From Heterodontus francisci (taxonomy: Eukaryota), in contig NW_027141968.1 in assembly GCF_036365525.1 (NCBI RefSeq), positions 1 to 64,000 of the forward strand: a stretch of DNA of 64,000 bases, written 5' to 3'. Shown piece after piece: positions 1 to 64,000 of this stretch. Within the stretch, counting starts at the first letter, position 1; each line of letters starts with the position of its first letter. The translations under genes and the position numbers were made by a program. A model generated the notes under the pieces. It made no database searches and had not been told where the DNA came from. It saw only the letters and a program-made list of their open reading frames with translations.

Positions 1-1290
1 TTGAATGGGATTCTGTGCTAATTAGGTCTCGGAGGCTGTGGATCTACATTGTTATGTACGCCAGACTGGGTAAGGATGGCAGATTTGCTTCCCTAAATAA
101 CATTAGGGAGTCAGATTGGCTTTGAAGTCAATCCCATAATTTCTGGATTGCCAGGACCAGCTTTATACTCCAGATTTATTAATAAACAGAATTTGAATTC
201 CCCAGCTACAGTGGTGGAATTTGAACGCTCGGATTGGATGCCTGTTTTGGAGGGCCGACACACACACTGGGTTGTGACCACAGGCCGCGTGGGTTTCAGT
301 TTCCCCATCGGACCATTGTAGGGCTGGCCAGTTAGTGGCCGGTGGGGGGTGTGCTTGCAGTCCAATCAAAGCCGGCGGATCGGACCCCCAAGGCTGAAAA
401 ATCAATGGGAAAGTAGCCTTTTCATTCCGAAAGATGGTGATTCTGGAATTGCTGCACTCCCTCAGTGGAGTAGACATTTGTGCTCAAGGGCAAGAGTGGG
501 GATTTGGAGCCAGAACCTTCTGTTCGAGGATTTACGGTGCTGACCACCAAGACGTGACTGAAATCAGGACCTCACCTCCACCCACCCCTTCTTCCCTGCA
601 AATCTGGCAGCAGTCTGTCCGGAACGAAAAACACGACACAGACACGAGGCGATGATAAAAGCGGCGGCTTTTATTGGCATGATTCAGTCAGCTGAGGGTC
701 AGGTGGTCAGGGGGCCTGTGCTGACAACCAAAGCCTGAATTAAAGTTAGCATCCGTGGGAGCACTGTAAGGGTCGCACAGCTGTATTCATTCTCTGGCGC
801 TGAGCTCAACTGTCATGGGAGAACGTGCAGCACTTGTACAGCCAGAAGCACCTGCCAGGAATCCAGGTCTCGCTGTTGCGACATGTCGCCAGTCTGCATG
901 TTCCTCCAATCTGGGTGCATCCCAACAGCAAGCCTGCAATCCATGAAAGGAGGAGTTAGTTGATCAATTGTTCTGCTTGGGAATAGAGGGGGAAGGGCAG
1001 GGCGTAGACAAACTGAGTCTGTCCGGGTCACAGTCACGCTGGTGAGAGTGTAGAAGAACATAGTATTTCAAGGGTAGAAGCAGGGCTTTTGGCTCATCTG
1101 CTCCGTGCTGGCGTTTCTGCTCCACATGAGCCTTCTTCCAACATTCTCTCTGTCTCCCCACCCACCCACCACTCCCCTCCCCGATCGTCGTATCCTTCTA
1201 TTTCTTTATCCCTCATGTATTTATCCAATTTCGCCCTTCAAAACATCGATAATATTTACCTCAAACACTCCCTGTGGTAACGAGTTACAC
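1..1290. repeat. Left arm of an old inverted duplication (SINE + unique core + CR1 3' end)
   Basis: Its reverse complement aligns with 1800-4030. Shared words include CCAAAACAGGCATCCAATCCG, TGAGGGAGTGCAGCA, CCCACGGATGCTAA, CTACGCCCTGC and CACAGGGAGTGTTT. Confidence 0.8.
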
Positions 1291-1799
1291 ATTCTTACCC
1301 CTCTCCGGGGAAGGAGTCTGTCACTGGAGTTATCATTGACAGTTTTATTTTTATGTCTCCCTGATTCTGGTCTTGCCCACAAGTTTTAATATGCCTCGAG
1401 AGCCTTCGTGCCCCTCTTCCCCCCCCCCCAGCTCTGTAAACCCCTGCAGCCCCTACAACCCTCCCTATCTATGTACCCTCCTGCTGCCTCTACAACCTTT
1501 CTTATCTCTGTAATCTCCTCCAGCCCCTGAAACCACACTTATCTCCGCACTCCTCTCACTCTGGCCCCTTATGCATGCTCCAATTTTGATCTGTCCACCA
1601 GTTCAGGTAGAGTGTGCAGTTCTGGGCACCAGGTAACAAGCAAGAACTGCGAGTCTGAAAGAGCGAAAAGGATTTACAAGGATAATACCAGAACTGAGAG
1701 CTTAGAACTATCAGGAAAAATTGAACATGCCGGGGCTGTTTTCTCGAGAAAAGAGGAATCTGTATGGTGACCTGATAGATGTCTTTAAGATTATGAACG

Positions 1800-4030
1800 T
1801 GCCAGCACAGGGAGTGTTTCAGGTGCATTGTAACAATGTATTTAAGTAGGATGCTGGTTAAACACATGAGGAAGAACGGGATAGAAGGATAGGTGATGGG
1901 AGGTGATGTAGAGGGGGTGGGATGATGATCATCTGTGGTAGCAATATCAGCAAGGGGCAGATGGGCTGAATGTCCTGCAAATACTATTTACTTCTCCACT
2001 CTTCCCTCCATGAATGTAACCCTGAAGACACAGCTTGACTACGCCCTGCTCTTTTACCACACAGAGCAATGGATCAATTAACTCGTCCTTTCCTGGCTTG
2101 ACAGCTTGCTGACCGGATGCACCCATATTGGTGGAATGTGCAGACTGGGGGCGTGTCGCAGCAACGAGACATGGTTTCCTGGAATGTGTCTCTGGCAGTA
2201 CAAGTGCAACAAGTGATCCTGTGGCAGATAAGCTTGATGGCGGGGGACGCAAATGGCTGGGAGACCATTCCAAGGTTCCCACGGATGCTAATTACACTTC
2301 AGGCACAGCGTGACCGCACAGATATCGTGATCCATGAACTCTAGTGTCTGAATTGCATCAGAAAAATCGTCGCTTTGATCACCGCCTCGTCCGTGTTTCC
2401 TGTTTCTCTTTCAGGTTCCCCCACTGTCGCATTCGCGGAGAGGTGGACGGGTGATGGAGGGGGGGAGCTGAGGGCTTGGTGTCCGCCACATCTCGCAGGG
2501 CAGCACAGTCACCCCCCAGTCAGAAGGTTCTGATTACAAGAACCGTGCCTGACCTTGATCAGAAATTTCCAGGCCGAAAATCCAGTGCAGCACTTGAGGG
2601 AGTGCAGCACTGCTGGAGGAGCCATGCTTCGGGATAAGAAGTCCCTTTCCCATTGGCTCTCTGACCTTGTGGGCTCGGTCTGCTGCATTTGAATGGACAG
2701 CGAGGGCACTCTATCCCCTCGGCAACTGATTGGCCAACCCGACAATGTACTGGGGGAGGGCATCAAATGTTGACGTGACCAGGGAATTTCTCCCGACATC
2801 GGGGCACGCAACCCCAAAACAGGCATCCAATCCGCGAGTCCAAGCCCGACCACGAGAGCTTTGGGAATTCAATTTCAGTTCATTGTTAAATCTGGAATAT
2901 TTCGTCATTCCCAATAATGAGTTCCTCACGTTAGTGTCCTAGGCCCCACCATCTTCAGCTTATTCACCAATCACCTTCCTTTAATCATAAGGTCAGACGT
3001 GGGATGTCCGCTGATGATTGAACAATGTTCAGCACCATTTGCAACTCCTCAGATCCTGAAGCAATCCTCGTAGAAATGCAACAAGACGTGGACAATATGC
3101 AGGCTTGGGCTGATAGGTGGCAAGTAACATTCACGTCACACAAGTGCCAGGCAATGACCATCTCCAAGAGAATGTAACCATCTCCCCTTGACATCCATTG
3201 GTATTATCATCGCTGAATCCCGCACTATCAACATCCCAGGGGCTACCAATGACCAGAAACTGAACTGGAGTAGCCATATAAATACCGTGTCTACAAGAGC
3301 AGTTCAGAGGCTAGGAATCCTGCGATGAGTAACTCACCTCCTGGCTCCCCAAAACCTGTCCACCATCTACAAGGTACTACTCAGGAGTACGATGAAAAAC
3401 TCTCCACTTACCTGGATGGGTACCGCTCCAACAACACTCTAGAAGCTCGACACCATCCAGGACAAAGCAACAGCTTGACTGGCACCCCATTCACAAATAA
3501 TCATTCTCTCCACTACCAACGCACAGTGGCAGCAATTTGTACTATCTACAAGATACACAGCAGAAACGCTCCAATGCTCCTTAGATAGCACTTTCCAAAC
3601 CCGCCGCTTGAACCAACTAGAAGGACAAGTGCAATAAATGCATGGGAACACCACCACCTTCAATTTCCCCTCCAAGTCACACACTATCCTGAGTTGGAAC
3701 TGTATCGTTGGGTCAAAATCCTGGAACTCCCTATCGAACAGCACTGTGGGTTTACCAACCCCACATGACTGCAGCAGTTTAAAAAGGCAGCTCACCACCA
3801 CCTTCTCAAGAGCAAGTAGGGATGGGTAATAAATGCTGGGCTGGCCAGCGCCACCCACTTCCTCTGAATGAATAAAAAAATAAAATCCAGCAATTATGGA
3901 ATTGCCGTAAAAACCCAACTGATTCCCTAATGTTCTTTAGGGAAGGAAATCTGCCATACGTACCTGGTCTGGCCTACATGTGAATTCATACCCACAGCAA
4001 TGAGGCTGACTTCGAACTGCTATCTGAAAT
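1800..4030. repeat. Right arm of the inverted duplication, interrupted by a LINE at ~2920-3880
   Basis: Same shared words in mirror order. The SINE body broken at ~2915 resumes at ~3885 (AATCCAGCAATTATGG vs reverse complement AATCCAGAAATTATGG near 135-150). Confidence 0.75.
2920..3880 (+). mobile_element. CR1/L2-group LINE 3' fragment (RT C-terminus + tail), degenerate
   Basis: Translates in pieces to VLGPTIFS, ADD and KLDTIQDKA. It ends in an A-rich tail. Confidence 0.8.
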
Positions 4031-4620
4031 GCCCGAGAACGACTCAACTGTATCAAACACCAAAAGAAAATTCAATTAAGAATAAAACTGGCCAAACACC
4101 GGGCATCGATCTCAGCACCGGAAATGGCAATTGCACGCACTGTCCAGTGTATCCAACAAAATCCTTTACACCACCATCTGAAATTTGTGCTAAGGTTGGG
4201 AGAGCTGACCCACAGACTAGTCGAGCAACAGCTTGACATTGTCGTGCTCTCGAATTCATATCTTGCAATCAATGTCCCAGCCACCATCGCCATCCCTGGG
4301 TATGTCCTGTCCTACTGGTAGGACAGACCCAGCAGGGGTGGGGGCCCAGTGTTATCCAGTGTGGAGGGAGTTTCCCTTGGAGTCCTCAACATTGACTGTG
4401 GACCCCAATGCAGTCTCGAGTCATCAGGTAAAACACAGGCAAGGAAACCTTCGGCTGATTACCACCTACCGCGCATCCCACCAACACCCCCCCCCACCGA
4501 ACCCCCGCCACACCACCCTCCCCCGCCCCCACCACCAACACCCAGACTGTTGAAGTCGTGTTTCTCCATGTTAAGCACCACTTGGAAGAGGCATGGCGGT
4601 TGGCAAGGGTACAGGATGCA
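3885..4620 (+). mobile_element. Same LINE family, 5' part (SINE-like body followed by endonuclease start)
   Basis: LGELTHRLVEQQLDIVVLSNSYL...IPGYVL resembles the N-terminus of an APE endonuclease. Confidence 0.65.
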
Positions 4621-4845
4621 CGTGGTGTACTGTGTATTGCTCATTTTCCATGTATCACTCGCTGAGGTTTCTGAGACTCTGCCTATCACAGATGTGACTG
4701 AGTTCACTCAGAGATAGAGCCTCCCGCCTCCACCGTCCCTGCTCTTGGTCTCCCCCACCATCCCAAATGCCTCCCCATTTGCCTCATTTCCCACCCCAAA
4801 CCTCTCCCAATTTCCGAGCTCCCTCGCCCCAACAACCTCCCCTCA

Positions 4846-4940
4846 GAACTGATGAAATGTCAATGACCTTAAACGTTAACTCTGCTTCTCACTCCATAGA
4901 TGCTGCCAGACCAGCTGAGCATTTCCAGCAGTTTTTATTT
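4846..4940 (+). mobile_element. Penelope pLTR fragment with degenerate hammerhead motif
   Basis: CTGATGA...TAAACGTTAAC followed by CTCTGC...AGATGCTGCCAGAC, matching the 3' end of the Penelope at 31240-31370. Confidence 0.7.
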
Positions 4941-5500
4941 ATATGGAGACCAGAACTGTTTACTCCAAGTGCTGTATAGCTAAGGGATATAGAGATTACA
5001 ACTGTGCACAGTGTTCCATGTGTGGTCTAACCAAGGTATATGGAGACAAGAGCTGAGCACAGTGATCCAAGCGTGGTGCAAGCAAATATATGGAGACCAG
5101 ACCAGTGCGCGGTTTACCAAGCATGGTGTAACCAAGATATATGGAGACCAGAATTCTGCACAGTGTTCCAAGTGTGCTCCAACCAAGGAATATTTTGGAG
5201 TAACACTGTGCACGGTGCTCCAAATGTCATCCAACTAAGGGATATGGAGGCCAGAACAGTGCACAGTGCTCCTTGTGTAATCAAACCCAGGGACATGGAG
5301 ACCAGGAATGTGCACAGTGTTCAGGATGTGGTTTAGCCAAGTCATATGGGGCCAAAACTGTGCACAGTGCTCCAAAGCTGGCCGAACCAACGGATATGGA
5401 GACAAGAACAGTGCACAGTGCTCCAAGTGTGGTCTAACCAAGAGATATGGAGGCCAGAACTGTCCACAGAGCTCCAAGTGTGTTCTAACTGAGGTATATG
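4941..5500. repeat. ~51-bp minisatellite, ~11 copies, derived from CR1 ORF2
   Basis: Unit approx. ATATGGAGACCAGAACTGTGCACAGTGCTCCAAGTGTGGTCTAACCAAGG. The antisense strand encodes LVRPHLEHCAQFWSPY, as in CR1 ORF2 (LVRPHLEYCVQFWSPH). Confidence 0.9.
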
Positions 5501-5519
5501 TGGAGGGAACTATGTGCAA

Positions 5520-5890
5520 GTATAAAGACAAAGACTTGTATTTACATAAAGTACCTTTAACACAACAGAACATCCCAAGGTTCTGGACAGGAGTGTAGTG
5601 AAGCAAACGTTGACACCGAGCCACTTAAGGAGATATTAGGGACAGGCGACCAAAAGCTTGGTCAAAGTGGTCTGCTTTAGGGAGCGCATTAAAGGAAGAG
5701 AGACAGCGGTGGAGATGTTTAGGTAGGCAATTCCAAAGCTTTAGCCACAGCTGCCAGTAGTGGAGCGATAGAAATTGCAGCTGCTCACGAGGTCAGAATT
5801 GGAAGAAGACAGATATCTCTGAGGTTGTCGTACTAGAGGAGGCTACAGAGATAGGGTGGGGAGTAAGGGCTATGGAGGCACTTGCATTTG
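5520..5890 (-). mobile_element. L2-like LINE 3' end, degenerate
   Basis: Resembles from memory the shark L2-type 3' tail (GACCAAAAGCTTGGTCAAAG...). Recognition only. Confidence 0.45.
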
Positions 5891-5899
5891 GAAACATGG

Positions 5900-6175
5900 T
5901 TTATAACTTTGGGAGGATGCCATTTAGGGTTAGCTTGTAGTTGAATACTAGAAGGGGAATAAGGGTTGGTCCTAAGTGGATAATCCTAAAAGTTGGCGTA
6001 CAATTAAATAAAAACTGTTCAATTTTTTGAAAGTTCACAAATTAGATTGATAGATATTTGTTAGGAAAGGATATTAAGGAAGCAAGATTGGTAGATGGAC
6101 TTATGATACAGCTCAACCATGATCAATTGGAATGACAGGCTTGAGGATCTCAGTGGCCATCTCCTGTTCCAACGA
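5900..6175 (+). mobile_element. CR1 3' end fragment
   Basis: TTAGATTGATAGATATTTG...CCATGATCAATTGG...CCTGTTCC resembles the other CR1 tails in the window. Confidence 0.6.
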
Positions 6176-6212
6176 ATAGTTCTATAGATTGGCTGCTAAG
6201 AGAAGTACTCAC

Positions 6213-6306
6213 CTCCATATAAAAACCTTGAAGTCACTCCATCTTTGGTCGAGATGGGCTGTATCAGCGCCAGGAATCCAAGGACCAAGAGCAGAGCTTT
6301 CATCAT
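6213..6306 (-). CDS. First coding exon of an unidentified secreted protein: MMKALLLVLGFLALIQPISTKDGVTSRFLYG + 1 nt (phase-1 intron)
   Basis: AAGATGATG start, basic-hydrophobic signal peptide, consensus donor GAG|GTGAGT (6207-6212), non-repetitive sequence, and a TATA promoter immediately upstream. Confidence 0.85.
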
Positions 6307-6329
6307 CTTCTGTGGAACTGCTCAGAGTC

Positions 6330-6490
6330 ACAATGAGACGGCTGGAGGACTGAAGCTCTTTATACGAGCTCGGAGAATATTCAGCAGTTAATAATCACAC
6401 AGCAACATGCTGCAGATTGGATTCAAATTGAGTATATTAAAGTTGCAGACCTTAACTGGGACAAACTATAACTGTAATCAAAGATTAACG
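6330..6490 (-). promoter_or_regulatory. Pol II promoter: Inr-like TCATT (TSS ~6334), TATAAAG (6358-6364), HNF1-like GTTAATAATCAC (6387-6398), CCAAT (6416-6420), second HNF1-like site ~6474-6489
   Basis: The TATA T lies exactly 30 nt from the Inr A. Motifs were read directly; factor assignments are by consensus similarity. Confidence 0.75.
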
Positions 6491-6829
6491 TGTCTCTCAA
6501 GCTCGTTTTTTAAAAATTAATAAACGGAGGGAGCAGTCTGAGTAATGACTGAACTGGTGATGGTTTAAATAAATTATTTGGTGTTTTTGAAAGACAGAGC
6601 CAATTATTGACTTGTCCGACCCACTCTTTCAGCACAATTCTGCTGTATTTTTTTCTTTAGCAATCATTTATCCGATTTCCTTTTGAAAGCTGCTATTGAA
6701 TCTGCTTCCACGACCCTTTCAGGCAGTGCGCTCCAATGACAACATTTTGCTGTTGTAAAAAGACGCTCTCCACATCTTCAATCCAGTTATTTTTACCAAT
6801 TATTGTCATTCTGTTACTATTTATTTTAT

Positions 6830-7153
6830 TTAGATATACAGCACTGAAACAGGCCGTTCGGCCCACCGAGACTATGCCAACCAACAACCACCCATTTATA
6901 CTAATCCTACATTAACCCCATATTCTCCACCACATCCCCATCATTCTCCTACCAGGACTAGGGGCAATTTAGAATGGCCAATATACCCACCAACCTGCAA
7001 GTCTTTGGCTGTGTGAGGAAACCATGGCACCCGGTGGAAACCCACGCAGACACAGGGATAATTCGCAAACCCGCACAGGCAGTACCCAGAAATGAACGCG
7101 GGTCGCTGGAGTTGTGAGGCTGTGGTGCTAACCAGTACACCACTGTGCCACCC
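6830..7153 (-). mobile_element. tRNA-derived V-SINE (HE1-like)
   Basis: Reverse complement shows a tRNA head, a V-domain (GTCTGCGTGGGTTTCC) and a CR1-type tail. Confidence 0.85.
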
Positions 7154-7189
7154 CTACTTGCAAACAAATCTCCCAGCCTCTATAATATC

Positions 7190-7440
7190 CCACGGACACT
7201 ATTGAACAAATTGTTGAGGATTTTCCCTGGACTCCCAGGGTTCATATTCATCTTTCTGCCAACATCACAGAAACATATTATCTGATAATTATCTCATTGT
7301 TATTGGTGGGATCTTGTTGCTCACAAAAAGCTGGCTGCATTCGCTATGTTCCAACGATGACTATTCTTCAGAAAAGTTGGCTGTAAAGCTTTTTGGGACA
7401 AACTGAAGCTTTTAAATGTGCTGGAAAAGCATAAGTCACT
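7190..7440 (+). mobile_element. Deu-domain SINE (SacSINE1/AmnSINE1-like) fragment
   Basis: CCAACATCAC...TTATCTG...GTGGGATCTTG...TTGGCTGTAAAGC resembles the Deu-SINE body and tail. Confidence 0.65.
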
Positions 7441-7829
7441 CTTTTCTTCTCCTTCTCCCTCTCTCCTTCTCTCATCTCTCCATTTATTCCTGTTCCCCCT
7501 CCCCCCCGCCCTCTCTCTCTCTCTCCTCTTTCTCTCTCCCTGTCGGTGTGTTGATTTCTTTCTCTTACTCAGTTTCTCCCTATCATCATTTGCGTCTCCA
7601 CCTACCTCCCACTTCCTTCTCCATCTTCTTTTCATGTTGTCTCACAGTTCATTGCTAAATCTGGAATAAACAGCTATGATCTGTAACGGTGAAAGCAAAC
7701 AACGAAATTGTCCTAAAAAACCATGTGGTTCCCTCATGTTTTTGAGGGGTGGGAATAGGCCATCCTTACCCGGTCTGGCCTACCTGTGATTCCAAACCCA
7801 CATCAATGTGCCTGACTCTTAACTGCCCT

Positions 7830-9180
7830 CTCACCCTGTCTGATTCACTTGCCCTGGGTGGTTAAATATTCCGAATTTGAAGCCATTGTCGGTTTGTTAA
7901 ACATTTGCTGGTACAGCAGAACTGATTGGATTCCACTTGTCATCATGTCTGACTCCCTTCAGCAAGGTGTGCGGAATGAATAATCCCTGAATATGAGCCT
8001 GCAGCTCACTGCCTGTCTGTCTGACACTGCATAAGGCCTCAGCTGTTGAGTGTCCAACTAGGCTCCATTGAAATTATTCACACTGGCGTATATTTTGTGC
8101 CCTTGTTACCCCGAATGCTTCTTCCGAGTGTCGTTCAACATGGTACATGAGCCGAGGGGGTGGGAGCGGTAGGTGGTAATCAGTAGGAGGTTTCTTGCCC
8201 ATATGTGACCTGATGCCACGAAACTTCATGGGATCCTCAGTCAATGTTGAGGACTTCCAGGACAACGCCCTCTGACTGTATAACACTGTGCCGTCACCTC
8301 TGCTCGGTTTTCCTGCCGCTAGGACAGGACATATCCGGGGATGGCGATGGAGGTGTCTGGGACATTGTAATACATGATTCCGTGAGTATGACTACTCAGG
8401 CTGTTGCTTGATTGGCGTATGGGTATGTCTCCCAATTGTTGCACAAATCTCCAGATATTAGTCATCAGGACTTTGCATGGTAGACTGGGCACTGTGTGCC
8501 AATTTTGTTTCCAGTGCTGAGGTCAATGCCCTGTGTTTTATCCACTTTTGATCTTATTTGAACTTTCTACAGGGGTTTGATACAATGATTATCTTGTGCA
8601 GACATTTCACAGGGCAGTTAAGAGACAGGTGTATTGCTGTGGATTTAGATTTGCATTTTTGTTATTTCATTCATAGGATGTGGGCTTCGCTGGGCAGGCC
8701 AACATTTATTGCCCATCCCTAATTGCCCTTGAGAAGGTGGTGGTGAGTTGCCCTCTTGAACCGTTGCAGTCCATTTGGGGTAGGTACACCCACAGTGCAG
8801 TTAGGAAGGGAGTCCCAAGATTTCGACACAGAGACAGTGAAGGAATGGCGATATCGATCCAAGTCAGGATGGTGTGTGACTTGGAGGGGAAGTTTCAGGT
8901 TGTGGTGTTCCAATGCATTTGCTGCCTTGTTCTTCGAGTTGGTAGAGGTCACGGGTTTAGAAGGTGCTGTCTAAGGAGCCTTGGTACATTGCTGCAGTGC
9001 ATCTTGTAGATGGTGCACACTGCTGTGACTATGCATCGGTGGTGGAAGGAGTGAATGTTTCTAGATGGGGAGCCAATCAAACGGGCTGCTTTGTCCTGGA
9101 TGGTGTCGGGCTTCTTGAGTGTTGCTGGAGCTGCACCAATCAAGGAACGTGTAGAGTCTTCCATCACACTCCTGACCTAT
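7830..9180 (-). mobile_element. CR1/L2-group LINE fragments (endonuclease part and a 3' part)
   Basis: Antisense homology to 4160-4620 and 3400-3880 (KKPDTIQDKAARLIG). Confidence 0.75.
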
Positions 9181-9189
9181 AGGCACTAA

Positions 9190-9320
9190 GCAAGCACAGG
9201 CGTCTTCTGTGGATCAAACGCATCCACAAGATGGAAGATTTTTGCATACTTAAAGAACGTATGGGCGATGATGTAGCCGGGGCCAGACGACCACTGAGTG
9301 CATAAAGCTCCATTTCAAGG
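9190..9320 (+). mobile_element. RTE-type LINE C-terminal relic
   Basis: KHRRLLWIKRIHKMEDFCILK...ARRP resembles the RTE motif RRLRW.GHV.RMED.RIPK. Confidence 0.55.
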
Positions 9321-9364
9321 AATTCTGATGAAAGATCACAGGACGTGTCATGTAATAATGCTGC

Positions 9365-10550
9365 AATTCATGTCACTTAAAATTGCCACAGTGCATATCA
9401 CTTAAAATCACGGCAGTTCCTATCACTTGAAATGACCATAGTTTAGATCACGTAAAATGGCAGCAGTGCATGTCACTTAAAATGATCACAATGCATATTA
9501 CTTAAATGATCACGCTGCATATCAGTTCAAATGGTCGTATGCATATCACATAAATAGGCCACAGTGCATATCATTGAAAATGGTCTCGCTGCATATCACT
9601 AAAAATGGTTGGACACATATCACTTAAAAGGGCTACAGCGAACATCGTTTAAAATGGCAACAAATGATATCACCCACAGCATATCCTATTTTTATTTGCT
9701 TGTGGGATGTGGGCATCGGTGACGAGGCCAGTATTTATTGCCCATCCATAATTGGCCTTGAGAAGGCGGTGGTGAACTATCTTCTTGAACTGCAGAAGTC
9801 CTTGGTGTGTAGATGCACCCAATGTGCCTTTCGGAAGGGATTTCCAGGATGTTGATCCAACGACAGGGATGGAACAGCGATTTAGTTCCAAATCAGGATG
9901 GTGTGTGGCTTGGAGGGGAACATGCATGTAGTGGTGTTCCCATACATCTGCTGCCCTTGTCCGAGAGGGTACAGGCGGGTATTTGGAAGGTGCTGTTTCA
10001 GGAGTCTTGGTGTGTTGCTGCAGTGCATCTTGTACAGACTGCTGCCACTTTGAGTCCGTGGTGAAGGGAGTGAAACTTGTTGGTGGTAGATGGGTTCCAA
10101 TCAAGCGGACAGCTTTGTCCTGGATGGTGTCGAGCTTCATGAGTGTTGTTGGAGCTGCACCCATCCAGGCAAGTGGGCAGTATACCATCACACTCCCGTG
10201 ATATCTCTTCGATAGCAGATAGATATTGGGGAGACACGAGGTGAGCTATTTAACGCAGAATTCTCATCATCTGGCCTGACATATCACTTAAAATAGTTGC
10301 ACTGAATATCACTTTCAATGGCCGCAATGCATATCACTGAAAATGGTAGCGCTGAATATCACTTTAAATTGCCGCAGTGCCTATCACTTAAAATGGTAGC
10401 ACGGCATATCTATTTAAATGGCTGTAGCGCATCTCACTTAATGTAGTCGCACTGCTTGTCAGTTAAAATCACTGCTGCAGACAGATAGCACTTAAAATGA
10501 CCAGCGTGGGTTGCTCTCATTTTAAAATGGCTGCCGTGCATATCACTGAA
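9365..10550. repeat. ~25-bp minisatellite (CATATCACTTAAAATGGCNGCAGTG), two blocks (9365-9675, 10278-10550) split by a LINE
   Basis: About 24 diverged units are visible. Confidence 0.85.
9690..10278 (-). mobile_element. CR1/L2-group LINE 3' fragment inserted in the minisatellite
   Basis: PLAWMGAAPTTLMKLDTIQDKAVRLIG. Confidence 0.8.
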
Positions 10551-11344
10551 CCTTCGACTTCATTCCATTGTCCGGAAAAAGAAGCATTATTCTGGAATAA
10601 TAAGGAGCCCTCATATTGGTTCTCATTGATGACTTCAACCTCCTCGATGTGGGGGTGGACTCTCCCTATCCTCCATCGTAGATTAACGTTGTTTGCGTCA
10701 CATTAAAAGGTCAGGTCTAAATTAACCAAAGCTTTAAACCACTTCAAATTCAAGGGCCTAAATCCAACAGGAACATGTTCAACTGAGGCATCCAACCCCA
10801 GGGTCCTGGAGCGGAAATTCACCCCCAAGTGTAATAAACAGTCACAAACACACAGCGACACATTGGATGGTTCATCAGGGCGAAGGGCTTTGTCCAAGGA
10901 AGAGGAAGATCCTGCCGAATAAAATCCCTCATTCTAAAACCCTCTCACTCTTTTTACATCTCGTCTGTACAGTTTTCAAAGTAAAACAAATGCTCCCCAG
11001 GACAAAAGGGAAAGAATAGATAAATCAAAGCAAAAGATATGTAAAAAAAAAGATACAAGAAGATCCCACAGTTTCCTATGTCAGTTTCATTGACATGCTC
11101 GCAGAAACATCCTACTACACGCAAATCCTGCTTAGAAAACAGGCGATTGGAAGTGATAACGATTGATACAGAGGTACATTGGGAGCACACAACGAACACA
11201 GACTAGACCGAGAGAGATGTCACTTCTCCCGGAATGAGGGAGGGAGGAGGCTTTGGGATTGGGAATGGGTGTCCTCCCACCCAAAAACACCGGCAGTCAG
11301 CAGTTTGCTTCACCCACTGAGTCTGTAACACACCGGGATCTCTC

Positions 11345-11499
11345 TCAATCTACTCTCTGGGGTCCTGTCCATTGGCATGTTACTCCAGGATCGAATTCGT
11401 TTGACCAAGCGGCCTGTTTTGCTGATTTGCAATCTTTAACTCCATACCCTGGTTGGGAACAGTACTGCAGTTTGCAAATATCTGATCGGCTTATAGACC
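11345..11499 (-). CDS. Putative terminal coding exon of an unidentified upstream gene
   Basis: Acceptor CCCTGTGTAG|G and unique sequence. Phase 1 reads SISRSDICKLQYCSQPGYGVKDCKSAKQAAWSNEFDPGVTCQWTGPQRVD*; phase 2 reads VYKPIRYLQTAVLFPTRVWS*. A U-rich UTR-like region follows to ~10700. No clear polyA signal was seen. Confidence 0.45.
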
Positions 11500-11879
11500 C
11501 TACACAGGGACTGAGATGAACCAGTGACATGGCAAATTCCACCCACAGCTCAAACCTCACATTGAATTAATGCAGCTCCAGCTGTGCCTTTGTATGTCTC
11601 ATCCCCTCTCTGTCTCTCTCTCCTGCTGTTTTTCCTACTCCCAATCCTTGTCTGCCTCTTTCATTCACTGTCTGTTCCTCTTTCTTTCCCCCTCACCTTC
11701 TCATTGCATATTCCATCTCTTTCACATGTTCTGACTGACTTCTGTTGCCTCTCCCCCCTTTCTACGTATTTCATCTCTCTGTGTCACATAGTCCCTCTGT
11801 CCATCTTACTTTCATTCACGCCACCCCTTATTCCTTGTCTTATTCTGTTGCATGCTCTGTCCATCTCACTCTCACATTC

Positions 11880-12090
11880 CTAGGACCAGCCAGCAGATGT
11901 CCTTCTCTGAAGGACATTGGTGATCCAGATGCTCTTTTAAAACAATCAATGATAGTTTCATTACTGAGACACGCTTCCAGTTCCAGAATAATGCTAATTA
12001 ATTAATCCAATTTAAATACCACCAGTTGCCATTGTGGGATTTGATCCCATGTCCGCAGAGTATTAGGCAGGGTTTCAGCATTATTAATTC
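11880..12090 (-). mobile_element. tRNA-derived SINE fragment
   Basis: Same family as the SINE at 60-230 (TCAAATCCCAC...AATTAATT...CTGGAA...GTCCTT). Confidence 0.65.
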
Positions 12091-12361
12091 ACTAGCATTA
12101 CTGTCTCTGCTCTCTTTCTCTCTCATCTCTTTCTGTCTGTCTGTCGCTCTCATACACTGTGTAACAATTGTTTTGTTATTGTATTTTTTTTTAAAACGAC
12201 AAATCTGTGCGTTTCCAAAAAAAAAAAATAACGGAAAAGGCTGTTTTGCTCAGTGCACAGTGGGACAGTGGACAGCGAATAGTGTGAATTCCTGCAATGT
12301 TTAGAAAGGAAGTATATAACAATAGTCAAACATTTCGGGTGCCATTAAAGGAAAGGGAACA

Positions 12362-15300
12362 TGTACAAGAACACGACAGACAGTAATTTCAAGGAAACCA
12401 CAAAAATTTGACCTTTCCTCAGGTCAGCTTTTGAGTGACAGGAGTGACACTATGTATGGACATGTGGCCATTATCATTAAGTTTATTTTTACCTCTTAGA
12501 CCCTTTGCAAAGCCTGTGAATTCGACAAAGGGAGGAATTTCAAATCTTTGCTTTGAACTGCCTTGAGCAAGGGACAAATACCCAGAAAAGGGTTACCTCT
12601 CTCTATAAAGGAGCAGTGCATGTCCTGAAAATGAATCCTGCATTTGAAAGGAGGCAAATTACTATTGCCTCCAGTATCTGAAGAATTCCTGGAGGTAGAG
12701 TGGTTCCTGGTGCCTCCTGTGTTTTGGGAGATCCTGAAATCTCAAGAAAGCTTCTACTGCTAGACTGCTGATTTTAAAAACCCAAACAGCTGATTGCCGC
12801 TCCCCTGCTGAAAGACCAGTGTAACATAAGAACAACATAACATAAGAACTAGGAGCGGGAGTAGGCCGCCCGGCCCCTCGAGCCTGCTCCGCCATTCAAA
12901 AAGATCATGGCTGATCTTTTCGTGGACTCAGATCCACTTACCCGCTCTCTCACCGTATCCCTTAATTCCTTTATTGTTCAAAAAGATATCTACCTTAGCT
13001 TCAAAATCATTTACTGAAGTAGCTTCAACTACTTCACTGGGCAATGAATTCCAAAGATTAACAACCCTCTAGGTGAAGAAGTTCCTTCTCAATTCAGTCC
13101 TAAATCTGCTCCCTCTAATCTTGAGGCTATGCCCTCTTGTCCTAGCTTCACCTGCCAGTGGAAACATCCTCTCTGCTTGTATCTTATCTATTCCCTTCAC
13201 AATTTTATGTGTTCCTATAAGATCCCCCCTCATTCTTCTGAATTCCAATGAATACAATCCCAATTTACTTAGACTCTCCTCAAAGGCAACCCCCTCAACT
13301 CCGGAATCAACCTAGTGAACCTCCTCTGCACCCTCTCCAGTGCCAGTACATCCTTTCTCAAGTATGGAGACCAAAACTGCACACAGTACTCCAGGTGCTA
13401 CCTCACCAGCACCTTATACAGCTGCAGCATAACGGCTCTGCTTTTAAACTCAATCCCTTTCGCAATGAAGGACAAAATTCCATTTGCCTTCCTAATTACT
13501 TGCTGTATCTGCAGACCAACCTTCTGCGATTCATGCACAAGGACACCCAGGTCCCTCTGCATAGCAGCATGCAGCAACTTTTTACCATTCAAGTAATAAT
13601 CCTTTTTACTGTTACTCCTACCGAAATGAATGACTTCACAATTATTAACATTGTATTCCATCTGCCAGACCTTTCCCACTCACTCAATGTATGTATGTTC
13701 CTCTGCAAAGTTTCACAGTCATCTGCACACTTTGCTGTGCCACTCATCTTAGTGACATCTGCAAACTTTGACACCCTACACGTGGTCCCCAACTCCAAAT
13801 CATCTATATAAATTGTAAATAATTGCGGTCCCAACACCGATCCCTGAGGCACACCACTAGTGACTGATTGCCAGCCAGAATAACACTCATTTATCCCCAC
13901 TCTCTGCTTCCTGTCAGTCAAACAATCCTCTATCCATGCTAATACTTTACCCCTCACGCCATGCATCCTTATCTTGTGCAGCAGCCTCTTGTGCGGCACC
14001 TTGTTGAAGGCCTATAGGAAATCTAGGTACACCACATCCACTGGGTCCCCATTGTCCACCTTGCTCATAATGTCTTCATAGAATTACAAAAGATTTGTCA
14101 AGCATGACCTGCCCTTCATGAACCCATGCTGCGTCTGCCCAACGGGACAATTTCTATCGAGATGCCCTGCTCTTTCATCCTTGATAATAGACTCAAGCAT
14201 CTTCCCCACGACAGAGGTTAAGCTAATCGGTCTATAATTCCCCATCTTTTGTCTACCTCCCTTTTTAAACAGTGGCGTCACATCTGCTGTTTTCCAATCT
14301 GCTGGGACTACCCCAGAGTCCAGCGAATTTTGGAAAATTACCGCCAGTGCACCTGCTATTTCTCCCACCATTTCTTTTAGTACCCTGGGATGCATTCCAT
14401 CAGGGCCAGGAGAATTATCAATCATTATCTCCATTAGCTTGGCCAACACTACCTCTTCCATAATAATGATTGTTTCCAGGTCCTCACCTACGTTCGTCTC
14501 TTTGTCAATTACTGGCATGTTATTAATGTCCTCCACTGTGAAGACTGATACAAAATACCTGTTCAATGCCTCGGCCATTTTATCATATCCCATAACTAAA
14601 TTCCCCTTCTCATCCTCTAAAGGACCAACGTTTACTTGAGGCACTCTTTTCCGTTTTATATATTTATGGAAACCTTTGCTATCTGTCTTTATATTCTGTG
14701 CTAGTTTTTTCTCATGTTCTATCTTACTTTTCTTTACAGCTCTTTTTGTGGTTTTCTGTTGACCTTTAAAGTTTTCCCAATCTTCTAGTTTCATGTTGTT
14801 TTTGGCCACTTTGTATGCCTTCTCTTTCAATTTGATAGCCTCCCTTATTTCGTTAGACACCCATGGCAGATTACTCCTTTTCTTCCAGTCCTTCCTTTTC
14901 ACTGGAATATACTTTTGCTGAGCACTTTGAAAAATTGCTTTGAAAGTCCTCCACTGCTCGTCAACTGTCCCACCATAAAATCTTTGCTTCCAGTCTACTT
15001 TAGCCAAGTCCTCCCTCATTCTATGGTAGTCCCCCTTGTTCAAGCGCAGGACCCTGGTATTGAATTTTATCTTCATACTCTCCATCTGTATTCTAAATTC
15101 AACCATGTGATCACTCCTTCCAAGAGGATCCCTAACTATGAGGTCATTAATTATTCCTGTCTCATTACATAGGACTAGATCTAGGATAGCTTGCTCCCTC
15201 GTCGGTTCCATTACATACTGTTCAAGAAAACTATCACGGATACACTCAACGAACTCCTCCTCAAGGCTACCCTGACTGAGCTGGTTCGACCAATCTACAT

Positions 15301-18040
15301 GGAGATTATAATCCCCCATGATAATTGCCGTACCATTTTTACAGGCATCAGCTATTTCTTTGTTTATTGCCCGCCCCAATGTGATGTTATTATTTGATGG
15401 ACAATAGACTACGCCTATCAGTGACTTTTTCTTCTTAGAGTTTCTACTTTCCTCCCAAATGGATTCAACCTCATTCTCTGTAGAACCTATATCATCTCTC
15501 AGCAGCCCCCTGATGTTGTCCTTGAATATCAGAGCTACACCACCTCCCTTACCTTCCTGTCTGTCTTTCCGAATAGACTGGTACCCCTGGATACTTAACT
15601 CCCAGTCGTGACCAACCTGTAACCATGTCTCCGTAATGGCTACCAAATCATATTCATTCACGATGATTTGAGCCGTTAACTCATCAACCTTGTTAAGAAT
15701 GCTACGAGCATTCAGGTAAAGTGCCTTTATGCTAGCTTTCTTACCGTCATGATTTCCAACATCTCTAATAATATCTCCTGAGTTATCCTTCCTTTCTGCT
15801 TCATTCATAGTCTGCCTTGAACTTAAACCCTCCTGCACACATGTTAATCTGCTGCTTACCTTTGTATTTATCATCATACTCCCTGTCGTTTTCCCTTTCC
15901 CTTCCCCCCGACTCACTAGTTTAAAGTCCTAGAGACCACCCTATTTATCCTTTTCGCTGGAACACTGGTTCCAGATCTGTTCAGGTGGAGACCCATCGGT
16001 ACAGATCCCCCCGTTCCAAAACTGATGCCAATGCCCCATGAAATGGAACCCCTCTTTCCCACACCACTCCCTTAGCCAAATGTTTACTTCCATAATTTTC
16101 TTATCCCTAAGCCAATTTGCACATGGCTCGGGCAGTAATCCAGAGATTATGACCCTCGAGGACCGGTTCCTTAATTTCATTCCTAGTGCTTTATAATCCC
16201 CAAACAGGTCCTCCATCCTAGCCTTGCCTATGTTGTTAGGCCCAACGTGGATCACAACAAATGGATCCTCCCCCTCCTGCTCCAATATCCTTTCATGCCG
16301 GTCAGAGGTATCCTGCACCCTGGCACCGGGCAGGCGACACACCATGCGGGACTCCCGATCCAGCTTGCAAAGGATACTATCTATCCCCCTAATTATAGAA
16401 TCCCCTATAACTACCACTTGTCTTTTTGCTCCCCCCTCGTGAATGGCCTTCTGCACCATGGTGCCATGGTCAGTTGGCTCATCCTCCCCGCAGCCCTTTT
16501 CCTCATCCACACACGGAGCAAGTATCTCGTACCTGTTGGATAAGGTCAAAGGCTGAGGCTCCTCCACTCCTGAACTCAGGATCCCCCTAACTGCCTCACT
16601 TGCAATCGCACCCTGTTGTCCCTGATCACTAACTGAATTTGAATTACTTAATCTACCAGCTGTGACTGCCTCCTGAAACAAAGCGTCCAGGTAACTCTCC
16701 CCCTCCCGGATGTGCCGCAGTGTTTGAAGCTCAGATTCCAGATCATCAACTCTGAGCCGGAGTTATTCCAGCAACCAATACTTGCTGCAGATGTGGTCAC
16801 AGTCGTTCACAATGGGGTCAGCCAGCTCCCACATCATGCAGCTGCAGCACATCACCTGCCCAGCTATCTCTGCTCAGTTAACTACTTTATTACTTTATAT
16901 AAATTTATGAGTTAAATACTCTGATTCTTCTCTGCTATGGTCTTTTTCAAATAACCAATTAATAGATAAATCAAAAAAGAAAGTAAATTTTTAACCAATC
17001 ACACGATACAGTAGAAATAGAAAAGCTTCCACCAGAGTCCTTTTTTGCCTGCTGCAGTCAAATTGCCTTGAAAACCTTTACAAACTTTTCATCCACATCA
17101 CCTGGGAGACTTCGAGTGACATCAACTTTTCGAATCTGGGACGCATGACCTTGCCAAGGACATCCTACCAAGACACGATAAACTGAATTATTTTTATTAT
17201 TCCTTCTATTCCTAAGAAACAGCTTGAAGCCAAATATCATTTATCGCCGGTTAAGCGTTTTTTAATGTGCATGTGTGTGCATGATCGTTAAGGAAATAAG
17301 GGATTCGTTTTCCCCAGATATCTAGATATATCTAATTAATAGTTAAGGCTTATTATTTACTTTTAAATAAATAATGTTGCTGTTATTTAAATAAAGTTGG
17401 TTTGGTTTGCTTCATTCCAGGGGTGAGGGGAATGCAGTGTTTACTTTGGCTATTTTTCGGTAGCTGGGTAAAGGTATTTGATATTCTATTACCTGTGGAG
17501 GAGTGGGACTGAAGTCAGAGTGCAATACTTCCGCCTTCATCGTAACATATTAACTGTGGGCTTGTCCGGGATCATTCCAATGCTAATTATTTTAATTGTG
17601 AGGGGAGGTAGAATTGAAAGAGAAAAATAAAGGAACCAGGTTTCTTGTGTAATTGGGTAGAGCCTACACCACGTAATGGCATTAGAAATTGCTGCAGCTA
17701 TTCTGGGAACTACGAATGTGTCCGTCAATGACCTGAAAACTTGAACCAAGATTAAACTGAAAGATTGGGCTGCACAATTCGAGTTAAAATTGAGCGCATT
17801 TTGGAAAGAACAGAGATGATTGATGCAGTAGCCCTACATCTGAAATTGGAAGAAGTTAGCATATCAGAGAGTGCTGCAGTTTGATTAGCTAGAGTTCAGT
17901 TAGAATTTAAAAAAAGAAAAAGACCAGGAAAAAATTTGAAAAACTTAAAATGGAGGCTCAGAAAAAGAAGTAAGAACACTTGAACGGGAAAAAGGAACGG
18001 GGGAAAGAGACAGCATTAGTATATTAGCAGTAATTAGTTT
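12362..18040 (+). mobile_element. Gmr1-like Gypsy remnant: LTR (split by a CR1), tRNA-Pro PBS (17555-17572), gag start
   Basis: LTR ends ...CGTAACA at 17547. PBS TGTGGGCTTGTCCGGGAT is 16/18 to TGGGGGCTCGTCCGGGAT. gag MALEIAAAILG... is homologous to 45117 onward. The LTR start is uncertain. Confidence 0.7.
12823..17047 (-). mobile_element. Near full-length CR1 LINE, disrupted (ORF1 esterase, ORF2 APE-RT)
   Basis: ORF1 has GDSII and HVGPNN. ORF2 14084-15916 has NARS, ITETW, GDYN and YRPISLTS. RT pieces are frameshifted. Confidence 0.95.
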
Positions 18041-18049
18041 TTAAATCTA

Positions 18050-18900
18050 AGTTATGGCAGCGCAGTGGGATGTGCCTCCTGTGGTATATGTTTCCGTGAC
18101 AAAGACATCTTCAAGAAATGTCACCGGCTGCACAAGATTGAGCTCCGGGTTTGGAACTTGAGCAGTGACTAACGTCACTGCCGTGCAGCTGCGAGGCAGA
18201 GTACGTTTCAGGGGGTAATCACCCCGGAGTTTAAGAGAGTGCAGGCAGAGAGGGACTGGGTGGCTTCCAGACAGACAAGAAGGACAAGACAGGCTGTACA
18301 GAGTACCCGGAGGGCATCCCACTTTCCAACTGGTATTCAGTTCTGAGTACCGATGGGAAAGAGGGTCTCTTTGGAGAGTGCAGCTAGAGTCGTGACCGGA
18401 GCACCATGGGTGGCCGTGCTCTGCAGGGAGGGAGGAGAAAAGACATGAGAGCAATAGAGGTAGGGGATTCTATAGTTATGGGAACAGATAAGGCGTCTGT
18501 GTTGTTTCAGACGAGATTCCAGGATGGTATGTTGGCTCTCTGGTGTAAGAGTCATGATATCGTCGAGCAGTTACACCTCATTCTAGAGGGCGTGGGTGCA
18601 CAGCCAGAGTTCTTGGTTCACATTGGCACCAACAATATAGGTAGCAAAAGGGATGAGGTCCTGCAGCCTGAGCTTATGGAAATCGGAAAGAGATACCAAA
18701 CAGGACCTCAAACGTTGTGATATGTGGATTATTCCCAAAGCCATGTGCTAGTGAGTATAGAAATAGGAGAATGCACCATATGAATGCATAGCTGGATAGA
18801 TTGTACAGGAGGGAAGGCTTCATATTTCTGGGACAGTCTGGCCAGTTCTGGGTAGGTAGGACCTGTATAAGCCGGACGCAATACACCTGAAGTGGAGAAT
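18050..18900 (+). mobile_element. CR1 ORF1 remnant
   Basis: VGDSIV...LVHIGTNNIGSKRDEVLQ, with stops and frameshifts. Confidence 0.85.
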
Positions 18901-21800
18901 TTTGTGGCTAACCGGTCTATAATACCCTGCCTCCTTTTTAAGTAGTGGGGTGACATTAGCTACCGTCCAATTCTTTGGAACTGTTCCAGAGTCGATAGAA
19001 TTTTGAAAATAAAATAACCAGCAATGCATCTACTATTTCTAGGGCCACTTACTTCACTCCTCTGGGATGTATATTATTAGGGGTCCTGGGAATTTATCTG
19101 CCTTCAATCCCGTCAATTTTCCTAACACCATTTCCCTAACAATACTGATTTCATACAGTTCGTCCTTCTCACGACACCCAATGTTCCCCAACACTTCTGG
19201 GAGGTAATTTGTGTCTTCCTTTGTGAAGACAGAAACAAAGTATGTATTTAATTGGTGTGCCATTTCTTTATTCCCCATGATAAATTTCCACGTTTCTGAC
19301 TGTAAGGGGCCCACATTTGGCTTCACTAATCCTTTCCTCTTCACATACCTATAGAAGCTTTAACCGTCAGTTTTTATGTTCTCAGCAATCTTACTCTCAT
19401 AGTCTATTTTCCCCTTCCTAATCAACCGCTTTGTCCTCTTTTGATGAATTCTAAACTACTCCCAATGCCCAGGTTTGTTGCTTGTTCTGGCCTTTTTATA
19501 TTTCTCCACCTTGGATCTACTGCTGTTGCTAATTTCTTTTGTAAACCACGGTTGAGCCACTCTTCCTGCTTTCTATTTTGCGTCTGACAGGGATGAACAA
19601 TTGTTGTAATTCATCCATGTGCTTTTTAAATGCTAGCCATTGCCAATGCACCATCAACCCTTTAAGCAACGTTCCACAATCTATCATAGCCAACTAGCCC
19701 CTCATACCTTCATAGTTTCCTTTATTTAGATTCAGGACCCGAGGCTCGGAACCAATTCCCTCACTCTCCAACTTAATGAAGAATTCTATCATGTTATGGT
19801 CTCTCTTCCGGAAGGGACCGCCGCACAGCAAGATTCTTAACTAATCACTTCTCATTACACAATACCCAGCCTATAATGACCTGTTCTCTAGTGGTTTCCT
19901 CAATGTATTGGTCTAATCAACCATCACGTATGCACTCCAGGAATTCTTCCTCTCCAGAATTATTGCTAATTCGGTATGCCTAATCTATATGTAGATAAAA
20001 GTCACCCATTATTACAGTTGCACCCTTATTGCATACGTTTCTAATTCCCTGTTAAGTGCCATACTCGATATTGCCACTGCTGTTTGGGGGGTCTATATTT
20101 AACCCCCACCAATGTTTTCTGCCCCTCGGTGTTTTTTAGTTCCACCCATACAGATTCCACTTCAGGATTCCCTCAGCTAATATCCTTCCTCTCTATAGTA
20201 TTGATGTTCTCTTTTCCTAGCAATTCTACTCGACCTACATTTCCTTTTTGACTGTCCTTCTTAAATATTGAATGACCCTGGATATTCAGTTCCCATCCTT
20301 GGTCACCCTACAGTCATGTCTCCATAATCACAATTACATTGTATGCATTTGCATCTATTGGCATGGTTAATTCACCTATCTTATTGTGAATACTCCGCGC
20401 ATTGAGATGCGATGCCTCTACGCTTGTATTTTTAACATTCTTCATCATCTCAGCATTATTTTGCACTATGGCCCTATTTGTTTCTTGCCCTTGATTTCCA
20501 TGCATTTCCATGGACTTTTGCATTTTTGGTTTCCTGTCTTTCGTTTCTATCCGTGTTTCCTCCTCCTCAGTCTCTCTACTAAAGTTCCCATCCTCTGCGA
20601 TTCTAGTTTAAATCCTCCCAAACAAGACTAGCAATCACCCCGTTGAGGACATCGGTCCCGTCCTGCCTGAGTGTAACCCGTCCCGCTTGTACAGGTCCCA
20701 TCTTCCCCAGAACTGGCCCCGATATCCCAGGAATCTAAATCCCTCCGTCCAGCCACGCATTCATCTGGTCTATTCTCCTAACACGTGGCACAGGAAGTAA
20801 TCTTCAGATTACTACTTTTGAGGTATTACTTTTTAATTGCAGGACCTCATCCCTTTTTTATACATATGTCGGTGGTACTAACATGTACCACGACTACTGG
20901 CTGGTCACCCTCCCCCTTCAGAATGTCCTACAGCCGCTACGAGACATCCTTGATACCAGCACCAGTGAGGCAACATACCACCCTGGAGTCTCGTTAACCG
21001 CCATAGAAACGCCTGTCTGTTCCCCTTACAATTGAATCTCGTATCACTATGGCTCTCCCAGCCTTCCCGTCCAGCTTCCTGTGCAGCAGAGCTATCCATG
21101 GTGCCACGGAATTGGCTGTTGCTGCTGTCCCCTGGGAGGCCATCGGCCCAACAGTATTCAAATTGATATACCTATCTGAGGGGGGTATGGCCACAGGGAC
21201 CCCTGCAGTCCCTGCCTGCTCATACTACTCCACCTTGTGTGCACCCATTACTTGTGGTGTGACCACCTCTTTAAACGTTCAATTCACAACGTCCTCAGAA
21301 TCGCGGATGTTCCACATTGAGTCCGTCCGCAGCTCGAGCTCCGTAATGCGGGTAGCCAGCAACTACAGCTGGATGCACTTCCTCCACACACTGGAAGCGT
21401 CCCTGATTTCCCACATAGTGCAGGAGGAGCGTATCATGGGTGCGAGCTCTCCTGCCATGACAACTTTAGATTATTAGTTAGTCCCTATAAATTAACATTC
21501 GTTACAGTAGGGGCCTTATGCTACTCCAAACACTACCCCATACAGTCTAAAGTCCTTAATAAATTGCAGTAATTAAAAAAAACATACTTTAGTATTACTC
21601 ACCTTATCAGTTATACGGTAGGTTTTGAGAGTTAAAAAAAAAACTGCCCCCTTATTTCTTATGCTATTAAAATCCACTAACAGCTGTTACTTACCCAACA
21701 AGTTCGCTTACGATTTTCCCGTGATGTCACTGGAAGTCTTTTCTTCCCCCTCTTTTGATTCTCTTTGAATTGGGGCCATTCGAGTCAGGGCAGGAAGTGC
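18900..21800 (-). mobile_element. Degenerate CR1 (5' UTR, ORF1, endonuclease, start of RT)
   Basis: RDSIVRGTDRRF, LNARSIHNK, NVTPLLKK. Confidence 0.85.
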
Positions 21801-21829
21801 CATCGGCCCTTTAAAGGGAGGTGGTGTGC

Positions 21830-23375
21830 CCATACTTATCCCAACCCTCCCATCTATCTTCCCATTGTTTCATTTTTTCGCCCATGTCGCAGTCATTGTT
21901 GCCCATCGTCGGGGCAGATGGCACCGTGGTGTGGACTCCCTTGATGTGTTTCTGCATCAATCTGATCAGTTGCCGATACGTCTCCAAATTATTACTGTCG
22001 CTTTATCACTTTTTTGTTCTGCCTGAGCTTCCCAACATTTTCTCCTGCGGGTTGGCAGATCATTTGCCTGTCACCCTTGTTGCTTCATTCTCTCTATGAG
22101 TTTTCTGTGTTTCTGGGCAAGGTGGACAGATATACTGCCTTCCCCTCGCCATTGTACCGCAAAGTCCAACTCCGCTTTCTTGATTGCAATCATTTCCACG
22201 CACTCAGAGATCGCCTTGTCTCCCGGAGACCCCCTTCTCTCCCCGTTACAGCTCGAATCTGCCTTCTAACCCATCCTTCCCTTATGCGAACTTACTTTTA
22301 TGAATATTTTTCAATAACTTGAAGTAATACTCACCCAGGTTTCTTCCTGTCTCTCGTGGGGTTGACAGATCCTGCTGACTACTCCAAACTGAAGCGAAGA
22401 ACTTTGTTCTCGCTTCCCACGGTAATAAGACGAGACAGAAGCGTCTTTTCTTCACCAATTTATTCAAACATATGTTCCGTCATAGATCTCACCAACTGTT
22501 CGCCGATCATTTATAGACATTAGTTTAAATATACATTGATATAAATTGCTAAGCTCCATTCACCAATTCCGTACAAACATCATCTTATCAGTATCCAATC
22601 ATGCTGATCGGGTTATTTATTTATTTTATGGCCCTTCGGCCCACCGACTCTGTGCCGACCATCAACCAACCATTTATACTAATCCTACATTCTTACCACA
22701 TCCCCACCTGTCCCTCTATTCCCCGACCACCTACCTATACTAGGGGCAATTTATAATAACCAATTTACCTATCAACGTGCAAGTCTTTTGGAGGAAACCG
22801 GAGCACCCGGCGAAAACCCACGCAGACACAGGGAACATTTTCAAACTCCACACAGGCAGTACCCAGAATTGAACCCGGGTCGCTGGAGCTGTGAGGCTGC
22901 GGTGCTATCCACTGTGCCACTGTGACGCCCGTTGGCGACAAAGGATACAATTCTCCAATCACGAATACTGCATACACTTTTGGTTGCACAATTCTGAAAG
23001 TAGACAGACTTATCCTGTCAAGAGTGAGCCGTTCGTGCACAATTTCTTCAAACAAACTTAGATATTCATTAAAACTTAATAGGTGTCTCGTGTTTTTCAG
23101 TTAATTATTTTCTATCTATATATACGAAGTAGACTTGTCTCATTGCCTTCCATATGTTTCTGCTGAGCGAGCACTCTGTCGTACGTCCTGTCAATAGCTC
23201 TTTACACTTCCATGTTATTTGTTTTTACAGTTCTAAAGAAAGGACATCTGCTGATCTCAGTTCTGCATTCTGTTTTTGCAGATCACTTCTTACGACAGTA
23301 ACAATTTTTTTGACTAAGTGTCCCATTTAACCTACACTAAACTAAACTTCTCATCCCTTAGGCTCCCTTTCAACA
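21830..23375 (-). mobile_element. ERV-like LTR element remnant: 5' LTR, tRNA-Ser PBS (22369-22386), splice donor, gag-like fragment
   Basis: LTR has TATAAA (~22511-22516) and AATAAA (~22460-22465) and ends in CA at 22390. PBS TGGAGTAGTCAGCAGGAT is 16/18 to the tRNA-Ser complement. G|GTGAGT donor at 22335. Broken frame with QWRGEGS and PSAP (21910-21921). The far LTR end is uncertain. Confidence 0.65.
22615..22925 (-). mobile_element. V-SINE (HE1-like) inserted in the LTR
   Basis: Closely similar to 6830-7153. Confidence 0.85.
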
Positions 23376-23389
23376 GTTGAACAGGACTG

Positions 23390-25620
23390 GGATGAAAACC
23401 CTTTCAGGAAGGTTTGCTAGTGCTGTTGGGATGCTTTCAGCTAGTCTGGAAGGAGGATGGGAACCTGAGGGTAGATTCAGATAAGAGAAATTCAGGGCAG
23501 GGAACGGGAGGCAGAAAATAAGCGTGTGAATTTGAGGCTATTTCAGGGTAAATCAACATCTGACATGTGGGAGTCTTTCAAACGTCAGTTGATTAGAATC
23601 CAGTACCAGCATGTTCCTGTGAGGAAGAAGGATAAGTTTGGCAAGTTTCGGGAACCTTGGATAAAGCGGGACATTGTGAGCCTCGTCAAAAAGAAGCGTT
23701 CGGAAGGAATGGAAGGCTAGGAACAGACGAATCCCTTGAGGAACATAAAGACAGTAGGAATGAACTTAAGCAAGGAGTTAGGAGGGCTAAAAGGGGTTAA
23801 GAGAAGTAATTGGCAAATAGGATTAAGGAAAACCCAGGGCTTTGTATACGTATATAAAGAGCGAGAGGGTAACCAAGGAAAGGGTTGGCCCACTCAAGGA
23901 CAGAGAATGGAATCTATGTGTGCAGCCAGAGGAAATGGGCGAGGTGCGAAATGAGTACTTTGCATCAGTATTCAGCAAAGAGAAGGACTTGGTGGATTAT
24001 GAGCCTACGGAAGGGAGGGGAGATAGCCTCAGTCATCTCATTATCTAAAAGGAGGAGTTGTTGGGTGTCTTGCACAGCATTAAGGTAGATAAGTCCCAGG
24101 GCCTGATGGGATCTACCCTCGAATACTGAGGGAGGCAAGGGAAGAAATTTCTGGGGCCTTGATAGAAATCTTTGCATCCTCATTAGCTACAGTGAGGTCC
24201 CAGAGGAATGGAGATTAGTAAATGTTGTTCCTTTGTTTAAGAAGGGTAGCAAGGATAATCTAGGAAATTATAGACCGGTGAGCCTTACGTCAGTGGTAGG
24301 GAAATTATTAGAGAGGATTCTTCCGGACAGGATTTACTTCCATTTGGAAACAAATGAACTTCGCATGGTTTTGTGAAGGGGAGGTCGTGTCTCAATAATT
24401 TGATTGAGTTTTTTGAGGAAGTGACGAAGATGATTGATGAAGGAAGGGCAGTGGATGTTATCTATTTGGACATCAGTAAAGCCTTTGACAAGGTCCGTCA
24501 TGGCAGACTGGTACGCAGGATCAGAGGGGAGCTGTCAAGATGGATACAGAACTGGCTGAGTGGAACAGTGGAAGGGTGTTTTTCTGAATGGAGGGATGTG
24601 ACTAATGATGCTCCACTTGGATAAGTGCTGGGACCTTTGCTGTTTGCAGTATATATAAATGATTTGGAGGAAAATGTAGCTGGTCTGATTAGTAAGTTTG
24701 CTGATGGCACAAAGGTTGGTGGAGTTGCGGACAGTGACGAGGATTGTCAGAGGATACAGCAGGATATAGATCGGTTGGAGACTTGGGCGGAGAAATGGCA
24801 GATGGAGTTTAATCCGGACGAATGTGAGGCAATGCATTTTGGAAGGTCTAATGCAGGTGGGAAGTATACAGTAAATAGCAGAACCCTTAGGAGTATTGAC
24901 AGGCAGAGAGATCTGGGCGTACAGGTCCACAGGTCACTGAAAGTTGCAACGCAGGTGGGTAAGGTAGTCAAGAAGGCATACGGCATGCTTGCCTTCTTCC
25001 CTCGGGGCATAGAGTATAAAAATTGGCAAGTCATGCTGCAGCTGTACAGAACTTTAGTTCGTACACACTTAGAATATTGTGTGCAATTCTGGTTGCCACA
25101 CTACCAGAAGGACGTGGAGGCTTTGGAGAGGGTACAGAAGATGTTCACCAGGATGTTGCCTGGTCTGGAGGGCATTAGCTATGAAGAGAGGTTGGATAAA
25201 CTCGGATTGTTTTCACTGGAACGACGGAGATGGAGGGGCGACAGGATAAAGGTTTACAAAGTTATAAGCGGCATGGACAGAGTGGATAGTCAGAAGCTTT
25301 TTCCCAGGGTGGAAGAGTCAGTTAAGAGGGGACATAGGTTTAAGGTGAAAGGGGCAAAGTTTAGAGGGGATGTGCGAGGCAAGGTTTTTACACAGAGGGT
25401 GGTGAGTGCCTGGAACCTGTTGGAGGGGGAGGTGGTGGAAGCTGGTACCATCGAGATATTTAAGAGGCATCTTGACAAATGCATGAATAGGATGGGAATA
25501 GAGGGATACGGACCCTGGAAGTGCAGAAGGTTTTTGTTTAGGCAGGCATCAAGATCGGCGCAGACTTGGAGGGCCGAATGGCCTGTTCCTGTGCTGTACT
25601 GTTCTTTGTTCTTTGTTGTT
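23390..25620 (+). mobile_element. CR1 ORF2 remnant with internal deletion and intact 3' end
   Basis: GRSCLNNLIEFF, LGPLLF, KFADG, HLEYCVQFW. Confidence 0.92.
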
Positions 25621-25639
25621 TTCTGGCTTTGAAAGGCAG

Positions 25640-26150
25640 AAGAAGCAAAGGTTAAGATGTGGACAGTACAGACATTTGGCAATGTTAAAAGGCATGTATT
25701 TATATGCAAGAAGTATAACAAATAAAGTCGATGAACTGAGGGCAGAACAATATCTTTGCTGTAACGGAAATTTGGCTTAAAGTGGGGGAAAAATGGCAGG
25801 TATATCCCTGGATATAGAGTTTTCAGGCGTGATAGAGAGGGGGGATACAAAGAAGGGGGTATAGCATTATTGGTTAGGGAATTAATAACAGCTGCGGGGA
25901 GAGATGTTATGCTAAATGAATCATCAATTGAGGCCATAAGCGTGGAGCTCTGAAATAAAAAAAGGGAAGCCTCACTACTAGGAGTGCACTATAGACCCCA
26001 AAAAGCAAGAGGGAGATAGAATAACAAATATGTAGGCAAATGTCTGAGTGCAAAAACAATAGGGCAATAATAGTTGAGGATTTCAACTACCCTAATGACA
26101 ATTGGCATACAAGCAGTGTGAAGGGTACAGAAGGCACAACATTCTTAACC
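25640..26150 (+). mobile_element. CR1 endonuclease fragment
   Basis: IPGYRVFRRDREGG, YRP and DFNYP motifs. Confidence 0.75.
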
Positions 26151-26159
26151 CTTCCCTCG

Positions 26160-26475
26160 CCCCAGTAGTGTCACGCCGGCATTCCCCAGATGGGGAATTA
26201 AAGGCATGGAATGCTAACCACCGTACTGAGGATTGCAGCTGGTCCAGATGACTGTAGGGATGTTGATTTAAATCTATTGATCTCCATAATTTAAAAAGTA
26301 TTGCTTTTTCCCTCGTTCAGCGGCGTGGTGGCTGTCACGGAGCTTCACCACCGCTGTTAAGATCAGGTCAGGCCCTTGCAGCGTCAGCCTCTGTGGTGGA
26401 CCTCTGGCGGAACCGTATTATAGCCGCCCCGACGTCGTGGAGCCCGACGGCACGGGCTTAGTAATATTCAGCCCA
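26160..26475. mobile_element. Possible non-autonomous DNA transposon (Harbinger-like) end
   Basis: CpG-rich stretch ending AATATTCAGCCC. No partner TIR was found. Confidence 0.3.
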
Positions 26476-27297
26476 AGGTGATAATGGTAAGTCGATGATT
26501 GGTCCAAAATCATTTAGTGTGTGTATCTTAATGAAATGGTTATACAAATAGGGTCCGATTTACAGAATGTGTAGAAGACTTCAAGAGACAATTGCAGATT
26601 GAGGCAAGTGTTTTCACACGAGGCTGAAGGCATTTATTTCCATGACTTTTCGCAAGGCAGAAATGCTGTAAAATAACTCTCAGGCACACACTGTAAAGTA
26701 CTTCTCAGATACTATTATGTATCAAGTCTTACTTGTGCAGGATAACGTTTAATCACTGCCATCAATATGGATCAATGTCGACTCAATGCCTATTAAGGTA
26801 TATCAAAAGGAAAACGTAACATAAAGTAGATGATGAAAATCTATTTCCACTGGTTGTGGAATCTAGGAATTGGAGGCAGGGTCTAGAAATGAGATCCAGA
26901 CGTTTCAGCAGTGAAACTAGGAAACACTTGTACACACAACGTGTCGTCAAACTTTGGAACACTCTTTCACAGACAACAATTGCTGTTAGATCAATTGTAA
27001 ATTTTAAATCTCAGAGTGATAGTTTCTGTCAACCAATGTTATCAAGGGATATGGGACAAAGGTACCTGTATGGATGTCGGTCACAGGCCCGCCATGATCT
27101 CATTGAATGTTGCAACGGGCTTCAGGTGCCAAGGGCCACTGACCTGAAACTTTAACTCTGCTTCTCTCTCCACAGATGCTGCAAGACCTGCTGAGTATTT
27201 CCTGCATTTCTTGCTTTCATTTCAGGGGCTAAATGGCCTCCTTCTGTTCTTATATTCCTATGATAAACCCACCTCCATCACCAAGACTACACAGTGC

Positions 27298-27449
27298 TGA
27301 TTCCCCATGTACTTATCGACTCGCCATATTTTAACATTACATCAACACGCACTTACCTGATACACAGCCACAGGGTTGATTCACCATGTGACTATCGACT
27401 GGTCATATATTAACATCTCATCAACATGCACTTACCCTATACACGGAGC
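27298..27449. repeat. ~79-bp tandem duplication containing a minus-strand GTAAGT donor in each copy
   Basis: TGATTC.CCATGT...TATCGACT...TTAACAT...CATCAACA.GCACTTACC occurs twice. Confidence 0.85.
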
Positions 27450-27467
27450 ATCCCAGAACATCCAACT
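27436..27467 (-). CDS. Candidate 32-bp mini-exon (LDVLGCSVYR or SWMFWDAPCI)
   Basis: ATTTTAG| ... AGG|GTAAGT in a non-TE island. Confidence 0.3.
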
Positions 27468-28409
27468 CTAAAATGTTTCATACATATTTCTGTCAAATTT
27501 TCCACGAGAAATTCCAATAACCACATTTTCGATAAATATTAATGATCTGGTCTTGGGTATTTCGTGCACACCGTCAACGTTTGCAGATGAGTCAAATCTC
27601 GGTGATGTAGTAAACAGTGAGGCAGATAGTAACATACTTCAGGAGGTCCCAGACTGACTGGTCAAATGGGCAGACACATGGTAGATGAAAGTTAACACAG
27701 TGAAATGTGTGGTGATATATTTTGGTAGGAAGAAAGAGGAGAGGAAATATAAATTAAATTTTAAGTGGGTGCAGAATGAGAAACCGGGGGTATATGTACA
27801 CATATCCTTGAAAGTCCCAGAACAAGCTGTGAAGGCTTTTTAAAAATCATACAGGATCTCTAACTTTATTAACAGAGTACAAAAGCAAGGAGGTTGCGCC
27901 AAACTTTTATAAGACACTGATTCCTGCTCAGCTGGAATATTGTGTTTAATCCTTAACTTTAGGAAGGATGTCGAGGCCCTGGAGAGGAAGCAGATGGGAT
28001 TTATTAGAATGGTTATGCGGTAAGAGATTTCAGTTATGTGGGCAGACTGGAGAATTTGGTGTTGTCCCCCTTAGGGGAAAGATAGTTAAGACGAGACTTG
28101 GTAGAGACGTTCAAAAACATGAGTAATTTTACAGATTAAATAAGGAGAATCTTTTTTTCTGCAGTGGCAGAAGGGTCTGCAATAAGAGGTTGCAGATTTA
28201 AGGTGATTGGCAAAAGACCATTGGCGCAAAGAGGAGACATTGTTTACACAGAGTTGTGATCTGGAATGCGGTCCATGAAAGGATGGTGGAAGCAGATTCA
28301 ATGGCAACTTTCAAAAATGAATTGAATAAATATTTGAAGGAAACTACAGTGCTGGGATCTGTGAATAAAGAAATTACACTTCAACTCGGTACGAAACGAT
28401 CGACTCTTA

Positions 28410-31400
28410 TTCTGAGTCTATGACCATGTACTCTAGACTCAACAGCCACGGGAAACATTTTCTCAGCATTTACCCTGTCAAGCCCCTTAAGTCGTTTATC
28501 TATTTTCAATAGATCACCTCAAATTCTTCTAAACTCGAGGGAATATACATATCGTCCAAGCAACCTCTCCTCATGGGACACTCCTCTTGTCCCATTAACC
28601 GGTCTACTGAACCTTCCTTCCACTCCTTCTAGGGGAAGTATATCGTTCCTTAAGTAATGAGACCAAAACTGTATACAGGAATCCAGGTGTAGCCTAACCT
28701 AAGCCGGTATAATTGTACTAAGAATTATTTACTCTTATCCTTCAACTACTTTGCAAAAAAAGGTACATACAATTTGCTTTCATAATTTCTTGCTGTATCT
28801 GCGTGTTACCTTTCTGTGATGTATGTACTAGGACAGCTAGGTCCGTCTGAATGTAAACATTCCATGTCTCTCACCAATCAACAAATACACAGATTTTTCT
28901 GTACCTAAGTGGATCACTTCACATTTTGCCACATTGTATTCCATCTGCCATGTTCTTGACAACTCACCCAAGCTGTCTATATCCCTCGGCAGCTCCTCCC
29001 AGCTTACCTTCCAACTTAACTTTGTATCGTCAGCAAAGGTGCATATGTTGCACTCATACTCTTTATCCATGTCATTAACTCACCTTGTAAATAGCTGAGG
29101 CCCAATTACTGATCCTTAAGACACCCTTCTAGTCACAGCGTGTCAATCTGTAAATGCCCTGTTTACACCAACTTTTTTTCTACTTTCCAATCCTTGGGAA
29201 CTATGCTAGAATCTAAGGAATTCTGAAAGATCAAAACCAAAGGATCTAATATCTCTGCAGCTACCTCTTTTAAAACTCTGAGGTGCAGTAGTACAGGTAC
29301 AGGGGATTTGCCACCACTTTGTTCCATTAATTTCAGGAGTACGATGTCTTTACCTATACTGATCCCTACAAGCCCCTCATTCTCACGAGACACAGTGTTC
29401 TCCGTTATTAACGGAACATTTTGTCTTCTACTGTTAATAGTAACAAAATATTTGTTTAATGACTCCGCCATTTCCCCAATATAATTTCACAGGTCTGTGC
29501 CTCCAATGGGCCCACCTTTATTTCCACCAATCTTTTTCCATTTACATAACAATAGAAATGTTCACAATCTGTTTTTATGTCTCTCGCTCATCTACTCTAA
29601 CAGTTTCAGTTCTCTTACCTGATCAAATTCCTGGTCCTCTACTGAAGTCTAAAATCTTCCCAATGCACAGGCTCACATTGAACAACTTCTCCTTCAACTT
29701 GACTCTCTTTCTTCAAGTAAAAGGTGTTGCTATGGGTATGCACATGGGTCCTAGTTATGCCGATCTTTTTGTGGGATGTGTTGAACATTCCTTGCTCCAG
29801 TCCTACTCAGGCCCCCTCCCCCCACTCTTTTTCCGGTACATTGATGACTGTATTGGTGCCGTTTCCTTCTCCCGCCCAGAACTGGAAAACATCATCAACT
29901 TTGTTTTTAATTTCCACCCTTCTGTCACCTTTACATGGTCCATCTCCGACACTTCCTTTCCCTTCTGCGACTTCTCTATCTCCATCTCTGGGGATAGGCT
30001 GTCTATAATATCCATTATAAGCCCACCAAATCCCTCAGCTACCTCGCCTACACTTTTCCACATCCTGCCTCCTGTACGGACTCCACTCCATTCTCCCAGT
30101 TTCCCGGTCTCCGACGCATCTGCTCTGATGATGCAATGTTCCATGACAGTGCTTCTGATATGTGTTCCTTTTTCCTCAATTGAGGATTCCCCCCACTGTT
30201 CTTGACAGGGCCCTCAACCTTGCCCGGACCATTTCCCGCAGCTCTTCCCTCACCCTTTCCCCTCCCTCCCAGAGCCGTGACAAGGTTCCCCTTGTCTTCA
30301 CTTTTCACCCCATCAGCTTCCATATCCAAAGAATCATCCTCCACCATTTCTGCCACATCCAGCGTGATGCCACTACCAAATGCATCTTCCCCTCCCTTCC
30401 CTTGTCAGTATTCTGAAGGGATCCGTGACACCCTGGTGAACTCCTCCATTAACCCACCACCTGACCCCCTTCCCATGGCACCTTCCCCTGCAACCGCAGG
30501 AGGTGCAAAACCTGCCGATTTACCTCCTCTCTCCCGACAATCCCAGGCCCCAAACACTCCTTTCAGGTGAAGCAACGATTTACTTGTACTTCTTTCAATG
30601 TAGTATACTGTATTCGTTACTCACAATGTGGTCTCCTCTACATTGGGGAGACCAAATGCAGACTGTGTGACCACTTCGTGGAACACCTCCACTCAGTCTG
30701 CAAGCAGGGCCGCGCGATTCCGGTTGCTTGTCATTTCAACACTACCCCCGCTCTCATGCTCACATCTATGTCCTGGGCTTGCTGCAGTGCTCCAGTGAAC
30801 ATCAAACGCAAGCTCGAGGAACAGCATCTCATTTACCGATTAGGCACACTACAGCCTGCCAGTCTGAACATTGAGTTCAATAATTTCAGAGCATGACAGG
30901 GCCCCCATTTTACTTTTATGTTTAGTTATTTTTTCTTTTTCCCTTTTTTACATTTTTTTGTGTTTATTTAATTTGTTTCATCTTAGTTTGTTAAGTTTGC
31001 TTACCCAATGTTTTTTCATGTTTGTACTTGCGGCAGTTCAATTTTCAGTCCGTTAACACCCTATATGTACTGATGCTTTGTCATTCAACACATTATTGAC
31101 ATATTGTTTGCCTTTTCTCCACGATGTTTCCGTCAGCTATTTTGTGACCTTGTCCTATCTACACCTTCTCCTTTGTTATCTCTTGCCCCACCCCCACTTT
31201 ACTTGCTTATAACCTTTTACATTTCTAATATTTGCCAGTTCTGAAGAAGGGTCACTCACTTGAAACGTTTACTCTGCTTTTCTCTCCACAGATGCTGCCA
31301 GACATGCTGAATATTTCCAGCATTTCTTGTTTTATTTCATATTTCCAGCATCTGCACTATTTTGCTATTATTGAGTACAGGCTTACTACTCTTTTTGGCA

Positions 31401-31745
31401 ACATTATAAACTTCTATCTTTGATCTGTAACTATATTTAACACCCCTTGTTGGCCACAGTTGGACCACTTTTCTTCGGTGTGATTCCTGTACATTTGTAA
31501 AGGTAGTATTAATTCTTGAAATGCTATCTATTGCTTGTGTACCATGATATATTTCAATGTAGTTTCCCAATCTAACTTAGCCAACCGGTCTCTGAATTTT
31601 ACATAGATTGTTTTCTTTAGGATTAAGACCCTAGTTGCAAATTTCACTTTCAAACTCAATGTAAAATTCGACAATGTTACGGTACCACTAACCATATTAT
31701 GGTACGCTTTACTGCAATGTTATTATCTAACCCTTTCTCATCAAA
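28410..31745 (-). mobile_element. Degenerate CR1 ORF2, split by a Penelope insertion
   Basis: TFADDTKL, LVLIFQNSLDS. The sequence resumes at 31377. Confidence 0.8.
29674..31376 (+). mobile_element. Penelope-like retroelement, 5'-truncated (RT, GIY-YIG, pLTR)
   Basis: GVAMGMHMGPSYA, FRYIDD, VVYCI...CGLLYIGET. Flanking ACAGGCT duplication at 29667-29673 and 31377-31383. Confidence 0.92.
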
Positions 31746-31789
31746 AACTTAAATACATAATGAAGATGGTGACTTAATTCAGCTTACTA

Positions 31790-33895
31790 TTACCTCCCCG
31801 TAAGCCCATCAGATACTGTCAATGTTGTCTCAGGCCTTGGCCAGCTCAGCCACGCCGGATAACATGGGCCAGCTGGCCTTCTGCCCTGGGGCTGTTTGTT
31901 TCTTGACATGAGCATTATCATTACAACGGAAACACATGCAGAATGCCGGAGCACACCCCAGGAGTAGCACCATGCATAGCTAAGAGTGAGGTGTCAACGT
32001 TCTGATGCTACAACCACAGGACTACTTACATGCCAAACAGTGGAAGCAGAACGCGATAGACAGGGCAACGCAATCCCAAAAAAAGGATCAATATCTAAGC
32101 TCTGCAGTCCTGCCACATCCAGTGGTGAATTGTGGTGGACAATTACACAACTGTCATGAGGAGGATGCTTCAGTAAGATCCCCATCTCCAATGATAGAGT
32201 AGCCCAGGACATCAGTGCAAAAGAAGCATTTACAACAATCTTCAGCCAAAATGGATGATCCATCTCGGCCTGCTTTGAGGTCCCCAGCATCACAGTTGCC
32301 AGTCTTCAGCCAATCCCATTCACTCCACACGATATCATGAAGCGGCTGAAGGCACAATTCAGAAAAGTCTGTGGACCCTGACAGCAGTCCGACAATAGTA
32401 CTGAAGACCTGTGCTCCAGAACTATCCATGCCCCTAGCTAAGCTGTTCCAGTACAGCTACAGCACTGGCATCTGCCCTGCAATGTGGAAAATCGCACTGG
32501 TATGTCCTGTTCGCAAACATAAGGACAAATCCAACCAGACCTATTACCGCACTATCAGCCCAATCCCAATCATCAACAAAGTGATGGAAGGGGTTGTTGC
32601 GAGTTCTATCAAGCGGCACCTGCTTAGTAATAACCTGCTCAGTAACCCTCGGTTTGGGTTCCGCCAGGGCTACTTAGCTCCGGACTTCATTACAGTCCTG
32701 GTACAAGCATGGGCAAAGCAACTGCACTCCAGACGTGAGGTGAGGTGAAAGTGACTGCCCTTGACAGTAAGGGTGCATTTGACAGAGTATGGCCCCAAGA
32801 AGCCCTCGAGAAACTGGAGTCAATGGGAAGCAGGCGGAAGATTCTCAACTGTTTCGAGGCATACCAAGCAAAAAGGAAAGATGGTTGTGGTTGCTGGAGG
32901 TCAATCATCTCAGTTGCAGGGCATCACTGAAGGAGTTCCTCAGGGTAGTGTCTTAGGCCCAGCCATCTTCAGCTGCTTCATCAGTGAACTTTCCTTCATC
33001 GAACCATCAGAAGTGGGTTTGTTTGCTCATGATTGCACAATGTTCAGTGCCATTTTGCGATTCCTCAGATACTGAAGCATCTCTTGTCCAGATGCACCAA
33101 GGCCTGGGCATTATTCAGTCTTGAGTTGATAAGGTGAAAGTGACATTTGTGCCACAGAATGCTAGGCAATGATCATCTGAAACAAGAGAGAATCTAATAT
33201 TTTCCCTTGATGTTGACTTGCATTACGATCGCTAAATCCCCGACTATCAACATCCTGGGCTTATCATCGAGCAGCAAATGCACTGGATCATCCACATAAA
33301 AATTCTGTGGTTACTGCAGCATGCACGAGGCTGTGAATTTTGCAGCAAATACCTTGCCTACTGACTCCAAAAAGCCTGTCCAACATCCTTAAGGAACAAG
33401 TCAGGGGTGTGGTGGAATACTGACCACTTGCTTGGATGGGTGTAGCTCCAAAAACACTCAAGAAGCTCGACATATTCTAGGACAAAGCATTCTGCTTGAT
33501 TGGTACACCATTCACCACCTTCACAATTCACTCCCTTCACTACCGATACAGTAGCAGCAGTGTGCACTGCAACAACTCGTCAAGGCTCCTTCGACAGCAC
33601 CTTCAATACCCGCGACTCCTATCACCTAGATGGACAAGGGAAGTAGATGCATGGGAATGCTACCACCTGCAACTTTCCCTCCAAGCCACACACCATCCTG
33701 ACATGGAACTATATCACAATTACTTCACTGCCGTTGGTTAACAATCCTTGAAATATCTTCCTAACAGTACTTTGTGTCTACCTGAACCTGATGGACTGCA
33801 GCGGGTGAATAAGACAGCTCACCATATTCTCAAGGGCAATTTGTGGTCAATAAATGCTGGCCTAGCCAGCGATCCCCACACCCCTTAAATGAATC
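31790..33895 (+). mobile_element. CR1/L2-group LINE (RT and 3' end), degenerate
   Basis: VLKTCAPEL, YRTISPIPII, GVPQGSVLGP, FAHD. Confidence 0.85.
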
Positions 33896-33936
33896 AAAAT
33901 CAACCATTTATTCTCCCCCAACAGTCATTGTCTCAC

Positions 33937-34070
33937 ACGTAGGATCATGTGCGTATGATGGGGAGGATGCTCTCCTGTCTAGGATGCCTTCAATACCATG
34001 CTCCGTAACTATGCGGAGTAGAACGTCCTGCGATTGCGAGATGAGCCTGAGGGGATAAGTCTTGATGATC
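33937..34070 (-). CDS. Candidate internal exon: IIKTYPLRLISQSQDVLLRIVTEHGIEGILDRRASSPSYAHDPT
   Basis: Unique island between TEs. Acceptor TTCCTTTTACAG|, open phase-2 frame, donor GTGAGA (or GTGTGA at 33939). The acceptor abuts a CR1 tail, and a plus-strand acceptor also exists at 33924. Confidence 0.4.
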
Positions 34071-34074
34071 CTGT

Positions 34075-35730
34075 AAAAGGAACAAGTGAGCGGGAGTAGG
34101 TCATTCAGCCTCTCGAGCCTGTGTCACCATTCCATTGCAAGATGATTGATCTTTATCCCCAGTACATGTACAGTTTATTTTTTTTATCCTTTAATAAATG
34201 TATCCAACAAATATATATATCAGTTTCTAGCATTTTCAATCGTTTGCCGGCCTCAACAGCTTTTTGTGGACACTGTTCCAGATTCCCACTACACATTGTC
34301 TGAAGAAGTGCTTACTGAAATCACCCCCGAACGGCCTGGCTCTAATTTTAATGTTTTGACAGCTTGTTCTGAACTCCTGAAACAGGGTAAATAACTGTTC
34401 TGCATCGACCCTATTAAATGATTTAACCACCATAAATATCTCAGTCGGATTACCCATTAATTTTCTATACTCACTGAAATAAAAAACTTAAGCTATGCAA
34501 CCTGTCCTCACAATATTAGCCTAGGTATAATTCTGGTGAATGTGCACAGCACCCCCTCCACATCGGAAATATCCTTCCTGAGATGCAATGCCCAGAACTG
34601 ATCAAAATACTCCAGATGGAGTCTAACCAGAGCTTTATTCAACTTTAATATTTCTTTCTGTAACAACTGTCATTCATTGTCTCTGCCCATCTATTGCATT
34701 GATGCAGATTCTGGCATTCCAATGTGAGCTAAACATTTATGAGGAGGAGGTATTGGATAGGCAGGCTGTTCTTAGAGTTGATAAGACATCAGTAACTGTT
34801 GAGTTGCATGCAATGTTACTGATGAGGTAAGAGTGGACATTACAGATGTGCTGGAAATGATCTTCCAATCCACATGGGTGGTGCCAGAGGGGAGGAAAAT
34901 TGCAATTGTTACACCATTCCTCAAAAAGGGTTTAAGGACAAGCTCTGTGACTGCAGGTCAGTCAGTTAAACTTCGGTGGTGGGAAAGCTTTTAGAAACGG
35001 TATTTCGGGACAAAATTAATAGTCACTTGGACAAATTTGGTTTAACTAAGGATAGCCATCAAGATTTTTTAAAGGGAAAATCGTGTTTAACTAACTTGGT
35101 TGATTTTTCTTTTGAATAGGGAAATGAGAGGGTTGATGAGGATAACACAGTTGAAGTGTGTGCATGAACTTCCAAAAGGCATTTGACGAAGTGCCACATA
35201 ATAGGCATGTCAGAAAATTTGGAGGTATGGAATAAAAATTGAGAGTAGCAGTATGGATAGTAAATTGGTTGAGTGATACCAAACATACAAACACACAAAT
35301 TGTGAGCAGGAGTTGGCCATTCGGCCCCTCAGGCATGCTACACCATTTGATAAGATCATGGCTGATCTGATTGTCGCTTCAACTCTACTTTCCTGTCTAC
35401 CCACTATGCCTTTGACTCCTTTGTCACTCAAATAAACATCGAACCCAGCCTTAAAATATTTTTTAAACTGTGTTCCCTAGTTCCAGTCGCTCCCAAAAGG
35501 GGAAACATCCTCTCAGCATCCACCCTGTCAAACCCCTCAGGAAATTATATGTATGAATAAGATCACCTCTCATTCTTCTAAACTCTAATAGATACAGACC
35601 CAACCTGTCCAACCTTTCCTAAAAAGATAAACACTTCAAAATATGAATCAGCCGAGTTACCCTTCGTTGAACTGCTTCTAATGCAATTGTATCTGTCATT
35701 AAGTAAGGAAACAAAAACTGTTCACAATAC
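34075..35730. mobile_element. Cluster of CR1 fragments in both orientations
   Basis: CR1 3' tails at 34075 and 35290 (minus); RT piece 34720-35290 (plus). Confidence 0.75.
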
Positions 35731-36158
35731 TGTAAGGTTTGATAAGATACCGGTGGTTTATGTCCCTTCTAACGTGGAAACAGACCTGGCAACACAAAGC
35801 TTGTTGAAACTCGACTTAATTCAGATAAAGGGAAATACAACTATTTATTTAAATTTTTAGGTGAACCATAGTCTCAAACACAGGCACTGATTCACAGTCT
35901 AATACAGATATTACCCGTAGTAGAGAGTGGAAAGCTAAGTGCTAAAGCTCTTTTTGATGCAGCTTTTTGTCTTCTGTTTTTCGGTCCGTCTCTCTGCCTC
36001 TTGCCTCTTGCTATTCGAAAATCCTCTGCTGTACCATGTCAAAGACAGGACTTATTTAGTCCTGGAAGCTTTCCAATTAACCCTCCCCACTTCCAATCAG
36101 TTAGTACTCTTGTATAAAAGGATACTTTTCTTAAGCAACTAAGGATCGTTTTGTGTCA
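35731..36158 (-). mobile_element. Possible solo-LTR fragment
   Basis: Starts TGTAAG, has a minus-strand AATAAA, non-coding. Weak evidence. Confidence 0.3.
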
Positions 36159-37018
36159 TAAGAGAAAAATATTGCTGATGCTGGAAATCTGAAATAAAAA
36201 AACAGAAAGAATTAGAATTATGCCTGGTCACGCAGCATCTGTGGAGAGAGAAACTCTGTTAACGTTTCAGGTCCGTGACGTTTCATCAGAACAGGTAAAG
36301 TTCAGAAAATAATTAAATTTTAAGCAAGTGAAGTGGGGGGTGGGGAGCATGGGGAAGGGAACGAAGGAAAATGTGCTTGATAGGGCACAGGAATATTAAA
36401 TAACAACGCTTCCGTGGGACAAAAACAAAGAGTATATTGATGCTTGTGGTGAAAGGAAAAACATTAGTCCAGAGCGAGTATTAATATAAGAATAATGAGC
36501 AGCTCTCACGACATGAAAACCAGGCACATGGTTAAACATAAAACAAAATATGAAAAAGGCCAGTCATGCTCTGAAGTTCAATGTTCAACGCACAAGGCTG
36601 CAGAGAGCATAATCAAATGTTCAGGTGCTGCTCCGCGAGCTTGCGTTGATGTTCACTGGAACACTGGATCAGGCCAAAGGCAGAAACGTTGACACCAGAG
36701 GGGGGTGTTCAAATAACAAGCGACATGAAGCTCGGGGTCATGCTTTTAGACTGAGCAGATGTGTTTCAGAAAGCAGTCACCCCATCTGTGTTAGTTCTCC
36801 CCAATGTAGAAGAAGCTGCAATGCGAGCAGCGAATACAGCATACTAAATTGAAAGAATTACAAGTAAATTGCTGCTTCACCTGGAAGGAGCTTTTCAGGC
36901 CTTGGATAGTGAGGAGAGAGGAGGTAAAAGGGCAGGTATTACACAAAGAACAAAGATAATTACAGCACAGGAACAGGCCCTTCGGCCCTCCAAGCCTGCG
37001 CCGATCCAGATCCTCTCT

Positions 37019-39973
37019 CTAAACATGTCGCCTATTTTCTAAGGTTCTGTATCTCTTTTCTTCCGGCCCATTCATGTATCTGTCTAGATACATCTTAAAA
37101 GACTCCATCGTGCCCGCGTCTACCACCTCCGCTGGCAACGCGTTCCAGGTGCCCACCACCCTCTGCGTAAAGAACTTTCCACGCATATCCCCCCTAAACA
37201 TTCCCCCTTTCACTTTGAACTCGTGTCCTCTAGTAATTGAAGCCCCCACTCTGGGAAAAAGCCTCTTGCTGTCCACCCTGTCTATACCTCTCATGATTTT
37301 GTACACCTCAATCAGGTCCCCGCTCAACCTCCGTCTTTCTAATGAAAATAATCCTAATCTACTCAACCTCTCTTCATAGCTAGCGCCCTCCATACCAGGC
37401 AACATCCTGGTGAACCTCCTCTGCACCCTCTCCAAAGCATCCACATCCTTTTGATAATGTGGCGACCAGAACTGTACGCAGTATTCCAAATGTGGCCGAA
37501 CCAAAGTCCTATACAACTGTAACATGACCTGCCAACTCTTGTACTCAATGTCCCGTCCGATGAAGGAAAGCATGCCGTATGCCTTCTTGACCACTCTATT
37601 TACCTGCGTTGCCACCTTCAGGGAACAGTGGACCTGAACACCCAAATCTCTCTGGACATCAATTTTCCCCAGGACTTTTCCATTTACTGTATAGTTCACT
37701 CTTGAATTGGATCTTCCAAAATGCATCACCTCGCATTTGCCCTGATTCAACTCCATCTGCCATTTCTCTGCCCAACTCTCCAATCTATCTATATTCTGCT
37801 GTATTCTCTGACAGTCCCCTTCACTATCTGCTACTTCACCAATCCTAGTGTCGTCTGCAAACTTGCTAATCAGTCCACCTATACTTTCCTCCAAATCATT
37901 AATGTATATCACAAGCAACAGTGGTCCCAGCACGGATCCCTGTGGAACACCACTGGTCACACGTCTCCATTTTGAGAAACTCCCCTCTACTGCTACTCTC
38001 TGTCTCCTGTTGCCCAGCCAGTTCTTTATCCATCTAGCTAGTACACCTTGCACCCCAAGCGCCTTCACTTTCTCCATCAGCCTGCCATGGGGAACCTTAT
38101 CAAACGCCTTACTGAAGTCCATGTATATGACATCGACAGCCCTTCCCTCATCAATCAACTTTGTCACTTCCTCAAAGAATTCTATTAAGTTGGTAAGACA
38201 TGACCTTCCCTGCACAAAACCATGTTGCCTATCACTGATGAGCCCATTTACTTCCAAATGGGAATAGATCCTATCCCTCAGTATCTTCTCCAGCAGCTTC
38301 CCTACCACTGACGTCAGGCTCACCGGTCTATAATTACCTGGATTATCCCTGCTACCCTTCTTAAACAAGGGGACAACATTAGCAATTCTCCAGTCCTCCG
38401 GGACCTCACCCGTGTTTAAGGATGCTGCAAAGATATCTGTTAAGGCCCCAGCTATTTCCTCTCTCGCTTCCCTCAGTAACCTGGGATAGATCCCATCCGG
38501 ACCTGGGGACTTGTCCACCTTAATGCCCTTTAGAATACCCAACACTTCCTCCCTCCTTATGCCGACTTGACCTAGAGTAATCAAACATCTGTTCCTAACC
38601 TCAACATCCGTCATGTCCCTCTCCTCGGTGAATACCGATGCAAAGGACTCGTTTAGAATCTCACCCATTTTCGCTGAGTCCAAGCATAACATTCCTCCTT
38701 TGTCCTTTAGTGGGCCAATCCTTTCTCTAGTTACCCTCTTTCTCCTTATATATGAATAAAAGGCTTTGGGATTTTCCTTAACCCTGTTTGCTAAAGATAT
38801 TTCATGACCCCTTTTAGCCCTCTTAACTCCTCGTTTCAGATTGGTCCTACATTCCCGATATTCTTTCAAAGCTTCGTCTTTCATCAGCCGCCTGCACCTT
38901 ATGTATGCTTCCTTTTTCCTCTTAGCTAGTCTCACAATTTCACCTGTCATCCATGGTTCCCTAATCTTGCCATTTCTATCCCTCATTTTCACAGGAACAT
39001 GTCTCTCCTGAACGCTAAGCAACCTCTCTTTAAAAGCCTCCCACATATCACATGTGGATTTACCTTCAAACAGCTGCTCCCAATCTACATTTCCCAGCTC
39101 CTGCCGAATTTTGGTATAGTTGGCCTTCCCCCAATTTAGCACTCTTCCTTTAGGACCATTCTCGTCTTTGTCCATGAGTATTTTAAAGCTTACGGAATTG
39201 TGATCACTATTCCCAAAGTAGTCCCCTACTGTAACTTCAACAACCTGGCCGGGCTCATTCCCCAACACCAGGTCCAGTATGGCCCCTTCCCGAGTTGGAC
39301 TATTTACATACTGCTCTAGAAAACCTTCCTGGATGCTCCTTACAAATTCTGCTCCATCTGGACCTCTAACACTAAACGAATCCCAGTCAATGTTGGGAAA
39401 ATTAAAATCTCCTATCACCACCACCCTGTTGCTCCAACATCTTTCATTAAACTTTTTACATATTTGTACCTCTATCCCACGCTCGCTGTTGGGAGGCCTG
39501 TAGTACAGCCCCAACATTGTTACCGCACCCTTCCTATTTCTGAGTTCTGTCCATATTGCCTCACTGCTCGAGTCCTCCATAGTGCCCTCCTTCAGCACAG
39601 CTGTCATATCCTCTTTGACCAGTAATGCAACTCCTCCACCCCTTTTACCTCCCTCTCTATCCCGCCTGAAGCATCGATATCCTGGGATATTTAGTTGCCA
39701 ATCATGCCCTTCCCTCAACCAAGTCTCAGTAATAGCAGTAACATCATACTCCCAGGTACTAATCCATGCCCTAAGTTCATCTGCCTTACCTACTACACTT
39801 CTTGCATTAAAACAAATGCACCTCAGACCACCAGTCCCTTTATATTCATCATCTGCTCCCTGCCTGTTCTTCCCCTTAGTCACACTGACTTCATTATCTA
39901 GTTCCTTACAGGCTTTTGTTACTACCTCCTTACTGTCAACTGACCTCAATTGGTTCCCATCCCCCTGCCACAT
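37019..39973 (-). CDS. CR1 ORF2, APE endonuclease + reverse transcriptase, intact 984 aa
   Basis: NARS, ITETW, GDFN, SDH, YRPVSLTS, PQGSVLGP, FADD. Confidence 0.97.
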   Translation of the reverse strand: MWQGDGNQLRSVDSKEVVTKACKELDNEVSVTKGKNRQGADDEYKGTGGLRCICFNARSVVGKADELRAWISTWEYDVTAITETWLREGHDWQLNIPGYRCFRRDREGGKRGGGVALLVKEDMTAVLKEGTMEDSSSEAIWTELRNRKGAVTMLGLYYRPPNSERGIEVQICKKFNERCWSNRVVVIGDFNFPNIDWDSFSVRGPDGAEFVRSIQEGFLEQYVNSPTREGAILDLVLGNEPGQVVEVTVGDYFGNSDHNSVSFKILMDKDENGPKGRVLNWGKANYTKIRQELGNVDWEQLFEGKSTCDMWEAFKERLLSVQERHVPVKMRDRNGKIREPWMTGEIVRLAKRKKEAYIRCRRLMKDEALKEYRECRTNLKRGVKRAKRGHEISLANRVKENPKAFYSYIRRKRVTRERIGPLKDKGGMLCLDSAKMGEILNESFASVFTEERDMTDVEVRNRCLITLGQVGIRREEVLGILKGIKVDKSPGPDGIYPRLLREAREEIAGALTDIFAASLNTGEVPEDWRIANVVPLFKKGSRDNPGNYRPVSLTSVVGKLLEKILRDRIYSHLEVNGLISDRQHGFVQGRSCLTNLIEFFEEVTKLIDEGRAVDVIYMDFSKAFDKVPHGRLMEKVKALGVQGVLARWIKNWLGNRRQRVAVEGSFSKWRRVTSGVPQGSVLGPLLLVIYINDLEESIGGLISKFADDTRIGEVADSEGDCQRIQQNIDRLESWAEKWQMELNQGKCEVMHFGRSNSRVNYTVNGKVLGKIDVQRDLGVQVHCSLKVATQVNRVVKKAYGMLSFIGRDIEYKSWQVMLQLYRTLVRPHLEYCVQFWSPHYQKDVDALERVQRRFTRMLPGMEGASYEERLSRLGLFSLERRRLSGDLIEVYKIMRGIDRVDSKRLFPRVGASITRGHEFKVKGGMFRGDMRGKFFTQRVVGTWNALPAEVVDAGTMESFKMYLDRYMNGPEEKRYRTLENRRHV

Positions 39974-40914
39974 TAGTTTAAACCCTCCCCAACAGCGTTA
40001 GCAAAAGCACCTCCAAGGACATTGGTTCCAGTCCGGCCCAGGTGTAGACCGTCCAATTTTTAATAGTCCCACCTCCCCCAGAACCGGTCCCAATGTCCCA
40101 AAAATCTGAACCCCTCCTTCCTGCACCATCTCTCAAGCCACGCATTCATCCTGACTATTCTTTCATTTTTACTCTGACTATCACGTGGCACTGGTAGTAA
40201 TCCTGAGATTACTACCTCTGAGGTCCTACTTTTTAACTTGGCTCCTAACTCCCTAAACTCTGCTTGTAGGACCTCATCCCGTTTTTTACCTATATCATTA
40301 GTGCCTATGTGCACAATGACAACTGGCTGTTCACCCTCCCCCTTTAGAATGTTCTGCAGCCGATCTGAGACAACCCGTGCACCTGGGAGGCAACATACCA
40401 TTCGGGAGCCTCGTTTTCGACCACAGAACCGCCTATCTACTCCCCTTACAATCGAATCCCCTACGACTATAGCCCTTCCACTCTTTTTCCCGCCCTTCTG
40501 AACAGCAGAGCCAGCCACGGTGCCATGGACCTGGCTACTGCTGCCTTCCCCTGGTGAGCCATCTCCCCCAACAGTATCCAAAACGGTATACTTGTTTTGG
40601 AGGGAGATGACCGCAGGGGACTCCTGCGCTGCCTTCCTGCTCTTTCTCTGCCTTTTGGTCACCCATTCCCTTTCTCCCTCAGCAATCCTAATCTGCGGTG
40701 TGACCAATTCACTAAACGTGCTATCCACGACCTCCTCAGCATCGCGCATGCTCCAAAGTGAGTCCATCCGCAGCTCGAGAGCCGTCATGCGGTCTAACAA
40801 GAGCTGCAGTTGGACACACTTCCTGCACGTGAAGGAGTCAGGGACATCAGCCGTGTCCCTGAGCTCCCACATTGAGCAAGAGGAGCATGACACTGGTCTG
40901 AGATCTCCTGCCAT
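39973..40914 (-). pseudogene. CR1 ORF1 (Cys finger + SGNH esterase) with a premature TAA at 40060-40062
   Basis: CSSC..CRKC, GDS, HIGTND. The frame continues KLDGLHL...GEGLN* after the stop. Confidence 0.9.
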
Positions 40915-41093
40915 TTTTAATCTTAAGCTTAACTTAGTTAAATGAAAAAGGAACGAAAAGTTTTTACCAATCACAATAAAACCAGAGAAATCGAAAAAGC
41001 CTTACCTTATAAACACCCCACCGAGTCCTTTTTTTTTTGGTTAGAGGAGGAGGGCGGGTGGGAGACACGACAAGTGTGGTGTCTCGGGTTCAG

Positions 41094-42364
41094 AAACCGT
41101 CCAAATATATAGTGTTTTTCTTACCCAGCAGCCCCCTGGCCTCCGCCGAAAAACAAAAGGAAATTAAAGTTACTTTCAAACTGACCTTCCCAGCTGCTCA
41201 CTCGCTCACTCTCTGCTCCCGAAAAAGCTGCTGCAGTGAAAGGAAAGTTATTTCAAACCGCCCAGATATATAGTGTTTTACTTACCCAGCAGCCCCCTGG
41301 CCTCCGCCGAAAAACAAAAGGAAATTAAATTTACTTTCAAACTGACCTTCCCAGCTGCTCACTCGCTCACTCTCTGCTCCCGAAAAAGCTGCTGCAATGA
41401 AAGGAAAGTTATTTCAAACCGTCCAAATATATAGTGTTTTACTTACCCAGCAGCCCCCTGGCCTCCGCCGAAAAACGAAAGGAAATTAAATTTACTTTCA
41501 AACTGACCTTCCCAGTGCTCACTCGCTCACTCTCTGCTCCCGAAAAAGCTGCTGCAATGAAAGGAAAGTTATTTCAAACCGCCCAAATATATAGTGTTTT
41601 ACTTACCCAGCAGCCCCCTGGCCTCCGCCGAAAAACAAAAGGAAATTAAATTTACTTTCAAACTGACCTTCCCAGCTGCTCACTCGCTCACTCTCTGCTC
41701 CCGAAAAAGCTGCTGCAATGAAAGGAAAGTTATTTCAAACCGCCCAAATATATAGTGTTTTACTTACCCAGCAGCCCCCTGGCCTCCGCCGAAAAACAAA
41801 AGGAAATTAAATTAACTTTCTAACTGACCTTCCCAGCTGCTCACTCGCTCACTCTCTGCTCCCGAAAAAGCTGCTGCAATGAAAGGAAAGTTATTTCAAA
41901 CCGCCCAAATATATAGTGTTTTACTTACCCAGCAGCCCCCTGGCCTCCGCCGAAAAACAAAAGGAAATTAAATTTACTTTCAAACTGACTTTCCCAGCTG
42001 CTCACTCGCTCACTCTCTGCTCCCGAAAAAGCTGCTGCAATGAAAGGAAAGTTATTTCAAACTGCCCAAATATATAGTGTTTTACTTACCCAGCAGCCCC
42101 CTGGCCTCCGCCGAAAAACAAAAGGAAATTAAATTTACTTTCTAACTGACCTTCCCAGCTGCTCACTCGCTCACTCTCTGCTCCCGAAAAAGCTTCTGCA
42201 ATGAAAGGAAAGTTATTTTAAACCGCCCAAATATATAGTGTTTTACTTACCCAGCAGCCCCCTGGCCTCCGCCGAAAAACAAAAGGAAATTAAATTTACT
42301 TTCAAACTGACCTTCCCAGCTGCTCACTCGCTCACTCTCTGCTCCCGAAAAAGCTGCTGCAATG
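41094..42364 (-). repeat. Tandem array of 8 x 161-bp monomers forming the CR1 5' end
   Basis: CTTACCCAGC recurs at 41120, 41281, 41442, 41602, 41763, 41924, 42085 and 42246. Confidence 0.97.
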
Positions 42365-44089
42365 ACACCTCCTGTGATAGCTTGGGAAGGCGCCGTGGGA
42401 AGGGATCCCAGCAGAATGCTGATGGGGAGGAGAAGGGAAGATCTGCTTGGTAGTGGCGTCACGCTGGATGTGGCGGAAATGGCGGGGATGATCCTTTGGA
42501 TGTGAGGGTGGTGGGATGGAAAATGAGGGCAAGGTGAACGCTACCATGGTTCTTGGAGGCAGGGAAAGGGGTGAGGGCAGAAGTACTGAAAATGGGTCAG
42601 ACACGGTTGAAGACCCTGTCAATTATAGTGCAGGGGAATCCTTGGTGAGGGGAAAAGGAGACATGTCAGAAGCGCTGTCATGGAAGGTTGCATCATCAGA
42701 AGAGACTGTTACACAGAAACTGGGAGAATTGGATGAAATCATTACAGGAAGCAGAGTGTGAGCAAGTGTAATCAAGAATGCCATGGGAGTCGGTGGGCTT
42801 ATCATGAATATCAGTAGACAGCCTACCCCATGAGATGCAGACAGAGAAGTCGTGGAAGAGAAGGGAATAGACTATGGAAGGTAAGAGAAGGGTGTAAATT
42901 GGAAGCAAAGTTAATGAGGTTTTCCAATTCAGGGAAGGAGCAAGAAGCGGCACCGTAACAGTGATCACCGATACCAGAATAAGAGGGGAAAGGAGGGTGC
43001 CTGAGTAGGACTCGAGCAAGAAATGTTCGACAGATCCCACAAAAAGACAGGCACGACTAGGACCCATGCGGTACCAATAGCAACACCTTTTAGTTGAAGG
43101 AAATGAGCGGAGTTGAACGAGAAGTTGTCCAATGTAAAAACACGTTTAGCCAGGCAGGAGGGTGGTGGTGGATGGGACTGGCTGCGTCCCTGTTCAAGGA
43201 ACAAGCGGGGAGCCCTCATATTATCCTGGTAGGGGAAGGAGCAGTCGAGAGATTGGACGTCCATAGTGAAGTGGAGGCAGTTCGGGCCAGGTAACTTGAA
43301 ATTGCCAAAATGACTTACAGCATCCGAAGAGTCACGGATGTAGGTCGGAATGGACTGGACCAGGGGAGAAAAGGTAGAGACAAGGTAGGAAGGAATAAGT
43401 TCAGTGGGGCAGGAACAGGCTGGAACAATGAATCTGCTGGGACAGTCCTGTTTGTGGATTTTAGAGAGAAGGTCGAGGCAGGCTGTCTGGGGTTGAGGGC
43501 TGGAAGCAGTAGAGGGAAGATCTCCGGAGAAGATTAGGTCAGTGACAGTCCAGAAGGCAGTGGCTTGAGGTTCGCAGGTGAGACCATGGTCCTGGGGGAG
43601 GTAGGGCGAAGTGTCTGTGAGTTGACTCTGAGCCTCTGCAAGGTAGAGTTCAGCATACCAGACAATAAAAGCGGCACCCTTGTCACCAGGTTCCATCACC
43701 TGAGAGATGGAACGCAGCAAGTTCGGACATAGTCAGATTTAGAGTGGGTAAGGGAAGTGGAGAAATTAGGACGACCGATGTCACGCCGACTTTCGACAAT
43801 GAAACGATCAAGACTTGGTAAGAGGCGAGATGGAGGTGTCCAGGTGGAGGGAGAATACTTTGGATGGGTGAAAGGGTCCACTGGTCGGCAGGAGGTCTCA
43901 AGGTCAAAGAAATGAGCTCGGAGGTGAAAGTGATGGACAAGGAGCTCAACGTCATGCCGAGCGCGAAATTCATTGCGGTGGGGGCGTAAGGGGACAACAC
44001 TGAGTCCGTTGTTAAGTACAGATTGTTCAGAATCAGAGGTGGGAATGTGTGATGGAACTGAATTAACAGTGCATTGCTCCAGCCACGGT

Positions 44090-44935
44090 CATAGAACATA
44101 GAACACAGAACATAGAACATAGAACATAGAACATTACAGCGCAGTACAGGCCCTTCGGCCCTCGATGTTGCGCCGACCTGTGAAAGCATCTGACCGACAC
44201 TATTCCATTTTCATCCATATGTCTATCCAATGACCACTTAAATGCCCTTAAAGTTGGCGAGTCTACGACTGTTGCAGGCAGGGCGTTCCACGCCCCTACT
44301 ACTCTCTGAGTAAAGAAACTACCTCTGACATCTGTCCTATATCTATCACCCCTCAACTTAAAGCTATGTCTCCTCGTGTTTGCCATCACCATCCGAGGAA
44401 AAAGACTCTCACTATCCACCCTATCTAACCCTTTGATTATCTTATATGTCTCTATTAAGTCACCTCTCCTCCTCCTTCTCTCTAACGAAAACAACCTCAA
44501 GTCCCTCAGCCTTTCCTCGTAAGACCTTCCCTCCATACCAGGCAACATCCTAGTAAATCTCCTCTGCACCCTTTCCAAAGCTTCCACATCCTTCCTATAA
44601 TGCGGTGACCAGAACTGCACACAATACTCCAGGTGCTGCCGCATCAGAGTTTTGTACAGCTGCAGCATGACCTCGTGGCTCCGAAACTCGATCCCCCTAC
44701 TAATAAAAGCTAACACACCATATGCCTTCTTAACAGCCCTATTAACCTGGGTGGCAACTTTCAGGGATTTATGTACCTGGACACCAAGATCTCTCTGTTC
44801 ATCTACACTACCAAAAATCTTCCCATTAGCCCAGTACTCTGCATTCCTGTTACTCCTTCCAAAGTGAATCACCTCACACTTTTCCGCATTAAACTCCATT
44901 TGCCATCTCTCAGCCCAGCTCTGCAGCCTATCTGC
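44090..44935 (-). mobile_element. 5'-truncated young CR1 with (TTCTATG)n tail
   Basis: Open RT C-terminus; CATAGAA repeats at 44090-44133. Confidence 0.93.
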
Positions 44936-46473
44936 ATGTCGTAACATATTAGTTGGAGGCTCGTCTCTGGGATCACATATTAATTGGATGATCACAATTT
45001 CTGGGTTAAACCCAATGCTGACAACGTTCAATTCTAAGTGAGGTAATAAAAATTGGAAAAGGGTAAATAAAATGAACCAGGTTTCTTCTATAAATGGGTC
45101 AAGGCTTTATCATCTGAATGGTGTTAACAGTTGCTGCAGAGTTTCTGGGAAAGGTGAATGTGCCCCTCAGTGACGACTTTAACCACGATTAAGCTAAAAG
45201 GTTTGGCAGCAAAGTTAGGATTGGAATTAAAATAATGTGGTAAAAAAACAAAGATAATTGACGTCATAGCCCAACATTTAAAAGTAAAAGAGGAAGAACA
45301 AGAAGATAGTAAGTGAGAGGATGATGCAGCTGAAGTGGCTAAGATTTAGTTAGAAATTTTAATAAAACACTCAGGCTTCAACAGGAAAAGGAAATGGTAA
45401 AATTTGAGGCTGAGAAAAAATTATGAAAACCTAAACTTCAGAGAGAAAGTGAAAGAGATGGGAGGGATTTTAGGTTATAAGAAATGCAACTAAGACAAAG
45501 CGGTAATCTTGATTCCAGGTACGGTCTGGTCAGGAAGAATTTTAATTCTGACCATAACCCAAGGAAAAGCTGTTTAGATATATACAAGCTCTTCCAATGT
45601 TTGAGGAAAGGGACTAGAGTCATTTTTCACATCTTGTGCAAAAATAACCAAACAAACGAATTTGCCAAACGAAAGATGGACACTGCTTATGCAAAGTCGG
45701 TAGATGGGCAGAGCTCATGAACTTCATGCCATGCTTCCTGAAGAGGCTTCTGCAGATTATGAGATCGAAAAAAGCGCTATCTTCGCTGCGTATGAGTTAG
45801 TCCGTGAAGGTTACCATCAGAAGTTTCAAAACATATGGAGATTTTTTTTGGCAGACGCATGTAGAATTTGAGAGGGTGAAGCAAATTAGTTTTGACCGTT
45901 GGATACGGGCATCAAAAATTGAAACCACATATGAGAATTTAGAGAACTGATTCTCTTGGAAGAGTTCAAACAAATCAATTCCTTCAGTACTGAGAACTCA
46001 TGTGGATAACCTGTGAGACTTGTGAGTTATAAAGGCCAGGCAAGCGGCAGAAATTGCTGATAATGTTGTGCTTGTGAATAAGCCAAAACCTTTTGTCCGT
46101 CACCCTCATAAACCCAAAACGGATATAAAGTGGGAGAGTGAAAGGAAGGCAAGTAGCCAGGAAGAAGAAGCAACAGCTGGGAATGTCCCAGCTTACTGTT
46201 TTCCTTGTCTTTGAGTTTCTTTTGGCGCCGGAGGAACCGGAAGCTGGTCGGCAGCGAGGACTCCTGGGTAGGTATTTTCCTTAAAGGTGCGGAGCTGAGT
46301 AAACCCGAGCCACTACACATGTAGTGTCTCCCACCCATCCTCCTCCTGTAACCTAATAATAAAACCCTTTTTACCCTCCTCCTCTAACCAAAAAGGACTG
46401 AGCAGGTAAGCTATTTACTGTTTTTGTTAATATCTATAGTTGTACTTAACTAAGGGGTAATTGAATAAAAGAA

Positions 46474-47394
46474 ATGGCAGCCAGTGTAGTGTATTGCTCC
46501 TCCTGCAGAATGTTCGAGGTGAGGGGAACCTCCGGTGACCCTGCCGACTTCACCTGCTGGAAGTGCATCCGTCTCCAGCTCCTATCAGACCGTGTTAGGG
46601 AATTGGAGCTGGAGCTGGATGAACTGAGGATCATTCGGGAAGCTGAGGGGTTGATAGATAGAAGCTACACGGAGGTCGTTACTCCACAAATCAAAGGCAG
46701 CTGGGTAACAGTTAGAGGTGGGAAGAGGTCAGTGCAGGGATCTCCTGTGGTCGTTCCCCTCAACAACAAGTATACAGTTTTAGATACTGTTGGGGGGGAC
46801 GGCCTATCGGGGGCAGGCTGCAGTGACCGGGCCTCTGGCACGGGGTCCTGCACTGCGGCTCAGAAGGGAAGGAGGGAGAATGGGAGAGCACTAGTCATTG
46901 GGGACTCGATGGTGAGGAGTACAGACAGGCGGTTCTGTGGGCGCAGGCGAGACGCACGGATGGTTTGTTGCCTCCCTGGTGCCAGGGTCCGTGATGTTTG
47001 TGATCGCGTCTTCAGGATCCTTAAAGGGGAGGGGGAGCAGCCAGAGGTCGTGGTGCACATTGGCACCAACGACGTAGGAAGGAAGGGTGGCACAGATGTT
47101 AGAAGTGAGTTTAGGGAGTTAGGCTGGAAGCTGAAAGCTCGGACGGACAGAGTTGTTATCTCTGGTTTGTTGCCGGCGCCACGTGATAGTGAGGCTAGGA
47201 ATAGGGAGAGAGCACAGCTGAACACGTGGCTGCAGGAATGGTGTAGGAGGGAGGGCTTCCAGTTCTTGGATAATTGGACTGCATTCTGGGGAAGATGGGA
47301 CCTGTTCAAACAGGACGGGCTGCATCTGAACCAGAGGGGCACCAATATCCTGGGAGGGAGGTTTGCTAGTACTGTTCGGGAGGGTTTAAACTAG
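46474..47394 (+). CDS. CR1 ORF1, Cys finger + coiled coil + SGNH esterase, 306 aa
   Basis: CSSC..CWKC, GDS, HIGTND, DGLH. Confidence 0.95.
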   Translation: MAASVVYCSSCRMFEVRGTSGDPADFTCWKCIRLQLLSDRVRELELELDELRIIREAEGLIDRSYTEVVTPQIKGSWVTVRGGKRSVQGSPVVVPLNNKYTVLDTVGGDGLSGAGCSDRASGTGSCTAAQKGRRENGRALVIGDSMVRSTDRRFCGRRRDARMVCCLPGARVRDVCDRVFRILKGEGEQPEVVVHIGTNDVGRKGGTDVRSEFRELGWKLKARTDRVVISGLLPAPRDSEARNRERAQLNTWLQEWCRREGFQFLDNWTAFWGRWDLFKQDGLHLNQRGTNILGGRFASTVREGLN

Positions 47395-50285
47395 TTTGGG
47401 AGGGGGATGGGAACCGGACTTGTAATCCAGGGACCAGTGGGTCCACTCAGAAAGACAAAGAGTGTAGTGAGGTATTGGGGAAGGTAGCACTGTCACAGAG
47501 GACAGATGGGCACGGAGAAGGGTTAAAGTGCGTATACTTCAACGCAAGAAGCATCAGGAATAAGGTGAGTGAATTGAAGGCGTGGATGGGCACTTGGGAC
47601 TACGATGTTGTGGCCATCACTGAAACGTGGATAGGTGAGGGGGAGGAATGGTTTTTGGAGGTACCTGGTTATAGATGTTTTCATAAGATTAGGAATGGTG
47701 GTAAAAGAGGTGGGGGGGTGGCATTGTTAGTTAGAAATAGTGTAACAACTGCTGAAAGAATTTTCGAGGAGGATCTGCCGACTGAGGCACTGTGGGTTGA
47801 GGTCAGGAACAGGAAAGGAGCAGTCACCTTGATGGGAGTTTTCTATAGGCCCCCCAATAGCAGCAGGGAGGTGGAAGAGCAGATTGGGAAACAGATTTTG
47901 GAAAGGAGCAGAAGTCACAGGGTAGTAATTATGGGGGATTTCAACTTCCCAAATATTGATTGGCAACTCTTTAGATCGAATAGTTTGGATGGGGTAGTGT
48001 TTGTGCAGTATGTCCAGGAAGCTTTTCTGACTCAGTATGTAGACTGCCCGACCAGAGGGGAGGCAATATTGGATTTGGTACTAGGTAATGAACCAGGGCA
48101 AGTGATAGAGCTGTTGGTGGGCGAGCACTTTGGAGATAGTGATCACAATTCTGTAGCATTCACTGTGGTAATGGAGAGGGATAGGTATGTGCAACAGGGC
48201 AAGGTTTACAATTGGGGGAAGGGTAGATATGATGCTGTCAGGCAGGAACTGAGGAGCATAAGTTGGGAGCATATGCTGGCAGGGAAGGGCACGGTCGAAA
48301 TGTGGAACTTTTTCAAGGAGCAGATAGTAGGGGCCATTGATAAGCATGTCCCTGTCAGACAGGGAAGGGATGGTCATGTGAGGGAACCGTGGTTGACAAG
48401 AGAGGTTGAGAGTCTTGTTAGGAAGAAGAAGGATGCGTATATAAAGTTGAGGAAAAAGGGCACAGGCATAGCTCTGGAGGGATACAAGATGGCCAGGAAG
48501 GATCTGAAGAAAGGGATTAGGAGAGCTAAGAGAGGGCATGAAAAATGCTTGGCGGGTAGGATAAAAGAAAACCCCAAGGCCTTTTACGCGTATGTCAGAA
48601 ATATGAGGATGACCAGGGGGACCATAGGTCCGGTCAAGGACAATAGCGGGAGACTGTGTGTTGAGCCGGAAGAGATAAGTGAGGTTTTGAATGAGTACTT
48701 CTCTTCGGTATTTACGAATGAGAAGGGGTGTATTACTGAAGAGGACGATGTGAAACAGATTGGTAAGCTCGAGGAAGTGCTCGTTAGGAGGGAAGATGTG
48801 TTGGGGTTTTTGAATAACTTGAAGATAGACAAGTCTCCCGGGCCTGACGGGGTATATCCAAGGATGTTATGGGAAGCAAGGGATGAAATTGCAGAGCCGC
48901 TGGCAATGATCTTTTCATCTTCTCTGCTGACGGGGGTGGTACCAGGTGATTGGAGGGTGGCAAATGTTGTGCCCCTGTTCAAGAAAGGGAATAGGAACAA
49001 CCCTGGGAATTACAGGCCAGTTAGTCTTACTTCGGTGGTAGGCAAGTTGATGGAAAAGGTGCTGAGGGATAGGATTTCTGAGCATCTGGAAAGACACTGC
49101 TTGATTCGGGACAGTCAGCACGGTTTTGTGAGGGGTAGGTCTTGCCTCACAAGCCTGATTGAATTCTTTGAGCAGGTGACCAAGCAAGTGGATGAGGGTA
49201 AACCAGTGGATGTGGTGTACATGGATTTTAGTAAGGCATTTGATAAGGTCCCCCATGGTAGACTTATGGAGAAAGTCAGGAGGCATGGGATAGTGGGGAA
49301 TGTGGCCAGTTGGATTAAGAATTGGCTAACTGATAGAAGGCAGAGAGTGGTCTTAGATGGTAAATACTCAGCCTGGAGCCCAGTTACCAGTGGCGTGCCG
49401 CAGGGATCAGTTCTGGGTCCTCTCCTGTTTGTGATTTTTATTAACGACTTGGATGAGGAAGTCGAAGGGTGGGTCAGTAAATTTGCAGATGATACAAAGG
49501 TTGGTGGAGTTGTGGATACCGAGGAGGGCTATTGTCGTCTGCAAAGGGACTTGGATAGGTTGCAGTGCTGGGCTGAAAAGTGGCAGATGGAGTTTAACCC
49601 TGAAAAGTGTGAGGTCGTCCATTTTGGAAGGACAAACATGAATGCAAAATACTGGGTTAACGGTAGGGTTCTTGGGCATGTGGAGGAGCAGAGAGACCTT
49701 GGGGTCCATGTGCATAGATCATTGAAAGTTGCAACTCAAGTGGATAGGGCTGTGAAGAAGGCATATGGGGTGTTAGCGTTCATTAGCAGAGGGATTGAAT
49801 TTAAGAGCCGTGAGGTGATGATGCAGCTGTACAGGACCTTGGTAAGGCCTCATTTGGAGTACTGTGTGCAGTTCTGGTCGCCTCATTTTAGGAAGGATGT
49901 GGAAGCCTTGGAGAGGGTGCAGAGGAGATTTACCAGGATGTTGCCTGGAATGGAGAATAAGTCTTACGAGGAAAGGCTGAACATTCTAGGCCTCTTCTCA
50001 TTAGAAAGGAGAAGGATGAGGGGTGACATGATAGAGGTTTATAAGATGATCAGGGGAATAGATAGGGTAGACAGTCAGAAACTTTTTCCCCGGGTGGAGC
50101 AAAGCGTTACAAGGGGTCATAAATTTAAGGTGAAGGGTGGGAGATATAAGGGGGATGTCAGGGGAAGGTTCTTTACCCAGAGAGTGGTCGAGGCATGGAA
50201 TGCCTTGCCCGGTGAAGTTGTTGAGTCAGAAACTTTAGGGACTTTCAAAAGGCTTTTGGATAGGTATATGGATAAAGGAGAATGA
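47391..50285 (+). CDS. CR1 ORF2 (APE + RT), open in the -1 frame from the ORF1 stop; no AUG before the endonuclease
   Basis: LVWEGDGNR...YFNARS...GDFN...SDH...FADD, uninterrupted. Confidence 0.95.
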   Translation, partial: LVWEGDGNRTCNPGTSGSTQKDKECSEVLGKVALSQRTDGHGEGLKCVYFNARSIRNKVSELKAWMGTWDYDVVAITETWIGEGEEWFLEVPGYRCFHKIRNGGKRGGGVALLVRNSVTTAERIFEEDLPTEALWVEVRNRKGAVTLMGVFYRPPNSSREVEEQIGKQILERSRSHRVVIMGDFNFPNIDWQLFRSNSLDGVVFVQYVQEAFLTQYVDCPTRGEAILDLVLGNEPGQVIELLVGEHFGDSDHNSVAFTVVMERDRYVQQGKVYNWGKGRYDAVRQELRSISWEHMLAGKGTVEMWNFFKEQIVGAIDKHVPVRQGRDGHVREPWLTREVESLVRKKKDAYIKLRKKGTGIALEGYKMARKDLKKGIRRAKRGHEKCLAGRIKENPKAFYAYVRNMRMTRGTIGPVKDNSGRLCVEPEEISEVLNEYFSSVFTNEKGCITEEDDVKQIGKLEEVLVRREDVLGFLNNLKIDKSPGPDGVYPRMLWEARDEIAEPLAMIFSSSLLTGVVPGDWRVANVVPLFKKGNRNNPGNYRPVSLTSVVGKLMEKVLRDRISEHLERHCLIRDSQHGFVRGRSCLTSLIEFFEQVTKQVDEGKPVDVVYMDFSKAFDKVPHGRLMEKVRRHGIVGNVASWIKNWLTDRRQRVVLDGKYSAWSPVTSGVPQGSVLGPLLFVIFINDLDEEVEGWVSKFADDTKVGGVVDTEEGYCRLQRDLDRLQCWAEKWQMEFNPEKCEVVHFGRTNMNAKYWVNGRVLGHVEEQRDLGVHVHRSLKVATQVDRAVKKAYGVLAFISRGIEFKSREVMMQLYRTLVRPHLEYCVQFWSPHFRKDVEALERVQRRFTRMLPGMENKSYEERLNILGLFSLERRRMRGDMIEVYKMIRGIDRVDSQKLFPRVEQSVTRGHKFKVKGGRYKGDVRGRFFTQRVVEAWNALPGEVVESETLGTFKRLLDRYMDKGE

Positions 50286-50829
50286 TGGGGTATAGATTAA
50301 ATTGTCCTTGACAGAGGACAAAGGATCGGCACAACATTGTGGGCCGAAGGGCCTGTTCTGTGCTGTATGTTCTATGTTCTATGTTCTATATCCCCTGCAC
50401 AGGCCAGAAAGGAAGGTGATGAGGATCGGAGTGAGGTCCACAATCCAAAGTGCTTTCATTGCCAAAAGCTGGGTTATCTTCGTGCAGAATGCTGGAAATT
50501 GCGAGGTAAACCCATAGGACTTAATACGTAGAGAGTACAGCAGACTAGGCTGTAGCTTTGACGGCAGCTGTAAAACTCGATACAAAAACGAAAGTGAGTG
50601 TAGAGGTTAAAAATAGATAGCCGAAAGTTATAATGAATTCTTGTCCAAGGGAAAAGTAACTTCATATCCTTAAGTGAGGCAAAAAAAACCATCATTATAC
50701 TCTGGGATACAGGTGCATCCCAAACACTCTTGCTGAGGAAATATATAACGTTTTCACCAGAGATCACCCTAAATGCTGCCGTTTGAGTTAATGGGACTGC
50801 AGGGGAATATATGCCCCTACCTTTTTATG

Positions 50830-51545
50830 AAGGCCTCAATTGCATTCCGTGGTAGAGAATTCCACAGGTTCACCACTCATGTCAGTCCTAAAAGGCTTAC
50901 GCTTATCCTTAGACTGTGTCCCCTGGTCCTGTACTCGTCCGCCATCTGAAACATCCTTCCTGCATCCAGTCTGTCCAGTCCTGTTAGAATTTTGTAGGTT
51001 TCTATGTGATCCGCTCTCATTCTTCTAAACGCAAGCGAATACAAGCCTAATCGACTCAATCTCTTTTCATACGTCAGTCCTGCCATCCCAGGAATCAGAC
51101 TGGTGAACATTCGCTGCACTTCCTACATGGCAAGAACATCCTTCCTCAGATGAAGAGACTAAAACTGCATCCAATACTCCAGATCTGCTCTCACCAAGTC
51201 CTTGTATAATTGCAGCAAGACATCATTTCTCCAGTACTCGAATCCTCTCGCTATGAAGGCCAACATACCATTTGCCTTCTTATCTGCCTGCTGCACTTGC
51301 ATGCTTAATTTCAGCTTAACTTGGTGCACGAGGACACCAAGGTCTCGATGCACCTCCCCCTTTCCCAATCTATCGCATTTGAGATACTAATCTGCCTTTC
51401 TATTTTTGCCACCAAAGTTGATACCTCACATTTATCCACATTATACTGCATCTGCCATGTATTATCCCACTCGCTCAACCTGTCCAAATCGCACTGGAGC
51501 TTCTCTGCATCCTCCTCACAGCTTACTCTCACACCCATCTTTTTG
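50830..51545 (-). mobile_element. CR1 RT C-terminal fragment
   Basis: KKANGMLAFIARG, QRMFTSLIPG. Confidence 0.85.
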
Positions 51546-51910
51546 TCGCATTTTCGCAATTCCACATACGACTTTCTCATCTACCAGGAGCGTAATCCAT
51601 ATAGACTTAGGTTTCTATTTTATTCATAAGAGACAGTTAATTTAAAAAAATGACAAAAAAAAACCGCTTCGCTACTACTACTATTGTTGAATGTATGTGG
51701 GTGAATAGGGGGAGGTAAATTAAAATAAGAAGTTATAAAATCTTTAGTCATAGGTTTATCTTAATACTGTTTAACATTGTTTTGATAAATGGTTAAGTTG
51801 CTGTTGTGTAAAAATACTTGGTATGGTTTGTTTTGTTCCGGGAGTTACTGGTGTTTAATTTGACTATTTTCCGATTGGGCGTGCAAGCTTAATAATATGC
51901 TGTGATACAG
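51545..51910 (+). mobile_element. Gmr1-like LTR fragment
   Basis: Similar to 17150-17500 (GTTGCTGTT...TTGGT.TGGTTTG...CTATTTT). Confidence 0.55.
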
Positions 51911-51939
51911 ATGACACTCTATCACTTTCATACCTCCCT

Positions 51940-52265
51940 GTCTCATGCTCCGTCTGTCTCACTCCATTTCCCTTAATACTTGTTCATTCCCCCCTTTCTC
52001 TCTCTCTCTCCCTCTCTCTGTCTCTGTCGCACACACACAGACACACTTACTCTCCCTGTCAATCTGTATCTCTCGCTCTATGACGCTCATTTCCTCTCTC
52101 TCTCTCTATTTCATTCACTCTCACTGTATATCTGTCTATCTGTCTCTCACACTCTATCACTCTCATTAGCTGCCTGACCTTCCCCGGCTTTCTCTCTATT
52201 TCTCTCTTTGTATAATTCTCCCACTCTCCCTGTCCATCTGTATCTCTCACTCTTTCAGTCTCACA

Positions 52266-52319
<54 letters not shown>

Positions 52320-52706
52320 CTCATGGCCTGCATGTGGACTCTGACTCCATCTCTGTTTCTCACTCCCTTTCAATCCCTGTCTGTCTGTCTGGCTGTCGTG
52401 CTCTATATCACTGTCNNNNNNNNNNNNNNNNNNNNNNNNNNNNNNNNNNNNNNNNNNNNNNNNNNNNNNNNNNNNNNNNNNNNNNNNNNNNNNNNNNNNN
52501 NNNNNNNNNNNNNNNNNNNNNNNNNNNNNNNNNNNNNNNNNNNNNNNNNNNNNNNNNNNNNNNNNNNNNNNNNNNNNNNNNNNNNNNNNNNNNNNNNNNN
52601 NNNNNNCACTCTCCCTGTATCTATCTCTTTCTCTATCAATCGCATTCTCTGTCTGTCTCCATCTATCTCCCCTTCTCTCTCTCATGCTATATCTTTCTCA
52701 CTCTCA

Positions 52707-52772
<66 letters not shown>

Positions 52773-53105
52773 CTGACTATCTCTCAGTCTCCCTGTCTCT
52801 CTCTATCAATTTCATTCCCTGTCTGCCTGTATCTATCTCTCTCTCTCCCCCTCCCTCCCTCCTTGAATCTGACTCTCTCTCAGTCTCCCTGTCTCTGTCT
52901 GTCTCCCTATCAATCTCATGCCATGTCTGTTCTCTGTATCTCTCACTGATGCTCTCCCTTTCTCACTCTCACTACATCTCCACCCCTTCTCCTTCTCCTT
53001 CTTCCTCTAATTCCCCGTCGATCTTACCATCACTTTCTCGTTCACACTCTCTCTCATCTGTCTCTCACACAAACATTCTCTTCATCTGTCTGTCTCCTTC
53101 ACACA
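51940..53105. repeat. CT-rich low complexity with (TCTA)n and (CT)n microsatellites
   Basis: Direct reading. Confidence 0.95.
52416..52606. other. Assembly gap (191 N)
   Basis: Run of N. Confidence 1.
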
Positions 53106-53109
53106 CTCT

Positions 53110-56100
53110 AGCCAGAATTCTGTACGGCATTTTGAAATGGGAATGGTGGTATGGGGGCCGGGGTGGCGTGCGAGGGGAGGCGGGGTTGTTGGTGGAGAAT
53201 CGCATCAGAAGCATTCTCCCATAAATATGGTGCCACGATGTCAGTTTTTGATTTATAAGTGGCAGGAAAGCACTAACGTAAATCGATGCCCCGACGTGAC
53301 GAGAATGGATATGAAATCGTCGAACTAGTAGTTTCATTAAATTAGCATCAAATTTATCGTGATATAATGGGGAGCTTCTGATTAAGTTGATGGCGTGTCT
53401 TTGGATACATAACATTTAAAAGCCAGTATCACCGAGGCGAAGCTTCATGACAGGGAGGCAGCAATGACCAACACTCCATCGGGTGAGAGGTGGTGGAGTG
53501 GGGGAGGGGTGTTGGTTCTACAGATCATTTTGTAACGGTCGTGCTGTGCACTCTGAAAGATGGGGTCAGGTTCTCGAAAGCTCTTCAAGAGGGTTGGGAT
53601 CTCAGGGCATCTGCAACGAGATTTGGGAGTCACGTCCTCTGCAGGGGTGGGAATCTTGGATTTAGGTGTGTGTACGGGTTGAACAATCCGTGGTGAGATC
53701 TGTCTTTCACAATACTGCTGGAGGAAACGATTGTCCATCAGCTAGTGTGGGCACTGCGGTTCATCGAAAATTCTTCTGGGAGAATTAGAAAAACCTCAAA
53801 TGCCATGACAGGGTCGTCTCTGGAAGTCCAATGGTCACATTGCATGGTTCTCATACATGCTGTCTTTTTGGACTCGTGTTTCATGATACTGTGCCTTTGA
53901 CAGAGGAAGTTACAAGACCCAGCTGCACCTAACCATGAAGCTCCACTTGAGAGCGACAGCAGCCAGTCATGCTGACAAGGATGCACCCAGAGTCATAGAG
54001 TTTCACAGCACAGAAACAGGATCTTGGGCCCAACATGCCTGCGCTGACCATCAAGCAGCCATACAACTTCACACCATTTTCCAAAACTTGGCCCGTAGCC
54101 TTGTATACTGTGGCGTTTCAAGTGCTCATCTAAATACTTCTTAAATGTTGTGAGGCTCCCTGCTTCTACCACCCCTCCAGGCAGTATGCTCCAGATTCCA
54201 GCCACTCTCTGGATGAAAAGAAATCCTCAACTCTTTTCTAAACCTTCCGCCCCTTACCTTAAATGTTTGTACCCCGTTACTGATCCCTCCACTAAGGGAG
54301 AAATGTTTCTTCCTGTCGATCGTATCAATGCCCCTCATAATTTTGCATACCTCAATCAGGTCCCCCCCTTTGCCAACTCTGCTGTCGGGGGAAAAATAGC
54401 ATATCCAGTCTCTCTTCATCACTGAAATGCTCACGCCCAGGCAGCATCCTGGGGAATCTCCTCTGCACCATCTCCAGTGCAATCACATCCTCCCTATAGT
54501 GCGGTGACCAGAACTGTGCACAGAACACCAGCTGTGGCCTAACCAACATTTTATACAGCTTAAACATAACCTCCCTGTTCTTATATTCTCTGCTTCGGTT
54601 AATAAAGGCAACTATCCCATATGCCTACCTAACCAGCTTATCAATCTGTGATGCTGCCTTCAGTGATCTATGGACAATCACCCCCTGGTCCCCCTGACCC
54701 TCTGTACTTCCTTGGGTCCTACCATATTCCCTTACCTTGTTTGTCCTCCAAAAATGCATCACCTGAAACTTCTCAGGCTTAAACTCCATCTGCCAATGCT
54801 CCAGCCATCCTACCAGCCCATCTATATCGTCCTGTAATCTATGTCTTTCCTCCTCACTATTTATGACACCACCAATTTCCGTGTCGTCTGAGAATTTACT
54901 GATCATACAGGCCATATTCAGATCTAAATCATTAAGGTACATTACACACAGTAAGGGTCCCAGAACCGAACCCTGTGGTACCCCACTGATCACATCCCCC
55001 ATTCGCAAAAACAAACCTCGACTATCACCCTCTACCTCCTGCCACTAAGGTAATATTCGATCCCATTTGCCAAATTACCCTGGATCCCATGGGCTATTAC
55101 CTTCTGAACCAATCTCCCATGCGGAGCCTCATCAAAAGCCATGCTCAAGTCCATGTGGACCCAATCAACGGCTTTACCTCACATACACACCTAGCCACCT
55201 CATCGAAAAATACAATCAAGTGTTTTAGACATGATATCCCCCTATAAAGCCATGCGTATGATTCCTGAGTAATTCCTGCCTCTCCAAGTGGAGATTAATC
55301 CTGTCCCTCAGAATTTTTTCCAATAATTTCGCGACCACTGATGTTAGCTTCACCAGCCTTTACTTACCTGGTTTATCCCTGCTACCCTTCCTGAATAATG
55401 GTACCACATTCGCTGTCCTCCACTCCTCTGGTACCTCTCCTGTGGCAAAAGAGGATTTGGAAATTTGTGGCAGAACACCTGCTCTCTCCTCTTTTGCGTC
55501 ATATTGCATCTGGGATCGATCTCATCTGGGGATGTATCCACCTTTAAGCCCATTAATACAGCTAATACTTCCTCCTATTCAATGCTAATTTGATTAAGTC
55601 TATCACAATCTCCCTGCCTGATCACTACACCTACATTGTCCCTCTCCATAGTGAACACAAATTAAAAGTAATAATTCAAAGCCTCACCTATGTCCTCTGG
55701 TTCCACACACAGATTCCCTCTTTGCTCCCTAACGTCCCCACTTTATCCATAGTTATCCCCTTTCCCTTAGCATACTTGTAAAAAGCCTTTGGATTTCCCT
55801 TGTCCTTGTCTGCCAGTGAATTTTCATGTCCCCTTTTGGCTCTCCTAATTACTTGTTTAAGTAAACCCTATACTTTCTATACCCCTCTAGCACCTCCGCT
55901 GTTTTCAGCGCTGTCAATCTGCTATAAAACTTTTTTTTGCTTTATTCCTCCATATCCCTTGACATCCAGAGTTCCCCTTGATTTGTTGGTCCTACCCTTC
56001 ACCTTTAAGGGGACGTGTTTATCTTGAACCCTCACCATTTCCTTTCCGAATGACTCCCACTGGTCTGATGTAGACTGTCCTTTAAGAAGCTGCTCCCAGT

Positions 56101-59100
56101 CCACTTTGGCCAGATCCTGTTTATCACATTGGAATCTTCCTTCTCCCAATTCATTACTTTTATTTCTGGTCTCTCTATGTCCTTTTCCATAACTGCTTAA
56201 ATCTTACAGAGTTATGGTCACTCTCCCGAAATGCTCCCCCACTGCCACTTCTATCACTTTTCCTTCCTCATTCCCCAGGATTAAGTCCAGCACCGCTCCT
56301 CCTCTTGCAGGACTCTCTACGTGCTGGCTCAAACAAACCCTCCTGAATTCACTTGAAGAATTCCGCCCCCTTCAAACGTTTTGCACTGATGCTATCCCCT
56401 CTAATATAGGGGAAGTTTAAATCCTATTAGTTTTGCACCTCTCTGACATTTGCCTCCATGTCTGCCCCTCTATCTCTCCCTGACTGTTTGGAAGCCTGTA
56501 GTACATTTCCAGCCAAGTGATTGCCCCAATTTGTTTTTAAGTTCTACCCATATGGCCTTATTGGAGTAACCTTCTCAGATATCATTCCCCACCCCTCCTG
56601 ACTGCGGTAATTGACACCTTAATCAACAGTGCAATGCCACCTCCTCTTTTACCCCGTCTCCTATCACGTCTGTAGATTCTATACCCAGTCCTGCCCTTCT
56701 GTCAATCATGTCTCAGTGATAGCAATAATATACCAAAAAAACATGTGTTAATCAACGCCCTCAATTCATCTGCCTTACTAGTAAGACTCCTTGCATTAAA
56801 ATGGGTAAAATCCAGCCTTGCATTATTTGCTCGAACCTTAACAGGTCTGCATTTACTCTGCCATTCAAAGTGACTTCGCTTCTCTTCTATATTTGAATGT
56901 CGATCACCCCTTACTGTGTTTCCATTCTGCATCCCATCCCCCTGGCAAATAAGTATATATCCCTAACCCCCGCCCCCCACCCCCAACAGCATCAGCAAAC
57001 CTCCCAGCAAGGATGTTGGTCCCGTTACAGTTCAGATGCAACCCCTCCATCTTATTCAGATCCTAACTTCTCCAGAAACAAACCCAGTGATCCAGGAAAC
57101 TAAACCCTCCCTCCTGCACCATCTTTTCAACCATGCATTCATCTGCTCTAACCTCCTATTCATATACTCACTAATTCATGGCACCAGCAGAAACCCAGAT
57201 ATTTCAATCTTTGAGTTCCTACTTTTTAATCTGCTGCCTAGTTCCCTAAATTCTTTTTGCAGGACCTCATCCCTCTTTCTATCTATGTCATTGGTGCCAA
57301 CATGGACCAGACCTCTGGCTGTGCACCCTCACCCTCCAGAATACTCGGTACCCGCTCGATGATATCCATTACCCTTGCACCAGGGACGCAACAGATGATC
57401 CTAGAATCACATCTGCGAAAACAGAAACGCCTATCGTTTCCTCCAACCACAGAATCCACTACCTCTATTGTCCTATTTCCCCTTTTTCTCCATCCCAGCA
57501 CAGCTGACTCACCAATTATATTCTGGTTATGACTCTGTGTGCATTTTCCGAATGAACCCTCTTTCCCATTACTACCCAGAACTGAATACCGGTTAGAAAG
57601 TGAGATGTTCTCCGGACACTCTTAAACTGCATGCCCTGACTTCCTTGTCCGTCTGGCAGCCACCCAGTCACGCCCCGACTGTGCCTCGGCACCGGCTTGC
57701 TTACCTCCTGAAACGTGCCATCCATGTAGCCCTCCACCTCGTGGATGTGTCACAGTGACTCCAGCCGCTGCTCGAGCTCCGAAACCCGAAGTTTAAGCTT
57801 CTGCAACCGGAGACAGCTTCCGCAGGCATGTTCGCCAAGGTCACATGTCATGTTCAGAACTTCCCACGTTGCACAGCAGGCACATTCTGCTTGGCCAAGC
57901 TGTCCTACCATTACTTAATTTTATAATGAAAACTTATCAGCTATTTACAATTAGCTTTCATCCCCTGTATCTTTGAGGCTGTGAAAGAAAAAGACCAAAA
58001 AGCACCTTCCACCGCCCCCAGCCAGCGAAAATACCCACACTTAACTTCCTGCAAACAGCACTAGCATAGCTAGAAAATACTAATTATTTACAGGTCGCTA
58101 TTCTAGGGCTTTAATTTAAAAGGTACCTTTTCATTTAACTCCAATCAATCACAGTTATCCCCAGGCAATAACAGCTGTCGGCCACCGACCAATCAGCACA
58201 CAGAATTTCAGTGATGTCACTACTGTTTCTTTGCTAAATCCAAACAGAGCGCGTGCAGAAACAATCAGAGAGTCCGCCGCTGCCCCTGACGTCAGGTAGG
58301 TAAAGGACCTGGAGCCCCGCTCCGTTTCGAAAGCTTTTCATCCCTATTCCTTTCAGGTCCGCCGCTGCCCCGGACGTCAGGTTGGGTTACACAGTATGGG
58401 GCAGTGTCCCTTTACCCTGGCTACTTTATCTGACAGTGTACTGGTTTTCAATAAGCGACCTCCAAATGCCCAAACAGCATTGTGAGCATCCGATACCAAC
58501 CTTTGCGCCATGCTGCGGGATGAGCTGTGACATATGGGATTTTGGATTCACCCTATGCCCGTGGCCCTGACAATCACAGTGGCACTAAACTTCCACACTT
58601 CTAGATCTTTCCAGGAACCTCCAGCGACATGTATGGGGTCACACAGGCAGCAGAGCATCACTGCATTAAGGCGTTGAACAATCCCCTATTCAAGAGGGCC
58701 GACGAGTAGCGAGTATGTGCATTAACAGACCAACCCTGAAAGTCATGCCGAGGGGGCCAACAGATTGGGGGTCATCGCCAGATTTCCACGGGTGCAGGGT
58801 CTGTTAGATTGCATCCATGTGGTCTTCAACAGAGCAGCCAGCCGTCTTCACCAACAGGAAAGGCTTCCCTTCAATCATGTTCAACTGGTCTGCGACCACA
58901 AACGACATTTCCTGCAGGTGTTTGCCCACTTCCAAAGCAGCTGCAATGCCTTCATACTTCTCAGAACAAAGCACCACAACTTTTGTGGCCGCCGCTCGCG
59001 TTCAGGAATAAATTCTCCGGGAGAAGAGCTACACATTGAGGCGTGCCTTCTCACGCTTATGAGGAACCCTAGAAATGCAGTGGAGGAAAGGTGCAACACT

Positions 59101-59290
59101 TGCCATGGCTCCACCTGATCGACTACTGAACAGGTCATAGCGCTGCTGACGGTGATATCCTACTGCATCAACCGATCCAGCGGCAGTATGCCCGGCAAGG
59201 TTTGCATGTAACTTCGGATTCTGCTGTGTGCTGCACAATCTAGCACTGCAGAGGTGGGTGAAGGACTTTTTAATGCTAAGATGCCCGAGA
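53110..59290 (+). mobile_element. PIF/Harbinger DNA transposon remnant split by a CR1; transposase pseudogene ~58440-59260
   Basis: HPMPVALTITVALNF, FPRVQGLLDCIHV, NRKGFPSI, VQLVCD, LLTLMRNP. Assignment of 53110-53990 is weaker. Confidence 0.8.
53990..58380 (-). mobile_element. Full-length degenerate CR1
   Basis: VDSVVGGNDRRF, FNARSL, GVPQGSVLGP, FSDD, and a 3' tail. Confidence 0.9.
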
Positions 59291-59339
59291 GACACCCATC
59301 AACTAATCAGGAATATGTGTAGGGGTTATCGATACATTT

Positions 59340-59680
59340 GCAGAACAGAAAGAGGACATTCAGCCCATCGCGTCCATGCCGGCTCTCCACGGAGCTGTGC
59401 ATTCAGTCAAACTAATCAGCTCGATCATCGTAGCCCTGCAAGTCTATTTCTCGCAAGTGGCCATCAACTTCTTATTAAAGTCATTGATTGACTCCGCTTC
59501 CAATACTCTTGAAGGCAGCATGTTCCAGGTCATTACCACCCACCGCATAAAATGTGCTTCCTCATATTCCCTTGCATCTTTTGCCCAAAATCTTCAATTT
59601 GTATCTCTTAGTCCTTGTACCATTTGTTAATGGGAGAACATTTTCCTCGTCTAACTTATCAAACCCTGTCATAATTTGAA
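59340..59680 (-). mobile_element. CR1 3' end fragment
   Basis: ACATTCAGCCCATCG tail pattern, TTCCAGGTCATTACCACC. Confidence 0.7.
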
Positions 59681-62600
59681 ACTAAAGTCCATTTTAATTT
59701 AAAGTCCGTAAGAAACTAAAGACCATTTTAATTTCCAGGAAGCCCAAAATTGGAATTAACCGACTGGAATTGCCGAGTGGGGTAAGAGCTGTGGGAAATA
59801 CCTCTTGTCTTACACTTTCTTCACCTTGCATTCTCAGAGATAAAGGGAGGCAGCCTAATTGCTGAAGTAACCTTTTTGACAGAGAGAAAACAGGAAGAAA
59901 GTGGAATTTCCTGCTGGTTTTCAGCATGTGTGTTCTTTTTGATAGCCTGACAAACAACAAGAGTCGTTTTAATTTACTTGCTCCTTGTCGAAAGGGCTCA
60001 GAGAGAAGTAAGAATGCAGCTTGAAGGCAACTGGAGTTTGAATGAGCTGTTCCCTCAACAGCTACAGTTTCAAATCCAGACAGGGTGAAAAGCATGGTTT
60101 CTGGATCCTGTGAGTGGACCCCTTCAGGTACCTGTCCTCCCTGATTTCCCTACTCCATTTTAAGAAGTGGAACACAGAAATAAAAACTTAACATGACAGT
60201 TGACAACAAGACCCAAGTGCACAAAACACAAGTTACGGTTGGTTCTCAACTGTTCATGAGACCTTTCCCCCTTGGAGAAAAAAATCAGTTTACTTCATTT
60301 TTTTTTCTTAACATAGTTTTGCATTAAAAAGGAAACAGAACAGGTAAAGAGGTATTCATTTGTTCTCTCATTCACACTTAAACGTTATATACAAGGGGTT
60401 GTCTGGTGCAACCTCAGTACCTGGCCAATTGCAAAAGGGGTTAACCTCGGGACAAGGCGTCAGCGATGACGTTGTTGTTTCCTGTAATGTGAGTGATTTT
60501 TAGGTTAAAGGGCTGCAGCAGCAAACCCCAGCGGAAGAACAGGTCATTAGTGGCTCTGAACTTCTCTAAGAATTTCAGAGGGTTGTGGTCCATATACAAA
60601 GGTTCTCGGTGTCCATGGTGAACATAAATCTCAAAATTTAAAAAAGCTAATAGGAGACCCAAGGTTTCTTTCTCGACCATGGAGTACCTGCCTGGTGTCT
60701 GTTTAGCCTTTTTGAGAAATATGCAATTCGATGTTCGATCCCAGAGTCATTCTCCAGTCGTAGGACTGCTCCCACTCCTAAATCGCTGGCATCAATGACC
60801 ACTCTGAATAATTTGCTGAAGAAAGGGACAGATAATATGGAATAAAAACAAGTAATGCTGGAACCACTCAGCAGGTCTGGCAGCATCTGTGGGAAGGGAA
60901 GCAGAGTTAACGTTTCGGGTCAGTGACCCTTCATCGGAACTGACAAATGTTAGAAAAGTCACAGGTTATAAGTAAGTGACGTGGGGGTGGGGCAAGAGAT
61001 AACAAAGGAGGTCTAGATTGGACCAGGCCACATAGCTGACCAAAAGGTCACGGAGCAAAGGCAAACAATATGTTAATGTTGTGTTGAAAGACAAAGCATT
61101 AGTACAGATTAAGTGTAAATACACTGAATATTTAACAGCAGCAAGTGCAAACCTGAAAAAAACAATGGGTAAGCAAACTGAATAAACTAAAATGAAATGA
61201 AATAAATGCAAAAAAAAAAGATTGCAAAAAATGTAAAAAAAAAGAATGGAAAAGAAAAAGGAAGAAAAAATAACTAAAAATGAAAGTAAAATGGGGGGCT
61301 GTCATGCTCTGAAATTATTGAACTCAATGTTCTGTCCGGTTGGCTGCAGCGTGCCTAATCGGTAAATGAGATGCTGTTCCTCGAACTTGCGTAGATGTTC
61401 ATTGGAACACTGCAGCAATCCCAGGACAGAGATGTGGGTTCAATCCCAGGACAGAGACAGATAATATGGGTTCATTTACTTGGATGCCTTTGAATTTTGC
61501 AAATATCTCTGATCATTGCTTTTTCTTAGTGCATCTGCTAGTGGGGCGGCTAGGGTGCTAACGTTTAGGACAAACCTTCATCAAAACCCAAAATCCCAAG
61601 GAATTGCCTGATCTCCCATTAGTTCTTGAGAGTAGGTAATGCGACCAGGGCATGTACTTTGGCTTCGCAGAGTAGCACAGTTCCCTGTCCTACTACATTA
61701 CCCAGGTAAGTCACTCTGGCATTAGATGACTCGCTTTTTTTCCAGGTTCAGCACCCGGTTTGCCCTTTTCAGTCACTGAAACACAGCCTGCATGTCGTTT
61801 CAATGCTCATCCCAGGTGTCACTGTAAATTATCAAGTTGTCCAGGAACACAGCACAATTGCTAGGTCCAGCTATTACCTGGTTTCTCAACCATGGAAATA
61901 CTGATGGGGCATTTTTTAAGACCAAAGACCTTACACTGATATAGGCCATCCGGGATGACAAATGCTGAGATCTCTCTCACACTGGGTGGTCTTCCAAGAC
62001 ACGTGCGTTTGCAGTCTAACAGCCGGGGGTTCAACCGTGGTCTCGTCCTCTTCGTTTGACTCCTCCTGGCTGCCCTCAGATAGTTTTACCCTCTGGCAAA
62101 CACGCACTGGTTGAGTGGGTTTGGTTTTGCGTAGCGATCCCAAACAATCTATCAATAGATGGTCAAATGGTTTGCCAAATGCCGGAATGGATTTGAGGGA
62201 GGTGGGGGGGGGGGGGGGGCGGGGGGTGGGGGGGGGGATGGTGGGGGCGATTGGGGGCGGTTTAACTGTGCCCTGGACTTTTTCTGCAACCTAGAAAACA
62301 TGGCAGGTTTTAGAATATTCGGCCACATCGGACCGGAGGCAAGGCCAGAAAAAGTGTTTGTATATTCCACCTAACGTTTTTAAAGTACCCACATGTCCAG
62401 CCATCAGGATAGCATGGGTTATCCTTAAAATCTATTGCCGGTATTATGTGGTTGGTGGAGCACTGTCCACAACTGCTCCGCAGGTCTCCACGTCTGCATT
62501 GCTACCCCATCTGGCAGATCGTAACACTCAAGGATCAGAGTTGTCCCTGCCTCAGAACAAGCAGTCTGTGCTGTGTGTTTTACTTCAGGATCTGCCTGCT

Positions 62601-63465
62601 GACCGTTAATTAGAGCGTCTCGACTGAGCACCCCCTCCACTTCGGACAGGTCCTTGAAGAAAGCTTCAGCTAATCAGATAATCAAGTCTCTGGCACATCC
62701 AGCTGGGGCACTGATTCGCTTTCAACTGAATCATTCCTGTCTGGTTTGGAACTGAGTCACTACTCAATCAGGGCAACTTCCTGGTACTTCTTCTTGTAGC
62801 TGTTCAGTTTCCCTGGTTTCACTGGACTGGTCGAAGATTATAGTGGTTGTTATTATCTTTCTGCCAGCCAAGGCAGTCCCCAGTAGGAAGTATATCACTG
62901 TTAAAGTAACTCTGAGACAATTACTACGGCTATGGGTCCTGAGACTAGGTCGCACTCTTGGTGGACTCAACGGAGGGGAACAGACGGGCAACCTTCTCCC
63001 ACTCCGCTGACCAGTGCCTTGGTTTTCATGGAGGTTTCGGGAGGAAGGATTAGGCTGCTCTCTAACATCAAGTACTAAGTCGCCCCTGTATCCCTGAGCA
63101 GTATAATGGACTTGGTCAGCACCTGAGAATGGTAGGGAGCACGGTTCCTCCGAGGGCAAAACTCTGGTAACACTCTGGGAATTTTTCTGGTCCAGTAACA
63201 TATACAAAATTTCCCTCAGAGGGTCTCGACTCTTCCATGAGAGACTTTGCCGGTCCTGCTATGCTCTTTACTGGGCTACCCTCTTTGGGATCGCCTTTGC
63301 AGAGACCTATTTGAACCGCTAGTTTTCATTTTAGCCTCCAGCATTCGAGCCTGAAGTGACCCATCATGTTGCAGTGGGAACACACTGGTCTCTGGAGTTT
63401 CTTTTTGTGGGTTAGAGGTGGACTCTTCGTACTCTCGCTCTCGCATCTTTCCAGCTGTGGCTCTC
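59680..63465 (-). mobile_element. Gmr1-like Gypsy remnant: zinc knuckle, PR, INT, RT, RNase H, PPT, 3' LTR
   Basis: CSHCNMMGH..EC; LRDTGA; GHVG..KT...HFFWP; IDCLGSL; FGLKNAP, FLDN; DASDLGVGAVL...NVIADALSR*. PPT AAGGGGGAAAGG at ~60261-60273. Confidence 0.9.
60841..61455 (-). mobile_element. Penelope 3' fragment with 14-bp TSD
   Basis: GACAGATAATATGG at 60827-60840 and 61456-61469; RKFEEQHLIYRLG + pLTR. Confidence 0.92.
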
Positions 63466-63466
63466 A

Positions 63467-64000
63467 TAGAGCATTAGGAAAAATATGGCACATAAGGAGG
63501 CCATTCAGTCTGTCGTGTCTGTGCCGGCTGAAAAGAACTAGCTGCCGCATCAAATCCCATAGTCATGCAGGTTACAGCACTTCAGTGCATGTCCAGGCAC
63601 ATTTTTAAAGGAATTGAGGGTATCTGCCTCAACCACCGTTCCGGACAGTGAATTCCAGACACTCACTACCCTCGGTGTGAAAAAGTTTTTCCTCATGTCC
63701 TCTCTAACCCTTCTACCAATCACCTTATAGCAGTGCCCCCTGGTAATTGACCTCCCCACGAGGGGAAACAGCTCCTTCCTGCCTACTCTATCTAGGCCCC
63801 TCATAATTTTGTACATCTCAAATAAGTCACCCCTCAGCCTCCTCTGCACGAAGGAAAACAACTCTAGCCAATCCAATGTGTTATCATAGCTGCAACTTTC
63901 AAACCCTGGCAACATTCTTGGAAAACTCCCCTGCACTCTCTCCAGACCAATTATGTCCTTCCTGTAATGCGGTGACCAGAACTGTACGCAATACTCCAGC
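63467..64000 (-). mobile_element. CR1 3' fragment running off the window
   Basis: RRLRGDLFEMYKIMRG, FFTPRVVSVWN. Confidence 0.9.

Follow-up and report, generated by a model that had tools for sequence, protein, structure and literature searches.

A conserved U_UUA_AAC heptamer at the ORF1/ORF2 junction of vertebrate CR1 LINEs as a candidate site of programmed -1 frameshifting

How the second open reading frame of a LINE is translated is termed an open question in reviews, in which the worked-out cases are the stop-start coupling of SART1 and the unconventional initiation of L1 (PMC3894237, PMC3708506). The case considered here is a stretch of 64,000 nucleotides from Heterodontus francisci (contig NW_027141968.1, positions 1 to 64,000; hereafter the window), which is rich in LINEs of the CR1 type with an esterase in ORF1 and an endonuclease (EN) and reverse transcriptase (RT) in ORF2. 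Most vertebrates have CR1 as their dominant retrotransposon (PMC13343379). As a slippery sequence is conserved exactly at the junction of the two genes, the copying enzyme of CR1 is probably made by a ribosomal frameshift.

The intact copy (47k) lies on the forward strand. Its 5′ UTR (46200..46473, 5′ boundary approximate), which shares a motif with the 5′ region of the 40k copy, precedes the AUG of ORF1 (46474..47394, 306 aa; Pfam PF13472, E 5.8e-14). ORF1 consists of a Cys-rich N-terminus, a long helix and an SGNH/GDSL esterase that ends in Gly-Leu-Asn before the stop codon; PF13472 was matched in all three ORF1s scanned, two of which exceed the curated cut-off, and residues 287-305 form the last helix of ORF1p in an AlphaFold model. 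The ORF2 frame, -1 relative to ORF1, is open for 971 codons from stop to stop (47370..50285, +; PF03372, E 6.1e-20; PF00078, E 1.4e-36) and encodes, in this order, a variable linker, an APE endonuclease and the RT, with matches to L1 endonuclease and to exonuclease III, the latter from residue 53 of the frame. The 3′ UTR (50286..50390, +) ends in a (TATGTTC)n microsatellite tail. Such a tail in place of poly(A) is a feature of the CR1 clade, and it is found here together with the esterase ORF1 and the APE endonuclease and RT of ORF2; junction DNA also matches, by eye, rows labelled LINE/CR1 (ScyCan_CR1-1a, PriPec_CR1-7).

In this copy, codons 304-306 of ORF1 contain the heptamer U_UUA_AAC (47385..47391, +) in the phase X_XXY_YYZ. 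The stop codon UAG (47392..47394, +) follows directly and would be decoded as CUA (Leu) after a -1 shift. A second heptamer, G_GGU_UUA, overlaps the first one codon 5′, and these two are the only X_XXY_YYZ heptamers of this ORF1. A preliminary description of the window had reported the arrangement nnT TTA AAC stop in four divergent CR1 copies, with GGT, GGT, ACT and GAT as preceding codons, all with T in third position. Both statements were confirmed: besides the intact copy (TAG), the junction is present on the reverse strand at 39976-39982 (TAA), 15919-15925 (TAG) and 20606-20612 (TAG). A fifth junction, in the decayed 57k copy (56933..56959, -), had been overlooked; heptamer and stop are altered there (TATATAC-TTA; 56953-56959, -), so that the heptamer is present at four of five window junctions. 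This copy carries several stops and shifts and retains an open -1 linker and the G motif described below.

The CR1 copies of the window share 35-61% protein identity with one another. The second junction (40k; 39956..39982, -), with heptamer, TAA and G motif, belongs to a copy whose ORF2 frame is open for 992 codons and whose ORF1 has a premature stop. The third (16k; 15899..15925, -), with heptamer, TAG and GGGGGAAGGG, stands in a copy of about 40% amino-acid identity to the intact one and has a -1-frame stop one codon 5′ of the heptamer, while the fourth (20k; 20587..20612, -) keeps heptamer and stop in a decayed copy, with the G motif one base closer. TTTAAACT occurs nine times in the window against 3.07 expected, a number reached by none of 100 shuffles; four of these sites are the junctions and the other five lie away from ORF1 ends.

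The invariance of TTA AAC had been taken as a sign of nucleotide-level constraint, and codon comparisons among the aligned window copies support this. None of 23 invariant Leu columns and one of six invariant Asn columns share a single codon in all four copies, and a third-position T is common to all four in 15 of 739 aligned columns. TTA accounts for only 14% of the Leu codons in these elements. Codon usage puts the expectation at 0.0148 per copy, or at 3e-6 over three further copies taken as independent. Saturation is incomplete in ORF1, where all four copies agree at 4 of 15 four-fold columns. Since synonymous sites elsewhere are largely scrambled and the heptamer is invariant, the constraint acts on nucleotides.

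Published consensus sequences agree with this. In Supplementary Table 2 of PMC13343379, coverage extended to letter 400 of every row, with matches read by eye. Here 'tttaaacta' gave 23 matches, of which 17 stand at ORF1/ORF2 junctions (16 rows labelled CR1 and one Crack, from 11 species codes covering chimaera, sharks, rays, bowfin, one teleost, coelacanth, frog and crocodilians), two in CR1 5′ regions and four in L2/Rex1 rows; searches anchored on other motifs added two junction rows, of which the first contains the full heptamer and the second starts inside it. At the 17 junctions TTA is preceded by TAT, GCT, CTT, GAT, TGT or GGT; the codon before TTA thus ends in T although it encodes at least seven different residues in animals as distant as chimaera and crocodilians. 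Synonymous variation of the heptamer, named in the preliminary description as a result that would speak against a frameshift, was seen in none of the visible consensus rows: 11 synonymous or first-base variants were searched for, and none stands at a CR1 junction among the places listed from this table, which are all but two of those matched.

The protein ends of ORF1 were compared as well. Of the 223 proteins from an ORF1 search, 180 extend to the last helix; the usual end point is shared by 169, and in 159 the final residues are Leu-Asn; for named vertebrate ORF1 proteins ending at the normal place, which come from cartilaginous fish, coelacanth, teleost, frogs, turtles, squamates and birds, the Leu-Asn end is found in 83 of 88. 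The residue before Leu-Asn has 11 identities, and an NNU codon exists for it in 156 of the 159 proteins, the other three having Glu, which is incompatible with a final U (P0024, P0096, P0286); this test is confounded, as the residue is possibly half-buried. Leu-Asn at the protein level is no independent proof because Leu305 forms the end of an amphipathic helix in the modelled 47k ORF1p and because a bacterial SGNH hydrolase, L005 (one of ten GTDB SGNH loci), also ends in Thr-Leu-Asn, with other codons (ACC TTG AAT). A scan of genome contigs gave vertebrate CR1 junction DNA in none of ten loci: L001, the only one with an ORF2, is an invertebrate-like esterase LINE without the heptamer motif, and the remaining nine match the esterase only. 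A tblastn search of ORF1 against plasmids returned no match.

The position of Leu305 and the bacterial example would fit an explanation in which only the protein end Leu-Asn-stop is selected, its codons reflect inheritance or base-composition bias and ORF2 is translated from any AUG at hand; synonymous sites that are slightly less scrambled in ORF1 than in ORF2 point the same way. This explanation is nevertheless largely refuted and given hardly any credence, as it is at odds with the rarity of TTA, with the absence of a shared codon from all other invariant Leu columns and with the T retained under so many residues across vertebrates, and the intact copy would produce a truncated endonuclease.

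This last point depends on the reading frame between the heptamer and the endonuclease. ORF2 had been described as overlapping in the -1 frame in three copies, which stands for the 47k, 40k and 16k copies, all open from the heptamer to NAR(S); it does not extend to the 20k copy, where the distance from heptamer to G-D-G motif is shorter by one base and it is the +1 frame that is open. Four of the five copies have no stop in the -1 linker, while the other frames carry 2-10 stops; shuffled -1 linkers remain open in 0.2-5%. As claimed, the first ORF2-frame AUG of the intact copy (47586..47588, +) lies within the endonuclease domain, 15 codons past the Asn of NARS (47541..47552, +), the first conserved endonuclease block. 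In-frame AUGs occur before or near NARS in the 40k, 16k, 20k and 57k copies, and those before it are at unrelated positions (codon 4 in the 40k copy; codons 17, 18 and 40 in the 16k copy), so that no AUG of the -1 frame between heptamer and endonuclease is conserved among the window copies. In three of the four heptamer-bearing copies, the interval from the preceding -1 stop to the heptamer contains neither an AUG nor a near-cognate start (the 20k copy has TTG), and the 'FKL' reading of the heptamer is therefore not kept by upstream initiation.

Four database ORF2 proteins are annotated from a MGNKQEEL-type Met just past NARS. A search of ORF2 proteins for the -1-frame FKL upstream of NARS gave 156 matches, 86 of them with the motif pair; 40 of the matches have at least 45 upstream residues and three show FKL, which is a weak test because gene callers start downstream. 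Two proteins from the ORF1 search run on into FKL. Mutated copies or errors of the gene models could account for the FKL-bearing proteins, and these do not enter the case for a natural fusion.

A separate ORF2p could be made by termination-reinitiation, if ribosomes resumed in the -1 frame either on a UAAUG overlap, the mode of SART1, or on a nearby non-AUG codon, the mode described for L1, with the A/U run and the G motif positioning the restart. The stop codon always adjoins the heptamer, and the overlaps TAATG in the 40k copy and TAGTG in the 16k copy are present as first described. SART1 and L1, which like CR1 have a bicistronic RNA, tie ORF2 translation to that of ORF1 (PMC2881922, PMC3708506); they produce a separate ORF2p, whereas CR1 has a heptamer instead of a stop-start and is without an inter-ORF spacer. 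TAATG, however, is seen at only three of 17 consensus junctions and one of four window junctions and is missing from the other 14 and three, which does not amount to a conserved UAAUG stop-start; the stop is followed by freely varying codons (GTT, ATG, GTG, GAA and others), and an invariant X_XXY_YYZ heptamer in frameshift phase would be left unexplained. UGGGA is the reinitiation motif of caliciviruses, in which it is located upstream of the stop. It is often contained in the G motif of CR1, but lies 3′ of the stop here, and neither the 16k copy nor the crocodilian rows have it; reinitiation of the calicivirus type was rejected. Reinitiation in general is considered unlikely.

The G-runs noted after the heptamer are present and are more than mere G-richness: the motif GGGGGAUGGG (47402..47411, +) follows the heptamer after a 10-nt spacer, and the pattern GGGGGA-N-GGG keeps the same +11 register in four of five window copies. 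It is found exactly at +11 in six of 17 consensus junction rows; of the rest, most have their G-rich stretch in a different register, and two are without a G-run. The motif is a candidate frameshift stimulator that might act as a G-quadruplex or as a protein-binding site. Its G4Hunter score is 1.24-1.72 in four copies and 0.68 in the 20k copy, other scoring windows exceed it in four of five G-rich elements, and a G-quadruplex is predicted at the motif in three of five copies. The G-rich structure proposed earlier is not supported as a classical stem-loop or pseudoknot, as no stable local fold was found 3′ of the heptamer in the five copies by pseudoknot-free modelling (z = +1.08, +0.17, -1.12, -0.57 and -0.68); Rfam gave no relevant match and two irrelevant sub-threshold ones. 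A 14-bp complement connects the G motif region (47398-47411) with the 5′ UTR (46334-46347; -29.6 kcal/mol) and is equalled by one of 60 G-rich control probes. The 40k copy has a weaker form of this pairing and the 16k, 20k and 57k copies show none, so that it was rejected as a general explanation of the motif. The frameshift motif of PRRSV nsp2 has a similar spacing of about 10 nt. There, a short single-stranded motif replaces structure and stimulation occurs in trans through nsp1beta and PCBP (PMC5009743); that motif is C-rich, whereas the putative binding site in CR1 is G-rich. Natural G-quadruplex stimulators were anticipated, with none then known, in the same 2016 paper (PMC5009743).

The lack of a frameshift-type structure at the junctions would also suit a role outside decoding, as a protein-binding or packaging site, an internal promoter or an RNA-processing signal, with ORF2 translated from a processed or shorter transcript. 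TTTAAA resembles a TATA box, the first letters of two consensus rows fall at or within the heptamer, and GGTTTAAACTA is found in two CR1 5′ regions. Such a role is very improbable, as the exact phase relative to both ORFs and the stop-free -1 linker of variable length would have no explanation, and a transcript starting at the heptamer would, in the intact copy, lack an AUG upstream of NARS. A splice acceptor was discarded, since AG is required and the TAA junctions have none.

The comparison of sequences thus makes it likely that programmed -1 frameshifting yields an esterase-EN-RT fusion in the esterase-type CR1 LINEs of jawed vertebrates. Most ribosomes would read X-Leu-Asn and the stop, which gives ORF1p. 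A minority would slip back one base on U_UUA_AAC, with tRNA-Leu moving from UUA to UUU and tRNA-Asn from AAC to AAA, decode the stop as Leu and translate the roughly 43-69 codons of the variable, stop-free linker before reaching endonuclease and RT. This would yield a Gag-Pol-like ORF1p-EN-RT fusion, 1270 aa long in the intact copy. The pause would probably come from the adjacent stop codon and the G-rich motif 10 nt 3′, not from a classical hairpin or pseudoknot. Of the elements of a canonical -1 signal, the heptamer in the ORF1 frame, conservation beyond coding need and an open -1 ORF with no conserved start of its own are present, and no stem-loop or pseudoknot was found 5-9 nt downstream. 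A more specific version, in which canonical CR1 has made this fusion since the origin of jawed vertebrates and G5-A-N-G3 serves as a natural G-quadruplex or protein-binding stimulator, is tentative and has somewhat less than an even chance.

U_UUA_AAC is also used at the pro-pol -1 frameshift site of deltaretroviruses. The 1a/1b junction of the coronavirus IBV has the identical heptamer in the same phase as CR1, and this heptamer is among the most shift-prone for mammalian ribosomes (PMC5009743). At the viral sites as in CR1, the upstream ORF ends at or soon after the heptamer and the polymerase ORF is in the -1 frame; CR1 differs in being a non-LTR retrotransposon with an esterase ORF1 and in having a G-rich motif after 10 nt, with no hairpin or pseudoknot found 5-9 nt 3′. 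PEG10, PNMA3 and LTR gag-pol likewise combine a classical heptamer with a -1 shift into a pol-like frame in animal cells (PMC5009743), but are of Gypsy/LTR origin and pseudoknot-stimulated, whereas CR1 is an APE-type LINE. The Dictyostelium elements TRE5-A and TRE3-A, L1-clade non-LTR retrotransposons, are stated to need a -1 frameshift for ORF2 (PMC5911963); they differ from CR1 in clade and host. No report of a frameshift in CR1 was found in the literature, CR1 papers of 1997-2003 being outside the coverage.

The esterase of CR1-type ORF1 has been proposed to bind lipids (PMC3905857), and the predicted fusion would tether the RT to this esterase and fix the ratio of ORF1p to ORF2p. CR1 ORF2 proteins annotated from an internal Met would be mis-started, as a start at the Met after NARS drops the first endonuclease block, and retrotransposition assays or tools based on CR1 would have to be built with the unaltered junction. 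With no hairpin found and a G motif at a fixed position, a stimulator of an uncharacterised kind is suggested. If the more specific version of the proposal is true, LINEs would have frameshifting as a third way of making ORF2p, and the CR1 junction would be an unusually old and abundant vertebrate frameshift signal.

LINE fragments are numerous in the window, with only one copy being essentially intact. This copy comprises ORF1 at 46474-47394 (+), which encodes a 306 aa SGNH esterase, an ORF2 frame at 47370-50285 (+) with APE endonuclease (EN) and reverse transcriptase (RT), and a (TATGTTC)n tail at its 3' end (+). It is most likely an esterase-type CR1, a label drawn from its domains and from its resemblance to consensus sequences labelled LINE/CR1, not from an RT tree. 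In a protein search, the closest named ORF1 relatives come from sharks and rays, making an elasmobranch origin of the DNA most likely. The top ORF1 match (P0001, 91% identical) is labelled Pseudomonas aeruginosa and looks like vertebrate DNA contamination; likewise, a frog-type CR1 ORF1 labelled Protopolystoma xenopodis (P0069) looks like vertebrate DNA in another assembly. The 5' region of the 40k copy, at about 41100-41500 (-), holds tandem monomers of ~160 bases each with GGTAAG splice-donor-like motifs, which recall monomeric LINE promoters, and an assembly gap (N run) lies at about 52250-52440 within a simple-repeat region.

Tblastn with ORF1 and ORF2 queries located five junctions of ORF1 into ORF2, and one further ORF1 that ends short. 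The preliminary description had reported nnT TTA AAC followed by a stop at four junctions, and the heptamer U_UUA_AAC is indeed present at 47385-47391 (+) and at 39976-39982, 15919-15925 and 20606-20612 (-), with GGT, GGT, ACT and GAT as the codons before TTA. It overlooked the fifth junction, near 56953-56959 (-), which reads TATATAC-TTA in a copy carrying several stops and shifts, so that the tally is four of five. TTTAAACT occurs nine times in the window against 3.07 expected, and four of these occurrences are ORF1/ORF2 junctions. Where GAG and then GGT precede TTA, at 47382-47388 (+) and 39979-39985 (-), a further heptamer, G_GGU_UUA, shifted upstream by one codon, overlaps U_UUA_AAC.

The proposal that TTA AAC is constrained at the nucleotide level is upheld by comparison with the rest of the elements. 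The other window copies share 43-60% identity with the intact copy in ORF1 and 35-61% in ORF2; among the four heptamer-bearing copies, a common codon is kept in none of 23 invariant Leu columns and one of six invariant Asn columns, and a third-position T is common to all four in 15 of 739 aligned columns. TTA accounts for 14% of the Leu and AAC for 42% of the Asn codons of these elements. The joint chance works out at 0.0148 per copy and, assuming independence, 3e-6 for three further copies, a figure to be taken as a guide only because synonymous sites in ORF1 are not fully saturated (identical four-fold columns: 4/15 in ORF1 vs 1/35 in ORF2).

Protein ends from beyond the window were compared as well; that the constraint acts at the protein level only is highly improbable. 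A total of 223 ORF1-like proteins was found, 180 of which reach the last helix; 169 of these end normally, seven run on and four stop early. Leu-Asn is the terminus of 159 of the 169. Of the 117 named proteins, 88 have a normal end, which is Leu-Asn in 83: 14/15 in cartilaginous fish, 1/1 each in coelacanth and teleost, 6/6 in frogs, 31/32 in turtles, 8/8 in squamates and 22/25 in birds; neither of two crocodilian proteins has a normal end. The preceding residue is A, G, T, Y, S, C, D, E, L, I or H, and an NNU codon is possible for it in 156/159, a test qualified by the position perhaps being half-buried; E/Q/K/M/W, by contrast, make up roughly one third of the residues at the two positions ahead of it. 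Three proteins (P0096, P0286 and P0024) end in E-L-N, requiring A or G as first heptamer base; two of them belong to one divergent family, which could use a G_UUA_AAC-type variant. A bacterial SGNH hydrolase (L005, one of ten GTDB SGNH loci) ends in T-L-N, encoded by ACC TTG AAT. Because of these Glu cases, the possible burial, the bacterial T-L-N and Leu305, which ends the last helix in the ORF1 model, a Leu-Asn end is compatible with protein function, and the argument for the heptamer is carried by DNA sequences, not by protein ends.

Such sequences are available as CR1-group consensus rows (PMC13343379, Supplementary Table 2), the first 400 letters of which were inspected by eye; most begin far upstream of the junction, and they do not amount to a census. 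Within these stretches all 23 matches to 'tttaaacta' were inspected: 17 are ORF1/ORF2 junctions (16 labelled CR1, one Crack; 11 species codes), and of the other six, two fall in 5' regions of CR1 and four belong to L2/Rex1 rows. The junction codes are AldAff, AllMis, AmiCal, AquCat, CalMil, CroPor, HypSab, LatCha, PriPec, ScyCan and SquAca, which we take to be a teleost, alligator, bowfin, bullfrog, elephant shark, saltwater crocodile, stingray, coelacanth, sawfish, catshark and dogfish, respectively. TAT, GCT, CTT, GAT, TGT or GGT stands ahead of TTA. As this query presupposes the motif, rows were also searched via the codons of DGLHL and of NARS, a motif within the first conserved endonuclease block; every CR1 junction in view carries the heptamer (including HypSab_CR1-13) or belongs to a row starting inside it (ScyCan_CR1-14). 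Synonymous variation between CR1 families, which the preliminary description had named as evidence against its reading, was not encountered: eleven synonymous or first-base variants occur at no CR1 junction among the consensus places shown, two places being out of view. Judged from these comparisons, the heptamer is a real, deeply conserved nucleotide signal.

GGTTTAAACTA(A/G)G is also present upstream of ORF1 in the 5' region of SquAca_CR1-18 and SquAca_CR1-3, and ScyCan_CR1-1b and ScyCan_CR1-14 start at or inside the heptamer; an artefact of curation, a hotspot for truncation or a remnant of swapped 5' ends could account for this. The row AldAff_Crack-2, which carries the Crack label, shares the junction motif and has an ORF1 end of esterase type; it may be a CR1 or have the module in common with CR1.

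It is quite improbable that the heptamer is an RNA or DNA signal unrelated to decoding; from heptamer to NAR the -1 frame is stop-free in four of five copies, over 128-206 nt, with 2-10 stops in the other frames and 0.2-5% of shuffles open. The -1 overlap claimed for three checkable copies is borne out in the 47k, 40k and 16k copies, and the 57k copy keeps an open -1 linker; the 20k copy differs, its junction being one base shorter ahead of the G-D-G motif and its open frame +1. The linker between heptamer and endonuclease varies in length and sequence between copies. A stop closes the -1 frame 1-5 codons ahead of the heptamer; between the two no copy has an AUG, and the sole near-cognate start is a TTG in the decayed 20k copy, so the 'FKL' -1 reading is not translatable by initiation. 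The first ORF2-frame AUG of the intact copy, at 47586 (residue 73), does lie past NARS as described. The match to exonuclease III starts at residue 53, and L1 endonuclease residue 22 has its counterpart in residue 64, so that initiation at 47586 would lose the first conserved endonuclease block. Four database ORF2 proteins starting MGNKQEEL-like directly after NARS have the same truncation. Termination-reinitiation at the junction is unlikely; TAATG is present at one of four window junctions and three of the 17 consensus junctions, and AUGs in the other copies lie 4, 8, 10 or 17 codons from the heptamer TTT, never at a shared position. An esterase-EN-RT LINE at 2087-5631 of a bacterial MAG contig (L001), probably animal host DNA, has a C-terminally extended ORF1, and its overlap with ORF2 (-1 frame), of about 170 nt, lacks TTTAAAC; an in-frame AUG is present.

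The G-runs reported past the heptamer hold a fixed position, GGGGGA(U/A)GGG starting exactly 11 nt after it in four of five window copies; the proposed G-rich structure is not seen in local folding, the following 100 nt being more stable than their own shuffles in none of five copies (folding without pseudoknots), and is predicted as a G-quadruplex by ViennaRNA in three of five. Rfam returned nothing relevant at the junction. Each element contains GGGGGA-N-GGG just once or twice, and GGG is used for both Gly codons wherever the +11 register is kept, as in six of the 17 consensus junctions (chimaera, shark, ray, crocodilians); most of the others are G-rich in another register, AldAff and SquAca_CR1-17a lacking a G-run. 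By G4Hunter score the motif belongs, in four copies, to the highest-scoring 0.1-1.8% of windows, with equal or higher peaks elsewhere in these G-rich elements. A 5' UTR pyrimidine stretch at 46334-46347 (+) is a 14-bp complement to the G motif at 47398-47411 (+) (-29.6 kcal/mol; 1/60 G-rich control probes equally good). The 40k copy has a homologous UTR motif with weaker pairing and none was found in the other three copies; possibly this is a subfamily-specific long-range contact. The part of PMC5009743 covered (its first 300,000 characters, in which 'CR1' is absent) describes G-quadruplexes that stimulate frameshifting in synthetic constructs, a protein-bound motif used by PRRSV and a nearby stop codon that matters at an umbravirus frameshift site.

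From these observed features we infer slippage and a fusion protein, and it is probable that CR1 ORF2 is expressed in this way. Tandem -1 slippage on U_UUA_AAC, probably promoted by the adjacent ORF1 stop and the G motif, would yield ORF1p and, as a minority product, an ORF1p-linker-EN-RT fusion 1270 aa long whose junction reads ...REGLN-LVWEGDG... On sequence grounds the signal appears to work like a -1 frameshift site; it shares three defining features with canonical -1 signals but lacks the stem-loop or pseudoknot in a fold calculation without pseudoknots, and is classed as a variant for that reason. No description of CR1 frameshifting was found in the literature searched, mostly non-subscription, nor in the covered parts of PMC2881922, PMC3708506, PMC3905857, PMC11835228, PMC7175516, PMC4255032 and PMC13405545; 'frameshift' is absent from those of PMC3894237 and of the CR1 survey PMC13343379, its preprint and supplement. 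The original CR1 descriptions (Haas 1997/2001, Kajikawa 1997, Kapitonov and Jurka 2003), which are not among these papers, may note the overlap. LINE frameshifting has precedent, since PMC5911963, in the part covered, states that a -1 frameshift is required for ORF2 of Dictyostelium TRE5-A and TRE3-A. With the junction signal, the translation of CR1 ORF2 becomes directly testable by a single reporter experiment.
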